A stretch of DNA of 64,000 nucleotides from an uncultured Thermoleophilia bacterium (lineage in GTDB: Bacteria; Actinomycetota; Thermoleophilia; UBA2241). Made by a program: the position numbers and the translations under genes. The notes under the pieces are model-generated. The model did not search any database. It was not told where the DNA came from and worked only from the letters and a program-made list of their open reading frames with translations. The stretch lies in the NCBI GenBank assembly GCA_963715985.1, contig CAVQSP010000003.1, forward strand, positions 55,679 to 119,678. The letters run 5' to 3'. Within the stretch, counting starts at the first letter, position 1. The number at the start of each line of letters is the position of its first letter. Positions 1-64,000 of this stretch are shown piece after piece.

Positions 1-780
1 TGGGCCGGCGAGGTCCTCGGCGTGCCGGTGGTCGACCACTGGTGGCAGACCGAGACCGGCTGGGCGATCTGCGCCAACTGCCGGGGCCTCGAGGAGCTGC
101 CCATGAAGGCGGGCTCGCCGACAAGGCCGGTGCCGGGCTTCGACCTCGTGGTGCTGGATGCGTCCGGCGAGCCGCTGGAGCCGCCGGCGGAAGGCACCCT
201 GGCCTTGCGCCTGCCCTTGCCCCCCGGCGCGCTGCCGACGCTGTGGCACAACGACGAGGGCTTCGTGACCACCTATCTGGCGCCGTTCCCCGGCTACTAC
301 TTCACCGGCGACAGCGGCAGCATCGACGCGGACGGCTACGTCTTCGTCATGGGTCGCGTCGACGACATCATCAACGTCGCCGGTCACCGGCTTTCGACGG
401 GGCGCATGGAGGAGGTCCTCGCCGCCCATCCTGACGTCGCCGAGTGCGCCGTGGTCGGTGCTGCCGACGACCTCAAGGGTCAGATCCCGCTGGGGCTCGT
501 GGTGCTCAAGGAGGGAGCCGCCCGCGAGCCCGAGGATGTCACCGCCGAGCTCGTGCGTATGGTGCGCGAGCAGGTCGGGCCGGTGGCTGCCTTCAAGCGC
601 GCGCTGGTCGTCCAGCGTCTGCCCAAGACGCGCTCCGGCAAGATCCTGCGCAGCGCCATCCGCAAGCTCGCCGACGGCGTCGAGTTCGCGACGCCGGCGA
701 CCATCGAGGACGCCTCCGTCATCGAGGACCTGCGGATCGCCTTGGGTCATGACCAGCGCACGCAATCGCCGACCGGCTGA
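1..780 (+). CDS. prpE: Propionyl-/acetyl-CoA synthetase (AMP-forming), 5' end outside window
   Basis: Frame open from base 1; DHWWQTETG, YFTGD, GRVDDIINVAGHRLSTG and LPKTRSGKILR motifs. Confidence 0.8.
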   Translation, partial: WAGEVLGVPVVDHWWQTETGWAICANCRGLEELPMKAGSPTRPVPGFDLVVLDASGEPLEPPAEGTLALRLPLPPGALPTLWHNDEGFVTTYLAPFPGYYFTGDSGSIDADGYVFVMGRVDDIINVAGHRLSTGRMEEVLAAHPDVAECAVVGAADDLKGQIPLGLVVLKEGAAREPEDVTAELVRMVREQVGPVAAFKRALVVQRLPKTRSGKILRSAIRKLADGVEFATPATIEDASVIEDLRIALGHDQRTQSPTG

Positions 781-830
781 CAGGCACGAGCCCGGCCCCC
801 TCACGGGCCCCCGAGGAAGGTAGGACAGCA

Positions 831-2303
831 GTGAAACGCAATCTCCATGCCGGCCGCCGCCGCAGCGGCGGCCTGCGCCTCGACGTCTTCACCGACGACG
901 AGCTCTCCGACATCCATCTGGCGACGCTGGACGTGCTCGAGCGCACCGGGGTCGGCGTCGAGAGCGAGGAGGCGCAGGAGATCTTCGCCGGGGCCGGCGC
1001 CCGCGTGCAGAGCGACGGGATCGTCAAGATCCCCGGCCACGTCGTCGAGGAGGCGATCGCCAGCACTCCGTCGCGGCTCGTCTGCTACGGGCGCGACCCC
1101 AAGCACGACATCGTGCTCGAGGACGGGCGCGTCGGCTTCACCAACTTCGGCGAGGGCATCCAGGTCATCGATCCCTACACCGGCGAGCTGCGCCAGACCG
1201 GCAAGCAGGACGTCGCCGACTGCTCGCGGATCATCGACGCACTGCCCGAGATCGACGTCATCGAGCGGCCGCTGGGGGCGCACGACGTGCCGGAGGCCAC
1301 CGGTCCGCTTCACAACGCCGACGCCATCATGACCAACTGCTCGAAGCACGCCTTCATCGGCCCCCTGACCGGCTACCTCGCGAGCCGCATGCGCGAGATG
1401 GCAGCCGCCATCGCCGGCGGCGCCGAGAAGCTGCGCGAGCGGCCGATCCTCTCGTACGTGATCTGTCCGGTGGCGCCGCTCGGGATGATCCGCGACGTCT
1501 GCGACATCATCATCGACGGCGCCCGCAACCACGTGCCTATCACGCCGGTCTCGATCGTCATGGCCGGCGGCTCCTCGCCCATGAACCTGGCGGGCGCCGT
1601 GGTCACGACCAACGCCGAGATCCTGGGCTGCCTGACGCTGGCCCAGCTGACCCGCAAGGGGACGCCGGTCGTGTACGGAAGCTCATCGTCCTCGATGGAC
1701 CTCCGCTACGCCTCCGCCTCCGTGGGCAGCCCCGAGTGCGGCCTCATCAACGCCGCCATCGCCTGTATGGCGCGCGCCTACCTCCTGCCCAGCTGGGTCG
1801 CGGGGCAGTAGGGCGACTCCAAAGTGGTGGATGCCCAGTCCGGCCACGAGAAGACCCTCACCGGTCTGCTGACGGCGTTGGCAGGTGCCAACCTCATCTA
1901 CGGTGCGGGGATGCTCGAGAGCGGCATGACCATCGATTACGGCCAGCTCGTCATGGACGCCGAGTTCGCGCGTCTCATCAAGTACACGGTCGCCGGCGTG
2001 CCGGTCAGCGACGAGACGCTCTCGCTCGACGTGATCAACGACGTCGGCCCCTTCCACGACTTCCTCAGCCACGCCGACACCCTGCGCCACATGCGCACCC
2101 AGAGCCAGCCCACGCTCATCGACCGCCGCGTCCGCGAGGAGTGGAGCGCCGACGGTTCGACGACCATCCACGAGCGTGCCACGGCCCGCGCCCGCGAGAT
2201 CCTCGAGACCCACGTGCCCACGCCGCTGCCCGAGGGCGCCGCCGCCGAGATGGCCGCCATCATCGCCGACGCAGAGCGGCACCTGGGGGTGACGAAAGCA
2301 TGA
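831..2303 (+). CDS. mttB: Trimethylamine methyltransferase MttB, predicted pyrrolysine-containing (in-frame TAG 1809-1811), copy 1
   Basis: ORFs 831-1811 and 1824-2303 share a frame and are separated only by TAG-GGC-GAC-TCC-AAA; the joined 490-aa product is colinear with the uninterrupted paralog at 7362; the context SWVAGQ*GDSKVVDAQSGHEKT matches the Pyl site of MttB. Confidence 0.92.
1698..2294 (+). repeat. 597-bp direct repeat, copy A (3' part of mttB copy 1)
   Basis: Reads identical by eye to 6731-7327 (offset 5033); includes the amber codon. Confidence 0.85.
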
Positions 2304-3692
2304 ACGACATGACGCACATCGAGCCCGACCCTGCTCGGGAGCAGCGCATCCGCGACCTCGACCGCGAGTACGTCCTGCACTCCTGGTCCGTGCAGTCGCA
2401 GATCAGGCCGCTGCCTGTGGCCGGCGCCGACGGGCGCTACTTCTGGGACTACGAGGGCAAGCGCTATCTCGACTTCTCGTCTCAGCTCGTCAACGTCAAC
2501 ATCGGGCATCAGCACGCCAAGGTGGTCGAGGCGATCGTGGAGCAGGCGCGCACGCTCTGCACGATCGCGCCCTCCGTGGCGAACGAGAAGCGCTCGGAGC
2601 TCGCCCGGCTGCTGGCCGAAGTCACGCCGGGCAACCTCAAAGCGTCCTTCTTCACCAACGGCGGCGCGGAGGCCAACGAGAACGCCATCAAGCTCGCCCG
2701 CTGGTACACGGGCAGGCAGAAGATCATCGCCCGCTACCGCTCGTACCACGGGGCCACGGCCGGCGCCATCGCGCTGACCGGCGACCCCCGTCGCTGGCCC
2801 GCCGAGCCGAGCATCCCGGGCGTGGTGCGCATGTTCGACCCCTACACCTACCGCTGCTCGGCCGGGCGACGGGGCGAGACCGTGGCCGAGCACGTGGCCG
2901 CCTGCCCCGTGTGCGCGGGCGGCCCTCACCTGGAGGAGATCCTCCAGTACGAGGGGCCGCACACGGTGGCCGCGGTGATCCTCGAAACGGTCACCGGCAC
3001 CAACGGCATCATCGTCCCGCCGGACGGTTACCTGCAGTCGATGCGCGAGGTGTGCGACCGCCACGGCGTCCTGCTCATCCTCGACGAGGTCATGGCCGGC
3101 TTCGGGCGCACCGGCACGCTGGTTCGCCTGCGACCACTGGGACGTCATGCCCGACATCATGACGGTAGCCAAGGGCATCAACTCAGGCTACGTACCGCTC
3201 GGGGCGATGGTCGTCAGCGAGCCCATCGCCGAGTGGCTGCAGGACAAGTACCTCGCCGGCGGTCTCACGTACAGCGGGCACCCGCTGGCCTGTGCCTCGG
3301 CCGTGGCCTCCATCGAGGCGTTTCGTGAGGAGGGCATCGTCGAGAACGCCGCGGCGATGGGCGACGTCCTGGCGGTCGAGACGGCGGCGCTGGCCGCCCG
3401 GCATCCGTCGGTCGGTGAAGTGCGCGGCCTGGGCCTCTTCTGGGGTCTCGAGCTGGTGCGCGACCGGGAGACGCGCGAGCCCCTGGTGCCCTTCAACGCT
3501 GCCGGCGACGCAGCCGCGCCGATGGCGCGCCTGGGGAAGGCGGCCATGGAGCGTGGCCTCCTCCTGATGACTCACTTCAACGTCCTCGTGATCTGCCCGC
3601 CTCTCACCATCACGCGCGAAGAGCTCGCGGAGGGTCTGGCCGTGATAGACGAGGTTCTCACGCTCTCCGACCTGGAGTGCGCCCAGCCATGA
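2300..3692 (+). CDS. Class III PLP aminotransferase (omega-amino acid type); one frameshift near 3118
   Basis: YLDFSSQL, FTNGGAEANENA, SYHGAT, LILDEVMAGFGRTG, then PDIMTVAKGINSGY in a second frame; ATG overlaps the mttB stop (ATGA). Confidence 0.85.
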
Positions 3693-3756
3693 CCGCCCAC
3701 TCCGCGCGACGAGGGATCAGCACAGCACGGGCCCTGGCCCCGACGAAAGGATCGAC

Positions 3757-5256
3757 ATGAGCGTCGCACCCCCTGTGACTTTCAACCTCCTGGAGCCGCC
3801 GAAGCAGCACTACGGCGTGCTGCGCAACTTCATCGGTGGCAAGTGGGTGGACGTCGAGACCGACCGCGTCGTCGACGTGGACGACCCCGCAAGCGGCAAG
3901 GTCATCGCCCAGGTCCCCATCAGCACCACAGACCAGGTCAACGACGCCATCCAGGCAGCCCAGGACGGCTACCAGACCTGGCGCCGGACGCCCCCGGGGG
4001 ACCGCGGCCGCTTCATGTTCGAGATCCGTGCGGCGATGCAGCGGCACGCGGAGGAGCTGTCCCGCCTGGTCACTCAAGAGAACGGCAAGGTCATCGCCGA
4101 GGGCCGCGGCGAGGCTATGCGGACGATCGAAGCGGTCGAGACCGCCGCCGCCATCACGAGCCTCATGGGCGGCTATCAGCTCGAGGACGGCGCCGCCCGC
4201 AACATCGACGAGATGGTCGTGCGCCAGCCGCTCGGCGTCTGCGCCTGCATCACGCCGTTCAACTTCCCGATCATGATGACCGGCTTCTGGTGGCCTTACG
4301 CCATAGCCGCCGGCAACACCTTCGTGGTGAATCAGTCGAAACAAACGCCTATCACCATCACGCGCGTCTTCGAGATCATCGAGGAAGTGGGCCTTCCCGC
4401 CGGCGTCATGAACCTCGTGCAGGGCGACCGCACCGCCTCCGCGGCCTTCATGGACTCTCCGCAGATCAAGGCGGTCGGCTTCATCGGTTCGACCCCGGTC
4501 GCCAAGGAGATCTACCGCCGGGCCGGCGAGACCGGCAAGCGCTGCGTGGCCAACGGCGGCGCCAAGAACTTCGCCGTGTTCATGCCGGACGCCGACGTCG
4601 ACCGCAACATGGGCAACCTGATCACGAGCTTCTTCGGCTGCACGGGTCAGCGCTGCCTGGCCACCGCGGTGGTGCTGGCGGTCGGCGACGTCTACGACGA
4701 GCTCGTCGAGAAGTTCGTGGCCGCGACGCGGGCACTCAAGGTCGGCCCCGGGCTCGACGAGAGCGTCCACATCGGCCCCGTCATCTCGGCAGCGGCAAAC
4801 GCCCGCATCCGCGACTACATCCAGAGCGGCATCGATCAAGGCGCCGAGCTTCTGGTGGACGGGCGCGACGTCGAAGTTCCGGGCTATGAGGGCGGCCACT
4901 ATGTCGGGCCCACCATCTTCGACAACTGCACCCCGGACATGACGATCTGTCAGGACGAGATATTCGGCCCCGTGGCGGCGATCGTGCGCGTCAAGGACCT
5001 CGACGAGGCGCTCGCCATCACCAACGCCTCCCCTTACGGCAATCAGGCCGTGATCTACACGAGCAACGGGGGCCATGCGCGCCGCTTCTGGTACGAGGTC
5101 GAGGCCGGAAACATCGGCGTGAACATCGGCGTGGCCGCTCCGGTGGCGTATTACCCGTTCGCCGGCATGAAGGACTCACACTACGGCAACGGCTACGCGA
5201 TGCGCGATTCGTTCGACCTGTTCACCGAGAAGAAAGTCGTCATCACCCGCTGGTAG
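3757..5256 (+). CDS. mmsA: CoA-acylating (methyl)malonate-semialdehyde dehydrogenase
   Basis: ITPFNFP, FIGSTPVA, GGAKN, FGCTGQRCLA, EIFGPV and C-terminal KVVITRW; ends in TAG. Confidence 0.8.
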   Translation: MSVAPPVTFNLLEPPKQHYGVLRNFIGGKWVDVETDRVVDVDDPASGKVIAQVPISTTDQVNDAIQAAQDGYQTWRRTPPGDRGRFMFEIRAAMQRHAEELSRLVTQENGKVIAEGRGEAMRTIEAVETAAAITSLMGGYQLEDGAARNIDEMVVRQPLGVCACITPFNFPIMMTGFWWPYAIAAGNTFVVNQSKQTPITITRVFEIIEEVGLPAGVMNLVQGDRTASAAFMDSPQIKAVGFIGSTPVAKEIYRRAGETGKRCVANGGAKNFAVFMPDADVDRNMGNLITSFFGCTGQRCLATAVVLAVGDVYDELVEKFVAATRALKVGPGLDESVHIGPVISAAANARIRDYIQSGIDQGAELLVDGRDVEVPGYEGGHYVGPTIFDNCTPDMTICQDEIFGPVAAIVRVKDLDEALAITNASPYGNQAVIYTSNGGHARRFWYEVEAGNIGVNIGVAAPVAYYPFAGMKDSHYGNGYAMRDSFDLFTEKKVVITRW

Positions 5257-5313
5257 GACTGGGCGCCGTTCGCCGGCGCCCGATCTCCGCGAGCGCGAGC
5301 TGGAGGAGTTTGG

Positions 5314-5670
5314 ATGGACAAGGACGCGATCCTCATCAAGAGCGGCGACGTCGCCCCCATCGTGCCGCCGAAGCACAGGAACACGGACACCTGGGTCATG
5401 GTGCGTCCGGCCACGACGGGCAACACGCAGTGCGAGTTCTTCGTCACGGAGATGCGGCAGGGCGGCGGCGCCGACTGGGACACCCACCCGGGCTGCGAGC
5501 ACATCTACTTCGTGATGGCCGGCCGCGCCAAGATGTGGGTGGAGGAAGAAGAGTTCGATCTGGAGCCCGGTGACTGTCTCCTGATGCGCGAGGGCGTCCG
5601 CCACAAGGTCGATGTGGTCGGCAGCGAGACCTTTCGCATCGGGGTGGTCTTCGCGCCGGGGCGCGTGTGA
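5314..5670 (+). CDS. Cupin-domain protein
   Basis: THPGCEHIYFVMAG…LEPGD…GVRH cupin motifs; GGAGGAG RBS upstream. Confidence 0.8.
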   Translation: MDKDAILIKSGDVAPIVPPKHRNTDTWVMVRPATTGNTQCEFFVTEMRQGGGADWDTHPGCEHIYFVMAGRAKMWVEEEEFDLEPGDCLLMREGVRHKVDVVGSETFRIGVVFAPGRV

Positions 5671-5863
5671 AGAGCTGCCGACAGACGCGATGCGCGCGCC
5701 GGGCGCTGAGCAAGGGAGCGGGCGGGACCGCTTGCGAACCGGACGTAACGGTGGTGAGCTTGAGCGAAGCGCGGCAAGGTCCACCGCCGCGGTCGGGCGC
5801 TTCAAGCAGCTCACGGGTATGGCCACCGTCGTCTGACGGGGCTCCGAGGAAGCGAGGACAGCA

Positions 5864-7336
5864 GTGAAACGCAATCTCCATGCCGGCCGCCGCCGCAGCG
5901 GCGGCCTGCGCCTCGACGTGTTCACCGACGACGAGCTCTCCGACATCCATCTCGGCACCCTCGACGTGCTCGAGCGCACCGGGGTCTACGTCGAGAGCGA
6001 GGAGGCCCAGGAGATCTTCGCCGGGGCCGGCGCCCGCGTCGGCGCGGACGGGGTCGTGAGGATCCCCGGCCACGTCGTCGAGGAGGCGATCGCCAGCACG
6101 CCCTCGCGGCTCGTCTGCTACGGCCGCGACCCCAAGCACGACGTCGTGCTCGAGGACGGGCGCGTGGGCTTCACCAACTTCGGCGAGGGCATCAACGTCG
6201 TCGACCCCTACACCGGCGAGCTGCGCCAGACCGTGAAGCAGGACGTCGCCGACTGCTCGCGGATCATCGACGCACTGCCCGAGATCGACGTCATCGAGCG
6301 GCCTCTGGGGGCGCACGACGTGCCCCAGGAGACGCAGCCTCTGCACAACGCCGAGGCGATCCTCACAAGCTGCTCGAAGCACGCCTTCATCGGCCCCATG
6401 ACCGGCTACCTCGCGAGCCGCATGCGCGAGATGGCGGCCGCCATCGCCGGCGGCGCCGAGAAGCTGCGCGAGCGGCCGATCCTCTCGTACATCACGTGTC
6501 CCATCAGCCCCCTCAAGATGGTGCAGGACGTCTGCGACATCGTCATGGAGGGCGCCCGCTCCGGCGTTCCCGTCAACGTCGTGTCCATGGCCATGGCCGG
6601 GGCGTCGTCCCCGGTGAACCTGGCCGGGACGTGCGTGTCACACAACGCCGAAGTGCTCTCCTGCCTCACGCTCGCCCAGCTCACGCAGAAGGGCGCGCCC
6701 ATGGTCTACGGCAGTTCGACCACGGGCATCGACCTCCGCTACGCCTCCGCCTCCGTGGGCAGCCCCGAGTGCGGCCTCATCAACGCCGCCATCGCCTGTA
6801 TGGCGCGCGCCTACCTCCTGCCCAGCTGGGTCGCGGGGCAGTAGGGCGACTCCAAAGTGGTGGATGCCCAGTCCGGCCACGAGAAGACCCTCACCGGTCT
6901 GCTGACGGCGTTGGCAGGTGCCAACCTCATCTACGGTGCGGGGATGCTCGAGAGCGGCATGACCATCGATTACGGCCAGCTCGTCATGGACGCCGAGTTC
7001 GCGCGTCTCATCAAGTACACGGTCGCCGGCGTGCCGGTCAGCGACGAGACGCTCTCGCTCGACGTGATCAACGACGTCGGCCCCTTCCACGACTTCCTCA
7101 GCCACGCCGACACCCTGCGCCACATGCGCACCCAGAGCCAGCCCACGCTCATCGACCGCCGCGTCCGCGAGGAGTGGAGCGCCGACGGTTCGACGACCAT
7201 CCACGAGCGTGCCACGGCCCGCGCCCGCGAGATCCTCGAGACCCACGTGCCCACGCCGCTGCCCGAGGGCGCCGCCGCCGAGATGGCCGCCATCATCGCC
7301 GACGCAGAGCGGCACCTGGGGGTGACGGGGACATGA
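5864..7336 (+). CDS. mttB: Trimethylamine methyltransferase MttB, predicted pyrrolysine-containing (in-frame TAG 6842-6844), copy 2
   Basis: ORFs 5864-6844 and 6857-7336 are in frame across one TAG; canonical SMAMAG-SSP, HNAEVL and YGSSTT motifs. Confidence 0.93.
6731..7327 (+). repeat. 597-bp direct repeat, copy B (3' part of mttB copy 2)
   Basis: Reads identical by eye to 1698-2294. Confidence 0.85.
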
Positions 7337-7361
7337 CAGGGCGCCGCGGGAGGCAGGAGAC

Positions 7362-8828
7362 GTGAGGCGCAACGCCGCCACGGAGCGCCGGCCTCTCGTC
7401 GGCGTGAGCATGCAGGTGCTGAGCCAGGACGGCATCGACGACATCCACCTCGCGACGCTCGAGGTCCTGGCGCAGGCAGGAGTGTTCGTCGAATCCGACG
7501 ATGCCCTGGATGTGCTGGCCGACGGCGGCTGCCGGGTGGACAAGGCGACGAAGATGGTGCGCATACCGCCCCACGTCGTCGAGGACGCGGTTCGCTCGGC
7601 GCCCCCGACGCTCGTCCTGCACGGACGAGACCGCGCACGCGACGTGGTCGTCGAGCGGGGGCGGGGTGTCTTCACGAGCTTCGGCGAGGGCATCTTCGTC
7701 ATCGACCCCTTCACCGGCGAGCGCCGCGAGCCGCGCAAGGATGATGTCGCGGCCTCCGCCGCCGCGGTCGATGCCCTCGATGAGCTCGGCATCTGCAACC
7801 GTGCGCTCGGCGCCCACGACGTCCCCCAGGCGGTCGCCGCCCTGCATACGGCCGACGCGATCCTGCGCAACACGACCAAGCACGTCTTTCTCGGCCCGCA
7901 GCGCGGCTTCCTCGCGGAGAGTATCGTGGGTCTGCAGGCGGTCATCCTGGGGTCCGCGGACGCCGTCCGCGAGCGTCCCCTGGTCACCTTCACCGCGTGC
8001 CCCGTGAGCCCACTCAAGCTGGCCCGTGACTGCTGCGAGGTCATCCTGGTGGCCGCTCGCAGCGGTGTCGGCGTCAACGTGGCCTCCATGGCCATGGCCG
8101 GCGGCTCATCGCCGATCACACTCGCCGGCACGCTGGTGACGCACAATGCCGAGGTGCTGGCCGGCATCACGCTCGCCCAGCTCGCCGAGCGGGGCGCGCC
8201 GGTGATCTACGGCAGCGTGAGCACCGGCATGGACCTGCGCCTGGCGTCGGCGAGCGTCGGCTCACCCGAGCTCGCCCTCATCACCGCCGCGGTGGCGCAG
8301 CTGGCCCAGCACTACCGCCTGCCGAGCTTCGTCGCCGGCGGCCTCGGCGACAGCAAGCTCCCCGATGCGCAGTCCGGGCACGAGAAGACGCTGACCGCCA
8401 CATTCGCGGCGCTGGCAGGCGCGAACGTGATCGCCGGCGCCGGCATCATGGAGTCGGGGCTCACCTTCGACTTCGGCCAGCTGGTCATGGACGCCGAGTT
8501 CGTCGGCATGATCGGGCACTGCGCGGCCGGCATCCGCGTCGACGACGAGACGCTGGCCGTCGACGACATCTGCGCCGTCGGCTCGTTCGGCGACTACCTC
8601 AGTCTCGAGGCGACGATGCACCACATGCGCGAGCAGAGCCAGCCGCGTCACATCGACCGCCGCGTGCGGGAGGACTGGCTGGCGCTGGGCGGCACCGACC
8701 TCCATCAGCGTGCCCTGGCCGAAGCGCGGCGCATCCTCCGAGAGTACCGGCCGGAGCCGCTCCCCGACGACATACAGGCGCAGATGACGAGCCTGGTGAC
8801 GGAGACGGAGACCCGCCGTGGGCTGTGA
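7362..8828 (+). CDS. mttB: MttB-superfamily methyltransferase, non-pyrrolysine (Leu at the Pyl site)
   Basis: Uninterrupted 488 aa; SFVAGG-L-GDSKLPDAQSGHEKT with CTC at 8343-8345. Confidence 0.9.
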   Translation: MRRNAATERRPLVGVSMQVLSQDGIDDIHLATLEVLAQAGVFVESDDALDVLADGGCRVDKATKMVRIPPHVVEDAVRSAPPTLVLHGRDRARDVVVERGRGVFTSFGEGIFVIDPFTGERREPRKDDVAASAAAVDALDELGICNRALGAHDVPQAVAALHTADAILRNTTKHVFLGPQRGFLAESIVGLQAVILGSADAVRERPLVTFTACPVSPLKLARDCCEVILVAARSGVGVNVASMAMAGGSSPITLAGTLVTHNAEVLAGITLAQLAERGAPVIYGSVSTGMDLRLASASVGSPELALITAAVAQLAQHYRLPSFVAGGLGDSKLPDAQSGHEKTLTATFAALAGANVIAGAGIMESGLTFDFGQLVMDAEFVGMIGHCAAGIRVDDETLAVDDICAVGSFGDYLSLEATMHHMREQSQPRHIDRRVREDWLALGGTDLHQRALAEARRILREYRPEPLPDDIQAQMTSLVTETETRRGL

Positions 8829-8882
8829 CCGGCAGGTCTGCCGGCAGGCCTTCCCAGCGCACGACAGAAAGCGAGCGCGATC

Positions 8883-10094
8883 ATGACGACTCTAGACGAC
8901 GTGGTGCGGCGACAGACGATCGTCGACGCGAGGAGGTTCGATCTCGAGGGCGCCGGCCCCACGATGATGGCGGTGGTCACGACCGGCAACGGCGGCCTGG
9001 ACAAGCTCGACTATCGCGAGGTGCCCGTTCCCAAGCCCGCGGCAGGCGAGGTCCTGCTGCAGGTCCTCGCGGCCGGGGTCAACAACACCGAGATCAACAC
9101 CCGTCTCGGCTGGTACTCGTCGAGTGTCACCGACAGCACCGAGAGCACGGCGGAAGCCGAGGAGCGGGAGGCGAAGCAGAAGGCCGACGGCGGATGGAGC
9201 GAGCCGACGCCGTTCCCGTTCATCCAGGGCACCGACTGCTGCGGGCGCGTGGTCGAGGTCGCGCCGGGCGGGGACGAGAGCATGCTCGGGCGGCGCGCGC
9301 TCGTACGCGCCTGTATGCGCCCGCTCGGGTTCGGGTCCAAGGAGAACATCTGGATGGCGTCCGACTTCGACGGCGCGTTCGCCCAGTTCGTCAAGGTCCC
9401 CGCGTCGGAGGTCTTCCCCGTGGACTGCGACTGGAGCGACGTGGAGCTGGCCACCATCCCGTGCTCCTACGGGGCCGCCGAGAACATGGTGCACCGCGCC
9501 GCCCCGGTGGAAGGCGAGCACGTCCTCGTCACCGGCGCCTCGGGTGGTGTCGGGTCCGCGGCGGTGCAGCTGGCGAAGCGCCGCGGAGCCACCGTCATCG
9601 CCGACGACTCCTACCGCTTCGCGCGCCTCCGGCCGGACACCACGCCCGGCGACCGGGAGCGTCGCGAGGAGTGGCTGCAGCAGCTGCACGCCATCGGCGC
9701 TGACCGCGTCATCGAGACCGGCGAGGACATCGCCGACCTCCTCGGCGAGAAGAGCGTGGACGTCGTCATCGACAACGTGGCCGGGCCGTCGTTCGACGGC
9801 CTTCTGAGGGCGCTGAAGCGCGGCGGGCGGTACGCATCCTCGGGTGCGATCGCCGGTCCGCTGGTGACGCTCGACAAGCGCACGTTCTACCTCAAGGACC
9901 TCACGCTGATCGGCTGCACTGCGTGGGACGAGCCGGTCTTCCCGAACCTCGTCTCCTACATCGAGCGCGGCGAGATACGGCCGCTCGTGGCCAAGACGTT
10001 TCCGCTCGGCCGCATCGCCGACGCGCAGCGCGAGTTCCTCGAGAAGCGGCATCTCGGCAACTTCGTGCTGATCCCTCCCGGGATGGACGAGTGA
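8883..10094 (+). CDS. Medium-chain dehydrogenase/reductase (alcohol dehydrogenase/quinone oxidoreductase family)
   Basis: GEVLLQVLAAGVN, IQGTDCCG, VLVTGASGGVGSAAVQLAK. Confidence 0.85.
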   Translation: MTTLDDVVRRQTIVDARRFDLEGAGPTMMAVVTTGNGGLDKLDYREVPVPKPAAGEVLLQVLAAGVNNTEINTRLGWYSSSVTDSTESTAEAEEREAKQKADGGWSEPTPFPFIQGTDCCGRVVEVAPGGDESMLGRRALVRACMRPLGFGSKENIWMASDFDGAFAQFVKVPASEVFPVDCDWSDVELATIPCSYGAAENMVHRAAPVEGEHVLVTGASGGVGSAAVQLAKRRGATVIADDSYRFARLRPDTTPGDRERREEWLQQLHAIGADRVIETGEDIADLLGEKSVDVVIDNVAGPSFDGLLRALKRGGRYASSGAIAGPLVTLDKRTFYLKDLTLIGCTAWDEPVFPNLVSYIERGEIRPLVAKTFPLGRIADAQREFLEKRHLGNFVLIPPGMDE

Positions 10095-10552
10095 CGCGCC
10101 GGACCGCGAGCTCGCGCCGACACGGTCTGGCACAGGCCTGAGGAGAAGCGACGGACTTCTACACGGGAAGTGTGCTGAGGCTCGACCTCACGAGGCTCGA
10201 GGCCTCGGTCGAGCCGCTGGCCCACGGATCGGCGGCCTGACATGTCGCGAGGCGTCGCGACGAACGACCGGAGGTGGCCGGCACGGCACAGGGTCTGGCC
10301 GAGCGCCGTCGGCCCGCATATGCAGCGGTCAGAATCAGCCTTGAGAGAGGATCATGTCTGGGAGGATGCCTTTGGCAGAATGACAGCGCGCCATGGCGCG
10401 TCCGCCGTGCTGACTAGCCGGTCGAGTCTCTCTTGCTAGCATGCGGGAGGGGTTGTATGTTGCCGGGAAGTCGGCTGGGGGCGGTGTGGCGGCGCGAGAT
10501 GCCGCGACCGCGTGTGTCGTTTCGCAGGACGAGTCTAGGGGGAATCGCGAAC

Positions 10553-12242
10553 ATGGCCAGTGAACAGTACCGCAGAGAGTACGCACAACACCTGGTGGAG
10601 ATGGTCAACAAGGGCAAGATGACGCGGCGCCAGCTGCTCATCAGGGCCTCCGTCTTCGGCTTCTCGGCGACGGTCGCCAGCCAGCTGCTGGCCGCCTGCG
10701 GCGGCAGCAGCAGCGGCGGCGAGACCACGTCGGCCTCGCCGACGGCCTCGGCGGGCCCCGAGCCCGTCATGGGCGGCACCCTCAAGGTCATCATCTCGCC
10801 GTCGATCACCGACATCGACCCGGTCACCATCTACGACCAGGGTGGCATCACGCTCATCTCGCAGTTCTGCGAGTACCTCATCAACCTCAAGGACGACATG
10901 TCGCTGGAGGGCCGGCTGGCGGAGAGCTGGTCGCCGAACGACACGGGCGACGTCTGGACCTTCAAGCTGCGCCAAGGCATCAAGTTCAACGACGGCAGCC
11001 CCTTCGAGGCTCCGGATGTCGTCTCCACGATGGACCGCCTCGTCGATCCCAAGAGCGGATCGGCCGCCCAGGCCGCCCTGCTCGGTATCCTCTCCGTCGG
11101 CGGCACGAAGGCAGTGGACCAGTACACGGTCGACTTCAATCTCGACAAGCCGTTCGCGGACTTCCCGTACATGGTGTGCACCTCCTCGTACAACACCGTG
11201 ATGCTGCCGCGCAACTACAAGGGCGACTGGGTCAAGAACCCCGTGGGCACCGGTCCCTGGCTGCTCAAGGAATACGTGGCCAAGCAGAAGTGCACCGCCA
11301 CCAAGAAGCCCGACTACTGGCGCAAGGACGCGGAGGGCCGGCAGCTGCCCTTCATGGACGAGATCGACTGGGTCATGATCGCGGACGAGTCGGCCTCCAC
11401 GCTGCAGCTGCAATCGGGAACCGCCGACGTGCAGGCCCAGACCGTCTTCCAGGGCGCGCAGGCGCTGTGGACCGACCCCAACCTCAGGGTCGACATCTAC
11501 CCGTCTCCCGGCATCCGCGAGCTCCAGATGAACACCCTGAAGGATCCCTTCACAGACAAGAGAGTGCGCCAGGCAGTCGCGCTCAGCCTCGATCGTGAAG
11601 CCATCAACCAGGCGCTCTTCGACGGCAAGAGCATCATCGGCAACGACACCTTCTTCCAGACGCCGCCCTACCCCAACCAGCCGCCCACGAGTCGCGCGCA
11701 CGCAGGACCACGCGAAGGCCAAGCAGCTCCTCGCGGATGCCGGATACCCAGACGGGCTCAAGGTCACACTGACCGCCGAGGACTACCTCGAGGTCCCGCA
11801 GTACGCGCAGCTCATCCAGGCGCAGTGCAAGCCGGCCGGCATCGACGTCAAGATCGACCCGATCCCCTACGAGCAGTGGTACGCGGGCGCCAACGACGTC
11901 ACGCCCTGGCTCAACGTGCCTTTCGGCATCACCGAGTGGGGCCCGCGCCCGACCCCCGGCGTGTTCGTGCAGGCCATGCTCCTGCCTGATAGCGCCTGGA
12001 GCTCCTCGCACTGGAACAACCCGGAGTTCGCGAGCACCTTCGAGCAGTACATGTCCACGACCGACGAGGCATCGCGGCTCGATCTGGCCACCAAGCTGTC
12101 GGCCATCCAGCAGGACGACACGCCCATCATCGTGGCCTTCTACATCACGCAGCTGCGTGCCCAGAAGAAGACCGTGTACGGCATCACGGGCCCCGGCGCC
12201 TTCTACTGCGACGTGTCCGGGGCGTTCATCGCGACGGCGTGA
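10553..12242 (+). CDS. ABC substrate-binding lipoprotein, family 5 (Opp/Dpp), Tat signal; frameshift near 11690
   Basis: MTRRQLL twin-Arg plus LAAC lipobox; LAESW, WTFKLRQGIKF, PVGTGPW; C-terminus in ORF 11595-12242. Confidence 0.88.
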
Positions 12243-12663
12243 CGAAAGCAGACTGACCACGAAGTCGACCTGACGCAGGGTCCCCGGGAGGTCGCACTCC
12301 ACGTACCGCCGGCCGCCGCACGCGGCCCGACGTCGCCCCCCGTGTCGGTGCGCGTGTCCGCACTTGCCGAGGTGCCGTCCGGCGGGGTGGAGCGCTACAG
12401 CCGGGGGCCCTGCGCCACTCAGGGCGGCCTGCCTTGATCTCCGTCGGGCCGGCCGCCCGCGCCGCCGCCTTCACGGGCTCGCGTCTGCGCAGCCGTCAAT
12501 CGCATCTCTGGCGGTCGTAGGAGTGTTCGCATCATTTTTGTGCTGCCAACACCCGTCACCACAGAACATCTGCACACGTGAGCAGTCGGCATCGGCTAAT
12601 TGACCGGTCAGTTTACTTGCCATCCTACGGCGACGTGTGTATGGTGACGCGAGGTGGGGGCAT

Positions 12664-12688
12664 CCGATGCGGTACGGCACCGCATCGG
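12664..12688 (+). promoter_or_regulatory. Perfect 10-bp stem-loop in the leader of the second binding-protein gene
   Basis: CCGATGCGGT-acggc-ACCGCATCGG ending about 44 nt before ATG 12732; function unknown. Confidence 0.4.
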
Positions 12689-12731
12689 CCTCGAGTTCGC
12701 ATGAGACGTAGGTCACGGGGAGGCACTTCAA

Positions 12732-14430
12732 ATGGCTAGCGATAAGCACACTACTGACGACACCGAGCACCTGATCGAGATGGTGCGCAAGGGCAAGATG
12801 ACGCGGCGCCAGCTGGTCACGCGCGCGGCCGCTCTCGGCCTCGGGGCGACGGCCGTCGGCCAGCTCCTCGCGGCTTGCGGCGGCACCAGCAGCGGCGGCG
12901 GTGCTTCGGCCTCGTCGGCGCCGAGCGGCAGCGCCGCCCCTGCGCCCGTGATGGGCGGCACGCTCATCGGCATCATCCCGCCGTCGATCACCGAGCTCGA
13001 TCCGGTGACGATCTACGACCAGGGCGGCATCGTCCTCGTCCAGCAGATCTGCGAGTACCTCATCGCGCTCGACAACCAGAACGGCCTCAAGCCCAGCCTG
13101 GCCGAGAGCTGGTCGGGCAACGCAGACGCCTCGGTGTGGACGTTCAAGCTGCGCCAGGGCGTGACGTTCAACGACGGCAGCCCCTTCGAGGCCGAGGACG
13201 TCGTGGCCAGCATCGAGCGGGTCGTCGATCCCAAGAGCGGCTCGGGCGCCCTCGCGGCACTCGCCGGCATCCTCTCGCCGGGCGGCACCAAGGCCGTCGA
13301 TACGGCCACCGTGGAGTTCACCCTCGACAAGCCGTTCGCGGACTTCCCGTACCTGGTGTGCCAGTCCTCGTACAACACGGTCATGCTTCCGAGAGCGTAT
13401 GCGGGCGACTTCCCGAAGAGTCCGGTCGGCACCGGCCCCTGGCTGCTCGACTCGTACGTGTCCAAGCAGAAGGCCGTCATGGTCAAGAACCCCACGTACT
13501 GGGGCAAGGACGCCGCCGGCAATCAGCTTCCGTACCTCGATTCGGTCACCTGGGTCATGGTGCAGGACGAGTCGGCCGCCAACCTGCAGCTGCAGTCCGG
13601 CGCCGTCGACTTCCAGCCGCAGACGGTGTTCCAGGGCTCACAGGCGCTGTTCGCCGACCCGAACCTGCGCGTCGACATCTATCCGGGCTCCGGTATCCGC
13701 GAGGTCGCGTTCAACCTCGAGAAGGAGCCTTGGAAGTCGGCCCCCAAGGAGCTCCGTCAGGCCGTCGCCTACTGCCTCGACCGCGACGCCATCAACAAGG
13801 CCCTCTACGACGGCCGCAGCCTCCTCGGCGTCGACACGTTCTGGGAGCCGACGGTGTTCCCGGGCAGCCCCACTCCGCCTGAGCCGGGCGCAGGACTACA
13901 CCAAGGCCAAGGAGCTGCTCTCGACGGCCGGTTTCGCCGACGGCATCGACATCGAGCTCACGGTCGCCAAGTACCTCGAGAACCCACAGCTGGCCCAGCT
14001 CATCCAGCAGCAGTGCAAGGAAGCCGGCATCAACGTCAAGATCAACCAGATCAGCTACGACGCCTTCTACGCCGGCGGCGAGAACGACACCCCGTGGCTC
14101 AACGCGCCGATGGTCATCGTCGAGTGGGGCAGCCGGCCCACGCCGGGCGTGTTCGCGCAGGCCATGCTCATGCCGGGCGTGCCGTGGAGCTCGTCCCACT
14201 GGGACAACGCCGACTTCGCGTCCAACTTCGACCAGTACATGGCGACCACCGACGAGGCCAAGCGTACCGAGCTCGCCACCACCCTGTCGCAGATCCAGCA
14301 GGACGATACGCCGATCATGGTGCCGTTCTTCATCACGCAGCTGCGCACGCAGAAGAAGGACGTGTACGGCATCCAGGGCCCCGGCAACTTCTACTGCATC
14401 ATGTCCGAAGCGTTCAAGGCCGCCGGGTGA
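12732..14430 (+). CDS. ABC substrate-binding lipoprotein, family 5, paralog of 10553; frameshift near 13878
   Basis: Same Tat/lipobox signal and motifs; C-terminus in ORF 13399-14430. Confidence 0.88.
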
Positions 14431-14469
14431 GGCTCTGACACTCCGGTCGAACTGAGGTAGGGCCCCGGG

Positions 14470-15417
14470 ATGCTCCGTCTCATCGGTCGCCGACTGCTCC
14501 TCATGGTGCCGACGCTGATCCTCGCGTCGATCCTGATCTTCGCGCTCGCGGAGGTGCTGCCCGGCGACGTGGGACGCTCCATCCTGGGGCCCTACGCCAC
14601 GCAGGAACAGGTCGAGATCCTCAACGAGCAGCTGGGCGCCGACAAGCCCCTCTACGAGCGCTACCTGACGTGGGCCGGCAACTTCGTCACCGGCGACTGG
14701 GGCGACTCCCTGCTGCTCAAGGTGCCCGTCTTCCCCACGGTCATGAAGGCCCTCGGCAACTCGCTCGTGCTGGCCGCCTTCGCCCTCATCATCATCGTGC
14801 CCACGTCGATCCTGCTGGGGGTGTGGGCGGGCCTCCGACGAGACAGCCTCCTCGACCGCAGCATCACCATCTCCACCCTCTCCATGACGGTCATCCCCGA
14901 GTTCGTCTCCGGCGTCGTCCTCCTGTACGTGTTCGCCGTGTGGCTCAAGTGGCTGCCGGTGACGGCCATGCCGCCCGACGGCTCGCCCTTCTACGAGCGC
15001 CTCTACTACCTCATCCTCCCGGCCATCCCGCTGATGTTCCTCGAGCTCGGCTACATCGCCCGCATGGCCCGCGTCGGCACCGTGCAGGTGCTCGCGATGC
15101 CCTACATCCGCACCGCCGTGCTCAAGGGCCTGCCGCGCCGGCGCGTCGTCTTCGGGCACGTGCTGCGCAACGCCATGGTGCCCACGGTCACCGTCATCGG
15201 CAGCCAGGTCGGCTGGCTGATCGGCGGCCTCGTCGTCATCGAGACGCTCTTCGTCTACCCCGGCATCGGCAAGCTCATGGTCGACGCCGCGCAGACCCAC
15301 GACCTGCCCATGCTCGAGGCGGCGGTGCTCATGGTCGCCATCATCTACATGGTCTCCAACCTCGTCGCCGACATCATCGTCGCCCTGCTCAACCCGCGCA
15401 TCAGGATGGGAGGCTGA
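14470..15417 (+). CDS. ABC permease (DppB/OppB type)
   Basis: GDWGDS, YIRTAVLKGL…HVLRNAMVP, ETLFVYPGIG, LNPRIR. Confidence 0.9.
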   Translation: MLRLIGRRLLLMVPTLILASILIFALAEVLPGDVGRSILGPYATQEQVEILNEQLGADKPLYERYLTWAGNFVTGDWGDSLLLKVPVFPTVMKALGNSLVLAAFALIIIVPTSILLGVWAGLRRDSLLDRSITISTLSMTVIPEFVSGVVLLYVFAVWLKWLPVTAMPPDGSPFYERLYYLILPAIPLMFLELGYIARMARVGTVQVLAMPYIRTAVLKGLPRRRVVFGHVLRNAMVPTVTVIGSQVGWLIGGLVVIETLFVYPGIGKLMVDAAQTHDLPMLEAAVLMVAIIYMVSNLVADIIVALLNPRIRMGG

Positions 15418-15418
15418 G

Positions 15419-16436
15419 ATGAGCGACGAGCGCGAGACGCCCTTCGGCCCCGATCCCGACCTGCGCCAGGAGGGCATGCAGCTCGGCGCCGACCCGGAGA
15501 TGATGGAGCTGCGCGCCGACGCGGCTGCCACCATGGTCGCCGAGCTGGCGGGCGAGGGCGGCCCGCAGCCCAAGGCCCTGCAGGCCGACGCCGCGGCGGC
15601 TGCCGAGCAGGCCCGCCAGCGCCGCTACCTCATGCGCGCGCTGCTGCGCAGCCCCACGTTCATGGTCGGCCTCATCATCGTGCTCTTCTGGGTCTTCATG
15701 GCCGCCTTCTCGACGTTCATCACGCAGGACCCCTTCGCGCAGGACGCGATGGCCTCCCTGCAGTCGCCGAGCCCGGCGCACTGGTTCGGCACCGACGACC
15801 TCGGTCGCGACGTCTTCGCACGCACCATGGCGGGGGCGCGCACCGTGCTCATCATCGCCCCGCTCGCCACCGTGCTTGCCCTGCTCTGGGGCGGCATCAT
15901 CGGCCTCATCGCCGGCTTCTGGCGCGGGCTCACCGACGAGATCATCATGCGCCTCGTCGACGTGCTTGCTGGCGCTGCCCATCATCATCACCTCGATCCT
16001 CATCCTCTCCCTGCTCGGCAAGGGCACGGGGATCATCATCGTCACCATCGGCGCCCTCTTCACGCCCGTGGTCAGCCGCACCGTGCGTGCGGCGGTGATC
16101 GGCGAGCGCGAGCGCGAGTACGTGATGGCGGCACGCCTGCGCGGCGAGCGCTCGGCCTTCGTGATGAGCCGCGAGATCCTCCCCAACATCACGCAGCCCA
16201 TCATCGTCGAGGGCACCGTGCGCCTCGGCTACGCGGTGTTCACGGCCGCCACGCTCTCGTTCCTCGGCTTCGGCCTCGCCCCGCCCTCGGCCGACTGGGG
16301 CCTCACCATCGCCACCGAGCGCGTCTTCCTGCAGATCGCCCCGTGGACGGTCCTCTTCCCCGCTGCGGCCCTCGCCTTGTTGGTGGTGGCAGTGAACCTC
16401 ATCACCGACGGTCTCGGGAGGGTGTGGAGCAAATGA
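15419..16436 (+). CDS. ABC permease (DppC/OppC type); frameshift near 15965
   Basis: HWFGTDDLGRDVFAR, EYVMAARLRG, LSFLGFGLAPPSADWG. Confidence 0.87.
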
Positions 16437-18600
16437 GCGCCGTGGAACGAACAGACGCAGGCGGCCGCCCTCGACGTGCGCGACCTCGAGGTCACCTTCC
16501 ACCGCCGCGGCCGCGACCTGCCGGTGCTCAAGGGCGTCACCCTGAAGATCGCCGCCGGCCAGGCCTACGGCCTCGTCGGCGAGTCGGGCTGCGGCAAGAC
16601 CACGCTGGCCATGGCGGCGATGCGCTACCTCGCCACCAACGGCACGCTGGACAACGGCAGCGTGGCCGTCGACGGCCAGGACGTGAGCACGCTCAGCGAA
16701 GAGGCGCTGCGCAAGTGGCGCGGCGGCAAGGTCTCCATGGTCTACCAGGACCCGACGCAGGCCCTCTCCCCCGCCATGCGCATCGGCGACCAGCTCGCCG
16801 AGGTCTTCCACTTCCACGAGGGCCTCGACAAGCAGGCGGCCCTGGAGCGCGCCCGCGAGAGCCTGCGCCGCGTGGCCATCCCCGATCCCGACGCCACCCT
16901 GCGGCGCTACCCGTTCGAGCTCTCCGGCGGCCAGCAGCAGCGCGTCGTCATCGCCATGGCGCTCTCGGTCAACCCGCGCCTGCTCATCCTCGACGAGCCC
17001 ACCACCGGCCTCGACGCCACGGTGGAGGCCGAGATCCTCGACCTCATCGAGGAGCTGCGCGGGCGCATCAACGCCGCCATCCTCCTCATCACCCACAACC
17101 TCGGCCTCGTGCGCCCGGCTCTGCGAGCGCGTCGGCGTGCTCTACGCCGGGCGCCTCGTCGAGGAGGGTCCCGCCCGCGACATCTTCACCGACCCGCGCC
17201 ACCCCTACACGATGGGCCTGCTGCGATGCGTGCCGCGCTTCGGCATGAACAAGACCGACGCCGCCCTGCAGACCATCCCCGGCACGCTGCCCGCCCTCGG
17301 CGAGCCCCTCGAGGGCTGCGTCTACTCGGCGCGCTGCCCCATGGCCAAGCCCGTCTGCACGCGCCGCGAACCGGATCTCTACGCCTGGCCCGGCGACGGC
17401 GGCGCCAAGGGCGCCGCCGAGGCGGAGGCCCTCCCGCCCGACCCGGCCGCCTACTCGCCCAACCACGCCAAGCCCGTGGGCGAGAGCGAGCGCCACGCGC
17501 GCTGCTACTTCTCCGCCCAGGTCGAGCAGATGCCCGTCATGGTGCCGGTGCTCGCCAAGAGCCTCGAGGAGCGCGGCGGCAAGGACGACGTGCTCGGCAT
17601 CGACGACGTGCAGCGCACCTTCAAGGACGGGCGCAAGCGGCTCACCGCCGTGCACCACGTCTCCCTCGCCCTCAAGCGCGGCGAGACCTTCGGCCTCGTC
17701 GGCGAGTCGGGCTCCGGCAAGACCACGCTGGCCAAGTGCGTCACCGGTCTCCTCGCCCCCGACTCCGGCACCATCACCTTCGAGGGCGGCGTGCTGCGCC
17801 CCACCTCGGGCAAGCGTTCGCAGGACGCCCTGCGCGCCATCCAGATGGTCTTCCAGAACCCGGACTCGACGCTGAACCCGGCGTGGAGCACGCGCGCCAT
17901 CCTCACGCGCGCCGTGCGCAAGCTGGCCGGCGCCCACGGCGGCGACGTGCGCGCCAAGGTCGACTCGATCTCGGCCGGCGTCCGCGTCGAGCCGCGCTTC
18001 CTGCTGCAGCGGCCCACCGAGCTCTCCGGCGGCCAGAAGCAGCGCATCGCCATCGCCCGTGCCTTCGCCGGCGACCCCACGCTCGTCGTCTGCGACGAAC
18101 CCGCCTCGGCCCTCGACGTCTCCGTGCAGGCCAGCATCCTCAACCTGCTGGTCGAGCTGCAGACCAAGGAGCAGGTCTCCTACGTGTTCATCAGCCACGA
18201 CCTCGCGGTGGTGCGCTACATCAGCGACCGCATCGGCGTGATGTACCTGGCCGAGCTCATCGAGGTCGGCTCGTCCGAAGAGGTCTTCAACCCGCCGCAT
18301 CACCCGTACACGGAGGCGTTGCTCTCCTCCATCCCCACGCTGGACTTCGACAACCCGAGCCAGCGCATCCCGCTGCGCGGCACCATGCCGAGCCTCACCG
18401 ATCCGCCCTCAGGCTGCCGCTTCCACACGCGCTGCCACCGCACGCTCGGGGAGCTCTGCGAGCAGCAGGTCCCGCCGGAGCAGGAGGCGGGCGACGGGCA
18501 CATCTACGCCTGCCACATCCCGCCGGACGAGCTCTTGCGGCTGCAGACCGAGGGTGCACCGGTCGCCGCGCATCAGCTGGACCCTGTAGCCGAAGACTAG
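16433..18600 (+). CDS. Fused double ABC ATPase (DppD/F type); frameshifts near 16460 and 17115
   Basis: Two Walker A motifs (GESGCGKT, GESGSGKT), two LSGGQ signatures, HPYT and GCRFHTRC. Confidence 0.88.
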
Positions 18601-19493
18601 CCCCAGGCGGGCTCGCACGGCGGACACAGCGCCAGTGCGTTCCACGAGTCGTACGCCAGCCCTATCGCCGCATGCCGCTTGTAGGGCAGCGACGGCCGAT
18701 CCGGGATCGAGCCGCAGATCGCCGCGACGCACCCATCGGCGAGGATGTGGGCCGACTCCTCGTCCGCGGGCCGGCCTTCCAGCAGCGCCTCGACCTCGGT
18801 GGCACGGAACGCGACACCACCGACCGCGCCCAGCGCCAGGCGTACATCGGCCAGCGTCCCGGAGGCGGCATCAAAGCGTACTACCAGCGCCGCGCTCAGA
18901 CGCGCGACACTCACGGCGGTGCGCGATCCGATCTTGGTGAATGCCGTACGGTACTCGGCACCGAGCGCCGGGAACGCGAACTCCACGATGGCTTGATCGT
19001 GCGCGAGGCTCGTGCGGTTCGGGCCGAGCAGCACCTCACCGATCGGCCGGGTGAGCGTGACACCTGCGCCGTCGACCGTCGTGACCTCGGCACCCAGTGC
19101 CGTGAGCGCCGTGGCGCTGTCCGCGCACGGGGACGCGTTGGCGATGTTGCCGCCCACGGTGCCCGCGTTGCGGATCTGCACTGAGCCCACCTGCGCGGCC
19201 GCCAGCGCCAGGCACAGCGCGTGCTGACGGAGCAATGGGTCGCGCTGGAGGTCTGTGAACGTGGTGAGCGCGCCGACCCGCAGCGTGCCGCCGTCGAGCC
19301 GTACGCCGGCGAAGCCGCGCAGGCCTGTGAGATCCACGAGCAGGTCGGGCTCGTGACCGGGCCGGCGGATGTCGCGCACCAGGTCGGTGCCGCCGGCGAG
19401 CAGTCGCGTCCGCGGAGTCGCACGGGAGAGGGCGGCGACCAGGTCGTCCCTGGTGGCCGGCGTCAGGATGTCCGTCGCGGGCATCTCACGCAC
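18597..19493 (-). CDS. Xanthine dehydrogenase-family FAD-binding subunit (CoxM-like)
   Basis: LLAGGTDL, QIRNAGTVGGNIANASPCAD. Confidence 0.88.
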   Translation of the reverse strand: MREMPATDILTPATRDDLVAALSRATPRTRLLAGGTDLVRDIRRPGHEPDLLVDLTGLRGFAGVRLDGGTLRVGALTTFTDLQRDPLLRQHALCLALAAAQVGSVQIRNAGTVGGNIANASPCADSATALTALGAEVTTVDGAGVTLTRPIGEVLLGPNRTSLAHDQAIVEFAFPALGAEYRTAFTKIGSRTAVSVARLSAALVVRFDAASGTLADVRLALGAVGGVAFRATEVEALLEGRPADEESAHILADGCVAAICGSIPDRPSLPYKRHAAIGLAYDSWNALALCPPCEPAWG

Positions 19494-20082
19494 CTCCCTC
19501 CGGCCGCAGGTCGCGGTCGGCGATCTGCTCCGCGACCTCCAGGACGATGGCCAGCGTCTCTGGGTCGGTCTGCGGCTCGGCGGCCAGCTCCTCGGCGTCG
19601 CCCGGCATCTCCATGAGCGGCGTGGCTTCCTGGCCGCTCGCCGCCTTCACCGCGGCGACGATGGCAGAGTAGCCGGTGCACCGGCACAGGTTGCCGGCGA
19701 GGGCGACGCGGATGTCCTGATCCGACGGCACTGGGTTCTCCATGAGCAAGGCCTTCGCGGACATCAACATGCCGGGCGTGCAGTACCCGCACTGCACCGC
19801 ACCGTATTCGACGAACTTCTGCTGCAGCAGGTCCAGCTCGCCGTCCTCTGCCAGACCCTCCACCGTGACGATCTCCTTGCCGCGCGCCTGCACGGCGAGC
19901 ATGATGCAGGAGGCGACCGCCCTGCCGTCCACGAGGACGGTGCAAGCGCCGCACTCGCCCTCGGCGCACCCCTCCTTGGTACCGGTGAATCCCAGGCGGT
20001 CGCGCAGGACGTCCAGCAAGCGCGCCGTGGGTGGCGCGTCGACCTCGTACAGCGTGCCGTTCACCATCAACAGCAGCTCCAT
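19486..20082 (-). CDS. Xanthine dehydrogenase-family 2Fe-2S subunit (CoxS-like)
   Basis: GTKEGCAEGECGACTV, QCGYCTPG, NLCRCTGY. Confidence 0.92.
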   Translation of the reverse strand: MELLLMVNGTLYEVDAPPTARLLDVLRDRLGFTGTKEGCAEGECGACTVLVDGRAVASCIMLAVQARGKEIVTVEGLAEDGELDLLQQKFVEYGAVQCGYCTPGMLMSAKALLMENPVPSDQDIRVALAGNLCRCTGYSAIVAAVKAASGQEATPLMEMPGDAEELAAEPQTDPETLAIVLEVAEQIADRDLRPEGGA

Positions 20083-22364
20083 CACGCCACCTCTGCCTTG
20101 GCGGCCAGTGCCGCGACGATACGCTCCGGGATGAGCGGCAAGTCCGACAGCTGCGTGCCGAGGGCGCTGTTCACGGCGTTGACGACCGCGGCCGCGGTGG
20201 GGACCGTGGCGATCTCGCCGACGCTCTTGGCACCGAATGGGCCGTCGTCGCCCTCGTGCTCCACGAGCAGCACCTGGACGTCCGGCATGTCGGGTGCATT
20301 GACGATGTGGTAGTTCTTGAACCCGTCGACACCACTGCGGCCTGCCGCATCCACGTCCACGTGCTCGTACAGCGCGTAGCCGATGCCCATCTGCACGGCG
20401 CCCTGGAACTGAGCCTCGCACATGCCGCGGTTGATGGCGCGCCCCACGTCACCGACGGCCAGAAAGTCGGTGACCGCGGTCAGCCCCGTGGCGCAGTCCA
20501 CCTCCACCTCCGCGAACTGTACCGAGTAGGAGGCGGGGTTGGAGACCGCGTAGTAGGTGAGAGACGCGGAGATCTCCGGCAGGTGCCGCATCCCGCTGAG
20601 CACGGCGATGTCACGGTACGCGATGGCGCGCTCGCCGTCGCCGCGCACGCGCACCGCCCCATCCTCCGTGTAGAGGCGCTCCACCGGCACCTGAAGCACA
20701 TCCGCGGCAGCAGTCAGGATCCTGACCCTGACCTTCTCGGCCGTGTCGCGGGCGCAGGCGCCGACCACGTAGGTCATCCGGCTCCCGTACGTGCCGTAGT
20801 CGAACGGCGTCGTGGCCGTGTCGGCCTCGCCCGCGGCGATGAGATCCGGGTGGATGCCCAGCACCTCCGCGACGATGACCTTCATGGTGGTGACGACGCC
20901 GCAGCCGGGGTCGTGCAGGCTGGCGCTGAGCTCGAAGGTGCCGTCTTCGTTCATCTTCAGACCCATGTTGCTGGCCTCGGGGAAGGCGCCGAACATGCCG
21001 TTCTTGTGGGCGCCGCAGGCGACCCCCACGCCGCGCCGGTAACGGCCCCGCCCCGCGGGGCGGGCCCGGCGCGCCGCCCAGTCGAAGGCCACGGCGCCGC
21101 GCTCCAGGCACTCGCGCACGCGCGCGTCGCCGAGCGACAGCCCGGTCACGAGATCCGTGTCGAAGGGCTCGAGCAGGTTCTTGAGCCGGAACTCGACCGG
21201 GTCCAGCCGCAGAGCAGCGGCCACCCGGTCCATGTGGATCTCGGTGGCGGCGGCGATCTCCGGGGCGCCCCAGCCCCGCGCAGCGCCGCCGACCGGCGTG
21301 TTGGTGAGGACGGCCCGGCTAAGGTGGTGGTAGTGCGACACGCGGTACAGCTTGGTGACCTTCTTGCACATGTGGATCGAGTAGTCGGGCGTGCTTGACG
21401 CATACGCGCCTGAGTCCAGGGTGGACGCTGCCTCGAAGTCCAGCAGCTCCCCCTCGCGCGTGCAGGCGGTGCGGATCGTGGTGGCCGTGGCCGGACGCAC
21501 CATCGTGGCGACGATGCACTCCTCGCGGTCCAGGAGCAGCTTCACGGCGCGCCGCGTCTCGCGCGCGAGAAAGGCGACCACCGGCTCGATGATGTACTCG
21601 GTCTTGCCGCCGAACGACCCGCCCATGGGCACCTTGATGACGCGCACACGGTGGTACTCCATGTGTAGCAACTCGGCGATGACGGTCCGCGCCGCATACG
21701 CGCCCTGGCTGGTCGTCCACACCGTCATGCCCTTCGTGCTGTGGCCCTGGGCGATGCACACGTGCGGCTCCAGCGCCGCGTGGTGCACCCGCGGCGTGGT
21801 GGTGGTCGAGGACACGATGACCGCGCCGGAGACGTCGCGGCGTTCGCCCTTCTCGACCTCGTACTCGTACGCCACGTTACCGGAGGGGTGGATGGGGACG
21901 TCGTCCCGCCTGAGCGCGTCCTCCACCGTGAGCAGCGCCGGGAGCTCCTCGTACTCCACCTCGATGAGGGCCGCCCCCGCCTCGGCCGCCGCCCTCGACG
22001 CGGCGACGACCGCCGCCACGCGGTCGCCGACGAAGCGTACGTGCTCGCTGAACAGCGTCTCATCGTGCGTCGCGAGGTCCTGCCCGGGGTGGATGCGCGC
22101 CCGGCAGAACGTGTCCATCGGTGAATTGAAGCACGTGAAGACCTTGATGACGCCGGGCAGCGCCTCGGCGCGTGCCGTGTCGATACGCTTCACGATCCCA
22201 TGCGGAATGGCGCTCAGCACGAGCTTGGCGTGGAGCATCCCCGGCAGCGCGAAGTCGCTGCCGTAGACGAGCTCGCCCGTCACCTTCTGAGCCACGTCAT
22301 GAACGGGGTAGCTCCCGCCCACGTACTTCAGATCCTCAACCAACCTCTCCGTCCTCCTGGTCAT
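20082..22364 (-). CDS. Xanthine dehydrogenase-family molybdopterin-binding subunit
   Basis: KVTG, MGGSFGGK, ARGWGAPE, GTYGSR, GPFGAKSVGE. Confidence 0.92.
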   Translation of the reverse strand: MTRRTERLVEDLKYVGGSYPVHDVAQKVTGELVYGSDFALPGMLHAKLVLSAIPHGIVKRIDTARAEALPGVIKVFTCFNSPMDTFCRARIHPGQDLATHDETLFSEHVRFVGDRVAAVVAASRAAAEAGAALIEVEYEELPALLTVEDALRRDDVPIHPSGNVAYEYEVEKGERRDVSGAVIVSSTTTTPRVHHAALEPHVCIAQGHSTKGMTVWTTSQGAYAARTVIAELLHMEYHRVRVIKVPMGGSFGGKTEYIIEPVVAFLARETRRAVKLLLDREECIVATMVRPATATTIRTACTREGELLDFEAASTLDSGAYASSTPDYSIHMCKKVTKLYRVSHYHHLSRAVLTNTPVGGAARGWGAPEIAAATEIHMDRVAAALRLDPVEFRLKNLLEPFDTDLVTGLSLGDARVRECLERGAVAFDWAARRARPAGRGRYRRGVGVACGAHKNGMFGAFPEASNMGLKMNEDGTFELSASLHDPGCGVVTTMKVIVAEVLGIHPDLIAAGEADTATTPFDYGTYGSRMTYVVGACARDTAEKVRVRILTAAADVLQVPVERLYTEDGAVRVRGDGERAIAYRDIAVLSGMRHLPEISASLTYYAVSNPASYSVQFAEVEVDCATGLTAVTDFLAVGDVGRAINRGMCEAQFQGAVQMGIGYALYEHVDVDAAGRSGVDGFKNYHIVNAPDMPDVQVLLVEHEGDDGPFGAKSVGEIATVPTAAAVVNAVNSALGTQLSDLPLIPERIVAALAAKAEVA

Positions 22365-22518
22365 GACGTGGCCGCTCGCTCCGCCCGCGAGAGCGTCCGT
22401 CCCGGGGCAGGCAAGGTCGAGCCCCTCGCTCTCGCCATGGACTCCGCCGGGCGCCTGTGCTCGTCACGGAGCCTTCTTCAGGGTCGCCGTCACCGGTGGT
22501 GCGGTCGGAACGCCGGCA

Positions 22519-24156
22519 TCAGACGAGGTTGCCGGGCGGCCGGTCTTCGGGCCGGCTCGCGTCGAACCAGCGCTGGTACTCTACCCGACATCGCTGCGCC
22601 GTGGGCGCCGCGCAGGCGCCGCCCTCGGAGGTGCAGAGCAGCTCCGGCGGCAGGGCGCGGCCGACGGCGTCGGCCACGTCGATGGCCTCGTGCAAGGGCA
22701 ACACGGCCTCGTGGCCGGCCAGCGCCATATCGGCGAACACGTGCGCCATACAGGTGGACGCCATGATGCGGCTGCGGCACGGCTGGCTGAGGCCGCCGGG
22801 CATGGGGTCGCAGGGCATGCCCGTGAACGCCTGCAGGGCCAGCGACGCCGCGTTCTCGGCGGCCTCCGGCGAGCCGCCGATCATCTCCACGACGGCGGCG
22901 GCGGCCATGGCGCCGCAGATGCCGGCCTCGCCGGTGCAGCCGAGCACCTCGCCCGTCGGCTCGGTGCGCGTGTAGGCGATGGCGCCAACGCCGGCGGCCA
23001 CGAACAGCCCGTGCAGGAGGTCGTCGGCCGTGAGGCCGCGGGCCTCCTGCACGGCGCTGAGGGCGGCGTACACGTAGCCACCTCCGCCGCCCATCGGTCC
23101 GGGCACGTTCTCCACGCCCGGCACGCCGGCGCCGGCGCCGTACGCGTACTTGATCGTCGCCGCGGTGACGCCGTCGGTGATGCGCGCCGGCGTGACCGCG
23201 TGCCGCTCCCAGCGGCCGGCGAAGTCGGGCTTGAACGGGCTCGCCGGCACGGTCACATCCTCCTCGTACACGGCTCTCGTCTGGCGGCGCATGAGGACGG
23301 CAAGCTCGCCCATGCGGTCGGTCACCCACGCGGCCGGCCAGCCCGAGGCGTCCACCTCGTACTGCACGGCGACCTCCCACAGCGCGAGGCCGCGCTCCTC
23401 CGCGAGCTCGCGCCAGCGGGTCATGGAGTCGAACAGCTGTGGCTTGCGGTCGGCCTGGCTCACCACCGGCAGCAGCGGGCGCAGCAGCGACAGGCGGCAG
23501 GCCAGCCCGTCGCCGTCGAGCACCTTGCGCAGGTCCGCGAGCAGGGGCTCGACGGGGAGCGCGAACGTGTACATCACGCCGCGGCCCTCCACGCGCAGCG
23601 TCTGCGCGTCCACCAGCTCCGGCAGTTCGGCGCGCAGCCGCTCCAGCTGCTCCTCCACCAGGCTCTCCTGCGGATCCTGGACGAGGAGGACGAAGGCGTC
23701 GCCGAGCGTGCGCACGGGGAAGCCGTCCACGGTGACCGTCTCCACCATGCCGCCACCGGTGGAGTTGCCCACCAGATCGACCATGAGCCCGTCGCGGCCG
23801 GTGAGCACGAACTTCACCGCGTTGGGGTGATCGCTCTCCGCGAGGTGCGTGAACGCGAACGAGACCTCCACCCCGGCCTCCTCGGCCAGCTCGAAGCTGC
23901 GGAAGAGCCGCTCGTCGTCGGGCAGCAGGCCGAGGACGCCGGCCACCATGGCCCTGTCCTCGGCCATGATGCCGAAGGTGCCGGCGAAGGAGCCCTGCTC
24001 GTCCATCTCGATGCGCATCCGCGCGACCGGCTCGCCCAGCAGGTCGCCGGCGAGGCGCCCGAGCCGGCAGGGCCCGGCAGTGTGCGAGCTGGACCCCGGC
24101 TGCATCACCGGGCCGAACACGTCGTTGAAGAACTCCGGGTAGGCGGCGATGGTCAC
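22519..24156 (-). CDS. Fe-S-dependent L-serine dehydratase-like protein (beta and alpha chains fused)
   Basis: GPVMQPGSSSHTAG, GNSTGGG, GCTGEAG, PCDPMPGG…QPC, ELLCTSEGG. Confidence 0.75.
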   Translation of the reverse strand: MTIAAYPEFFNDVFGPVMQPGSSSHTAGPCRLGRLAGDLLGEPVARMRIEMDEQGSFAGTFGIMAEDRAMVAGVLGLLPDDERLFRSFELAEEAGVEVSFAFTHLAESDHPNAVKFVLTGRDGLMVDLVGNSTGGGMVETVTVDGFPVRTLGDAFVLLVQDPQESLVEEQLERLRAELPELVDAQTLRVEGRGVMYTFALPVEPLLADLRKVLDGDGLACRLSLLRPLLPVVSQADRKPQLFDSMTRWRELAEERGLALWEVAVQYEVDASGWPAAWVTDRMGELAVLMRRQTRAVYEEDVTVPASPFKPDFAGRWERHAVTPARITDGVTAATIKYAYGAGAGVPGVENVPGPMGGGGGYVYAALSAVQEARGLTADDLLHGLFVAAGVGAIAYTRTEPTGEVLGCTGEAGICGAMAAAAVVEMIGGSPEAAENAASLALQAFTGMPCDPMPGGLSQPCRSRIMASTCMAHVFADMALAGHEAVLPLHEAIDVADAVGRALPPELLCTSEGGACAAPTAQRCRVEYQRWFDASRPEDRPPGNLV

Positions 24157-24179
24157 GGCTCAGTCCTCCGTCAGCGTGT

Positions 24180-25308
24180 TCACGAGTGATGGTACCTCTC
24201 GTCGCGCCGGTACAGCTCCGCGGCGCGCGCCACGGCGTCGCGGTCGAGATCGACGCCCAGGCCCGGTGCCTCGAAGGGCCCGATCTTGCCGGCGACCGGC
24301 TCGAGGTCGGGGCTGAGCACCAGGTCCTCGTCGAGCAGCTGATGCATGATCTGGTTGCCGTCGGTGAGGTTGGCGGTGCGCAGGCCCAGATGGTGCTGCG
24401 CGGCGTCGGTGATGCTGCTCACGCCCTGGCCGTGCAGGCACACGGAGACGCCGGCCGCCTCGGCGACGGCGGCGGCCTTGCCGAAGGCGAGCAGGCCGCC
24501 GGTCTCGTGCAGCGAGAGCACGACCGCGTCGGCGGCGCGCTGCCGGCAGATCTCGTACACGTCGGACGGCGTGAAGACCGCCTGGTCGGCGGCGATCGGC
24601 ACGCCGACCGACTCCCTGACCTGGCGCATGGCGGCGATGCTCAGCAGCGACGTGGGCTGCTCGATCCAGTCGGGCTCGAAGCGCTCGAGGCGGCGGATCA
24701 TGTGGATGGCCTCGGCCACGCTCCAGGCGCAGTTGGCGTCCAGGCGCAGGCGGCGGTCGCCGATGACTTCCCGCACGGCCGCCGTGTTGCGCAGGTCGGC
24801 GGCCTCGCCGCGCCCGACCTTCATGTAGATGACGCCGTAGCCGGCGGCCGCGAGTCGCTCCGCGTGCGCGGCGAGCTCCTCCGCCGTGTCGCCCTGCACG
24901 AAGCCGAAGTAGTCCACGTCGTCGCGCACGGCGCCGCCGAGGAGCTGGTGCACCGGCCGCCCGGCGGCCTTGCCGAGGATGTCCCACAAGGCCATCTCGA
25001 GGCCGGCGAGCACGAAGTCGGCGTGCCACGGCGTGTGGTTGAAACTGCCCAGAAAGCGTGCCCGCGTGACCAGGCGTTCGACGTCCCACGCGGGCTCGCC
25101 GACGAACAGCGGCGTGACACCCTGCGAGCTCCGCGACCACGCCCTCGGCGGGAAACGCGGCGACGGACTCACCGACGCCCACGATGCCCTCGTCGGTCTC
25201 GACCTCCACGAGCACGACGGCGCAGCCGTAGTCCACGCGGCCGGCCCAGTGGTAGGGCTCACGGAAGCGCAGCGCAAGCGGCGTGGTCGAGATGCGCGTG
25301 ATCAGCAT
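24180..25308 (-). CDS. Mandelate racemase/muconate-lactonising enzyme (enolase superfamily); frameshift near 25128
   Basis: VEVETDEGIVGVGE, EMALWDILGK, RLDAN…IEQP…AADQ metal ligands, PGLGVDLD. Confidence 0.83.
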
Positions 25309-25560
25309 GACGCTCCCCGGGTGCGGCTGGTCGCGGTCGGCAGAGCCTCCCGCGAACGGGTCGTCTTCCAGTCTCGCGCCGGGTGGCCCAGCCCGCAACG
25401 CCCGCAGGACCGCGTCTCGCATTCCGGACGGTCTCTGCGCGCCGGAAGGAAAACAGGGTCCAGCACGCTGGACCGACCGCCACGAGCGTTGACCCGCGAC
25501 GCAACGCGCCGCCATCATTCCCCGCGTAGCACAGGCATGCTGAAAGGACCGCTGACACCC

Positions 25561-26679
25561 ATGGCGACCAACGACATCACCTGCTCCTTCAAGGACTCGG
25601 CTCTAGGCCTCGACTACTACTGGCCGGGAACGAGCATCCGCGAGGCCTGCGAGCGCTTCGACCTGCGCCCGGACCAGGTGGTCAAGATGGCGTCCAACGA
25701 GTGCGCCTACGGACCGTCGCCGCGAGCCATCGAGGCGGCCGCCGCGGCGCTCGCTACGAGTTCGATCTACCCGTCGTCCAAGTACGACTACTCCGCGCTC
25801 ACCCGCGCCTTCGCGGGCTACGCCGGGGTCGACGCCTCGATGATCGCGCCGGCGCCGGGCTCGGAGACCATGGTGCGCTACCTGACGCTGGTCTTTCTCG
25901 GCCACGACACCGAGGTCGTGGTCTCGTCGCAGAGCTACGACGGCCACCAGATCGCTTCGTGCATCGCCGGCGCCACGGTGCGCTCGGTCCCGCCCGTGGA
26001 CTACCGCTACGACGTGGACGGCCTCATCGCCGCGGTCAACGAGCGCACGCGCATCATCTGGGTGTGCAATCCGGACAACCCCTCGGGGACGGCGCTGACC
26101 GCGGCCGAGGCCCGCCGCCTGATCGCGGCAGTGCCGCCCTCAGTGGCGGTCGTGTTCGACGAGGCGTACCACGAGTTCGTCGACGACCCCGACTACGGCG
26201 ACGGCCAGGACCTGCTGCTGGCGGGCCACCGCAACGTGGTCGTCCTCCGCACGCTCTCCAAGGCGTTCGGCCTCGCTGCCCTGCGCCTGGGCTACGCCAT
26301 CGCCGACCCCGAGCTCTGCACGATCGTCGACAACATCCGCGAGCCGTTCTACATCGCCGGCCCATCCTGCGCGGCGGGCATCGCCGCCGTGACCGAGGAC
26401 GTCGAGTGGTCACGCCGCGTGTGCGCCGAGACCGTCTCCGAGCGGGCGCGCGTGCAGGCCGCGCTCGCCGGCCTCGGCCTCGGCGTGGTGCCGAGCCAGG
26501 CCAACTTCGTGCTCGTGGACACCGGCAAGGACGGCACCGGACTGTACGAGCGCCTCATGCGCCACGGCATCATCGTGCGCCTGGGCAGCATCTGGGGCTA
26601 CGACACGCACGTGCGCATCACCATCGGCACGCCGGAGCAGAACGACCGCCTGCTGGCGGCTGTGGCGGCGGAGATCTGA
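25561..26679 (+). CDS. HisC-like (histidinol-phosphate/aromatic) class II aminotransferase
   Basis: KMASNE, CNPDNPSG, DEAY, LRTLSKAFGLAALRLGY, PSQANF, RITIGT. Confidence 0.85.
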   Translation: MATNDITCSFKDSALGLDYYWPGTSIREACERFDLRPDQVVKMASNECAYGPSPRAIEAAAAALATSSIYPSSKYDYSALTRAFAGYAGVDASMIAPAPGSETMVRYLTLVFLGHDTEVVVSSQSYDGHQIASCIAGATVRSVPPVDYRYDVDGLIAAVNERTRIIWVCNPDNPSGTALTAAEARRLIAAVPPSVAVVFDEAYHEFVDDPDYGDGQDLLLAGHRNVVVLRTLSKAFGLAALRLGYAIADPELCTIVDNIREPFYIAGPSCAAGIAAVTEDVEWSRRVCAETVSERARVQAALAGLGLGVVPSQANFVLVDTGKDGTGLYERLMRHGIIVRLGSIWGYDTHVRITIGTPEQNDRLLAAVAAEI

Positions 26680-26753
26680 CAGCGGCCCGGCTGCCGCCGG
26701 CCGGTCCGTGGCACGCAACGCGGCAGGTCCTCCGAAGAGGTCCGCGATGCTCT

Positions 26754-26836
26754 GCGGAGCAGCTGTTCCGATTCGCGGTTTCGAGAGACAATGCCAGCGG
26801 ACGTACGCTCATGTGAAAGGGCGCATCGCACCATGT
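26754..26836 (-). repeat. Dispersed palindromic intergenic element, copy D (most diverged)
   Basis: Minus strand TTTCAC-N5-CGTACGT-N16-TCGAA-NN-CGCG; same spacing as copies A-C. Confidence 0.65.
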
Positions 26837-26891
26837 TGTGTGGCTCGTCGAGCGTGCCCCGCGCATCCACGTTCCTGAGAGGTGAGTCCTG

Positions 26892-27705
26892 ATGTTCGGC
26901 TTCATCTTCATCGGCGGCTGGGGCGACGTGAAGAAGCAACTCGTCGGCAACGTTGGGCTGCACACCTGCCCGGTCTGCCACGAGGTCTCCCGCTGGGACA
27001 TCTTCCAGATCGACAAGCGGGCCACCGTCTACTTCATGCCGGTGTTCAAGTACTCGTCGAGGAAGGTAGTGGTCTGCTCTCACTGCGGGAACGGGGCGGA
27101 GGTGAGTGACCTGGACGTCGCGAACCTGCGGGCCCAGGGACAGACCACAGTGCCCGGCAGTGCGGCCCCGCGATCGGCGGCACCCGCTGCGCCGGCGCCG
27201 CAGCCCGCGCCCCCCGCCCAACCCGGCCCGCCGCCGCGACCTCCGCTCCAGTCGGCGCCACCAGCGGGACAGCCCGGCAGACCCGCACCACAGCCCGGGG
27301 CGCCCTCGCGCCCGGCGCCCCAGTTCGGTGTGGCCCCACCGGGCACGGATCCTGCTCTCGCCAAGTGGGTCCGCACCCTGCAGGGGATCCTCGTCAAGAC
27401 AGGCTACGCGGTCCAGGACGTGCGGTGGGGCGAACAGCCCTACGGCGTGCAGTGCCGCGTCTCGGCGGCCTTTCTTCTGAACGGCACGAGCTACCTCATC
27501 AGCGCGCACAAGACGACGAAGCTGGCCGAGCGGTACGCCCAGGCCCTGGAGGACGACCCGTCGATACAGCAGGCCGCGCAGGCCGGGACGCACCTCATGA
27601 GGGTGATGGAGAAGCGGGTGCTCCGCGTCCACGACGCGCGCGGCGTCGACGCCGGCGATGCTGGAGCGCTGGGTCAAGACGGTCGGCTGGTACCCGCTAC
27701 CCTAG
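26892..27705 (+). CDS. Zinc-ribbon protein with Pro-rich linker; probable frameshift near 27648
   Basis: FIFIGGWG, CPVC…CSHC; another frame gives TPAMLERWVKTVGWYPLP-TAG, avoiding overlap with the opposing gene. Confidence 0.6.
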
Positions 27706-27763
27706 CTGGGGCCGGCGCAGGCGCCGGCGGGGCGGCGCGGCGCCGGCCGCCACAACGCCGGCG

Positions 27764-29206
27764 CTACTGCACCAGCTTCTCGTCAGCACGCCGCACAACG
27801 GCGTCCAGATCGCGCTTGACGTCGTCAGGCAGGTCGAGCGGCGCAAGAGTGCCGCGCAGCTCCCGGTACTTCTCCACGGCGCGGTCGTACAGGTCCGGCT
27901 CACCCGCCGTCTGCCACGTGTCCAGCGGGTCGGCGATGAAGATGTCCTGGCGCACGGCCTCACGGCAGTGCTTGAGCGTGTGCTTGGCGCGGAGGTAGTG
28001 GCCGCCGGCGCCGGCGTCGAGGATCGCCTGCACGCCCAGCGTGTCGTCGTCCACCTGCACGCCGGCCACGTAGCGGCGCAGCAGCGCCGTCATGCGGTCG
28101 TCGATGATCAGCTGCACGGGGCTGGCCAGCGTGGAGCCGCCGAGGCGGCCGGCGCCGTAGGCCACGTCCGCGCCGGCCATCGTGTTCAGCGTCGCGTTCA
28201 CGCTCTTGGCCAGCAGGGTCTGGCCGTCCGAGACGTACGAGTCGGTCCAGAGCGAGGCCATGAGCACCGGTACGTGGAAGGCCTCGCGCATGAACTGCGC
28301 GGCCGCGGCCTGCGCGAGCGCCGTCTCCACCGAGGCGATGTTCGAGTTGCCCGTCGCCATGTCCAGCGTCGAGTTGTAGCCACAGGCGAGGATCGGGTGG
28401 CCCGGCGCCAGCACCTGCGTCATCACGATCATGGCCAGCACCTCGACGCCCACCAGCAGAGCGCCGCCCGCCGGGGTGATGGGGCCCGTGCCGCCGCCGA
28501 GAACAAGGCTGCAGGGAGCGACCGGGATGCCGTACTTGCAGCACAGCGTGATGGTCTCGAGGTCCATGTCCTTGAAGACCAGCGGCGAGAGCGACGTCGG
28601 GTCGAACCAGGCGAGCGGCCGGTCGCGCAGGGCCTCCTCGCTGCCGGCGCGCGCCAGCAGCAGCTCGAAGAGGTAGGGAACGCTCTCCATGCAGTAGGCG
28701 AGCAGGTTCAGGGGCTTGGACGTGTTCTGCAGCTGCACGGCCAGGGCGTGGATGTCGGCCGTCTCGGGCGGCACGTCCATCGGCGTCTGGATGGCGCAGG
28801 CGTCGATGTTGGGCAGTGCCTCGATCAGCTGGCACCACTCGGCGAAGAGCTCTTCGGTGTTGTCGCGGAACGCACCCGTCTCGGGGTCGAGGTAGAGCAT
28901 GGACTGGATGCAGCTGGACGTGTAGAAGGAGCGGTCCGGATGCGGCAGGGTGAGGTCGTGGGCCGCGTCTCCCCCCTTGGCGACGAACTCGCGCGGAGCC
29001 GAGGCGAGGGCGGACTCGATGAGGTCCGCCGGGAACTTGACCATGCGCGTGGCGTCGTCAACCTCGCAGCCGGCGTCGCGCAGCCACCCAAGTGCGCCCT
29101 CGTGGTCCACCTTCACTCCGTGCCCGGAGAGGATCTCCACGCACTTCTCGTAGACGGTGGCGACTTCAGTGCTGGTCAGCGGCTGGATGCTGAGGGTGCC
29201 GGACAT
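27764..29206 (-). CDS. mttB: MttB-superfamily methyltransferase, non-pyrrolysine
   Basis: PTSLSPL, GGTGPITPAG, LDMATG, ASLWTDSYVSDGQ (Trp at the Pyl-equivalent site), GAGGHYL. Confidence 0.85.
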   Translation of the reverse strand: MSGTLSIQPLTSTEVATVYEKCVEILSGHGVKVDHEGALGWLRDAGCEVDDATRMVKFPADLIESALASAPREFVAKGGDAAHDLTLPHPDRSFYTSSCIQSMLYLDPETGAFRDNTEELFAEWCQLIEALPNIDACAIQTPMDVPPETADIHALAVQLQNTSKPLNLLAYCMESVPYLFELLLARAGSEEALRDRPLAWFDPTSLSPLVFKDMDLETITLCCKYGIPVAPCSLVLGGGTGPITPAGGALLVGVEVLAMIVMTQVLAPGHPILACGYNSTLDMATGNSNIASVETALAQAAAAQFMREAFHVPVLMASLWTDSYVSDGQTLLAKSVNATLNTMAGADVAYGAGRLGGSTLASPVQLIIDDRMTALLRRYVAGVQVDDDTLGVQAILDAGAGGHYLRAKHTLKHCREAVRQDIFIADPLDTWQTAGEPDLYDRAVEKYRELRGTLAPLDLPDDVKRDLDAVVRRADEKLVQ

Positions 29207-29347
29207 GGGGGACCTCCTCGGAGGAGTGAAGACGACAAGAGCGGCGGCCGCCGGCCGACCTCAGGGGGGCGGGTCTCGCCAAGCGGCCGCCGCCGCGCGC
29301 CAAGACTAGGCGCCGCCGCCTGGGCGTTCAAGGCTCTGGACCCGCCG

Positions 29348-29363
29348 GTCCCACATGCTGGAG
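29348..29363. promoter_or_regulatory. Candidate operator GTCCCACATGCTGGAG
   Basis: 13/16 match to palindrome GTCCCACATGTGGGAC; about 140 nt upstream of the mttB starting at 29206. Confidence 0.5.
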
Positions 29364-29449
29364 ACGAGAAGGGGGCGGGATCACCTTGCGGAGACCCGCG
29401 GGACGCCCTCAGTGACCGGCCGGAATGGTGCTGGTGGCCGGGGCGCACG

Positions 29450-31024
29450 TCAGTCCGCCAGCGCCACCAGCAGGTCGCCGCCTTTGACCAGCTCCAGAGC
29501 CGCGGCGATGTCCACGTCCAGAGGCCGGTCTTCCTCCAGCACCGGCACGCGTTCGCGCAGCACGGCGCGAGCACGCGCCGTGCGTGACCCCTGCGGTCGG
29601 CCGCGCAGGTCCACACCCTGGCAGGCGCAGAGAAGCTCGATGGCCAGCACGGTCTGGGCGTTCTCGATGATCTCGCGGGCGTGGCGGGCGGCGATGGCGC
29701 CCATGCTGACGTGGTCCTCCTGGTTGGCCGACGTCGGGATCGAATCCACGCTGGCCGGGTGGGCGAGCACCTTGTTCTCGCTGACCAGCGCCGCGGCCGT
29801 GTACTGGGCCACCATGAAGCCGTCGTTCAGGCCCCCGTCACGCGTCAGGAAGCCGGGAAGGCCGGCGCTCAAGGCCGGGTTCACCAGCCGTTCGGTGCGG
29901 CGTTCCGAGATGCTCGCCAGCTCGGCCACGGCGATGCCGAGGAAGTCCATGGCGAGCGCGAGCGGCTGGCCGTGGAAGTTGCCGCCGCTGAGGACGTCGC
30001 CGGCGATCGGCGACGCGGCGTCAGCAGCGCCGGCTTCGATGCCCACGGCGTCGTCAACGGGGAACACCAGTGGGTTGTCGGTGACGGAGCCGGTCTCGGT
30101 CTCCACGACGCCGCGCACGTAGGCGACGGCGTCGCGCGAGGCGCCGTGCACCTGCGGCATGCAGCGGAGGGCGTAGGCGTCCTGGACGCGCCCGTGGGAC
30201 GCCTGCTGCACGGCTGGACTGTCCGCCAGCAGCTTGCGCAGGTTGGCGGCCGTCGTGATCTGGCCGGGGTGCGGACGCGCCTCGTGCAGGCGTGCGTCGA
30301 AGGCGTCGGGAACGGCCTCGAGGGCCTCGGCCGTGAGGGCGCCGATCACGTCGGCCGTGTCGGCGAGGCGCGCGGCATCGCAGACGGCCAGCGCCCCCAG
30401 CGCCGCCATGGCCTGCGTGCCGTTGCAGAGCGAGAGGCCCTCCTTGGCGGCGAGCCGGACGGGCTCGATGCCCGCCGCCTGCAGAGCCTCCTTCCCGTAC
30501 ATAGTACGGTCGCTGGTCTCCGCTGCATGCGCCAAGGTCGCGCGGCCGCCGCCCATGAGCACCAGGGCGATGTGAGCGAGTGGGGCGAGGTCGCCGGAGG
30601 CGCCCACCGAGCCTTTGCTCGGCACCACCGGCAGCACGCCCCGCTCGAGCATCGCCACGAGCGTGTCCACGATGACCGGCCGCACTCCCGAGAGTCCGGC
30701 CGCCAGGGAGTTGGCGCGCAGCAGCAGCATGGCGCGCACGACCTCGGCCGGGAACGGCTCGCCGACGCCGGTGCAGCAGCTGGTCACGAGGTGCTCCTGC
30801 AGCCGCTCGACGTCGGCGTCGGCGATGCGCACGTCGGCGAGCCGACCGAAGCCCGTGTTCACGCCGTACACCGGGTCGCCGCGCCGCAGCTTGTCCTCGA
30901 TCACGGCGCGGCTGCGCGCCATGCTCGAGTACGCCTCGAGCGCGACCGTCACGGAAGCGCCTTCGCGCGCGACGCGCGCGACGTCCTCCACGCTCAGGCT
31001 GCTGCCGTCTATGCGCACGGTCAT
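29450..31024 (-). CDS. hutH: MIO-dependent histidine ammonia-lyase homologue with altered specificity residue
   Basis: YGVNTGFG, GSVGASGDLAPLAH, KEGLSLCNGT, VQDAYALRC, SANQEDHVSMG; LVTSC where histidases have SH. Confidence 0.85.
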   Translation of the reverse strand: MTVRIDGSSLSVEDVARVAREGASVTVALEAYSSMARSRAVIEDKLRRGDPVYGVNTGFGRLADVRIADADVERLQEHLVTSCCTGVGEPFPAEVVRAMLLLRANSLAAGLSGVRPVIVDTLVAMLERGVLPVVPSKGSVGASGDLAPLAHIALVLMGGGRATLAHAAETSDRTMYGKEALQAAGIEPVRLAAKEGLSLCNGTQAMAALGALAVCDAARLADTADVIGALTAEALEAVPDAFDARLHEARPHPGQITTAANLRKLLADSPAVQQASHGRVQDAYALRCMPQVHGASRDAVAYVRGVVETETGSVTDNPLVFPVDDAVGIEAGAADAASPIAGDVLSGGNFHGQPLALAMDFLGIAVAELASISERRTERLVNPALSAGLPGFLTRDGGLNDGFMVAQYTAAALVSENKVLAHPASVDSIPTSANQEDHVSMGAIAARHAREIIENAQTVLAIELLCACQGVDLRGRPQGSRTARARAVLRERVPVLEEDRPLDVDIAAALELVKGGDLLVALAD

Positions 31025-31114
31025 CCCGTCGCTCCGCTACGCCCAACCACCGAGGGGCGCGGGGACTGTCCGCCCCCGACCGAGCGCCGGTCAGACCCGG
31101 GACCCACCCGGGAT

Positions 31115-31200
31115 GAGGTTCGGATCGGCGCTTTCAATGGACCGTACGTCTGACAGCATCGTTGCTTGAACACGCGATGCGGACCATGCCTTCCGCCGGC
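31115..31200 (+). repeat. Dispersed palindromic intergenic element, copy A
   Basis: TTTCAA(31132)-N5-CGTACGT-N16-TTGAA-CACGCGATGCGGACCATGCC. Confidence 0.75.
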
Positions 31201-31253
31201 GACCTGGCCACGCCGACGCTGCCCCAGCGACGCCCCTTGGGCGACCCCCCACC

Positions 31254-32138
31254 TCACACGTTCATCTCGATGGTCTGCGTCATCGAGAAGTCGTGGATCT
31301 GCAGGTAGTACCGCACGACCTCCTCGAGGGCGCCGAGCGGCACCGGACCCACGAGCTCGGCGCTCGCCACTGTCACGCCGTAGCGGGCGGCCTCGGCCTT
31401 GATGGCCTCCATCACACGAGGGATGGGCGTCTGCGTGTAGTTGGTCAGATTCATGGAGACCTGCGTCATGCCGGTGCCGGTGAGGTCCAGGCCGATGGCG
31501 CGCACGTAGCGAAAGCCGCCGTTGAGGTTGCGGACTGCGTGGGCGATCTTCGTCGCGATGTCGAGCTCGTCGGTACGCAGGTTCACGTTGAAGGCCACGA
31601 GGGGGAAGCGCGCCGCGACCTGCGTGGCTCCCGACTTGGGCACAAACTCCGCCGGTCCTTCATCCGGTCTCCAGAACGGATCCGCGAGCTTCTCCGGCAG
31701 CGCCTCGTATTCGCCCTTGCGCACGTCGACGAGGTTCCTGCGCTCGGGGCGCGTGGCCGCGTCCTCGTAGTAATACACCGGCACACCGAGGCCGCCCAGG
31801 AAGGCGCCGAACTCGCGGGCGACGGCCACGGCCTCCTCTGTGGTCGTCTCCCCCACGGGGATGAACGGCACGGTGTCGAGGGCGCCGTGGCGCGGGTGGC
31901 TGCCGCTGTGCGTGGTCATGTCGACCATCTCGAGGACGGCGGCGGCGAACTTCTTGGTCGCCTCGAGCACGGCCTGCGGCTCGCCGAGGTACGAGTACAC
32001 GGAGCGGTTGTGGTCCTTGTCCGCGGAGAGGTCGATGAGCTTGACGCCGGGCTGCGCCTTGATGAGCTCGACGAGCTTGTCGACCTTGGCCTGGTCGCGG
32101 CCCTCGCTCACGTTGGGCACGCACATGAGGATCTTCAT
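31254..32138 (-). CDS. fctD: Glutamate formiminotransferase
   Basis: MCVPNVSEGRD, DKDHNRSV, HSGSHPRHGALD, LVAFNVNL, QVSMNL. Confidence 0.9.
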   Translation of the reverse strand: MKILMCVPNVSEGRDQAKVDKLVELIKAQPGVKLIDLSADKDHNRSVYSYLGEPQAVLEATKKFAAAVLEMVDMTTHSGSHPRHGALDTVPFIPVGETTTEEAVAVAREFGAFLGGLGVPVYYYEDAATRPERRNLVDVRKGEYEALPEKLADPFWRPDEGPAEFVPKSGATQVAARFPLVAFNVNLRTDELDIATKIAHAVRNLNGGFRYVRAIGLDLTGTGMTQVSMNLTNYTQTPIPRVMEAIKAEAARYGVTVASAELVGPVPLGALEEVVRYYLQIHDFSMTQTIEMNV

Positions 32139-32791
32139 GATGACTCCTTGGGGGGCGAGGCGGAGGCGGACGCCGGCGGAGCCTCCGCGCGGAGGCGCAG
32201 CTCCGCGGCTTCGGCGAGCAGGGCCCGGGCCTCCGGCACGTCGTCCATGCCGGCCACGTTGACGTCGATGTTGGCGGCGGCGCCGAGCACGCCGACCTCG
32301 GCGAGCCGCAGGGCCACCGCGAGATCTGAGGCGGCCGAGTCGTTGGAGCGGCCGCTGAGCTCGCGGCACAGGTCCAGCACCTTGGCGGCGCGGCGCGCGT
32401 TGTCGCGCGGCACCGTGGCGGCGGCGATGAGGGCGCCCTGGATGGCCGCCTGCCGCGCCGCCTTCTCGGCCTCGTCGCCCTTGGGCAGCGAGTACGCGGC
32501 CTTGATGAGCGAGTAGGCGGCCGCGTCGGCGGCGGCGCCCTCGGCGAGCGCGTCGCGCAGCTCCTCGGCCTCGGCCGCGCAGGCGCGGTAGCGCTCGTCG
32601 CCGAGCTCCAGGCCCTTGCCCACGGAGAGGCGGGCCACCATACCCATCAGGCCCGCCGCCATGGCGCCGGAGAGGGCGGCGGCGGAGCCGCCGCCCGTTG
32701 TGGCGTCGCCGGCGTCCAGGATGAGCGCCAGGACGCCGTGCAGCTCGTCGCTCACGTGCGGCCGTGCGCCGCCGTCGTCCTGCGCAGCCAT
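32135..32791 (-). CDS. fchA: Formiminotetrahydrofolate cyclodeaminase family protein
   Basis: TGGGSAAAL, MVARLSVGK, AYSLPK, AATVP, ASDL, NIDVN. Confidence 0.85.
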   Translation of the reverse strand: MAAQDDGGARPHVSDELHGVLALILDAGDATTGGGSAAALSGAMAAGLMGMVARLSVGKGLELGDERYRACAAEAEELRDALAEGAAADAAAYSLIKAAYSLPKGDEAEKAARQAAIQGALIAAATVPRDNARRAAKVLDLCRELSGRSNDSAASDLAVALRLAEVGVLGAAANIDVNVAGMDDVPEARALLAEAAELRLRAEAPPASASASPPKESS

Positions 32792-34071
32792 CAGTCGCCC
32801 GCCCGGTGGCGCTCGACGACCAGCTCGCCGCGCTTGTAGACGCGCTCCACCACGTTGCCTCCCAGCCTGTAGATGGCGTGCTCGTACTGCGGCACGTCCC
32901 AGATCTGCACGTCGGCAAGCTTACCCGCTGCCAGCACTCCTCGGTCATCGAGGGCGAGGGCGCGGGCGCCGCCGGCGGTGGCCGCCCACACGGCCTCCGC
33001 CGGGCTCATGCGGTAGAGCCGGCAGGCGAGCGCCATGACGAACTGCTGCGACTCTGCCCAGCAGCCGGGGCAGATGTCCGTGGCCAGGGCGAGCGTCATG
33101 CCGGCGGCGATGAGGGTGCGGGCGTCGAACGGGCGCGGGTGACGCACGGCGAAGTCGAGGGCAGGCATGATGACACCGACCACGCCGGCCGCAGCCATCT
33201 TCTCCATCACCTCGGGCGGCGTGAAGTTGAGGTGGTCGGCCGAGACCATGCGCATCTCGGCGGCCACATCGGTGCCGCCGATGTACGAGTAGGCGTCGGC
33301 GTGGATCTTGGGCTCCATGCCGGCGGCGCGGCACGCCTCCAGGATGCGCCGTGACTCCTCCGCCGTGTAGTAGCCGTCGTCGCACCACACGTCGGCGAAC
33401 TCGGCGAGACCCTCTTGCGCGATCAGAGGGGTCATCTCCTCACAGAGGATGTCGATGTAGCGGTCCCGCGCCACCTCGGGCGGGAAGCCGTGCGCCCCGA
33501 GGAACGTGGAGAGCACGTCGACCGGCGAGGCGGCGTCGAGCGCCCTGTTGACGCGCAGCAGCTCGAGCTCCGTCTCGGTGGCGAGGCCGTAGCCGCTCTT
33601 GCTCTCGACCGTGGTGGTGCCGGCGGCGAGCATCCCGCTGAGGCGCACCGCGGACTGGGCGAGAAGCTCCAGCGAGGTCGCCTCGCGCGTGCGCGACACC
33701 GTCTCCATGGGGCCGACGCCGATGCCGCGCGCGCGGATGGCGTCCATGTCGGAGGTCGTCATCTTGGCGGCGTACTCGTCCACGCGGGAGCCGCCGAACA
33801 CGAGGTGCGTGTGGCTGTCCACGAAGCCCGGCGCCACCACCTTGCCGCGCGCGTCCACGACCTCGGCGGCGGAGCAGTCCGCGGCCGCCTCGACGGCCGC
33901 GCGGCCGCCGGCCGCCAGGATGGTCTCGCCGGCGATGGCCAGCCAGCCGCCGGCGACGACGCCCGCGTCGTACTCGTCGCCGGCGCACGTGACCAGCTGC
34001 GCTGCGTCGGCGATCACCAGGTCGGCGCGCGGACGCCGGCCGCCACCAGCCGTCGTCTCGCCCTCAGACAT
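32791..34071 (-). CDS. hutI: Imidazolonepropionase-like amidohydrolase
   Basis: PGFVDSHTHLVFGGSR, GTTTVESKSGYGL, TFLGAH, KIHAD, SADHL, ALATD. Confidence 0.87.
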   Translation of the reverse strand: MSEGETTAGGGRRPRADLVIADAAQLVTCAGDEYDAGVVAGGWLAIAGETILAAGGRAAVEAAADCSAAEVVDARGKVVAPGFVDSHTHLVFGGSRVDEYAAKMTTSDMDAIRARGIGVGPMETVSRTREATSLELLAQSAVRLSGMLAAGTTTVESKSGYGLATETELELLRVNRALDAASPVDVLSTFLGAHGFPPEVARDRYIDILCEEMTPLIAQEGLAEFADVWCDDGYYTAEESRRILEACRAAGMEPKIHADAYSYIGGTDVAAEMRMVSADHLNFTPPEVMEKMAAAGVVGVIMPALDFAVRHPRPFDARTLIAAGMTLALATDICPGCWAESQQFVMALACRLYRMSPAEAVWAATAGGARALALDDRGVLAAGKLADVQIWDVPQYEHAIYRLGGNVVERVYKRGELVVERHRAGD

Positions 34072-34103
34072 CGTCACCCTCGCCGTTGACGATCGCTGGG
34101 CCG

Positions 34104-35825
34104 TCAGCCCTCGAGGTCCCGCGGCCCGAACGTCGCCTTGCGCGTCCACCAGAGCGGCACCTTGATGCTCTCGTCGGTGAGCGGACCCGCCCGTTGGCCA
34201 CGTCCCTGGCGGCCTCGTAGCCGGCCTGGGCGTGACGGATCACGCCGATGCCGGAGTCCACCGTCAGCGACACGGAGAGTCGCAGGTCGGCCTCCTCGGT
34301 GCCGTCGGCGATCATCGTGACGCCGGTGTGCACGGCCTCGCCCATCGAGTAGTTCGCCTGGCCGGCGATGAGGTCGGCCATGCCGCAGGAGTTCAGAAGG
34401 CCGTTGAGCACCGGCCAGTCGCTGATGAGGTCGCCGCCGTCCGCCATGTTCTCGGACTCGAACGTCGGGTTCACGATGGAGCCGGAGTCGAGGTTGTCGC
34501 GGGAGAAGGCCACCGGCCCCTTGACCTCGCCCTTGCGGATCAGGTCGTTGACGGCCAGGCCGAACTTCTTGCGCTGGCCGAAGCCCAGGTAGCAGATGCG
34601 CGCCGGCAGCGCCTCGATCGGGATGTGCTCGCGGGCCAGCTTGATCCAGCGCGTCACCAGCAGGTCGTCGGCGAACAGCTCGAGGCAGAGGTCGTCGAGG
34701 CGCGCCAGGTCGCTCGCCTCGCCGCTCACGCAGGTCCAGCGGAACGGGCCCCGGCCCTCGCAGAACAGCGGGCGGATGTACTCGCTGACGAAGCCGGGGA
34801 TCGTCATGGCCTCCGCCTCGGGCATGCCGGCGTCGCGGCACTCCTTGCGGATGCTGGTGCCGTACTCGAACGTGGGCACGCCGGCGGCGAAGAACTTGTT
34901 CATCGTGCGCAGCTGGCTCATCATGCTCTCCCGCGCGCGCCGCAGGTACTCCTCACGGTTCTCGACGCGCAGCACAGCGGCCTCGTCCGGAGTGAGGCCC
35001 GCCGGGATGTACGAGATGGGGTCGTGGCACGGGCACATCTCAGTGACGATGTCCGGCCGGAAGCCCTTGTCGTAGGCCTCCTGGAACAGCTCCGCCGCGT
35101 TGCCCACCACGGCGATGCCGAGCGGCTTGCCCTCGGCGGCCGTCTTCTTCGCCAGCTCGATGGCCTCGTCCAGCGAGCCGACCTTGCACGTCGATGAACT
35201 TCTTCTCGATGCGGCGGTCGATGACGCGTTGGTCGGCGTCCACCACGATGCCCACGCCGCCGTGCATCGTCATGGCGCGCGTCTGGTTGCCGCCCATGCC
35301 GCCGGCGCCGGCGGTGAGCAGGATGCGGCCCACGAGCGAGTCGTCGTAGCACTTGCGGGCGATGGCCGAGAACGTCTCGAAGGTCCCCTGGATCACGCCC
35401 TGCGTGCCGATGTACTCCCACGGGCCGGCCGTGTACTGGGCGAACATCGTGAGGTTCTTGTCCTGCAGGTCGTAGAAGATGGGCCAGGTGGCCTTCATGA
35501 TGTTGGTGTTGGCCATCACCACGCGCGGCGCCAGCCGGTGCGTCTGGAACACGGCCACCGGCATGCCGGACTGCACCACGAGGGTCTCCTCATCGCCCAG
35601 CTCCTTGAGCGCCGCGACGATGGCGTGGTACGACTCCCAGTTGCGCGCGCACTTGCCGATGCCGCCGTAGATGACGAGCTCCTCCGGCTTCTCGGCGTTC
35701 TCCATGTTGTTCTCGAGCATGCGCAGGATCGTCTCCTGCTTCCAGCCTTTGCAGCGCAGCGTGGGGCCGCGCTGGGCCTTCACGGAGTAGAGGATCTCGG
35801 GCTTGGGTGTCTGGGAGTCGGCCAT
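34104..35825 (-). CDS. hutU: Urocanate hydratase homologue, non-canonical; frameshifts near 35185 and 34190
   Basis: ELVIYGGIGKCARNW, YIGTQGVIQGT, YIRPLFCEGRGPFRW, LPARICYLG, SRDNLDSGS. Confidence 0.87.
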
Positions 35826-35952
35826 TGGTCTCAATCCCTTTCTGAGCGTCGGCGTTCGCGCGGGCCCGCAGAGAGGGCGCGGCCACGGGGGCGCGAGCGG
35901 GCACGCCTACACTGATGGGGCCGCGCCCACGGCGCAACGAGGCATCGCCGTG

Positions 35953-35968
35953 TTCCCATATGTGGGAC
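35953..35968. promoter_or_regulatory. Candidate operator TTCCCATATGTGGGAC in the hutU/IclR divergent promoter
   Basis: 14/16 match to palindrome GTCCCACATGTGGGAC, between divergent genes. Confidence 0.6.
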
Positions 35969-36080
35969 TGGATTTCCGCGGCGCGACAGACGACGGAGCC
36001 TGCCGAGTCGCGTATCATGGTCTTGCCGGGTGCGGGCGGACCGCCCCGAGTGCGACATGTGCAGGCTGCGGGAGGCTGTT

Positions 36081-36962
36081 TTGACGACGCGACCAGTGGA
36101 CGACGACGAGCTGACGGGCGGCGGCGTACCCGCGCGTTCGGCGGCCCGCGCGTTCGACATTCTGGAATACCTCAGCCGGCGCACGCAGCCGGCCTCGTCC
36201 GGCACCATCGGTCTGGAGTGCGGCATCCCCAAGTCCAGCCTGCACAACCTGCTGAACCTGATGAAGAAGCGCCGCCTCGTCACGCACCACCCCCACGACA
36301 AGACGTGGAGCCTGGGCCCGCGCCTGTTCGAACTGACGCCGGAGGCGCCGCTGCTGGTGCACGCTCTCGCCGTGCTGCGCGCCTTCGCCGCGAGCCCCAC
36401 CGGGCTCACCCTGCGGGAGATGGGGCTGCGCGCCGAGCTGCCGCAGGCCGTGGTGAGGCGCGTCGTCCCGGTGATGGAGGAGGCCGACCTGCTGTGGGCC
36501 CAGCCCGACGGCAGCTACCGGCTGGGCCTCGAGCTCTTCAGCCTCGCCGCCCAGGTCGCCTGGGTGGACCGCCTGCGGGTGCTGGCGCGGCCGGTGCTCA
36601 CGCAGCTCCGCGACTCCACCCGCGAGACGGCCAACCTGGCGGTGATGGACGGCGATCTCGCGATCTACGTGGAGCAGGTGGAGAGCCGCCAGGCGCTGCG
36701 GTACGGCGGCTGGCTGGGGCGCCGCATCTCCCTCGAGGGCACGGCGCTCGGGGCGGCCCTGCGCGATCCGTCCCAGGTGCACATGGCCGACGGCGCCGTG
36801 GAAGAGGGTGTCATGGCCATAGCCTGCGGCGTGGAGGGCACGTTCCCGCCGGCGGCCGTGAGCCTGCTCGCCCCCAGCTGGCGCATCGAGCGCTGGGGCA
36901 CGGAGTCGGCCGGCCGCCTGGTGGCTGCCGCCGCGCGACAGCTGGCAGACCTGCTGGCCTGA
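36081..36962 (+). CDS. IclR-family regulator with two tandem wHTH domains
   Basis: RAFDILE…IPKSSLHNLL…WSLGPRL, then ALAVLRAF…YRLGLELF, then ETANLAV effector domain; GGGAGG before TTG 36081. Confidence 0.82.
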   Translation: MTTRPVDDDELTGGGVPARSAARAFDILEYLSRRTQPASSGTIGLECGIPKSSLHNLLNLMKKRRLVTHHPHDKTWSLGPRLFELTPEAPLLVHALAVLRAFAASPTGLTLREMGLRAELPQAVVRRVVPVMEEADLLWAQPDGSYRLGLELFSLAAQVAWVDRLRVLARPVLTQLRDSTRETANLAVMDGDLAIYVEQVESRQALRYGGWLGRRISLEGTALGAALRDPSQVHMADGAVEEGVMAIACGVEGTFPPAAVSLLAPSWRIERWGTESAGRLVAAAARQLADLLA

Positions 36963-36964
36963 CG

Positions 36965-37080
36965 CCGCCGGCTCGGCGCCACACCCGCCGCCCCGCGCCC
37001 GCGCCGCCCGCGCACACGCCGCCCGCCCCGCGCCGCCCGCGCCGCCCGCGCACCCGCGCCGCCCCCGCGCCCGCGCCGCG
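36965..37080. repeat. C/G-only low-complexity tract
   Basis: Degenerate CCCGCGCCG iterations with almost no A/T. Confidence 0.6.
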
Positions 37081-37125
37081 ATTGCCACCCTCGTCAGTCG
37101 CGCAGTCTGGCTCTACGATGCGGAC

Positions 37126-37581
37126 GTGGCAGGTCCAGACGCATACCTCATTGAGAGCACACCTCTCATCGTCCCCATCTCGGAGCTTCGCCTCGACGCC
37201 GCCGGCGTGTTGCGACAGGCATCAGGCTCCAGCAGACCCGTCTACGTGACGCAGCGCGGCCGCCTCACCGCCGTCCTGCTGGCGCGCCCGATGTACGAGC
37301 GTCTCATCCGCGAGCACGAGATCCTGTGCCGGATGGTGCGGGGCGACCTCGACGTGGTCCCTGAGCCCGGCGCGGCGCTCGAGGAGGTCCTGCGACGCGG
37401 AGAGCGCGCCCTCGCGGAGGAGCGCCTCGCCACGGCGCGTGAGCTGGCGGCCGAGGCGCGCCGCCTGGAGGATCGTGAGCGCGAGCCTCCCGAGCGTCAG
37501 GCGGAATGCACACTGGAGGCGTTCTTCGAAGAGTTCGGCATCGAACCCACGTGGCCGGGCGGAACCGCCTCCGGGACGTGA
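37126..37581 (+). CDS. Phd/YefM-family antitoxin-like protein (no adjacent toxin)
   Basis: IVPISELR…PVYVTQRGRLTAVLL…YERL pattern. Confidence 0.7.
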   Translation: MAGPDAYLIESTPLIVPISELRLDAAGVLRQASGSSRPVYVTQRGRLTAVLLARPMYERLIREHEILCRMVRGDLDVVPEPGAALEEVLRRGERALAEERLATARELAAEARRLEDREREPPERQAECTLEAFFEEFGIEPTWPGGTASGT

Positions 37582-37640
37582 CTCGCAAAGGCGTCCGACG
37601 CGCCTCAGCCGCTGCCCCGCCGGTACGCGCGTACGGCCCG

Positions 37641-37724
37641 CCGGAGGGCATTGTCCGAACCGCGATTTCAAGCAAGAACACCGTTGCACGTACGCTCAGT
37701 TGAAACAGCGGGTTCGAATGTCCG
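37641..37724 (-). repeat. Dispersed palindromic intergenic element, copy C
   Basis: Minus strand TTTCAA(37705)-N5-CGTACGT-N16-TTGAA-ATCGCGGTTCGGACAATGCC. Confidence 0.75.
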
Positions 37725-37740
37725 TCGCGGCCGGGGGGGC

Positions 37741-37830
37741 GCAGGCCCGGGCGGGAGCACGCAGGCCCGGGCGGGAGCACGCAGGTTCGGGCCGGGGGCG
37801 CGGGTTCGGGCCAGGGGGCGCAGGGTCGAG
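37741..37830 (+). repeat. Short tandem repeat (about 20-bp unit)
   Basis: GCAGGCCCGGGCGGGAGCAC twice exactly, then degenerate units. Confidence 0.65.
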
Positions 37831-37844
37831 CGGAGGCGTTCAGG

Positions 37845-39243
37845 TCAGGCCGTGATGCGGGTCGCCAGCCGCTCGAAGAACTCCGCCTGGAGCCGCAGGT
37901 CGTCGACGGCGATGCGTTCGTCCACGCCGTGCAGCCGCCGGGCCACCTCGCGGAAGTCCTCGCGTACGTAGGGGCAGAATCCGTAGGCGACCGCCGCCGG
38001 GAAGGCTTCGCGCACATGCGCCGAGTCCGTGAACCACGAGCCGAGCTCACCGATCACGCGGGAGCCGGGCACCACCTCGTTCAGCGTGGCGGCGATGGCG
38101 TCGCGTAGCGGACCCGCAGGGGTCGAGCGATTGCCGGACACGATGTCGCAGGAGAGCAGTGACCACTCGGCCGTGACGCCGGACAGGGCGCGCTCGAGCT
38201 CGCGGCGGACGTCCTCCTCCGTCTGCTCCGGCAGGATGCGGCAGTCTACGTGCACCTCCGCCGCCGGCGGGATGACGTTGACGGCGTCACCCTGCGTGCG
38301 CACCACGGTGGCGACGAACGTGAGGCCCAGCAGCGGCTCGATGAGGGCGGCCAGCCCGGCGTCGCCGGCCGCCAGCTCGCGCACCGCGCGCTGCGCCGTC
38401 GCGGGGTCCTTGAGGCGCTCGCGCAGGGCGCCGTCCTCGACGGTCAGGTCGATGAGCTCCCCGGGGATCGACGCCTCATCGACCTCGGGCTCGTAGGCGT
38501 CGAGCGCGGCCAGGACCGCGGCCAGGCCGCTCACCGCATTGCCCTGGTGCAGCGGCATGGAGCCGTGGGCGGCGCGACCCGTCACGCGGATCTTCGTGTT
38601 GGCGTAGCCCTTCTCGCCGGTGTGGAGTATGAACAGCGGGCCGGCGGGGGCGTGCGGCATGCTCCAGCCGCCCTCGTTCACCGTGAAGTCCGCGCGCAGC
38701 AGGTCCGGGTGGTGCGCGAGCAGCCAGCGTGCCCCACAGCGCACACCGGTCTCCTCGTCCGCGGTGGCCGCGAAGACGAGGTCGCCGCGAAGCGGCGACC
38801 CGGCGGCGGCGCGGCGCGCCAGACGGACGAAGGCGACCGCCTGCGCGGCCAGCTGGTGCTTCATGTCCACGGCGCCGCGTCCCCACACGTAGCCGTCGCG
38901 GACGCGGCCGGAGAAGGGCGGCTCCTGCCAGCCCCGCCCGTCGGCCGGCACGACGTCGAGGTGCCCGAGCAGGAGCAGTGAGCGCCCGCCGCCGCTGCCG
39001 CGCAGGCGGGCGACGCAGTTGCCGACCTCGGGGGCCTCGCCGACGGTCGTGGCCTCCACTCCGTGGGCGGCGAAGAACTCCGTCAGCACCGCGAGCGCCG
39101 GGCGCACGTCGCCCGGCGGGTTGCTGGTGTCGGCGCGGATGAGCCGGGCCAGCAGGTCGACGACCTCGGCCGGGTCGCCGTCGGGGCGGGGCGGGTCGCG
39201 GGGCGGAGGCGTCCGGGGACCCGGCGGCGCGCGGGTCGTCCAC
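37845..39243 (-). CDS. M20/M25/M40 metallo-hydrolase (peptidase/deacylase); 5' end uncertain
   Basis: LLGHLDVVP, WGRGAVDMK, ATADEE, NEGG, GRAAHGS, NVIP, LHGVDERI. Confidence 0.88.
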
Positions 39244-39258
39244 GGCGGCTCGCGCGGC

Positions 39259-39891
39259 TCAGCCGCCGCGCGCGAGCTCCTGGACGGCCGGCCAGACACG
39301 CTCCATGATGCCGGCCGTCTCGGCGGTGATCTCGGCGGCGCGCGCCAGCAGGGCGTCACGCGCCGCCTCGTCCTTGAGCGACGGCACGTTGATCTCCACG
39401 TTGAGCACGCCGCCGGCCACGCCGGTCGCAGCCATCTGGGCCGCGACACCGAGGTCGCTGGCCGCCGCGCTGTTGAAGCCGCCGCAGACCGTCTCGATGA
39501 TCCGCAGGACCTCGAGGCACTCCTCGGCGGTGGCCAGCGGCACGTCGGCCGCGTTGCGGATGGCCACCTGGATCTGCGCAGACCGCGCCGCCTTCTCGTC
39601 GTCGGTCTGCTTGGGCAGCCGGTACGCCGCGACGACGTCCAGATAGGCGTCGGTGTCGCGGTCGACGGCCGCCATCAGCGCGGCGCGCAGCTCTTCGACA
39701 CGCGCCAGCGCCTGCTCCAGGCCGGCCTGCCCGTCCTCGAGGCCGGCCCGGCCCAGACTCAGCCGGCAGACCATGGCCACGAGGCCGGCGGCCATGCCGC
39801 CGGCGGCCGCGGCCACGCTGCCGCCGCCAGGGGCCGGGGAGTCCGTCGCCAGCTCGGCGGCGAACCCCGACAGTGTCAGTTCAGTGAGCAT
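39259..39891 (-). CDS. fchA: Second formiminotetrahydrofolate cyclodeaminase family protein
   Basis: SPAPGGGSVAA, DRDTDAY, AYRLPK, ASDLGVA, LNVEIN. Confidence 0.87.
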   Translation of the reverse strand: MLTELTLSGFAAELATDSPAPGGGSVAAAAGGMAAGLVAMVCRLSLGRAGLEDGQAGLEQALARVEELRAALMAAVDRDTDAYLDVVAAYRLPKQTDDEKAARSAQIQVAIRNAADVPLATAEECLEVLRIIETVCGGFNSAAASDLGVAAQMAATGVAGGVLNVEINVPSLKDEAARDALLARAAEITAETAGIMERVWPAVQELARGG

Positions 39892-39932
39892 GTGCTCCTC
39901 CGCATCGATTCAGGTTGACCGTGGGCGCGGGC

Positions 39933-41232
39933 TCACCCCACCACCGGCAGGCAGTCGCCGCCGTAGGGCAGCAGCCCGATGGTCCCGTCCGGGACCATCT
40001 CGATGGCGCGATCCACGGCGGCCTGCAGGTCCGGGTGGCGTTCGTACCCGAGCAGGGCGACGTCGTCGTCGGCCAGACCGTCGCTCACCAGCAGGATCCT
40101 GGCCTTCTCGCGGATCTTGGCGTTGTCCACGCCGAGGTCGGCGGCGATGAGGTCGGCCGCGGGGTCGGACGGGTCGGCGGCCTTGATCAGCTCGATCCCT
40201 TCCGCGAACGACGTCCTCAGCCAGTCGCGCAGCTTGGGATGGTTGTGTTCGAGGCCCTCCGGGCACGGCGTGCAGAACACGATCACGCCGCCCTCCTTGA
40301 CCGCGAAGTACGCGGCGATGAGGCCTTTCTCACCCTGCCACCAGTCGATGTCGGCGGGGTACGAGCTGCACGATGACGATGTCGGCCGGCTCCGGCACGG
40401 GGACGCCCCAGGCGCGCCGCGACACCTCCACGCCGGCGCGGTGTGCGTCCAGCAGGTCGCCGGCGACGATCTCCACCACGCGGTGGTGCGGATCCTGGAC
40501 CACGTTGATGATGAAGGCCAGGCCCACGGTGCGGGCGACCTCTTCCATGCCGCGCCGGCAGGGAGAGTCCACCCAGCCGAGCGGGATCTCGGGCAGCAGG
40601 GTCGCCGTCACATGCGTGGCCGCGGTGGTGGCGAAGCCGCACACGCCGGGCTGGACGATCTTGGCGCCGCCGGAGTAGCCGGCCCCGCAGTGCGGGATGA
40701 TGTTGCCCAGGCCGATGAGCAGGTCGGCGTCCATCGCCGTGCGGTTCACCTGCACGGGGATGGTGTAGTCGCCGGCGCCGATCTCGCCGAGGTCGACGAG
40801 CGACTCGTCGACGCGGTAGTCGTGCTGGGAGATGCGCACGCGGCCGTACGCCTCCTCCCCCACCTTGGCGCGGATCTCCTCGTCGGTCATGACGCGGTGC
40901 GTGCCCGGCGCGGTGAGGATCTCGATGTGCTCGTCGCTCACGCCGGCCTCGTTGAGGGCGTCGAACAGCACCGGGAGGATGCGCGCCACCGGCGTAGTGC
41001 GCGTGGCGTCCTCCACGAGCACGACCACCTTCTGCTTGCCGGCCGCCAGCTCGCGCAGTGGCCGCGTGCCGATAGGCGCCTCGAGCCGCGCCCGCAGCGT
41101 GGCGGCGAAGTCCTCGATCTCCGGCAGGGTCTCCATCTCGCCGGTGAAGACGATGCGGTCCGCCGGCACCTCGGCGGAGATGCTCGTCTCGCCGTAGGGC
41201 AGCTCGACGCGCGTGCGCTCGCCGGCGCTCAT
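39933..41232 (-). CDS. larA: LarA-family nickel-pincer racemase/epimerase; frameshift near 40370
   Basis: LPYG, PIGT, EDATRTTP, APGTHR, IIPHCGAGYSGGAKIVQPG, PCPEG. Confidence 0.82.
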
Positions 41233-41233
41233 C

Positions 41234-41668
41234 TCAGGCCTCGCCACCCGCCGCAGACTTCTCCACGGTGATCGTGCCTGCGGTCGCATCCACGACGACG
41301 TGGTCGCCGTTGGCCACCGCCTCGTAGAAGCCGGGCTCGACCTCGTCCACCAGCGGGATCTCCATGGCGATGATCGTGGACACCAGCACAGGCTCCGGCC
41401 GCTCGATGATCACGGCCTTGGGCGCGACGCCGTTGATGATGAGCCGGTAGAGGCCGTCGGCCTGCACCACGGAGCTGCCCTTGCCGGTGGGCATGATGAG
41501 GACCCTGCCGGCCACGCTCTGACAGTCGAGCGCGTGGCCCTTCTCGATCACGGTGCCCGTCCGCGGGTCGCAGAGGGCGAAGCAGAGCGCGTCCCTGGAG
41601 AGCAGGGCCGCGCCTTCGCCGGCACCTTCCGAGATGCAGCGGCAGGAGAACTCGAGTGTGCCGGCCAT
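41234..41668 (-). CDS. Aconitase X small (swivel, DUF126) subunit
   Basis: GTVIEKGH…SVAGRVLIMPTGKGSSV…APKA. Confidence 0.85.
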   Translation of the reverse strand: MAGTLEFSCRCISEGAGEGAALLSRDALCFALCDPRTGTVIEKGHALDCQSVAGRVLIMPTGKGSSVVQADGLYRLIINGVAPKAVIIERPEPVLVSTIIAMEIPLVDEVEPGFYEAVANGDHVVVDATAGTITVEKSAAGGEA

Positions 41669-42885
41669 CAGTGGACCTCCCCCGCGATCGCGGCTTCGAC
41701 GGCCTGCAGCAGCGGCCTCACGGCGTAGCGCTGGCCGAGCACCTGACAGTAGAAGGCGCACTTCTGCGACTCGGTGACGCCGGGCCTGTCGTAGTAGATG
41801 TCCCAGCAACCGGGCACGTCCATGCAGGTGTCGGGGATGACGTGCCCGCCGGCGCGGTTGATGGTGGCCAGGTAGCCCATGCGGTCGGCGAGCTCCAGGG
41901 TGAGCGAGCTCACGAGGATCCAGGTGTCCACGGCGAAGCGCCGCCCCTGGATCTGCGCGGCGATCTCGCCGAGCTGGCGGATGGTGAGGTGCGGGCAGCC
42001 GAACATCGCGTAGTCGATGGGGCCGGGCTCGCCGGCGAACTGCTCGCGCACGCGCTCGAGGTCGGCCTGGGTGATGGTGACGCGCGCCTTGGGCGTCGCG
42101 GCCGCCGAGGGCCGCGTCTACACGTCCGGCGCCTCGGGCGTGATGCCGGCGATGTGGTACATGGCCACCGAGCCGGACGTGGCGAGCTCGGCGCCGAACT
42201 GCACGAAGCCCTCCGGCGTGGCCCGCTTCGTGATGCCGCTGAACACGGGCACCTCGCCGCCCTTGTAGACCTGCGGGTAGGCGTAGCCCAGGAGATGCCA
42301 GTCGAAGTCCTCCTCGACCTTGGCCTCGACCTCCACCAGCACCTCGGCGCGACGGTTCTCGTCGAGCAGGAACCCGTACTCGGGCACGCGCCCGGTGACG
42401 GCGGCACACAAGGCGCTGATGGACGACTCGCGGTTGCTGCGCGCCCCGAGCACCGAGTTCACGTACGGCGTGGCGCTGGACTCGGAGAACGCCACGATCT
42501 CGCCGAACGCCGGCACGTTCTTCTCGATCTCCGGCGTGCAGCTCAGAGTCATGACCGCGCCGATCTTGCGGTACGCCTCGTTGCTGGCCGTGACGTTCTT
42601 GATGCCGGACTCGTCCATCGCCCAGAGGTGTTGCCCGACGTAGTCGAGGTCCATGCTGGGATTGGTGGTGGGCGGCACGATGCAGCGGGCGCCGCCCTCG
42701 ACGAGCTTGGTGACGAAGTAGATGTCGCCCTGCTGCGCGCTGGCCGCGACGTGGGCGCGCGTGATGGGCACCATGCGTTTGGCGTAGAAGGCGCGCCCGG
42801 TGCCGACCTGCACCTTCATGGCCAGGGCCATGCCTTCTCCGTGCTTGCCCTCGAGCATGTCGCGCTCGAAGCTTGTCAGCTCCAT
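41668..42885 (-). CDS. Aconitase X catalytic (DUF521) subunit; frameshift near 42110
   Basis: TTNP, SCTP, AFSESSA…NSVLGARSNRE, GCPH, DTC. Confidence 0.87.
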
Positions 42886-42923
42886 GCGAGCTCCCTTCGG
42901 TGTGGTCGTGGGCCGGCCGCGGA

Positions 42924-43874
42924 TCAGACGCCCGGGCCGGCCACGTTGCGCGGCCTTCCCTCGAGAAAGCGCACGGCGTTGTCGGTGCAGATGGCGGCGA
43001 GGTTGGCGCTGGCCTCCCCCGTGTTGAAGCCGATGTGCGGCGTGACGACGACGTTGTCCAGGGCCAGCATCCCGACGGCGCTGGCCGACTCCATGTCGAG
43101 CACGTCGATGCCGGCGCCGGCGATGGTACCGCTGCGCAGCGCCTCATACAGGTCAGTCTGGCATACGAGTCCGGCCCGGGCGGCGTTGATGAGGATCGCG
43201 TGGCGGGGCATGCGCGCCAGGAGCGGCGCGTCCACCATGCCGGCGGTGTCCTCGGTGAGCGGCGCGTGCAGGGTCACCACATCGCTGTCGGAGAAGAGCC
43301 GGTTCAGCGGCATGTAGACGGCACCCAGCTGCTCGACCAGCTCGTCGTTGCGGCAGACGTCGTAGGCGAGGATCTTCATGCCCAGGGCGTGGCCGAGACG
43401 CGCCACGCGGCTCCCGATGGCCCCGGTGCCCACGACGCCCAGGGTGGCGCCGCAGAGCTCCCGGCCCACGAAGGAACGCCAGTCCTCGGCGCGCGTCTCA
43501 CGAAAGGAACGCTCGGCGGCGGGGATCTTGCGGGCCACGGCGAGCATCAGGCCCAGCGTGAGCTCCGCCACGGCGTTGGTGGCGTACGCCGGGACGCGGC
43601 AGACCACCACGCCGCGGCGCGTGGCCGCCTGCACATCCACGGTGTCGGTGCCCGTGGCCGCCAAAGAGATCATGCGCAGCCGGGGAAGCCTCTCCAGCGC
43701 GGCGCTCCCTATGCGCGTCCAGGAGGTCAGCGCCACTTCCGCGCTCCCCGCCCGCGCGACGAGCTCGTCGTCGTCGGCCGGGACGCCCTCGTACACGCGC
43801 ACGTCGCCGTGTGCCGCGAGGCGGCCGAGGTTCTCGCTTCCGAGCTCGAAGTCGTCGAGGACGACGATGTTCAC
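42924..43874 (-). CDS. D-isomer-specific 2-hydroxyacid dehydrogenase
   Basis: AVAE, GVVGTGAIG, LHAPLT, LINAARAG, GIDV, TPHIG. Confidence 0.9.
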   Translation of the reverse strand: MNIVVLDDFELGSENLGRLAAHGDVRVYEGVPADDDELVARAGSAEVALTSWTRIGSAALERLPRLRMISLAATGTDTVDVQAATRRGVVVCRVPAYATNAVAELTLGLMLAVARKIPAAERSFRETRAEDWRSFVGRELCGATLGVVGTGAIGSRVARLGHALGMKILAYDVCRNDELVEQLGAVYMPLNRLFSDSDVVTLHAPLTEDTAGMVDAPLLARMPRHAILINAARAGLVCQTDLYEALRSGTIAGAGIDVLDMESASAVGMLALDNVVVTPHIGFNTGEASANLAAICTDNAVRFLEGRPRNVAGPGV

Positions 43875-43951
43875 GGGCAGTTCTCCCCGTCGGGACCGGG
43901 CATGGCCATCATGATGGCACGCCCTGCCGCGTGGCGCGGGCGGTCCGGCGT

Positions 43952-43967
43952 GTCCACGTATGTGGAC
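43952..43967. promoter_or_regulatory. Palindrome GTCCAC-GTAT-GTGGAC, candidate operator
   Basis: Perfect 6-bp arms about 80 nt upstream of the dehydrogenase operon; shares TATGTGG with the 35953 site. Confidence 0.45.
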
Positions 43968-44048
43968 GGAAATCGGCCTCCCGTGGCTTGGGGTGCTCCC
44001 GGTTCCCGGGACGACCGGCCCTCCGCTCCAAGTCGCGCGCCGGGCCCG

Positions 44049-44130
44049 ATGTTCCGATCGTCATGTTCAAGCTGCGGTACGTCCAACGGATCCGTTGTTT
44101 GAAAACGCGATCTCGAACATGCCTGCCGCG
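44049..44130 (+). repeat. Dispersed palindromic intergenic element, copy B
   Basis: GTTCAA(44065)-N5-GGTACGT-N16-TTGAA-AACGCGATCTCGAACATGCC. Confidence 0.75.
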
Positions 44131-44299
44131 GGCGCGGGCCTGAGGCGCGGCCGAGGACGACGGCCGTGAGCCGTTGCTCACTCCGCGCTGCCGCCGATAT
44201 GCTCTGCACAGACCGGCGCCGCGCCGGCCACCTCCCGCCGGGAGCGCGTCACGCGGCGTCGCCCAGCCGCTCACCCCCTCGCCAGACCGGAGGAGTCTC

Positions 44300-45717
44300 A
44301 TGACCCAGTATCGCCTGCGCACCACCGCGCTCGACGAGGCCGGATGCGCCGCCGTGCACGACGCGACCCTCGAGATCCTCGCGAAGACCGGCGTGGAGGT
44401 GCAGCACGAGGGCGCCCTGGCGCTGCTCGGCAGGGCCGGCGCCCGCGTGGACGGCAGCCGCGTGCGCATCCCAGCGGCGCTCGTCGACGGGGCGCTCGCG
44501 GTCGCCCCGCGCAGCATCACGCTCGCCTCGCGCGGCGCGACCGGCGACCTCGAGCTCAAGGCCGGCCCGGTCTACTACGGCACCGGCTCGGACTGCCTGT
44601 TCTGCCTGGGTCCGCAGACCCGTGACCGCCGCCCGGTGTCGCTCGACGACGTCGAGCAGATGGCGGCGCTGCAGGAGCACCTGCCCAACATCGAGTTCGT
44701 GATGAGCATGGCCCACCCACACGAACTGGCTGCGGAGTTCGCTCCGGTGGCCCAGTTCGCCGCCATGCTGCGCGGCACGTCCAAACCGCTGATCATGGTG
44801 CCTGAGGTCGCCGCCGACGTGGACCTCTTCCAGGAGATGGCGGCGGTGTGCGGCGCAGCCGGCAGCTGGGCCCTCTACGCCATGCCCACACCGCCCCTCG
44901 TCCACGGCGAGCACTCGGCGGCGCGGCTGATCCGCTGCGCCGAGCTCGGCGTGCCCATGGTGTACGCCTCGGCCACGCTGCAGGGCGCGACCGGGCCCGC
45001 GTCGCGGGCCGGCAGTGTGGTGCAGACCAACGCCGAGATGCTCAGCGGCCTCGTGATCAGCCAGCTGGCGGCGCCGGGGGCGCCCTTCGTGTACGGCGTC
45101 GCCCAGGGCGCGATGAACCCGCGCACCGCCCACGTCGTGTACTGCTCCCCCGAGGAGATGGCGGTGCAGCAGGCCTCCGCCGACCTGGCGCGGTACTACG
45201 ACCTCCCTACCTTCGGCTACGGCGGCTGCTCGGACTCCCTGGCGCTCGACGAGCAGTGGGCCTTCGAGGCCGGCATGACCTTGGTGACGGCCGCGCAGGC
45301 CGGCGTGACGCTGCTCCACGACATCGGCTACGTCTCTTCGGGCACGGCCTCGCTCGTACGAGAGCATGGTGGTGTTCGACGAGCTGGTGGGCTGGGTGAA
45401 GGCGTACCTGGACGGCGTGGCCATCGACACCGACGCGCTGGCGCTCGAGGAGATCGACGCCGTCGGACCAGGCGGCAGCCACCTCTCGCGCAAGTACACG
45501 CGGAAGCACGTGCCGCGACTACGTGGCCCCGCGCCTCATCTCCCAGGACCAGTACGACGCCTGGCAGGCGATGGGCAGCTCGACGCTGCTGGAACGCACG
45601 GCGCAGCGGACGAAGGAGCTGCGCGAGGGCGAGCGGGCGTACGCCCTCGAGCCTGAGGCGCTGGCGCAGCTCGACGCGCTTGTCGAGACGGCGCGGCTGC
45701 AGCGCGAAGAGGCCTGA
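44300..45717 (+). CDS. mttB: MttB-superfamily methyltransferase, non-pyrrolysine; frameshifts near 45355 and 45510
   Basis: VHDATLEIL, YGTGSDC, GATGPAS, NAEMLSG, FGYGG-C-SDS, LLHDIGY, VGPGGSHL. Confidence 0.85.
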
Positions 45718-45771
45718 GGCCCGCTACCGCCGCGGCGGGCGCCGGCCGCGAAACCGATCGGAGGCGACGCG

Positions 45772-46958
45772 ATGGACGTGAGAGCACTCGAGATGCCGAG
45801 CCTCAGGCGCCTGCTGCGGCGACAGGCGTGCCGACGACCGTGCCCAGCTCACGGCCGGCGCGCACCGGGCCCTATCGAGCGCCTCGACGCGCGCCACTCC
45901 GGCTACGCCCTGGCGCGCGCCGGCGCCTGGGGCCCGGTGCTGCAGCGCGAGATCGAGACCTCCCAGCGCAAGGAGCCGCTCAGCGCCGCCCTCGGCGCCG
46001 TGAACGACGCCTTCCCGGCGTCAGGGACGGCGAGGTGAACGCGCGGCCGGCGCCGCTGCCGGACGCGGCCGCACTCAGCCGCCACATCAAGGCCGCGGCC
46101 CGCTTTCTCAAGGCCGACCTGGCCGGCGTCTGCGAGCTCCCGCAGTGGGCCGTGTACGCCCGCGACTGGACCCGCGACCCGGTGGTGTGCGAGCACCGCT
46201 ACGCCATCGTCCTGGCATCTGAGTGGGACTACGAGACCATGGACGCGTCGCGCGGGGACGACTGGATCTCGCTGGCCGAGAGCAACCTCGCCTACAACCA
46301 GTCGGCGCTCATCGCCTGCTCGCTGGCCGCCTACATCCGCGACCTCGGGTATCCGGCGCGGGCCCACTTCCAGGGCACGTTCGACCCGCCCTGCTACGAC
46401 GTCGTCGTCACGCCGCTCCTGCTGCTCGCCGGCCTCGGCGAGTTCAGCCGCGCCGGCTGGGCCCTCAACCCGCTGCTCGGTGGGCGCTTCAAGGCCTCGG
46501 TGGTGACCACCGACCTGCCGCTGCTGCCGGACGCGCCCGTGGACTTCGGCCTGCAGGAGTTCTGCCGCGCCTGCAAGCGCTGCGCCCGCGAGTGCCCCTC
46601 GCACGCCATCTCGGACTCCGACCACACGGCGCCGCGCAACGGCTACCTGGCCTACGAGTTCGACCCCGAGCGCTGCGGCAAGTACCGCATCATGAACCGC
46701 AACGGGGCCTGGTGCGGGCGCTGCGTCAAGGTGTGCCCGTGGAACAAGCCGGCGGGGCTGACCCACGACCTCGTGCGCCTCGCCATCGCCCGCGCCCCGC
46801 GGACCGACGCGTTGTGGATCGACCTGGATGAGCGGCTCGGCTACGGCCGGCCGCGCCCCGAACGGCAGTGGTGGCTCGACCTCGAGCGCACGGAGGGGGG
46901 TTCCAGCGTGCCGCCCGAGTCGGCGCAGAACGACGCCTGGGCGCACCCGGACCGCTGA
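45772..46958 (+). CDS. Reductive dehalogenase (RdhA)-like cobalamin/Fe-S protein without Tat signal; frameshifts in 5' part
   Basis: HIKAAARFLKADLAGVC, YIRDLGYPARAH, AGLGEFSR, VTTDLPL, FCRACKRCARECP and C-X11-CGRCVKVCPWNK. Confidence 0.8.
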
Positions 46959-47024
46959 CGTCGCCGCCGGGAGCGGCGCCTGCTCGCGCCGTCTCAGCCG
47001 TCCCGGGGCCGGAGAGGCGACCGC

Positions 47025-48446
47025 TCAGCCGAACGCCCCCGCACGGATGAGCTCGCGCACGGGCTCCACGTCCACGGGCGGCGCTTCGCCCGGCGCCAGC
47101 GGGGGCACGACCTCCCGGATGAGCTCGTAGGCCGTCGCCGTCCCGCGGCCGAGCGGCGAGACGCCGCGCGTGTCGACGGCCTGAGCCGACACCAGCAGCT
47201 CGATGGCCACGAGGGCCTCTCCGAGCTCGACCTGCTCGGCCAGCCGCCGTCCCGACAGCGGCAGGTGCGTGGCGTGGTCCTCGATGCCCTCTGCCCCCGA
47301 TGGTGCTGGCGACCGCGAACGAGACCGGCTGCGCGAGCGAGCCGGCCTCCACCGTCAGCGACTCCGCGGTGATCGCGAGGATGCTCAGGCCCGAGGTCGG
47401 GTCCCCGCTCGGGGAGCAGCCCGGTGGGCAGCCCGGACCACAGCGCATCGAGCAGCTTCATGCTGCGCTCGGTGGCCGCGACGAGCATGCCGGCGAGGGC
47501 GACGCGGACGTAGTCGAGCGCCGCCGAAAGGCCCAGCACCTCGTAGACCGACGCCGACACGATGCGGCCGTCGGCGACGGACACGACCGGGTTGACCTGG
47601 GCGCAGCGGAGCTCGAGGTCCAGGAGCTGACAGCACGTGCTCGAGCGCGGTCCGCGCGGCGGCCTGGATCGGGGCGGTGCTGCGGTAGGTGAGGGGGTCC
47701 TGCAGGTTGCGAGCCGCCCCGTCGGCCCAGAGGTAGCTGCCGTCGAGCAGGTCGCGAAGGCGGGCGAGCGTCCGCGCCAGGACGGGGTCCGGCCGGGCGC
47801 GCTCGACGGCCGGGTGCAGCGGTGAGAGGTTGGCCGCGAAGCCCTCGAGGCAGAGGGCGGCGGCGACGTCGGCGGCGTCCAGCAGGCGGGCCGCGTCGGC
47901 CAGAGCGAGCGCGGCGCGGCCCGTGCCGAAGGCGCTCGTGTTGAAGAGCGCGAGGCCCTCTCCCGGCGCCAGATCCATCCCCGCGAACACCTCGTACACG
48001 AGGTCGGCCACGGGCGGCAGGTCGGAGGCGCCTATCGACCCGAGCGAGCGCACACTGGGTCGCTCATCGTCGTTCAGCGCCTGGACCAGCCGCTCGGCGA
48101 GCGCGGGACGGATGCAGGTGAAGCCCGCCGCCATCTGGTTGGCGAAGACGAGCATGGCGGCGCGCACCACGTCGGCGGGCGCCAGTGGGCCGACGCCGGC
48201 GCGCGTCTCGAGGATCTGGCGCCACTCGAAGGCGGCGTCGCCCGGCGCGACCGTCACGCGCTTCTGCACGCCGAGGCCGGTCGTCAGACCGTAGGTCGGT
48301 GTGCCGGCCTCCCGGGTCCTGTCCACGAGCGCCCGGGCCTGACGCATGCGCTCGAGCGCCTCCGGCGCGAGCGCGACGCGCTCGGACCGTCGCGCGACCG
48401 CCACCACGCCATCCAGCGTCAGATCGTGTCCCGTCAGCGTCACCAC
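47025..48446 (-). CDS. Aromatic amino-acid lyase-family protein lacking the ASG/MIO motif (ergothionase-like); several frameshifts in 3' half
   Basis: YGLTTGLG, GSIGASDL, EGLALFNTSA, LQDPLTYRS, GIEDHAT; GAGGAGG RBS before GTG 48446. Confidence 0.75.
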
Positions 48447-48728
48447 CGTCGCCTCCTCAGCTCGTGCCGCACCGCCGGCCGTCTCAGCCCGCCCGCTCGG
48501 GATCGCGCAAGGGCTGCGCTCCTCGCGCACGGCCTGCTCAGACAGGCACAGCGCTTCGCCCACGTCACCGGACGGCACGGCTCACGTGGTTCTGTGAGGC
48601 GCCTTTGATTGCGCCCAGCGAGCCGGCTGGATCGTGCCTCACGGCCGCGCCCGCGTCCGGCCACCGGCGGCTGGGCGGCCGACCACGCGGTACGCACGAG
48701 CGCGGCCGCGCGCCGTCCGCGGCGCCGC

Positions 48729-50147
48729 TCAGACTCCCTGGGCGCGGGCGAGCTCGGCCGCCACGATGCCGTCCAGCTCGGCGGCCTGCTCGGCCGAGAG
48801 GGCGAAGGCGCGCGGCTCTGAGCGCAGCCGCGCGACCTTGGCGCGCACGCGGTCGAGCAGCGTCTGCGACCCCTCCGCTGCCCAGCGCTCGTAGCCGGCG
48901 TCGTCGAACAGCTCGCTGGTCCAGAACTCGCGGTAGTGCCGGCGCGTGTACTTCGTGCCCAGGTGATTGCCGCCCGGTCCTGCTGCCGCGATCTCGTCCA
49001 GTGCGAGGGCGTAGTCGTCGAGCGGCACCTCGCGCAAGAACGCTTTGGCGTAGCTCACGAGCTCGTCGCCCAGCACGATGGACTCGTACGAGCTCTGCAT
49101 GCCGTCCTCGAGGTAGCCCACGTCGTGCAGCAGCGTCGCGCGCGAGAGCGCCCCCAGCATGGTCGTGAGCGCGGACTCCGCCGACCACTGCTCGTCGAGG
49201 ACCTTGGCCTCCGAGTTGCCGGCATACGAGAAGCTGGGCAGGCCGTAGTGACGCGCGAGGTCGCAGCCGGCCTGGAGCGCCACGACGGCCTCGGGCAGCG
49301 TGTACGGGTCGCCGTTCATGGTGCGCATGTCCATGGCGCCGCCGCCGGCGCCGTAGACGAACGGGGCGCCGGGCCGCACGTACTGATGCAGCACCAGCCC
49401 GCTGAGCACCTCGGCGTTGGCGACCAGCACGGTCGCCGTGACGGAGCGCGGCGAGGTGGAGCCGGCGCAGGGCGCCGGCGCGTAGACGAGCGGGATCTGC
49501 AGCTCGGCGCAGGCCACCACCTTGGAGAGCGCCTCTGCGTCGTGCTGCAGCGGCGGCGACGGCATGGCGTAGACGATGATGCTGTCCTTCTCGCCGGCGA
49601 CGGCGGCCATCTCCTGGATGCGCGCCAGCCGGCGCCCGTTGATGGGGGTGAGGATGAGCGGCTTGCGCGTGCCCTTGAGCAGCGCCGCAACGTGCGTCAC
49701 ATCGTCGACCGCCGGGTCCACGTCCTCGGGGGAGGCCATGGTCATGGCGAAGTCCATGTGCGGCAGCTTCTCGGCCAGGGCGGCCATGCCCTCGATGTCG
49801 GCGAGCACGGCGCGACGGCGCTCGTGCGTATCGGGGTCGCACACGTACAGGCAGTCCGACCCCGTGCCGAAGTACACGTTGCCGTCCTTGAGCACGAGGG
49901 GAGCCGAGTCGCCGCCGCGCGGGCGCAGCTCCCACTCGCGCGGCGCCGCGGCCAGCGCCGCCTGGACCAGCTCGGGCGCGAGGCGCACCCGCGTACCCTG
50001 CACGTCGGCCCCGAGCTCCTCGAAGAGTCGCAGCGAGCCCTCGTCCTGAAGCACCTCCACGCCCACGTCGGCGAGGAGCGTCAGGGTGGCGTCGTGGACG
50101 CGAGAGCAGTCGTCGCCGCCCCAGAAGGTCAGGTTGGAAGATGGCAT
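48729..50147 (-). CDS. mttB: MttB-superfamily methyltransferase, non-pyrrolysine
   Basis: VHDATLTLL, FGTGSDC, PSPPL, NAEVLSG, FSYAG-N-SEAK, LLHDVGYLE; paralog of 44300. Confidence 0.88.
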   Translation of the reverse strand: MPSSNLTFWGGDDCSRVHDATLTLLADVGVEVLQDEGSLRLFEELGADVQGTRVRLAPELVQAALAAAPREWELRPRGGDSAPLVLKDGNVYFGTGSDCLYVCDPDTHERRRAVLADIEGMAALAEKLPHMDFAMTMASPEDVDPAVDDVTHVAALLKGTRKPLILTPINGRRLARIQEMAAVAGEKDSIIVYAMPSPPLQHDAEALSKVVACAELQIPLVYAPAPCAGSTSPRSVTATVLVANAEVLSGLVLHQYVRPGAPFVYGAGGGAMDMRTMNGDPYTLPEAVVALQAGCDLARHYGLPSFSYAGNSEAKVLDEQWSAESALTTMLGALSRATLLHDVGYLEDGMQSSYESIVLGDELVSYAKAFLREVPLDDYALALDEIAAAGPGGNHLGTKYTRRHYREFWTSELFDDAGYERWAAEGSQTLLDRVRAKVARLRSEPRAFALSAEQAAELDGIVAAELARAQGV

Positions 50148-50229
50148 GTGGTGGTCCTTTCGTGTCTGCCGATCCGGCGCATCCAACTATGCGTCCTGGC
50201 GCCGGCGTCACAAGCGCGACACGGCCGTG

Positions 50230-50245
50230 GTCCTACATGTCGCAC
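50230..50245. promoter_or_regulatory. Candidate operator GTCCTACATGTCGCAC
   Basis: 13/16 match to GTCCCACATGTGGGAC; about 83 nt upstream of the mttB starting at 50147. Confidence 0.5.
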
Positions 50246-50358
50246 CCGGTCTCGCGTCGCGCGAGCGAGACGGCGAAGCGCCCACCGGGATCGGCCACGG
50301 CGCCCGCCCGAGGAATCCGGCCGACCCCCCGCCCGGCTGACTCGACCGGTCCCATCGG

Positions 50359-53158
50359 TCACGCGGAGCAGTACTTCTCGAGCTGCCGCCGCGTGACGTC
50401 GTCCATCGGCGGCTGTTCGTACGTCTGCAGCAGGTCGGCGACGCGCTCGGCGGCGGCGGCGAGGACGGTGTCGCCGCCGCCGAGCGCGCCGTCGTAGCTC
50501 TGCCTCGTGAACACCGACCGCTTGGCGCTTCCCCGCCTCTGCGTGCGCGTGTGCCGCTGCGAGAGGTACATGCCGCCGGGTCCGACCTTCTCGATGACGT
50601 CGAGCGCGAGCGACTCCGGACTGAGGTCGATCTGCCAGGGGCGGGCCCGCAGGGCGCCGATGAGCTCGTCGTCGACGACGAGCTTCTCCCAGCTCAGCGC
50701 GTTGTAGGCGCTCAGCACGCCCATGCCCTGGAACAGGAAGTCCACCCCGCGCTCCAGCACGAGAGCGACGCCCAGCGCGCTCTCGATGCCCGCCTGCAGG
50801 TCCGGTACATGAGCGTCGGTGATGGCCCCACCGGCGCGCACGGGGAGACCCAGCCAGTGTCCGAGCTCGACCGTGGCCGCCGCGAGGCCCCAGAAGGTGG
50901 GGTCGCCGGCCAGCATGGCGCCGGTCCGCATCGAGCCCGCGGACGAGACTCCGCCGTAGATGATCGGGCAGCCGGGACTGAGCAGCTGGGCGAGGACGAC
51001 GCCGGCCAGCGCTTCCGCGTGCTGCAGCGCCAGAAGCCCGCCTGCCGTCGCCGGGCCGGTGACGCCGCCGATGGCGGCCGACGTCACCCACAGCGGCTGC
51101 CCGAGCAGCGCCATCTCCTCCACGGCCCGGCAGGCGTCGGCGTCGAACCGCAGCGGCGACGTGGAGCAGAAGCCGTAGAGGAAGCGAGGCAGCTCGTGCC
51201 AGGACGCGCCGTGGAGGATCTCGCTGGTGTCCCGGAACACCTGGCGCTGCATCTCCGTGAACGCGGGGTACTCCAGGGGCTTGTCGGTCAGCGTGAGGTA
51301 CTCGTACACGCTTCTGCGGTACTGCACCGGATCGTCCATGTCGGGGAAGTAGAAGCCGTAGCCGACCAGGTCGACGTTCTCGAGCTGATGGCAGAGCTTC
51401 GCGTACTTGGTGACGTCGGCCATCCCCGGCGGCCGCAGCTCGCCCCCCTCGGCGACGAACGAGGGCCCGGACGCGCTGGCGACCACGGGGCGGCCGCGGC
51501 CGAACACCAGGGGCCTCGCCGGCCGTCGCGGGCCACGAGCTCGAACGAGCGCGGCGCCGTGGCGAGCGCCGCGGCTCACCTGGTCCTCGCTCATGAAGAC
51601 GCGCTCGCCGTCGGTGCCGAAGCCGGCGGCGCGGAAGCGGCGCACGACGTCCTCGGACTCGAAGACGACGCCGGTGCTCCCGAGCACGCGCAGTCCGGCC
51701 TCGTGGACCTGCAGGAGCTCCTCGGGCGTCATCGGGGCGGCCGCGGCCCGGTACTCCTCTGCGGCCGCCGCACGACCGGCCGCCAGCAGCTCGCCGACCG
51801 CGGCCGTGAACTCGCGCACGTCTTCGAGCTGCTCGAAGGACCAGAGCATCGCGACGAGCTCGTCCATGCCTCTGGGCGTGACCAGGTGGCGCAGGAGCCA
51901 GCGGAACTTGCGTTCCATGCGGGCGCGGTCCCAGTCCGCCCGCTCCTTCTCGTAGACGGCGATGCTCGACGAGCCCCGACTCGAGCACGCGCCCGTCGGC
52001 GAGCTCGATGGTGACCTCGGCCGCGTCCTGGCTGTCGGGCCGGCCGAGATCGGACCCCTCGTAGAGGCGCTGGTACTCGTCGGAGCGCCACGAACTCGAT
52101 CTTGTCGGCCAGGGCGTTGATCGCCGGATCGCCGAGGCGCGCTTCGGCGACCTGTTCGGTGGCGACCTCGCCATCCACGAGCAGCGCCGCCACCGGCCAG
52201 GCGATGCTGAACTGCGCTTCCTCCGTGGTCTCGCGGGTGGACGATGTGCAGCTGCAGGGCGTCCGGATAGGTCTCGATCACGATGCGCGTGATGTCGGCC
52301 GCGTCGAACTCGTGCTCGGCCATGAGGCGGTCCACGGCGAGCAGCGGGGCGTGCGCCCAGAGGCAGCAGGAGTACTCCTTCCAGCTCATGCCGTAGGGCA
52401 GGATGAAGTGCTCGCCGAGGTCGCGCACCCACTCGTCGTACTCCTCGCGCGCGAGCAGGCTGCGCGTCCCGGTGAAGCCGCGCGCCGCGAGCTCCGCCTG
52501 AAAGCAGGCCGTTCAGCGCGCCGATGCCGATGCCGTGCTTGACCATGGCCGGCTCGACGACGGCGTCCAGCATCGGCAGCGACGGCGTGTTGTACTCGGC
52601 GATGCCGAGCGCGTGACGCGTCTGCAGCGGCGAGAGGCCGAGGAGGTTGGCGCCGATGGCGGCGCAGCCGATCGAGCCCCAGGTGCCGCAGGCGCGGTAC
52701 TCCGGCATGTGGATGTCGTGCCAGATGCGGCCGGCGCGGAACATGATCTCGTAGCCGACCACGGTGGCGGCGAGGACGGCGGCGCCGCCGGCCCCGAGCT
52801 TCTCGCCCATGGCCAGGGCGGCGGGAAGCACCTGGGCGCCGGGGTGGCCCCAGGTGTAGAGGCCGCAGTCGTCGATGTCGTAGGCGTTGCCGGCGACGCC
52901 GTTGGCGAAGGCGGCTCCGAGCACGGAAGCCCTCTCGCCGCAGGCCAGCAGCGTCGCCTGGTCGCCCGGCAGCACCTCCGCGCCACGGCCTCGGCGATCC
53001 GCGTGGACGGCGCCGTAGAGCCGGAGAGCGCCGAGGCGACGTTGTCCACGAGGCACATCAGCGCCCACTCGCGCACCGCCAGCCGGCAGGTCCTCCCAGC
53101 GAGTCCCCAGGATGAAGGCGGAGACCGCCTCCTCCCGCACGCCGAGCGTGACGGTCAC
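50359..53158 (-). CDS. Apparent MmgE/PrpD-family + MttB-superfamily fusion protein (multiple frameshifts)
   Basis: N-half: AFANG…DIDD…GHPGAQVLPAALA, VVGYE, KEYSCCLWAHA, ERKFR; reads without a stop into MTPEELLQVHEAGLRVL…STSPL…GSMRTG…VGPGGMYL. Confidence 0.7.
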
Positions 53159-53180
53159 GGTCGCCTCCCGAGCACCCTGC

Positions 53181-54854
53181 TCATCCGAAGTACGCCGTAG
53201 TCAGGTCGAGGAAGTCGCTGCCGTCCGGGAGCACGTTGTAGACGTTCTTCTACATGGCGCGGCGGGCCGGGCATCCAGTACGGGATGAGCAGAGGCGTCT
53301 CGTCCATCTGCAGCGTCGTCAGCTGCCGCGCGAGGTCTTTGCGGGTGGCCTCGTCCAGGGTCGACGTGTACTGCTTGCCGAGACTGTCGAACTGCGCGTT
53401 CTTGAAGTGGGCGCTGTTCCAGACCCCGTCCGAGTAGAGGCACGGCGTGAAGAACTGCTCCGGCACCGGGCGCATGGCCCACTGCGTGGAGCCCATCGGC
53501 ACCGTCAGCCACGGCTGGTTGTCGCCCGAGCCGTAGTACTCGGTCTGCGACATGGGCTGCACCTTCATGTCCACGCCGCCGCCCTTGCACTGCTGCTGCA
53601 TCATCTGCGCCGCCTGGACCTCCTCCATGTACTGCTCGACCACGAGCGTGACCTCGACGCCGTCGGGGTACCCGGCGGCGCTCAGGAGCTCCTTCGCCTT
53701 CGCGTAGTCCTGCTGCCTGGTGAGGTCCTGAGGGCTCAGTGGGATACATGCGTGCTGAAGAAGCTGTCGTTGCCCTCCAGCCCGTCGCCGGCGAAGAGGC
53801 CCTGCAGGTAGTCAGGCCGTTGAGACAGTAGGCGATGGCCTGGCGCACCTCTTTCTTGGTGAACGGCTCCTTGTCCACGCGCATGTGGTAGACGTTGGTG
53901 CGCGTGGACGGGGCGACAGCGATCTTCACGTCGGAGTCCGAGGACAACGACTGCGTCCCCTGCAGCCGGCGACTGCAGCATCATGTCCGCACTCGCCGGC
54001 CTGGAAGAAGACGACCTGGGCCTGGATGTCCGGGTTGAACGTCATCGTCACGCCGTCCAGGTAGGGAAGACCCTTGTCCTTCTGCCAGTACGTGGGGTTC
54101 TTCTTGAAGGTCGCGCCCTGCCTCTGGTCGTAGGTCTCCAGGAGGAACGGACCCGTCCCGACCGGGTTCTTCTCGAAGTCCCCCTTGTAGCTCGCGGGCA
54201 GGATCACCGCGTTGTAGTTGGACGACGAGACCAGGTACGGGAAGTCGACGAACGGGACCTCGAGACCGAACTCGACGGTGCTCGCGTCCACGGCGCGCAG
54301 GCCGTCGGGGACGAGCACGCCCTGGAAGTTGGTCAGGGCGGCAGGACCCGCCGTTCGGGGTCGCACAGGAGCTTCATGGTGGCGACCACATCGTCGGCCG
54401 TCAGAGGCTGGCCGTTGTTGAACGTCGCACCCTGACGGAGCTTGAACGTCCAGGTGTCCGCCGTGGCGTTGGGCGTCCAGCTCTCGGCCAGCACCGGGCG
54501 GAGGCTGAGGTCGTTCTCCGTCCAGCAGAGGTACTCACAGATCTGCTGTACGACCCCGACCGACCCGCCGTCGTACATGACGACCGGGTCGAGCGCGGCG
54601 GTGGGGCCCACCATGACGACGCGCATGGTCCCGCCTGCCTTGGGCGACGGCGCGGCCGACGTGGTCGCGGCCGGCGAAGCGCTGCTCGCGCCGCCGCCGC
54701 TCTCGCCGCATGCGGCCAGGATGCGGCCGGCCGCCGTCGCCCCCAGCCCGAGCACGCTGGCCCGCACCAGGAACTGCCTGCGCGACAGGACGTTCTTGCG
54801 CAACGCCTCGCCCAGGTGATCGCCGAGCTCCTGCTGGATATGGTCATCGGCCAT
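53181..54854 (-). CDS. ABC substrate-binding lipoprotein, family 5, Tat signal; several frameshifts
   Basis: LSRRQFL plus LAAC; LAESW, WTFKLRQG, NPVGTGPF, LPYLD; paralog of 10553/12732. Confidence 0.8.
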
Positions 54855-54961
54855 CGAAAGTCCCCCGTTCTTGCGATTACGTCCGATGTCGGGAGCGGCA
54901 CCAGACCGGCACCGTCCCATGCTGCCACGGCCCCAGATGTGGTCAACGTAGCAGCGTCCCG

Positions 54962-54990
54962 GTCCACGATGTGGGACCGTCATGTGGGAA
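54962..54990. promoter_or_regulatory. Candidate operator GTCCACGATGTGGGAC plus adjacent half-site ATGTGGGAA
   Basis: 13/16 match to consensus; about 110 nt upstream of the binding-protein gene starting at 54854. Confidence 0.5.
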
Positions 54991-55052
54991 GCGGGCGTTC
55001 GGGCGGCCTCGAGCCGGAGCACGTCCGACCCTCAGGTCGGCCGGAGCCCGCC

Positions 55053-55955
55053 TCAGTTGTACCGGATGCGCGGGTTGAGGACCGCGTACAGGATGTCGGC
55101 GACCAGGTTGGCGACCACGTAGATGATCACGATCAGCAGCGCCGTCGCCTGCACCAGCTGCAGGTCACGGCGCTGGATGGCGAACAACAACAGGCGGCCG
55201 ATGCCCCGGTAGCCGAGCACGGCCTCGGTGACAATGAGGCCGCCGATGAGCCAGCCGATACCGATGGCGACCACGGTGATGGTCGGCAGCAGCGAGTTGC
55301 GCAGCACGTGCGTGAACAGGACCTTGCGCGGCGGAAAGGCCCTTGAGGCTGGCGGTGCGCACGTAGTCCATCTGCAGGACGTCGACGGTGCTGGAGCGCG
55401 TCATGCGGACCACGTAGGCGAGGCTGGTCAGCGCCGCCGTGATGGCCGGCAGGACAAGGTACGGAAGGGCTTCGGTGAAGCTCGTGTCTGGGGCGATGTT
55501 GGACTGCGACGGGAACCAGCCGAGCTCGATCGAGAAGATGGTGATGAGGATGAGGCCGCTGACGAACTCGGGCAGGCCGATGAACGCGAGCGATCCGACC
55601 GAGATGGTCCGGTCGACCCAGGTGTTCTTGCGTAAGGCCGCGAGCAGGCCTAACAGGATGCCGAGAGGGACGTACATCACGAACGCGACGGCAGCGAGAT
55701 AGGCCGAGTTCACGAGTCGTTGGAAGATGACCGGCCGCACGGCTGTGATCATGCTCGGAGAGTCGCCCCAGTCGCCGCGCACGTACTTGCCCAGCCAGCT
55801 GCCGTACTGCACGTAGACGGGCCGGTCCAGGCCCAGCTCGTGGCGCAGCTCGCTCTTGGCCTGCTCCGTGGCGAAGCGCCCGAGGATCTGCGAGGCCACG
55901 TCGCCGGGCAGGACCGCGGTGGCCCAGAAGATAATGATCGAGGCGAGCATCAACA
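55053..55955 (-). pseudogene. DppB/OppB-type permease, 5'-truncated, frameshift near 55335
   Basis: LPGDVA, GDWGDS, YVRTASLKGL, LRNSLLP, LNPRIR; N-terminus replaced by an opposite-strand fragment. Confidence 0.75.
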
Positions 55956-56085
55956 TCTTCCTGCTCGGCGGCTTCGGCACGCTCGCGGCCGCGGTCATCG
56001 GCACCGCCATCGGCCTGGCCTCCGGCTACGTAGGGGGCACCACGGACGAAGTCATCATGCGATTACTGGACGTGCTTACCACACC
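55949..56085 (+). pseudogene. Internal fragment of a DppC/OppC permease in inverted orientation
   Basis: IGTAIGLASGYVGGTTDEVIMRLLDVL matches the equivalent segment of the permease at 15419. Confidence 0.7.
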
Positions 56086-56191
56086 CGGTCCTCAGGCCGC
56101 CATGAGCAGGGGCACTTCCGCGCAGTACGCCAGCCGCGGCAAACGCACGCCAGCACCGCCGGCGCGCTCGGACCTGCGCTCTGTGACGGTC

Positions 56192-57445
56192 TCAGACATT
56201 CCACCGCATCCTCGAAGCGTAGTCCCGGGCGACACGGCGCACGTCGCGCGCGAAACGTGCCACCTCCTCGTCGCTCACGCTCTTCGCGCCGACCTGGCAG
56301 TATGGGAGAGCGAGCACGTCCGGCGCCAGTTCGTCGGCCAACCGTCGGAAGCCGTCCACCACGTAGTCGAGCGGCGTGTCGCGCTCGAACATGATCTCGA
56401 GGTGCCCGCGCCGCCCGAGGCGCTCCTCGGCCTGCGGCCCGAGCGCCTCGCGCAGCTTCGGTAGCGCCTCCTGGCTAAAGCGCCAGGAGCAGTTGAGCCC
56501 GTAGGTCTTCGGGCTGTCGGTCATGTACAGCGCGGCGGAGGGGTGCGGCCCGCACACGTGCCGCAGCCCGCCGCCGTACCACTCGAGGAGCCGGTCGGCG
56601 TAGGGCTTGTCGAAGGCTTCGTACACCTTGGGGCTGAGCAGGCCGGCGACGTCGTCGGTGACGAGCACCGGAGCGGTCTCGGGCCGCCAGATCGTCCAGT
56701 TGGTCATGGCCGCCAGCCGCGACGGGTCGCCGACGGCCTCGAGCGTCGCGTCCTGGATGGCGATCTGGACGCCGGTGACGAGCTCGCACGCCCTGCGAAT
56801 GGCGTCAGGGTCGCGCTTGAGCGCCATGAAGAACTTCGTCTGGTCGGTGATGGACTGCACGTCGCCGAACGGCGACATCATGTCCATGCCGCCGATGGCC
56901 ACCTCCGGCTGCAGGCACGTGGCCGCCGTGCGCAGGCGCCCGAGCAGCCGGGAGATGTGCGGTGCGCTCGCCAGCTCCGGGGCGCGCACCGCGTCCAGCT
57001 CCACGACCTCGCGCGCCAGCGGAGTCTTGACCGCCGGCCAGGCGTCGAGGTCCGCCTCCCACCAGAGCTCGGCGCCGAGCATGGCCGGCACCAGGAAGTA
57101 AGCGGTCCACGGCGGCTCGAACAGGGGGATGTAGCCGGGGCCCAGGGCGCGCAGCGAGCGCTCGATGCGGCGCACCCCGGAGGTGAACCAGGCGTCATCG
57201 TCGAGCAGGACGTCGCGCACCGTCTCGCCGACGGCCGGATAGAGGTCGATGGTGAACGGGACCTCGTCGACCGGCTCGTACCGCCAGGCGCGGCGCACGG
57301 TCTCCTTGGCCGCCGCCACGCCGCCGGGGTCAAGCTCGAACTCGACGGGCCCGGCCGGCACGCGATCGGCGACGGCAGCATTATGCGCCCTACAATCGGG
57401 CCGCCTTCTCTCGTGCGTCAACACGAAGGACGCGGCGTCCCACAT
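56192..57445 (-). CDS. Uroporphyrinogen decarboxylase/MtaA-like (methylcobalamin methyltransferase fold) protein; start uncertain
   Basis: DMMSPF, FFMALKRDPD, TDDVAGLLSPKVYEAFDKPY, RHVCG (H-x-C). Confidence 0.65.
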   Translation of the reverse strand: MWDAASFVLTHERRRPDCRAHNAAVADRVPAGPVEFELDPGGVAAAKETVRRAWRYEPVDEVPFTIDLYPAVGETVRDVLLDDDAWFTSGVRRIERSLRALGPGYIPLFEPPWTAYFLVPAMLGAELWWEADLDAWPAVKTPLAREVVELDAVRAPELASAPHISRLLGRLRTAATCLQPEVAIGGMDMMSPFGDVQSITDQTKFFMALKRDPDAIRRACELVTGVQIAIQDATLEAVGDPSRLAAMTNWTIWRPETAPVLVTDDVAGLLSPKVYEAFDKPYADRLLEWYGGGLRHVCGPHPSAALYMTDSPKTYGLNCSWRFSQEALPKLREALGPQAEERLGRRGHLEIMFERDTPLDYVVDGFRRLADELAPDVLALPYCQVGAKSVSDEEVARFARDVRRVARDYASRMRWNV

Positions 57446-57452
57446 GTTTGAG
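57437..57452. promoter_or_regulatory. Candidate operator GTCCCACATGTTTGAG
   Basis: 13/16 match to consensus; at the 5' end of the URO-D-like gene, whose true start is probably further downstream. Confidence 0.45.
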
Positions 57453-57479
57453 CCGAATGGGGCTGGCTGAACGGGCTGC

Positions 57480-57520
57480 CGAGCACGAGGGGGGCCGCTC
57501 AGCGGCCCCCCTCGTGCTCG
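57480..57520 (-). terminator. Long perfect hairpin downstream of the binding-protein C-terminal fragment
   Basis: CGAGCACGAGGGGGGCCGC-tca-GCGGCCCCCCTCGTGCTCG; no poly-U tail. Confidence 0.6.
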
Positions 57521-57567
57521 ATCGCGGGTGCACTGGCCCCCGCCGATCCTCCTGCGTCAGGCGTGCG

Positions 57568-57898
57568 TCACTTGCTGAGCCACGCCGTCGTGAACGTGGT
57601 GTGCGCCCGGTCCGGGTTGAGAGCGACGCCGTTGACACTCGCCGACTCGCCGGCCACACCCAGGTTGATCAGGAAGTTGATCATCGGCACTTCCTGCTGG
57701 AGCAGCGTCTGCGCCTGCTTGTAGAGGTCCGCGCGCCGTCTCGTCGAGGGCCTGCGGGATCTGCTTCGTGAGGTCGTCGAACTGCGCGTTCTTCCAGCGC
57801 GAGTAGTTCCACGGCGCGATGCTCGTGAGCGCCAGCTGGAAGTACGTGATGGGCGCCGCGCGGGTGCCCCAGTCGACGAAGCTGAACTCGGCCTGATA
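57568..57898 (-). pseudogene. C-terminal fragment of a family-5 ABC binding protein
   Basis: YQAEFSFVDWGTR…WNYSRWKNAQFDDL…LYKQAQTLLQQEVP. Confidence 0.7.
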
Positions 57899-57901
57899 CT
57901 A

Positions 57902-58722
57902 CCTGTCGACGACACGCACCTGGAGTTCGATCTCGACAAAGTGGACTCTGAGTTCCCTGCGTCGCTCACCGACTACCGCGCCAAGATGCTCTGCAAGAGC
58001 GTCGCGGACCCGATGAAGGAGCTCATCGGGACGGGTCCGCTCACCCTCAAGTCGTACGCGGCCGAAGACCGCGCGATGCTCGTCAAGAACCCGACCTACT
58101 GGAGGAAGGACGACAGCGGCAACCAGCTGCCGTATCTGGACGAGGTCGACTTCGTCTTCTCACCCGACACCGCCGGTCAGATCGAAGGCCTGCAGGGCGA
58201 CGCCCTCAACTGGGTGGGCGGTCTCACCAGCGAGCAGAAGCGGACCATGGAAGCCGACCCCAACCTCAAGGTCGCCTGGTCGCCCAAGCCAGGGGCGCTG
58301 GGCTTTTCGTCCCCATCACGCAGCCGACCAACTACTGCTTCGAGCTGCAGATCCGCTGCGACCAGGGCCCGGGAAGAACCTCGCCTTCCGCCAGGCCCTC
58401 ATGTACGGCACCGACCGCCAGGCCATCGTCGACCTCGTGGCACCGGTCGTGGGTGACCCGGGCAACGGTACGCTCGTGGGCCCCGCCTACGCGGCCTACT
58501 ACTTCTAGGATCAGATCCCGTTCGACCAGGCCAAGGCCAAGGAGTTGCTCGCGCAGGCCGGGTACGCCAACGGCGTCGACATCAAGCTCGTTGCGCAGAC
58601 CGCAGACCCGGTTCCGGCCCTCGCCACCGCCTGGCAGGCGCAGATGAAGGAGATCGGCGTCAACGTCTCCATCACCAAGGTCCCGCCGGACGTGTACTAC
58701 GCCGACAAGGGCACGGACAAGT
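57902..58722 (+). pseudogene. Central fragment of a family-5 ABC binding protein, inverted relative to its C-terminus
   Basis: IGTGPL, KNPTYW…GNQLPYLD, AKAKELLAQAGY, VYYADKGTD; frameshifts and an in-frame TAG at 58506. Confidence 0.72.
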
Positions 58723-58741
58723 CTACCTGACGATCAGCTGC

Positions 58742-58966
58742 ATGATCGTGGTGGACGACGACATCGACGTGTACGACCCGGCAGACTTGGAGTGGGCCTG
58801 GGTGACAAGGGTCCGCCCGGGACGGGACGTCGTCGTGCTGCAGGGCGACGCGCACAACCGCATGACGCGGCACCGCTGGGGGCTGGATGCGACCGTGCCG
58901 CTCGCGCAGCGGGAGTGGTAAGCGAAGGCCCGGCCGCCTGGGGTCGACGAGGTGGACTGCGTGTAG
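58742..58966 (+). pseudogene. C-terminal fragment of a UbiD-family decarboxylase
   Basis: IVVDDDIDVYDPADLEWAWVTRVRPGRDVVV…WGLDAT; TAA at 58919; not in the ORF track. Confidence 0.7.
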
Positions 58967-58974
58967 GCCGAGTG

Positions 58975-59806
58975 TCAGGCCGGGGGCGGGCGCAGACCGG
59001 CGTGGTCTTCAAGACAGCGGCTGATGGCGGCGCCGGCCGAGGTCACGGCGAGCACGAGCGAGTCAAGTACCGGGCCCGTCACGCGTTCGCTGGGCGCGGC
59101 GACGCTCATGGCCGCGACGCAGCGGCCGGCGCCTTCGAACAGAGGCACGCCCACGCTCGTAGCATGCGCGTCGACCTCGCCCCGGCTGATCGCGAACCCA
59201 TGCTCCCGGCGGCCGCCATTCGTTGCCGACAGGTGCTCTTCGTGACGGTCGCCGTCTGCATAGCGCTTCCTCGAGCGCCGGGCGAACGACCAGCGCGGCG
59301 AGCCTGACGTCAAGATGGGCGAGAGCCGCGACGGCGGAACCGGCGTAGAGCGGCGTGACGGAGTAGCTTCGGGAAGGACACGCGCAATGGTTGGGGACCC
59401 TCGACCGTCGCCATGCAGACGACATCCGGCCATGAGGGACGGTCAAAATGGCCGTTTCGCCGGTCGCCTCGACCAGTTCCTTCATGAAGGGAGCGCGATC
59501 ATCGGGATGTCGTCGGCGACCTGGCGCTGGGCGGAACGGGCAAGAGCGAACACCGCCGGCCCCATCTCATCCGCTCCGGCCGACCCGGGTGAGTAGTCCC
59601 GCAACGCTTGAGGGCCTGGACCACCCTGATAAGTGGTGCTCTCCGGCATATCCAAGGCGCGGCGATCTCCGCGATGGAGACCGACGAGGATGCGCCGCGA
59701 CCACGCCGAGAACGGCGAGGCCACGTTCCAACGCCTGTGTGCCGGCCACGGCTGAGCCTTCCTCTGCACGCACGATCAGTCGAGATTGGACAGCCGTTTC
59801 TATCAC
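58975..59806 (-). pseudogene. IclR-family regulator, heavily frameshifted
   Basis: QALERGLAVL, ELVEATGETAIL, PLYAGS, GFAISRGEVD…SVGVP…AAMSVAAPSER spread over several frames. Confidence 0.7.
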
Positions 59807-59941
59807 GTGGTGATAAAGGTGTCAAAGTCGGGAGCTCATTCGGCGAGACTGTGGCAACGGCATGGCCGTTGACAGCATAGCTACATGATGGGAACATCTC
59901 TCACAATGTAGTAACTCGTCCGGGCAAGAGGAGATAGATCC

Positions 59942-60430
59942 TTGGGCAAGCGGATCCTTGTCGAGCCTGACCTGTGCACGGGTTGCATGATCTGCGCCCA
60001 GGTCTGTTCGCTGACCAAGACCCGGACCTGCAACCCTGCGCGGGCCAGAGTCCGCATCGTCGATTGTGAGCGCACCGGAGTGACCGTACCCGTCGTCTGC
60101 CAGGACTGCGCGGAGCCGGTTTGCCTCTTCTGCTGCCCGCCTGCGGCCATCCGGCAGGATCCGGCGAGCGGCTTGGTCAGCATCGACAGGGAGTCGTGCA
60201 CCAACTGCCGCATCTGTATGCGGGTCTGCCCGTTCGGAGGGCCTACTCTGGGACCCCGTCGAACGGCAGGTCCACCTCTGCGATCACTGCGACGGGCGAC
60301 CGGCATGCGTGGCGAGTTGCCCGACCGGAGCGCTCTCCTATGCGAGGCGAGCGTAGACACCGCGGCGCTCGGCAGCGCAGCCTGGGCAGACATACGCCTG
60401 TCCTCCTCGATGGGCCGGCGCATGACCTAT
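59942..60430 (+). CDS. 4Fe-4S dicluster protein (partner of AOR); frameshift near 60250
   Basis: CTGCMICAQVC, CQDCAEPVC…CP, CTNCRICMRVCP; CDHC in a shifted frame. Confidence 0.82.
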
Positions 60431-60470
60431 CGCGGCCGCAGTACGGGACTCCCGCGAAAGGGGCAGCGCT

Positions 60471-62461
60471 TTGGGGGCCAGCCAGGGTTGGAGCGGCCGC
60501 CTGCTGTGGGTCGACTTGAGCAGCGGCCGCCAGGAGGTACAGGCGCTGTCCGCAGACTGGGCGCGGACCTACGTCGGGGCTCGGGGCTTCGGCATACGGC
60601 TCCTCTACGACTTGACGGGACCCGATACCAAGCCTCTCGGCGCAGACAACGTGGTCATCATTGCCGCGGGACCCCTGACCGGGACCTTGGCTCCGTCCTC
60701 CTCCCGCTGTGAAGTGATCAGCAAGTCGCCGCTCACCGGCATCTACGGGCGTGCCGATGTCGGGGGCGCCTTCGGCGCCAAAATGAAGTACGCAGGCTAC
60801 GACGCCATCATCGTGCGCGGAGCCGCCGAGAAACCGGTCTATATCTGGATCGAGGATGACTCGATCCAGATTCCGGATGCCGGGCATCTGTGGGGCAAGG
60901 ACGTCTGGCAGGCACGACAGGCGATATGCCACGACGCACCGCACTGGTCCGAGCAGCCCCTCGTTCCTGAACAGCATCGGGACGCTGAGCATCGGACCGG
61001 CCGGCGAGAACCTCAGCCTGGCCGCCTGTGTCATGGACGGAGTGGCCCACGCCGCAGGCTCTGGGGGGGCTGGGCGCGGTCTGGGGGTCCAAGCAGCTCA
61101 AAGCCGTGGCCGTGCGCGGCAGCCGCGGCATCGATCTTGCTCGACCCGAGGAGTTCATGCAGCTGTGCCAGACGCAATGGACACGGTACGAGGACGACCC
61201 GATGTATGCGAGCACGCGCAAGTGGGGCACCCTCGGCTGGGTCGGAGGATCTGACAGCCGGTCCACGATCTCCGACATGATGCTGGGTGGTCGCCTCGAG
61301 GAGATCGAAGAACAGGCCTTCGTGCCCCTGATCGAGAAGAGCCGGGCCTGCTATGGGTGTCAGATCCACTGCGACCATTTCCTCCACGTGAAAGAGGGCA
61401 AGTACAAGGGCACCAAGGGCGAGGGAGTCGAGGGCTGGGTCCAGATCCAGGGCCTGTCGTTCAAGACGGCGAGTGCGCCCTTCCTGGCCCGGTACAACAA
61501 CCTCTGCAACCAACTCGGCCTCAATGTCGCCTCGGTGGGTAACGCCATCATCTGGGCCATCGAGTTGTGGAAGCAGGGGATCATCGACCCCGCCGACACC
61601 GACGGCCTCGAAGTCACGGAAGGCAATGAAGAGACGATCCTGGAGCTGACCCGCAAGATCGCCTATCGTGACGGCTTCGGGGACATACTTGGCCGACTAC
61701 CCCGTTGAGGCGGGTCGAAAGCTGGGAAGGAGTTCTGAGCCTACGCGTCCCACACCAAGGGACAAGCTGCATGGGTGCCCGGTCACGGCATCGGGATCAC
61801 GCTCATCTATACCCTCTCCCTGAACGTCAACACCCGGGGATACGACCATCTCATGGGCGGCATGAGTATCCTCACGCCGGACCTGCGGGAGGAATGGGGG
61901 ATCACTCGGGAGCTGTTGGCGCGTCTAGGCGAGGAGCGCTATGGCGACCCCGCGATCTTCCGCGACAACAAGTGGGCCTATCATCCACGGATCGTCCAGG
62001 CAGAGTGCGATTTCGAGCACATGATGGTCATGGCAGACATGGCGGGGACCTGTAAGTTCGCCACCCAGTACAACCAGCCGGTGGAGGGGATCGAACTGCC
62101 CGAGTGGAGTGGATTCCTCTCCGCGGCCACCGGGGAGAGCTTCACCAGCGCGAGCCCTTCAGGCCGCCGCGCGGCGGATCATCACGCTCGAGCGCTGCTA
62201 CAACGCCCGGGAGGGCGTGAGACGCCTCGACGACTACCCCTTCTTCCTCTGGTGGCAGAAGAGGTTCGGGGAGCCGCACCCTCTGTACACCGAAGCGGGA
62301 GGTGCCGTTCACGGCGGCGGAGTACGACCGGATCCTTGACGAGTGGTACGAGCGCGCGGTTGCGACCTGCAGAGCGGGATCCCGACCTGGAGGAACTCAT
62401 GCGCTCGGGGCTCGAGGACGTGGCGGACGACCTCGACAGCAGGGGCGTCCTGACCGGCTGA
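60471..62461 (+). CDS. aor: Tungsten aldehyde:ferredoxin oxidoreductase family protein; several frameshifts
   Basis: LWVDLS, SKSPLTG, KYAGYDAIIVRG, IGPAGEN, GAVWGSKQLKAVAV, CYGCQIHC, GTCKF, ERCYNAREG. Confidence 0.85.
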
Positions 62462-62484
62462 CCGGGAGGGTCGCTCCCGGTGCG

Positions 62485-63932
62485 TCAGGCCAGGCAGTAC
62501 GCGTCGAGCTGGCGCCGGACGACCGGGTCAAGATCGTCCGGCGGCTGATGCTCCGCGAGGCGGCGGGCCACTTCGCGGGCGGCGGCGGCGCGCAGTTCCT
62601 CGGCGCCGCCGGCCTGCCACTTCTCGAGTGCGTCGCGCATGAGGAACGACGGGTGCAGGTGGTCGCGGGCGTGCCGGCTGTGTGTGACTGCCCCAGGTAC
62701 CCGCCGGCAGGCCCGACGCCGTCGATGACATCTTCTGCAAGCTGCTCCGCGTCCGCGTCCGCGGGCTCCGCCTCGGCACGGAACATCGCGATCAGCTCGT
62801 CGTCCATGACCATCTTCTCCACCGACGCGGTGTTGAACGAGCTGAGCACGCCGGCGCCCTGCATGATGAAGTCGGCGCCGGCCCGCATCCCGGCGCCCAA
62901 GCAGAGCGCCGATTCCAGCATGGCCTGGGAGTCCGGGAGGTGGGCGTCGGTGACGGCCGCGCCGGCCCGCACCGGCAAGCCGCAGAGGCGCGCCAGCCCC
63001 ACAGTCGCCTCGGCCATGCCGGCGAACTCCGGCGTGCCGAAGGTGGCCATGCCGGTGCGCAGGTCCGAGACCGTCGACAGGCCGCCGTAGACGAAGGGGC
63101 TTCCATCTCGGACGACTTGCGCCAGCACCAGCGCCGCCAGCACCTCGGCATGCTGCACGACGAGCGTGCCGGCCGGCGTGGCGGGGCCGGTCGTGCCGCC
63201 CATGGTGCAGGCCGTGACACAGGACGGCTGGCCAAGCCGCGCCCAGCGCACCAGCAGGCGCGCATTCTCGCCGGCGAGCTGCAGCGGCGACGTCGTGTTC
63301 AGGACGATGAGGGCGCGGGGCACGCTCGCCCAGCCCGCGCCCCAGAGGATCTCGTTGATGGCGACGGCCTCGTCCAGGTCCTCGTCGGTGCTCGCGATCC
63401 ACTCGTTGCTCTTGTCGCTGAGAGTGAGCCGTGCGTGCGTCGCACGGCGCGTGCGCAGGTCCTCTGGGAGGTCCAAGGGCTCGACGGCGTCGGCCTGGAA
63501 GCCGATCTGGGCCGAGACGTGGGCGATCCTGGCCACGTCCTCGACGTCCGCGAGGCGCCCGGCGCGCAACTCGTTCCCCTCCAGCACGTAGGCGGGACCG
63601 GAGACGGTGCCGATCACGGTGAGGCCCTCGCCGAAGGTCAGGTCGCGCCCCGCCGAGCGGCCGGCGAGCACGAAGGCCGAGGGCGCGGCGGCCAGCGCCG
63701 CCTGCACCGCGTCCTCCGTGATCCACACGCGCCGGCCGTCGGCCCGCGCGCCGCGCGCCACCAGCAGCGCCACGGACTCGTCGTCCTGGACCAGCACCCC
63801 CGTGCGCTCCAGGATGCGGAGCGCGGCAGCGTGGATGGCCTCGATGTCGGCGGGCATGAACATCGTCACCCGGTCAGATGCAGTCGAGGTGCGGCCGGAG
63901 ACATCGGTCGATGTGCGGGAGCCCCGCCTCAC
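62485..63932 (-). CDS. mttB: MttB-superfamily methyltransferase, non-pyrrolysine; frameshift near 62680
   Basis: IHAAALRILERTGV, NTTSPL, GGTTGPATPAG, HAEVLA, DLRTG, RAGAA-V-TDAH, VGPAGGYL. Confidence 0.86.
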
Positions 63933-64000
63933 GCGTTCGGCACGAAGCCGTCGACGACGGCGTCGATGCGCGCCCTTAGGTCGTCCGGCAGCGGCGCCGA
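63929..64000 (-). CDS. 3' end of a further gene, probably another MttB homologue
   Basis: SAPLPDDLRARIDAVVDGFVPNA* resembles the PLPDD/PLPEG C-termini of other MttBs here; only 23 codons visible. Confidence 0.45.
   Translation of the reverse strand, partial: SAPLPDDLRARIDAVVDGFVPNA

What the first reader, a model, noticed from the sequence alone, without database searches (positions are those of the whole stretch)
831..7336. Two mttB genes with an in-frame amber codon at the pyrrolysine site: probable expanded genetic code in a high-GC bacterium
Seen: in both genes one TAG (1809-1811; 6842-6844) separates two in-frame halves that together form a full-length 490-aa MttB, and the downstream halves have no evident RBS. 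The neighbouring paralog aligns through the same site with a Leu codon. Established: methylamine methyltransferases (MttB, MtbB, MtmB) carry pyrrolysine encoded by UAG at this position, best known in methylotrophic methanogens and some Firmicutes and Deltaproteobacteria. Inference: this organism decodes UAG as Pyl, so automated annotation would wrongly give four fragments. The host looks unlike the classic Pyl users. The window's other errors are mostly indels, so a substitution exactly at the Pyl codon is unlikely to be noise.
Basis: partly seen in the sequence, partly recalled or inferred. Interest (0 to 1): 0.92.

Follow-up and report, generated by a model that had tools for sequence, protein, structure and literature searches.

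The report
Pyrrolysine-coding mttB pair in Thermoleophilia
Two neighbouring trimethylamine methyltransferase genes of an uncultured soil and wetland actinobacterium really do read an internal TAG stop codon as the rare 22nd amino acid pyrrolysine, but this trait has already been reported briefly for this bacterial group.

Summary
Window 831-2303 and 5864-7336 are full-length 490-aa MttB genes. Each has one in-frame TAG, and it aligns exactly with Pyl334 of the solved MttB chain 7xcl.

The interpretation also holds. The genome carries pylB, pylC, pylD, tRNA-Pyl (CUA), pylSn and pylSc on contig C13. It has 23 Pyl-column TAGs: 10 in MttB, 11 in MtbB and 2 in MtmB. In 31 genomes of the genus, 136 of 141 close homologs keep an in-frame TAG.

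TAG is still about 29% of stop codons and RF1 is present, so UAG is read two ways.

The host is a Thermoleophilia MAG. PylSc is found across its family: 42 of 45 genomes.

This is not new. A 2022 survey table lists a Thermoleophilia PylSc (PMC9630628). A 2023 paper reports Actinobacteriota MAGs expressing Pyl mttB and mtbB (PMC10805028). This scan has also met it before on other Thermoleophilia DNA.

Three points add something:
- The two copies are mosaics. Their ends are homogenised, while each keeps its own conserved centre.
- The adjacent Leu paralog is a secondary Pyl loss inside the Pyl clade.
- A hairpin 66 nt after the UAG is kept by rare codons and compensatory changes, and the Leu paralog lacks it.

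Verdict: a new member of a known kind.

The parts
831..2303 (+). mttB copy 1, a Pyl-type trimethylamine methyltransferase of 490 aa. The Pyl codon TAG is at 1809-1811. It has Ile where M. barkeri MttB has Met249.
5864..7336 (+). mttB copy 2, a Pyl-type trimethylamine methyltransferase of 490 aa. The Pyl codon TAG is at 6842-6844. The equivalents of Gly110, Met249 and Tyr364 are kept (G107, M242, Y357).
1809..1811 (+). In-frame TAG of copy 1, at the Pyl334 column.
6842..6844 (+). In-frame TAG of copy 2, at the Pyl334 column.
6842..6941 (+). Match to Rfam RF02510 PYLIS_3 (pyrrolysine insertion sequence, mttB): 77.6 bits against a gathering score of 38, E 2.5e-16. The identical sequence lies at 1809-1908 in copy 1.
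6907..6927 (+). Conserved hairpin at +66 to +86 nt from the UAG (G.GUUGGC-AGGU-GCCAAC.U). It is built with the rare codons TTG and GCA.
1874..1894 (+). The same hairpin in copy 1. The sequence is identical, through gene conversion between the copies.
7362..8828 (+). MttB paralog without Pyl. It has Leu (CTC, 8343-8345) at the Pyl column and Ala at the Tyr364 column. It nests inside the Pyl-MttB clade and lacks the hairpin.
22..780 (+). 3' part of an acetyl-CoA-synthetase-like AMP-binding enzyme. The gene starts upstream of the window, at C3:54494.
2309..3692 (+). Class-III aminotransferase. It is frameshifted in this assembly between 3147 and 3328, and intact in G043.
3757..5256 (+). Aldehyde dehydrogenase (PF00171).
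5314..5670 (+). Small cupin-domain protein.
8883..10094 (+). Zinc-type alcohol dehydrogenase, the last gene of the tightly packed same-strand run.

Best explanation
Both genes encode full-length, pyrrolysine-dependent MttB-type methylamine:corrinoid methyltransferases. The host is an uncultured Thermoleophilia (Actinomycetota) bacterium.

Shown:
- The internal UAG sits at the catalytic Pyl column.
- The genome carries the full decoding and biosynthesis set: pylB/C/D, tRNA-Pyl(CUA), and PylRS split into PylSn and PylSc.

Inferred:
- Pyl-tRNA(Pyl) competes with RF1 at UAG, since TAG remains a common stop. Readthrough gives the 490-aa enzyme.
- Pyl327 activates the amine.
- The methyl group passes to a MttC-like corrinoid protein. 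That gene sits next to copy 1 in the closest relative; about 20 such genes lie elsewhere in this genome and none in the window.
- The methyl group then probably passes to tetrahydrofolate through a pterin-binding methyltransferase, whose candidate gene lies beside a RamA-like activase.

The two copies are old paralogs. Their 5' and 3' parts are homogenised by gene conversion, while each keeps its own central barrel segment under purifying selection.
For: The TAG lies at the Pyl334 column of the solved MttB chain. The Gly110 and Tyr364 equivalents are kept in both copies.

Pyl machinery on contig C13:
- PylSc scores 316 bits against a cut-off of 178. Its best PDB hit is the pyrrolysyl-tRNA synthetase 3dsq, E 7e-93.
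- PylSn scores 124.6 bits against a cut-off of 51.
- PylC and PylD score over their cut-offs. pylB is in two frames.
- tRNA-Pyl has a CUA anticodon and folds as a cloverleaf. It is the only CUA tRNA among the 53 found.

There are 23 Pyl-column TAGs in three non-homologous families: 10 MttB, 11 MtbB, 2 MtmB.

Across the genus:
- 30 of 31 genomes have a close homolog, and 136 of 141 matches carry an in-frame TAG.
- MtbB matches are present in 31 of 31 genomes, and all 150 listed matches have one TAG, with 70 more not listed.
- PylSc is found in 23 of 24 genus genomes. Across the class it is in 42 of 45 genomes of the family and 8 of 45 of a second family; none was found in the 160 genomes sampled from ten other families.

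The frame stays under coding selection past the TAG. In a related strain's contig, 21 of the 22 listed differences are at third codon positions, including one after the TAG.

Downstream partners: two RamA-like activase genes, and a Pterin_bind gene at C11:151314 next to one of them.

Mosaic structure: the 3' 540 nt are identical between the copies but differ between genomes. Codons 150-300 differ at 39 residues between the copies, but at only 5 and 2 residues between orthologs.
Against: - No protein-level evidence exists; nobody has seen the Pyl peptide.
- pylB is frameshifted in this assembly. If that is real, this strain could not make Pyl.
- The genome is a MAG (88.8% complete, 7.3% contamination), and the pyl genes lie on a different contig from the window.
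- No corrinoid protein gene lies in the window. MtrH-type methyltransferases were not found.
- One genus genome with TAG-bearing mttB genes, G004 (93% complete), showed no PylSc.
- TAG ends about 29% of long ORFs, with no excess of back-up stops. Readthrough of ordinary genes would therefore be a cost, and how it is avoided is unknown.
- Copy 1 has Ile at the Met249 gate and both copies have Glu at Thr111, so specificity for trimethylamine is assumed, not shown.
Confidence: 0.92

Rival explanations
1. UAG acts only as a stop here. The cell makes 326-aa truncated proteins, or separate 326-aa and 159-aa pieces that assemble, and the Pyl machinery serves other genes.
For: TAG is a common stop in this genome (765 of 2677 heuristic ORF ends) and RF1 is present. 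A GTG lies 12 nt after each TAG, preceded by a weak UAGGG.
Against: - The TAG is at the catalytic Pyl column, and Tyr364, which works with Pyl, lies in the downstream part.
- The same-frame continuation is kept in 136 of 141 homologs.
- Variation after the TAG stays at third codon positions.
- The only paralog in the clade that lost the TAG also lost Tyr364.
Confidence: 0.03
2. This strain has lost pyrrolysine synthesis because its pylB is truly frameshifted. Its 23 TAG genes are then on the way to becoming pseudogenes, or depend on Pyl or its precursor from outside the cell.
For: pylB matches TIGR03910 in two overlapping frames, profile positions 5-252 and 240-347.
Against: - The assembly has many frameshifts in plainly essential or conserved genes: the aminotransferase, the solute-binding protein, urocanase and AcnX.
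- Three other genus genomes have pylB split at different places (G013, G016 and G021), which suggests assembly error, while 23 of 31 have it intact.
- The TAG genes show no other decay.
Confidence: 0.04
3. The TAGs are sequencing errors or nonsense mutations in pseudogenes.
For: The assembly is error-prone.
Against: - Its errors are indels, not substitutions.
- The same codon sits at the same column in 10 paralogs here and in 136 of 141 homologs from independent assemblies.
- Public contigs from other samples bridge the site with no listed change.
Confidence: 0.01

Closest known systems
MttB, the trimethylamine:corrinoid methyltransferase of Methanosarcina barkeri (PDB 7XCL, 7XCM, 7XCN; Li et al. 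2023, PMC9842639, passages read)
   Same: - Same family (PF06253), and the match runs the full length at E about 1e-115.
- UAG at the Pyl334 column.
- Gly110 and Tyr364 equivalents kept in both copies; Met249 kept in copy 2.
   Different: - The host is bacterial, with about 70% G+C.
- Glu replaces Thr111.
- Copy 1 has Ile at Met249.
- No mttC or mttP gene is adjacent in the window.
- The methyl acceptor cannot be coenzyme M in a non-methanogen (inference).
- About 10 Pyl paralogs per genome. That Methanosarcina has only one or two copies is recalled, not checked.
Bacterial Pyl users with a split PylRS (PylSn plus PylSc): Desulfitobacterium hafniense and the Olavius delta1 symbiont (Zhang and Gladyshev 2007, PMC1976440, passages read)
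   Same: - Separate pylSn and pylSc genes, with the bacterial PylSc 3dsq as the best structural hit.
- TAG is still used as a stop.
- MttB and MtbB are the Pyl proteins.
   Different: - The phylum is Actinomycetota.
- There are 23 Pyl-column TAGs here, including two in MtmB, against 8 Pyl proteins in delta1, which was called the largest bacterial set in 2007.
- Some of the 23 are fragments, and the MAG has 7.3% contamination.
Pyl-encoding mttB and mtbB in Actinobacteriota MAGs of Stordalen Mire (Ellenbogen et al. 2023, PMC10805028, passages read), and the Thermoleophilia PylSc entry in Guo et al. 2022 (PMC9630628, passage and supplement rows read)
   Same: Same phylum and probably the same class, the same genes, and the same kind of wetland or soil habitat.
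   Different: - The terms pylS, pylT and pylB do not occur in the main text of the 2023 paper.
- The 2022 table lists no PylSn for the two actinobacterial entries. Here PylSn, pylT and pylBCD are all found.
Rfam RF02510 PYLIS_3 (pyrrolysine insertion sequence, mttB)
   Same: The 100 nt from the UAG match the model end to end at 77.6 bits, against a gathering score of 38.
   Different: - The pairs conserved here, at +66 to +86, are not the pairs of the Rfam consensus structure.
- Much of the score comes from conserved coding sequence.
- No function is shown for either structure.

Membership tests
Pyl-dependent MttB (PF06253, trimethylamine methyltransferase) | Full-length match to the family profile and to the solved enzyme | tested here: met
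   PF06253 at E 3e-88 and 1e-91 over profile positions 30-497 of 500. Chain 7xcl_A at E 2e-115 over query residues 2-483.
Pyl-dependent MttB (PF06253, trimethylamine methyltransferase) | Single in-frame UAG at the Pyl334 column | tested here: met
   Codon 327 of both copies aligns with the X at position 334 of 7xcl_A.
Pyl-dependent MttB (PF06253, trimethylamine methyltransferase) | Gly110 and Tyr364, reported as fully conserved in Pyl MttBs (PMC9842639) | tested here: met
   G107 and Y357 in both copies. All 10 Pyl-site paralogs keep the Tyr. Six of the nine that cover the Gly column keep Gly; the other three have D, A and S.
Pyl-dependent MttB (PF06253, trimethylamine methyltransferase) | Met249, the residue that moves to open the substrate pocket | tested here: inconclusive
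   Copy 2 has Met242. Copy 1 has Ile242, and so does its ortholog in G043.
Pyl-dependent MttB (PF06253, trimethylamine methyltransferase) | Cognate corrinoid protein (MttC) gene alongside | tested here: not met
   None of the 24 TIGR02370 matches in the genome lies in the window. The closest relative G043 does have a B12-binding protein gene directly upstream of copy 1 (L093 2726-3379).
Pyl-dependent MttB (PF06253, trimethylamine methyltransferase) | Trimethylamine-specific methyl transfer activity | not testable with these tools
   This needs an enzyme assay.
Pyrrolysine decoding system | tRNA-Pyl with a CUA anticodon | tested here: met
   ARAGORN finds tRNA-Pyl (cta) at C13:555126-555198, directly after pylD. 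It is the only CUA tRNA among 53 and folds as a cloverleaf.
Pyrrolysine decoding system | Pyrrolysyl-tRNA synthetase (PylSc, with PylSn in bacteria) | tested here: met
   TIGR02367 at 316 bits (cut-off 178). TIGR03912 at 124.6 bits (cut-off 51). PDB hits 3dsq at E 7e-93 and 5ud5 at E 1.5e-12.
Pyrrolysine decoding system | Biosynthesis genes pylB, pylC and pylD | tested here: inconclusive
   PylC scores 317.9 bits and PylD 199.5 bits, both over their cut-offs. pylB is split into two frames (304.8 and 126.4 bits against a cut-off of 348). It is intact in 23 of 31 genus genomes.
Pyrrolysine decoding system | A Pyl-containing peptide detected | not testable with these tools
   No proteomic data were on hand.
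Rfam RF02510 PYLIS_3 | Score above the curated gathering threshold | tested here: met
   77.6 bits against 38, model positions 1-100 of 100.
Rfam RF02510 PYLIS_3 | The family's consensus base pairs supported in these sequences | not tested
   Only the hairpin found here (columns 99-119 of A1) was counted. RNAalifold did not return the Rfam pairs.

The most novel reading that the evidence does not exclude
The same-strand run is mttB-Pyl(Ile249), aminotransferase, aldehyde dehydrogenase, cupin, mttB-Pyl(Met249), mttB(Leu/Ala) and alcohol dehydrogenase. It could be a stepwise N-demethylation and deamination route for a methylated amine other than trimethylamine.

In this reading:
- The Pyl-less derivative takes the quaternary amine.
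- The two Pyl paralogs, with their separately conserved barrels, take the tertiary and secondary amines.
- The aminotransferase and the dehydrogenases then oxidise the freed primary amine.
- The conserved hairpin 66 nt after the UAG is a bacterial cis-signal that helps Pyl insertion win against RF1, in a genome where TAG still ends about 29% of genes.
Probability: 0.1. Interest if true: 0.75.

Novelty: new member of a known kind. Interest (0 to 1): 0.42.

Why it matters
This shows that a whole family of abundant, uncultured soil, sediment and wetland Actinomycetota uses a 22-amino-acid code, with both tRNA-Pyl and tRNA-Sec present. These bacteria also carry dozens of methylamine demethylase genes. 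That would make them likely competitors of methylotrophic methanogens for tri-, di- and monomethylamine, which bears on methane budgets.

Standard gene callers should split every one of these genes at the TAG, so the trait is probably under-counted in catalogues.

The natural pair of Pyl copies with the hairpin and a Leu paralog without it, coding the same peptide, gives a clean handle on an old question: do bacteria that keep TAG as a stop use an mRNA signal for pyrrolysine insertion?

Tried and rejected
- **Selenocysteine in MttB paralogs.** The five MttB-family matches with an in-frame TGA were inspected. The TGAs lie before the true start, at frameshifts or at match ends, so this gives no evidence for Sec.
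- **Stable structure after the UAG in the single sequence.** The 120 nt after the UAG fold no better than shuffles (z = -1.05). Only the comparative test supports the small hairpin.
- **Long-range helix.** RNAalifold proposed pairing of G-UAG-G with UCUAC about 90 nt downstream. Not one pair has changes on both sides, and the bases are fixed by the Ile-Tyr364 codons, so it is not claimed.
- **Conserved link with the aminotransferase and aldehyde dehydrogenase.** Neither gene was found within 1.5 kb of the 71%-identical orthologs in ten other genus genomes. There the gene follows mtbB and precedes a distant MttB paralog. The link holds only for this genome and G043.
- **MtrH-type methyl acceptor.** Not found in this genome, which is 88.8% complete.
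- **Depth and habitat from laid contigs.** Depth across contigs cannot rank expression. The RNA-library contig shows presence only, and DNA carry-over is not excluded.


Full report
**Observation.** Under table 11 the window holds paired ORFs of 326 aa and 159 aa at 831-1811/1824-2303 and at 5864-6844/6857-7336. Reading TAG through joins each pair into one 490-aa frame with a single TAG at codon 327. Both products match Pfam MTTB nearly end to end. Against the Protein Data Bank the best match is the trimethylamine methyltransferase chain 7xcl_A (E 2e-115), and the TAG codon falls on that chain's unknown residue X at position 334, the pyrrolysine. The paper on that structure (PMC9842639, passages read) names Gly110, Thr111, Met249, Pyl334 and Tyr364 as the active-site residues. 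The equivalents here are G107, E108, M242 (copy 2) or I242 (copy 1), O327 and Y357. The next gene, 7362-8828, is a 488-aa paralog with Leu (CTC) at the Pyl column.

**Is the TAG decoded?** The window's genome is a MAG of 4.35 Mb in 22 contigs, 88.8% complete with 7.3% contamination. Contig C13 holds pylB, pylC, pylD and, directly after them, a tRNA with anticodon CUA that ARAGORN calls tRNA-Pyl. About 1 kb further on lies pylSn, and about 4 kb further on lies pylSc.
- PylSc, PylSn, PylC and PylD all score above NCBIfam's curated cut-offs.
- PylSc is closest to the solved pyrrolysyl-tRNA synthetase 3dsq, which I recall, from no call, to be the Desulfitobacterium hafniense enzyme. PylSn is closest to the PylRS N-terminal domain 5ud5.
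- A scan of the whole genome finds 53 tRNAs. One has the CUA anticodon and one is a tRNA-Sec.
- pylB is split between two overlapping frames. Of 31 genus genomes, 23 have it in one frame above the cut-off, and three others are split at different places. This assembly also has frameshifts in several conserved genes. I therefore read the split as an assembly indel, but it remains the main caveat.

**Is it more than chance?**
- Ten MttB-family genes or fragments of this genome carry TAG at exactly this column, in the motif VAGxO[GSTA]D[SGA]K. An eleventh TAG lies elsewhere and was set aside.
- Eleven MtbB genes or fragments carry TAG in the motif DG[LF]O[VAM]G, and two MtmB genes in GMGLOGPE. That makes 23 Pyl-column TAGs in three unrelated enzyme families.
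- In 31 genomes of the same genus, 30 have a close homolog of copy 2 (E at most 1e-100). Of the 141 matches, 136 carry an in-frame TAG and 5 carry none, at identities from 97% down to about 47%.
- For MtbB, all 31 genomes match and all 150 listed matches have one TAG; 70 more were not listed.

**Public contigs.** Contigs from other samples were laid on 5700-7400. Three bridge the TAG, one of them from an RNA library, and no change is listed at 6842-6844. In the related-strain contig, 21 of the 22 listed differences lie at third codon positions on both sides of the TAG. Because 72 differences were not shown and contigs drop rare variants, I count this as supportive only.

**Nature of the code.** Among 2677 long, high-GC3 ORFs, 1837 end in TGA, 765 in TAG and 75 in TAA. 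There is no excess of nearby back-up stops after TAG (this is a heuristic gene call). RF1 is present. UAG is therefore ambiguous rather than reassigned, as the 2007 Olavius paper describes for Desulfitobacterium. How ordinary TAG stops are protected is not known.

**Host and distribution.** The 33 closest PylSc loci in the species-representative collection are 68-79% identical. All but a few are titled uncultured Thermoleophilia MAGs, and Thermoleophilia is a class of Actinomycetota. PylSc is found in:
- 23 of 24 sampled genomes of the genus;
- 42 of 45 genomes of the family and 8 of 45 of a second family;
- none of the 160 genomes sampled from ten other families of the class.

The stretch is held at high word share by 14 DNA runs labelled sediment, soil or wetland metagenomes.

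**Prior knowledge.**
- Guo et al. 2022 (PMC9630628) state that PylRS genes occur in 'two Actinobacteria'. Their supplementary tables name a Thermoleophilia bacterium and another actinobacterium, both without a PylSn entry.
- Ellenbogen et al. 2023 (PMC10805028) state that some Actinobacteriota MAGs of a thawing mire express Pyl-encoding mttB and mtbB, recognised by truncation at the amber codon. The terms pylS, pylT and pylB do not occur in their main text.
- A full-text search for 'Thermoleophilia' with 'pyrrolysine' gave one paper, which was irrelevant. Searches with Actinomycetota and Actinobacteriota gave nothing further on the point.
- This scan's own notes record the same finding in many other Thermoleophilia genomes.

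The finding is therefore a well-supported new member of a known kind.

**What this locus adds.**

1. *Context.* The genes form a tightly packed same-strand run:
   - acetyl-CoA-synthetase-like enzyme (its 3' part lies at 22-780);
   - mttB copy 1;
   - class-III aminotransferase;
   - aldehyde dehydrogenase;
   - cupin;
   - mttB copy 2;
   - the Leu paralog;
   - zinc alcohol dehydrogenase.

   The closest relative, G043 (97% identity), has the same run plus a corrinoid-protein gene before copy 1 and an aldehyde:ferredoxin oxidoreductase gene after the alcohol dehydrogenase. In ten more distant genus genomes the 71%-identical ortholog instead follows mtbB, and neither the aminotransferase nor the aldehyde dehydrogenase was found within 1.5 kb of it.

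2. *Mosaic copies.* Within each genome the last 540 nt of the two copies are identical, although the same stretch differs between genomes. That is the mark of gene conversion. Codons 150-300 differ at 39 residues between the copies, but at only 5 and 2 residues between orthologs, against 23 synonymous differences each. Each copy's central barrel, including the Met249 position (Ile in copy 1), is therefore kept by selection.

3. *Secondary Pyl loss.* In a maximum-likelihood tree of 29 MttB-family proteins of this genome, the nine Pyl genes and the Leu paralog form one clade (support 100/99). The Leu paralog lies inside that clade (98/96 and 94/94). It has Ala in place of Tyr364, and so does its G043 ortholog. 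Twenty non-Pyl paralogs were chosen from the best-scoring rows, and split or partial genes were left out.

4. *Hairpin.* The 100 nt from the UAG match Rfam PYLIS_3 at 77.6 bits.
   - The hairpin lies at 6907-6927, with the identical sequence at 1874-1894. Its stem is GUUGGC/GCCAAC with two further outer pairs, and its loop is AGGN.
   - It is built from TTG and GCA, which make up 3.8% of Leu codons and 4.0% of Ala codons in this genome.
   - In a set of 56 distinct Pyl-mttB sequences (the 55 aligned below plus one contig-C9 fragment), 53 use TTG, while the loop's Gly third base takes all four letters.
   - On the alignment of 55 sequences, 96.1% of cells pair. Three of eight pairs show changes on both sides (10 cells), and none of 500 shuffles reaches these values. 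Slid controls pair at 16-53%.
   - The sequences are related paralogs, so the shuffle control overstates significance. The three compensatory changes may be only three events.
   - The Leu paralog encodes the same peptide ALAGAN with common codons and cannot form the stem, in both genomes.
   - These pairs are not the ones in Rfam's consensus structure. At 66 nt from the A site a direct contact with the decoding ribosome is unlikely, so its role is unexplained.

**Mechanism, with status.**

Shown:
- family membership;
- the Pyl column;
- the machinery genes;
- conservation of the TAG;
- ambiguous use of TAG.

Inferred:
- readthrough by Pyl-tRNA in competition with RF1;
- methyl transfer to a corrinoid protein, for which there are about 20 candidate genes;
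- reactivation by RamA-like proteins;
- onward transfer to tetrahydrofolate by the pterin-binding protein encoded next to one RamA gene. MtrH was not found, and five URO-D-family genes also exist.

Not shown:
- the substrate of either copy;
- any regulation;
- any protein product.

Noticed in passing
G000 contig C13:139538-139635 (outside the window): A tRNA-Sec (UCA) is present alongside tRNA-Pyl, so the organism probably uses both the 21st and the 22nd amino acid.
   Followed up: no
G000 contigs C11, C3 and C14; C3:48518-49861 lies about 6 kb upstream of the window: Five or six MtmB-family genes have no TAG at all. Several sit next to corrinoid-protein genes: one is followed by a corrinoid gene and an ornithine/arginine-type decarboxylase gene. 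Their substrates are unknown.
   Followed up: partly
window 6839-6845 and alignment A1, columns 30-34: The base before the Pyl UAG is G in 55 of 55 Pyl-mttB sequences. When the preceding residue is Leu, its codon is always the rare TTG. The base after the UAG is G in 48, A in 5 and T in 2. This could be a codon-context effect on suppression.
   Followed up: partly
window 780-831, compared with L093 2726-3379 (G043): The closest relative has a 217-aa B12-binding corrinoid protein gene between the AMP-binding enzyme and mttB copy 1. In this genome only 50 nt separate the two genes. This is either a deletion or an assembly loss.
   Followed up: partly
window 2309-3692, 10433-12242, 34064-35834 and 41668-42885: Several conserved genes are split between frames: the aminotransferase, the solute-binding protein, urocanase and AcnX. 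This is typical of indel errors in a long-read assembly. The aminotransferase is intact in G043.
   Followed up: partly
window 27764-29206 (-), 44174-45781 (+), 48729-50186 (-), 50359-52428 (-) and 62397-63932 (-): Five more non-Pyl MttB-family genes lie in the window, around histidine-utilisation genes (ammonia-lyase, urocanase, FTCD-like). The genome gave 89 MTTB-profile matches in all. Earlier notes of this scan deal with these genes.
   Followed up: no
L008 10054-10056 (G000 C13): pylD itself ends in TAG, 70 nt before pylT. Efficient UAG suppression would lengthen PylD by some 16 residues. This may mean nothing.
   Followed up: no

What the first reader, a model, noticed from the sequence alone, without database searches (positions are those of the whole stretch)
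1480..1700. Pyl-MttB copy 1 is locally re-tuned in its core, suggesting a substrate other than trimethylamine
Seen: the two Pyl paralogs are near-identical at the N-terminus and identical at the C-terminus but differ densely in one block. Copy 2 has SMAMAG, SHNAEVL and YGSSTT; copy 1 has SIVMAG, TTNAEIL and YGSSSS. Copy 2 and the Leu paralog keep the usual MttB motifs. Inference: copy 1 may be a neofunctionalised pyrrolysine enzyme for a different methylated amine, which would widen known Pyl chemistry.
Basis: partly seen in the sequence, partly recalled or inferred. Interest (0 to 1): 0.7.

Follow-up and report, generated by a model that had tools for sequence, protein, structure and literature searches.

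The report
Pyrrolysine methyltransferase paralog with remodelled pocket
One of two neighbouring pyrrolysine-containing MttB methyltransferase genes keeps a conserved, altered stretch around its active site while gene conversion erases every other difference between the two, which suggests, without proving, that it acts on a methylated amine other than trimethylamine.

Summary
Copy 1 (window 831-2303) and copy 2 (5864-7336) both have TAG at the pyrrolysine codon. They differ at 137 of 1473 bases, and 84 of these lie in one 240-base island (window 1458-1697). The next 597 bases are identical.

A related Thermoleophilia genome shows the same pattern independently. The island is old (dS about 1.2, against 0.09 outside it).

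Copy 1 belongs to a conserved clade, G1 (10 protein clusters; found in 3 of 89 genomes of the family). G1 has fixed S215A, M242I, A243V, H260T, T286S, T287S and A288S at positions that 75-76 other Pyl-type homologs keep at 95-100%.

M242 corresponds to Met249 of M. barkeri MttB, the pocket residue that moves to admit trimethylamine. The other changes lie just after barrel strands next to the pyrrolysine strand. Among G1 orthologs the island is under strong purifying selection (omega 0.07-0.18).

In all three genomes G1 sits with an omega-aminotransferase and a methylmalonate-semialdehyde-type dehydrogenase, not with mtbB.

A different substrate is plausible (about 0.5) but untested. A trimethylamine isozyme or a change of corrinoid partner remains a serious rival.

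The parts
831..2303 (+). Copy 1 (G1-type Pyl-MttB), 490 codons with in-frame TAG at codon 327
   Evidence: PF06253 at 296 bits. E 1e-108 to M. barkeri MttB 7XCM.
1809..1811 (+). TAG codon read as pyrrolysine in copy 1
   Evidence: Aligns with Pyl334 of 7XCL. It shares its column with the TAG of 8 other MttB paralogs of the genome. The Pyl machinery is present.
1458..1697 (+). Major island of divergence in copy 1 (gene nt 628-867, codons 210-289). It holds A215, T238, P239, I242, V243, T260 and S286-S288.
   Evidence: 84 of the 137 differences lie here. The codons were checked. An independent metagenome contig covers 1428-1727 with 1 mismatch.
1271..1336 (+). Minor island of divergence (gene nt 441-506)
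   Evidence: Differences cluster here in both genomes.
1698..2294 (+). 597-base tract identical to copy 2 (a gene-conversion tract)
   Evidence: The same tract is identical between the two copies of G134, yet differs between the two genomes at 22 of the 540 positions compared (gene nt 901-1440).
5864..7336 (+). Copy 2 (G2-type Pyl-MttB with the canonical motifs), TAG at 6842-6844
6491..6730 (+). Major island in copy 2 (the counterpart of 1458-1697)
   Evidence: An independent contig covers 6461-6760 with 0 mismatches.
7362..8828 (+). Non-Pyl MttB paralog with Leu at the Pyl position
1..780 (+). 3' part of a propionate/acetate-CoA-ligase-like gene upstream of copy 1
   Evidence: AMP-binding_C. 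The intact ortholog in G134 scores best to propionate--CoA ligase, below that family's cut-off.
2306..3692 (+). Class III (omega) aminotransferase, frameshifted near 3100-3121 in this assembly
   Evidence: The G134 ortholog is intact and scores NF004718 at 624 bits. Contigs of four runs lack one base at 3116-3121.
3757..5256 (+). Aldehyde dehydrogenase of the CoA-acylating methylmalonate-semialdehyde dehydrogenase subfamily
   Evidence: PF00171. The G134 ortholog scores TIGR01722 at 494.7 bits, above the 448.5 cut-off.
5314..5670 (+). Small cupin protein
   Evidence: It is conserved at this place in G134 and G313.

Best explanation
Copy 1 is a working pyrrolysine-dependent methylamine:corrinoid methyltransferase of the MttB family. 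It belongs to a small conserved clade, G1.

In G1 one wall of the substrate and corrinoid cavity has been rebuilt. The changes sit in the loops after barrel strands 4, 5 and 6 and in the start of the following helix. The pyrrolysine, Gly107 and Tyr357 catalytic set is kept.

The enzyme most likely activates a methylated amine other than trimethylamine, or a bulkier tertiary or secondary amine. Pyrrolysine would form an adduct with the amine, and a methyl group would pass to a corrinoid protein. Neighbouring genes (omega-aminotransferase, CoA-acylating semialdehyde dehydrogenase, acyl-CoA ligase) would then break down the demethylated carbon skeleton.

Gene conversion with the co-resident paralog repeatedly homogenises the flanks. 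The specificity-bearing island stays distinct.

Shown: the mosaic pattern, the clade, the fixed substitutions, their place in the published structure description, purifying selection, and synteny.

Inferred: that the changes alter substrate choice, and what the substrate is.
For: 1. Concerted evolution around a protected island.
- The two copies of this genome have 0 differences in gene nt 901-1440. So do the two copies of G134. The two genomes differ there at 22 positions.
- In nt 601-900 the paralogs differ at 84-87 positions and the orthologs at only 16-20.
- Island dS is 1.18-1.42, against 0.03-0.09 outside.

2. Tree discordance.
- The N-terminal tree interleaves G1 with G2, P0016 and P0026/32 in supported pairs.
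- The core tree makes G1 one clade (98/100) on a stem of 0.23.

3. Fixed departures at conserved positions.
- G1 (10 of 10 sequences) has A215, I242, V243, T260, S286, S287 and S288.
- 76 other Pyl-type homologs hold S, M, A, H, T, T, A at 96-100%.
- G1 departs at 8 of 51 conserved core columns and G2 at 1 of 51.

4. Position in the structure.
- I242 aligns with Met249 of M. barkeri MttB. The structure paper says this residue moves aside for trimethylamine when MttC binds (PMC9842639, sections read).
- The paper's strand list and corrinoid contacts (supplement 1) place residues 222, 249/250 and 293-295 one to four residues after strands 214-218, 244-248 and 287-291. That is the same rim that carries Cys219, Pyl334 and Tyr364.

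5. The same positions differ in the glycine betaine enzyme MtgB, which has SLVMAG, LQNAEVL and YGSTSAL.

6. The island of G1 orthologs has omega 0.07-0.18, lower than the rest of the gene at 0.15-0.36.

7. Gene neighbourhood.
- The order ligase - G1 - aminotransferase - MMSDH-type dehydrogenase - cupin - Leu-MttB is kept in G000, G134 and G313. G2 is missing in G313.
- No mtbB lies on contig C3, whereas four other Pyl-MttB genes lie within about 6 kb of an mtbB.
- A canonical mttB with an adjacent corrinoid gene exists elsewhere, on C14.
Against: - No biochemical data exist.
- dN/dS is below 1 everywhere, and copy 1's excess of unique changes is not significant (18 versus 8 at best, p 0.076).
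- I could not measure distances.
- Sequence divergence could by itself block conversion in the island.
- The three genomes with G1 belong to one genus, so shared synteny is weak evidence of functional linkage.
- Copy 2, with a canonical pocket, sits in the same cluster, so the neighbourhood does not single out copy 1.
- In this window no corrinoid protein gene adjoins copy 1 (50-base gap).
- The Arg that binds the carboxylate of acidic substrates in MtgB aligns with Trp322 here. An acidic substrate bound in the MtgB manner is therefore unlikely.
Confidence: 0.5

Rival explanations
1. Copy 1 is still a trimethylamine methyltransferase. It is an isozyme whose rim changes tune kinetics, regulation, or the fit to a different cognate corrinoid protein or corrinoid form, not the choice of substrate.
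For: - Pyl, Gly107 and Tyr357 are all kept.
- The changes are conservative in type (M to I, A to V, T to S).
- Residue 215 lies between Cys219, which hydrogen-bonds the corrinoid, and Glu225, which makes a salt bridge to MttC, in the M. barkeri complex.
- Met249 faces the cobalt side.
- In G134 a corrinoid protein gene lies directly upstream of the G1 gene.
Against: - Cys212 is unchanged, and position 218 is not fixed within G1, so no clear partner-contact signature is seen.
- The genome already has a canonical mttB with an adjacent corrinoid gene, plus further Pyl-MttB genes beside mtbB.
- The changed positions are the ones that differ between the trimethylamine and glycine betaine enzymes.
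Confidence: 0.33
2. The island has no functional meaning. Two old paralogs drifted apart, and conversion tracts simply stop where homology is too low.
For: - The island boundary (nt 867/868) is the same in two genomes, as expected if mismatches end the tracts.
- dN/dS in the island is 0.22-0.27.
- The relative-rate test is not significant.
Against: - The island is the most conserved part of the family (51 of 100 columns at 95% or more). Only G1 departs there, at 8 columns against 1 for G2.
- The derived states are fixed in 10 of 10 G1 sequences.
- They evolve under omega 0.07-0.18.
Confidence: 0.12
3. Copy 1 is a decaying pseudogene, or the mosaic is an assembly or polishing artefact.
For: - The assembly has likely indel errors. 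The aminotransferase is frameshifted, and the urocanase, AcnX and one solute-binding gene appear split into two reading frames each.
- Completeness is 88.8% and contamination 7.3%.
Against: - The frame is intact for 490 codons, with its single stop being the TAG at the Pyl codon.
- The same mosaic appears in an independently assembled genome.
- Short-read contigs from other wetland runs carry each island with 0-1 mismatch and end at the island edges, as expected beside true repeats.
- Selection is purifying.
Confidence: 0.03

Closest known systems
Methanosarcina barkeri trimethylamine methyltransferase MttB (PDB 7XCL, 7XCM, 7XCN; PMC9842639)
   Same: - Full-length PF06253 TIM-barrel protein, E 1e-108 over residues 2-483.
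- TAG at the Pyl334 position.
- Gly110 and Tyr364 equivalents are kept.
- A high-confidence predicted fold (pLDDT 90.5).
   Different: - Met249 is Ile, Ala250 Val, His267 Thr, Thr293/294 Ser, Thr295 Ser and Ser222 Ala.
- Thr111 is Glu, as in all the bacterial relatives seen here.
- No adjacent mttC in this window.
- The neighbours are amine-skeleton catabolic genes.
Desulfitobacterium hafniense glycine betaine methyltransferase MtgB (PDB 2QNE, 9YCE; PMC13080624)
   Same: - Same superfamily and fold (E 5e-67).
- It shares Val at the Ala250 position and a branched aliphatic residue at the Met249 position (SLVMAG versus SIVMAG).
- It has Ser at the Thr293 position.
   Different: - MtgB has no pyrrolysine (Leu there).
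- MtgB binds its acidic quaternary amine with Arg312, His348, Tyr97 and Phe356. Copy 1 has Trp322, Tyr357, Glu108 and Gly365 at those places (paper sections read).
Copy 2 and the other Pyl-MttB paralogs of the same genome
   Same: - Same family, same Pyl codon, same host machinery.
- Copy 2 is identical to copy 1 over 597 bases.
   Different: They keep the canonical S222, M249, A250, H267, T293 and T294 set. Four of them lie within about 6 kb of an mtbB gene.
Concerted evolution of duplicated bacterial genes by gene conversion with protected divergent segments (general phenomenon, recalled and not checked here)
   Same: Flanks are homogenised within each genome, while a short segment keeps paralog-specific sequence across species.
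   Different: Here the protected segment coincides with part of the active-site rim of a pyrrolysine enzyme.

Membership tests
Pyl-dependent MttB (trimethylamine:corrinoid methyltransferase, PF06253, M. barkeri type) | Full-length MTTB domain / TIM-barrel fold | tested here: met
   PF06253 at 296 bits over residues 16-483. E 1e-108 to 7XCM. AF2 model pLDDT 90.5.
Pyl-dependent MttB (trimethylamine:corrinoid methyltransferase, PF06253, M. barkeri type) | In-frame UAG at the Pyl334 position, in a host with pylTSBCD | tested here: met
   TAG at codon 327 aligns with X334 of 7XCL. tRNA-Pyl, pylB, pylC, pylD and pylSc were found. pylSn was not looked for.
Pyl-dependent MttB (trimethylamine:corrinoid methyltransferase, PF06253, M. 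barkeri type) | Gly110 and Tyr364, reported as 100% conserved and needed for Pyl activation | tested here: met
   Gly107 and Tyr357. The conservation statement comes from PMC9842639.
Pyl-dependent MttB (trimethylamine:corrinoid methyltransferase, PF06253, M. barkeri type) | Canonical pocket-wall residues Ser222, Met249, Ala250, His267, Thr293, Thr294 | tested here: not met
   Copy 1 has Ala, Ile, Val, Thr, Ser, Ser. 76 other Pyl-type homologs keep the canonical residues at 97-100%. The role of Met249 comes from PMC9842639.
Pyl-dependent MttB (trimethylamine:corrinoid methyltransferase, PF06253, M. barkeri type) | Adjacent cognate corrinoid protein gene (mttC) | tested here: inconclusive
   None adjoins copy 1 in the window (50-base gap to the ligase gene). 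The nearest lies about 5 kb upstream of the window (L032 4239-4937). In G134 a corrinoid gene lies directly upstream of the G1 gene.
Pyl-dependent MttB (trimethylamine:corrinoid methyltransferase, PF06253, M. barkeri type) | [quoted passage not shown] | not testable with these tools
   Needs an enzyme assay.
Non-Pyl quaternary-amine methyltransferases of the MttB superfamily (MtgB type) | No pyrrolysine codon | tested here: not met
   TAG is present at codon 327.
Non-Pyl quaternary-amine methyltransferases of the MttB superfamily (MtgB type) | Arg312 (carboxylate binding) and the aromatic pair Tyr97/Phe356 | tested here: not met
   The aligned residues are Trp322, Glu108 and Gly365 (numbering worked out from the 9YCE alignment). 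Their roles come from PMC13080624.

The most novel reading that the evidence does not exclude
The cluster encodes a stepwise demethylation of one methylated amine by MttB-family enzymes alone. The Leu paralog would take the quaternary form. The canonical Pyl copy 2 and the remodelled Pyl copy 1 would take the tertiary and the secondary form (or a bulkier tertiary form). The freed primary amine would then be transaminated and oxidised to an acyl-CoA. If so, pyrrolysine chemistry in the MttB scaffold extends beyond trimethylamine to substituted amines, and the G1 island is its specificity module.
Probability: 0.15. Interest if true: 0.85.

Novelty: new variant of a known kind. Interest (0 to 1): 0.6.

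Why it matters
Every pyrrolysine-containing MttB is currently taken to be a trimethylamine methyltransferase. My full-text searches found no report of one acting on another amine.

A conserved Pyl-MttB clade that replaces the pocket residue Met249 and six other near-invariant residues is a concrete candidate for widening that chemistry. Its selection-protected island names the residues to swap in an experiment.

It also shows how gene conversion can hide an old functional split. The two genes look like a recent duplicate with a "re-tuned" patch. That matters for annotating the many MttB paralogs in wetland Thermoleophilia, and for methylamine and methane budgets.

Tried and rejected
- **Three-dimensional distances.** The AF2 model is not delivered as coordinates. 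A search of the structure paper's supplements for His267, Thr293 and the like found nothing, and one supplement is an image. Positions were therefore placed only from the paper's strand list and contact tables.
- **Relative-rate test on the 100-residue core.** Copy 1 has more unique changes than copy 2 against all 7 outgroups (10-18 versus 6-8), but none is significant (p 0.076-0.82).
- **Positive selection.** No window or segment of 50 codons or more has omega above 1; only the last ten codons, with 4 differences, score above 1. A branch-site model could not be run.
- **L072.** This 82% match turned out to be a frameshifted gene with a canonical core, not G1.
- **An MtgB-like acidic-substrate binding mode.** Rejected, because the Arg312 equivalent is Trp.
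- **Expression.** RNA-library contigs were laid. One 152-base contig of run X19 lies on 1397-1546 with 9 mismatches. Run X16 has contigs on copy 2's island and on the aminotransferase, dehydrogenase and cupin genes, but none on copy 1's island. These are contigs, may stem from relatives or from DNA, and show nothing about transcription of copy 1.
- A motif pattern matched nothing, and an anchor fell on the wrong NAE motif. They were redone, and the numbers are not used.
- **Literature.** The search for pyrrolysine with Thermoleophilia gave one irrelevant paper.

Full report
**What is there.**
- The window is 70% G+C and lies on contig C3 of a 4.35-Mb, 22-contig genome. The genome is 88.8% complete with 7.3% contamination.
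- Its closest public relatives are MAGs labelled Thermoleophilia.
- Reading TAG through gives two 490-codon MttB genes: copy 1 at 831-2303 and copy 2 at 5864-7336. Each has one TAG, at codon 327.
- A 488-codon paralog at 7362-8828 has Leu at that position.
- All three are full-length PF06253 proteins.
- Copy 1 matches M. barkeri MttB (7XCM/7XCL) at E 1e-108 over residues 2-483, and its TAG falls on Pyl334.

**Pyrrolysine use in this genome.**
- The genome has tRNA-Pyl(CUA) beside pylB, pylC and pylD, with pylSc 4 kb away.
- Nine of the MttB matches I examined carry TAG in the same alignment column.
- There are also about ten TAG-bearing MtbB genes and two TAG-bearing MtmB genes.
- Reading TAG as pyrrolysine is therefore well founded.

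**The observation.**
- The two genes differ at 137 of 1473 bases. Forty-nine differences lie in nt 1-627, 84 in nt 628-867 (window 1458-1697), none in nt 868-1464 (window 1698-2294), and 4 in the last codons.
- A difference-free run of 597 bases has a probability of about 5e-26 at the gene-wide rate.
- A second, small island lies at nt 441-506.

**How the pattern arose.**
- Synonymous divergence differs sharply by segment. It is 0 in the C-terminal tract, 0.19 in codons 1-200 and 0.74 in codons 201-300. It is 1.18 in the island proper against 0.09 outside.
- dN/dS is about 0.3 in all segments. The dense block is therefore old sequence, not a burst of replacement.
- A related genome (G134; locus L033) has the same two genes in the same order and spacing.
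- Its two copies also show 0 differences in nt 901-1440. Yet the two genomes differ there at 22 positions. In nt 601-900 the paralogs differ at 84-87 positions and the orthologs at 16-20.
- The flanks are therefore homogenised within each genome after the species split. This is gene conversion. The island is not converted, and its 3' edge (867/868) is the same in both genomes.
- Trees of database homologs agree. In the N-terminal tree, copy-1-type sequences pair with whatever paralog type shares their lineage (for example P0005 with P0015, P0009 with P0016, and P0019-21 with P0026/32, all supported).
- In the core tree the copy-1 type is one clade (98/100) on a long stem of 0.23.
- Short-read contigs from other wetland metagenomes carry each island (1428-1727 with 1 mismatch; 6461-6760 with none). 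They end at the island edges, as assemblers do beside true repeats. This argues against an assembly artefact.

**What is special about copy 1.**
- I compared 120 homologs from a search of 5.8 billion proteins. Most are 325-329 residues long, which I take to mean they were cut at the Pyl codon by gene callers.
- Nine clusters plus copy 1 form clade G1.
- All ten G1 sequences have A215, T238, P239, I242, V243, T260, S286, S287 and S288.
- At seven of these positions, 76 other Pyl-type homologs hold S, M, A, H, T, T, A at 96-100%. Copy 2's clade (8 sequences) holds the canonical residue at six of the seven.
- Fifty-one core columns are at least 95% conserved among 75 other Pyl-type sequences. G1 departs at 8 of them and G2 at 1.
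- In M. barkeri numbering (+7) the G1 changes are S222A, M249I, A250V, H267T, T293S, T294S and T295S.

**Where the changes sit.**
- The structure paper (PMC9842639; passages and sections 8 and 9 read; supplement 1) names Met249 as the residue that swings out of the pocket, when MttC binds, to make room for trimethylamine.
- Its strand list (85-87, 105-108, 180-182, 214-218, 244-248, 287-291, 328-331, 362-366) lets the other changes be placed. So do its corrinoid contacts (Thr111, Asp184, Cys219, Leu371, Gly372).
- The known functional residues sit one to six residues beyond the C-terminal ends of the barrel strands.
- Residues 222, 249/250 and 293-295 sit in the same places after the three strands that precede the pyrrolysine strand.
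- His267 lies in the first turns of the helix that follows.
- In my AF2 model (pLDDT 90.5) the block 241-250 has the lowest confidence inside the barrel, at 67. This fits a mobile loop.
- I could not obtain coordinates, so apart from Met249 these placements are inferences from topology.
- The same positions differ in the glycine betaine enzyme MtgB, which has SLVMAG, LQNAEVL and YGSTSAL. They therefore vary with substrate class in the superfamily.

**Selection.**
- Among G1 orthologs (this genome, G134, G313) the island has omega 0.07-0.18, against 0.15-0.36 for the rest of the gene. The derived state is tightly kept, so this is not decay.
- Copy 1's core has a higher dN than copy 2's to all six outgroup paralogs.
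- It also has more unique replacements against all seven outgroups, but the excess is not significant (18 versus 8 at best, p 0.076).

**Distribution and neighbourhood.**
- A G1-type core was found in 3 of 89 genomes of the family: G000, G134 at 97% identity and G313 at 81%. All three belong to one genus.
- In a class-wide sample of 301 genomes, no match other than G000 and G134 exceeded 68% identity.
- In all three genomes the order is: propionate/acetate-CoA-ligase-like gene, G1, class III aminotransferase (NF004718 at 624 bits), aldehyde dehydrogenase (TIGR01722 methylmalonate-semialdehyde subfamily, 494.7 bits against a cut-off of 448.5), cupin, then the Leu-type MttB.
- G134 adds a corrinoid protein gene directly before G1 and has G2 before the Leu paralog. 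G313 lacks G2.
- Contig C3 has no mtbB, whereas four other Pyl-MttB genes lie within about 6 kb of an mtbB.
- A canonical mttB next to a corrinoid gene lies on C14, beside MtbB and MtmB genes.
- The neighbourhood fits a methylated amine whose carbon skeleton is then transaminated and oxidised.
- This evidence is weak. The three genomes are close kin, and copy 2 shares the neighbourhood.
- The Arg that binds the carboxylate in MtgB and its characterised relatives (PMC13080624, Results part 1, section 7 and Discussion read) aligns with Trp322 here. This speaks against an acidic substrate held in that manner.

**Verdict.**
Its picture of a local re-tuning of a near-identical duplicate is replaced by old paralogs with converted flanks.
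- Whether the substrate differs from trimethylamine is open. I put about 0.5 on a different substrate range, 0.33 on a trimethylamine isozyme or a change of partner, 0.12 on no functional meaning, and 0.03 on artefact or decay.
- Full-text searches found no report of a Pyl-MttB acting on another amine, nor of MttB with beta-alanine betaine.
- Large bacterial sets of Pyl methyltransferases are known, for example in the Olavius delta-1 symbiont (PMC1976440, passages read).
- Earlier notes of this scan had already recorded the Pyl gene set and the Pyl methyltransferases of this genome on other contigs.

Noticed in passing
window 2306-3692: The class III aminotransferase reads in two frames that switch near 3100-3121. 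Contigs from four other runs lack one base at 3116, 3119 or 3121, and the G134 ortholog is intact. The frameshift is therefore probably an indel error of this assembly, or a strain difference.
   Followed up: partly
window 34064-35834, 41668-42885, 53926-55022: The urocanase, AcnX and one SBP_bac_5 gene each appear as two adjacent or overlapping reading frames. These may be further indel errors in the assembly.
   Followed up: no
G000:C3:52148-53561 (L032 about 6450-7874), 2-3 kb upstream of the window: A third related Pyl-MttB (about 78% identical to copies 1 and 2, canonical motifs) has its N-terminal part in another frame. It follows a non-Pyl MtmB homolog, a corrinoid protein and a diaminopimelate-decarboxylase-like gene. 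A TetR/BetI-type regulator lies between it and the ligase gene.
   Followed up: partly
whole genome G000: The complement of methylamine methyltransferase genes is very large. There are 89 PF06253 matches (about 45 near full length, 9 with TAG at the Pyl column), about 10 TAG-bearing MtbB, 2 TAG-bearing MtmB plus about 5 MtmB homologs without TAG, and 35 B12-binding domain matches. A tRNA-Sec is also present.
   Followed up: partly
window 27764-35834: A non-Pyl MttB gene (27764-29206, minus strand) lies next to histidine-utilisation genes: histidine ammonia-lyase, urocanase, an amidohydrolase and FTCD_C. Further non-Pyl MttB genes lie at 48729-50186, 50359-52428 and 62397-63932.
   Followed up: no
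protein P0016 (database homolog): P0016 is an intermediate. It has the canonical SMAM and SSTT motifs but the G1-like NTNAEIL. Its N-terminus pairs with the G1 member P0009 (100/97), and its core is sister to G1 (89/79). It may be a partner paralog partly converted inside the island.
   Followed up: no
window 1152-1154 and 6185-6187: The residue after the conserved Gly (M. barkeri Thr111, whose peptide NH binds the corrinoid) is Glu in copies 1 and 2 and in nearly all bacterial relatives aligned here (FGEG).
   Followed up: no
L111 10726-11379 (G134) versus window 781-830: G134 has a corrinoid protein gene between the ligase gene and the G1 gene. Its best NCBIfam hits are MtgC and MtbC types, all below their cut-offs. 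This window has only a 50-base gap at that place.
   Followed up: partly
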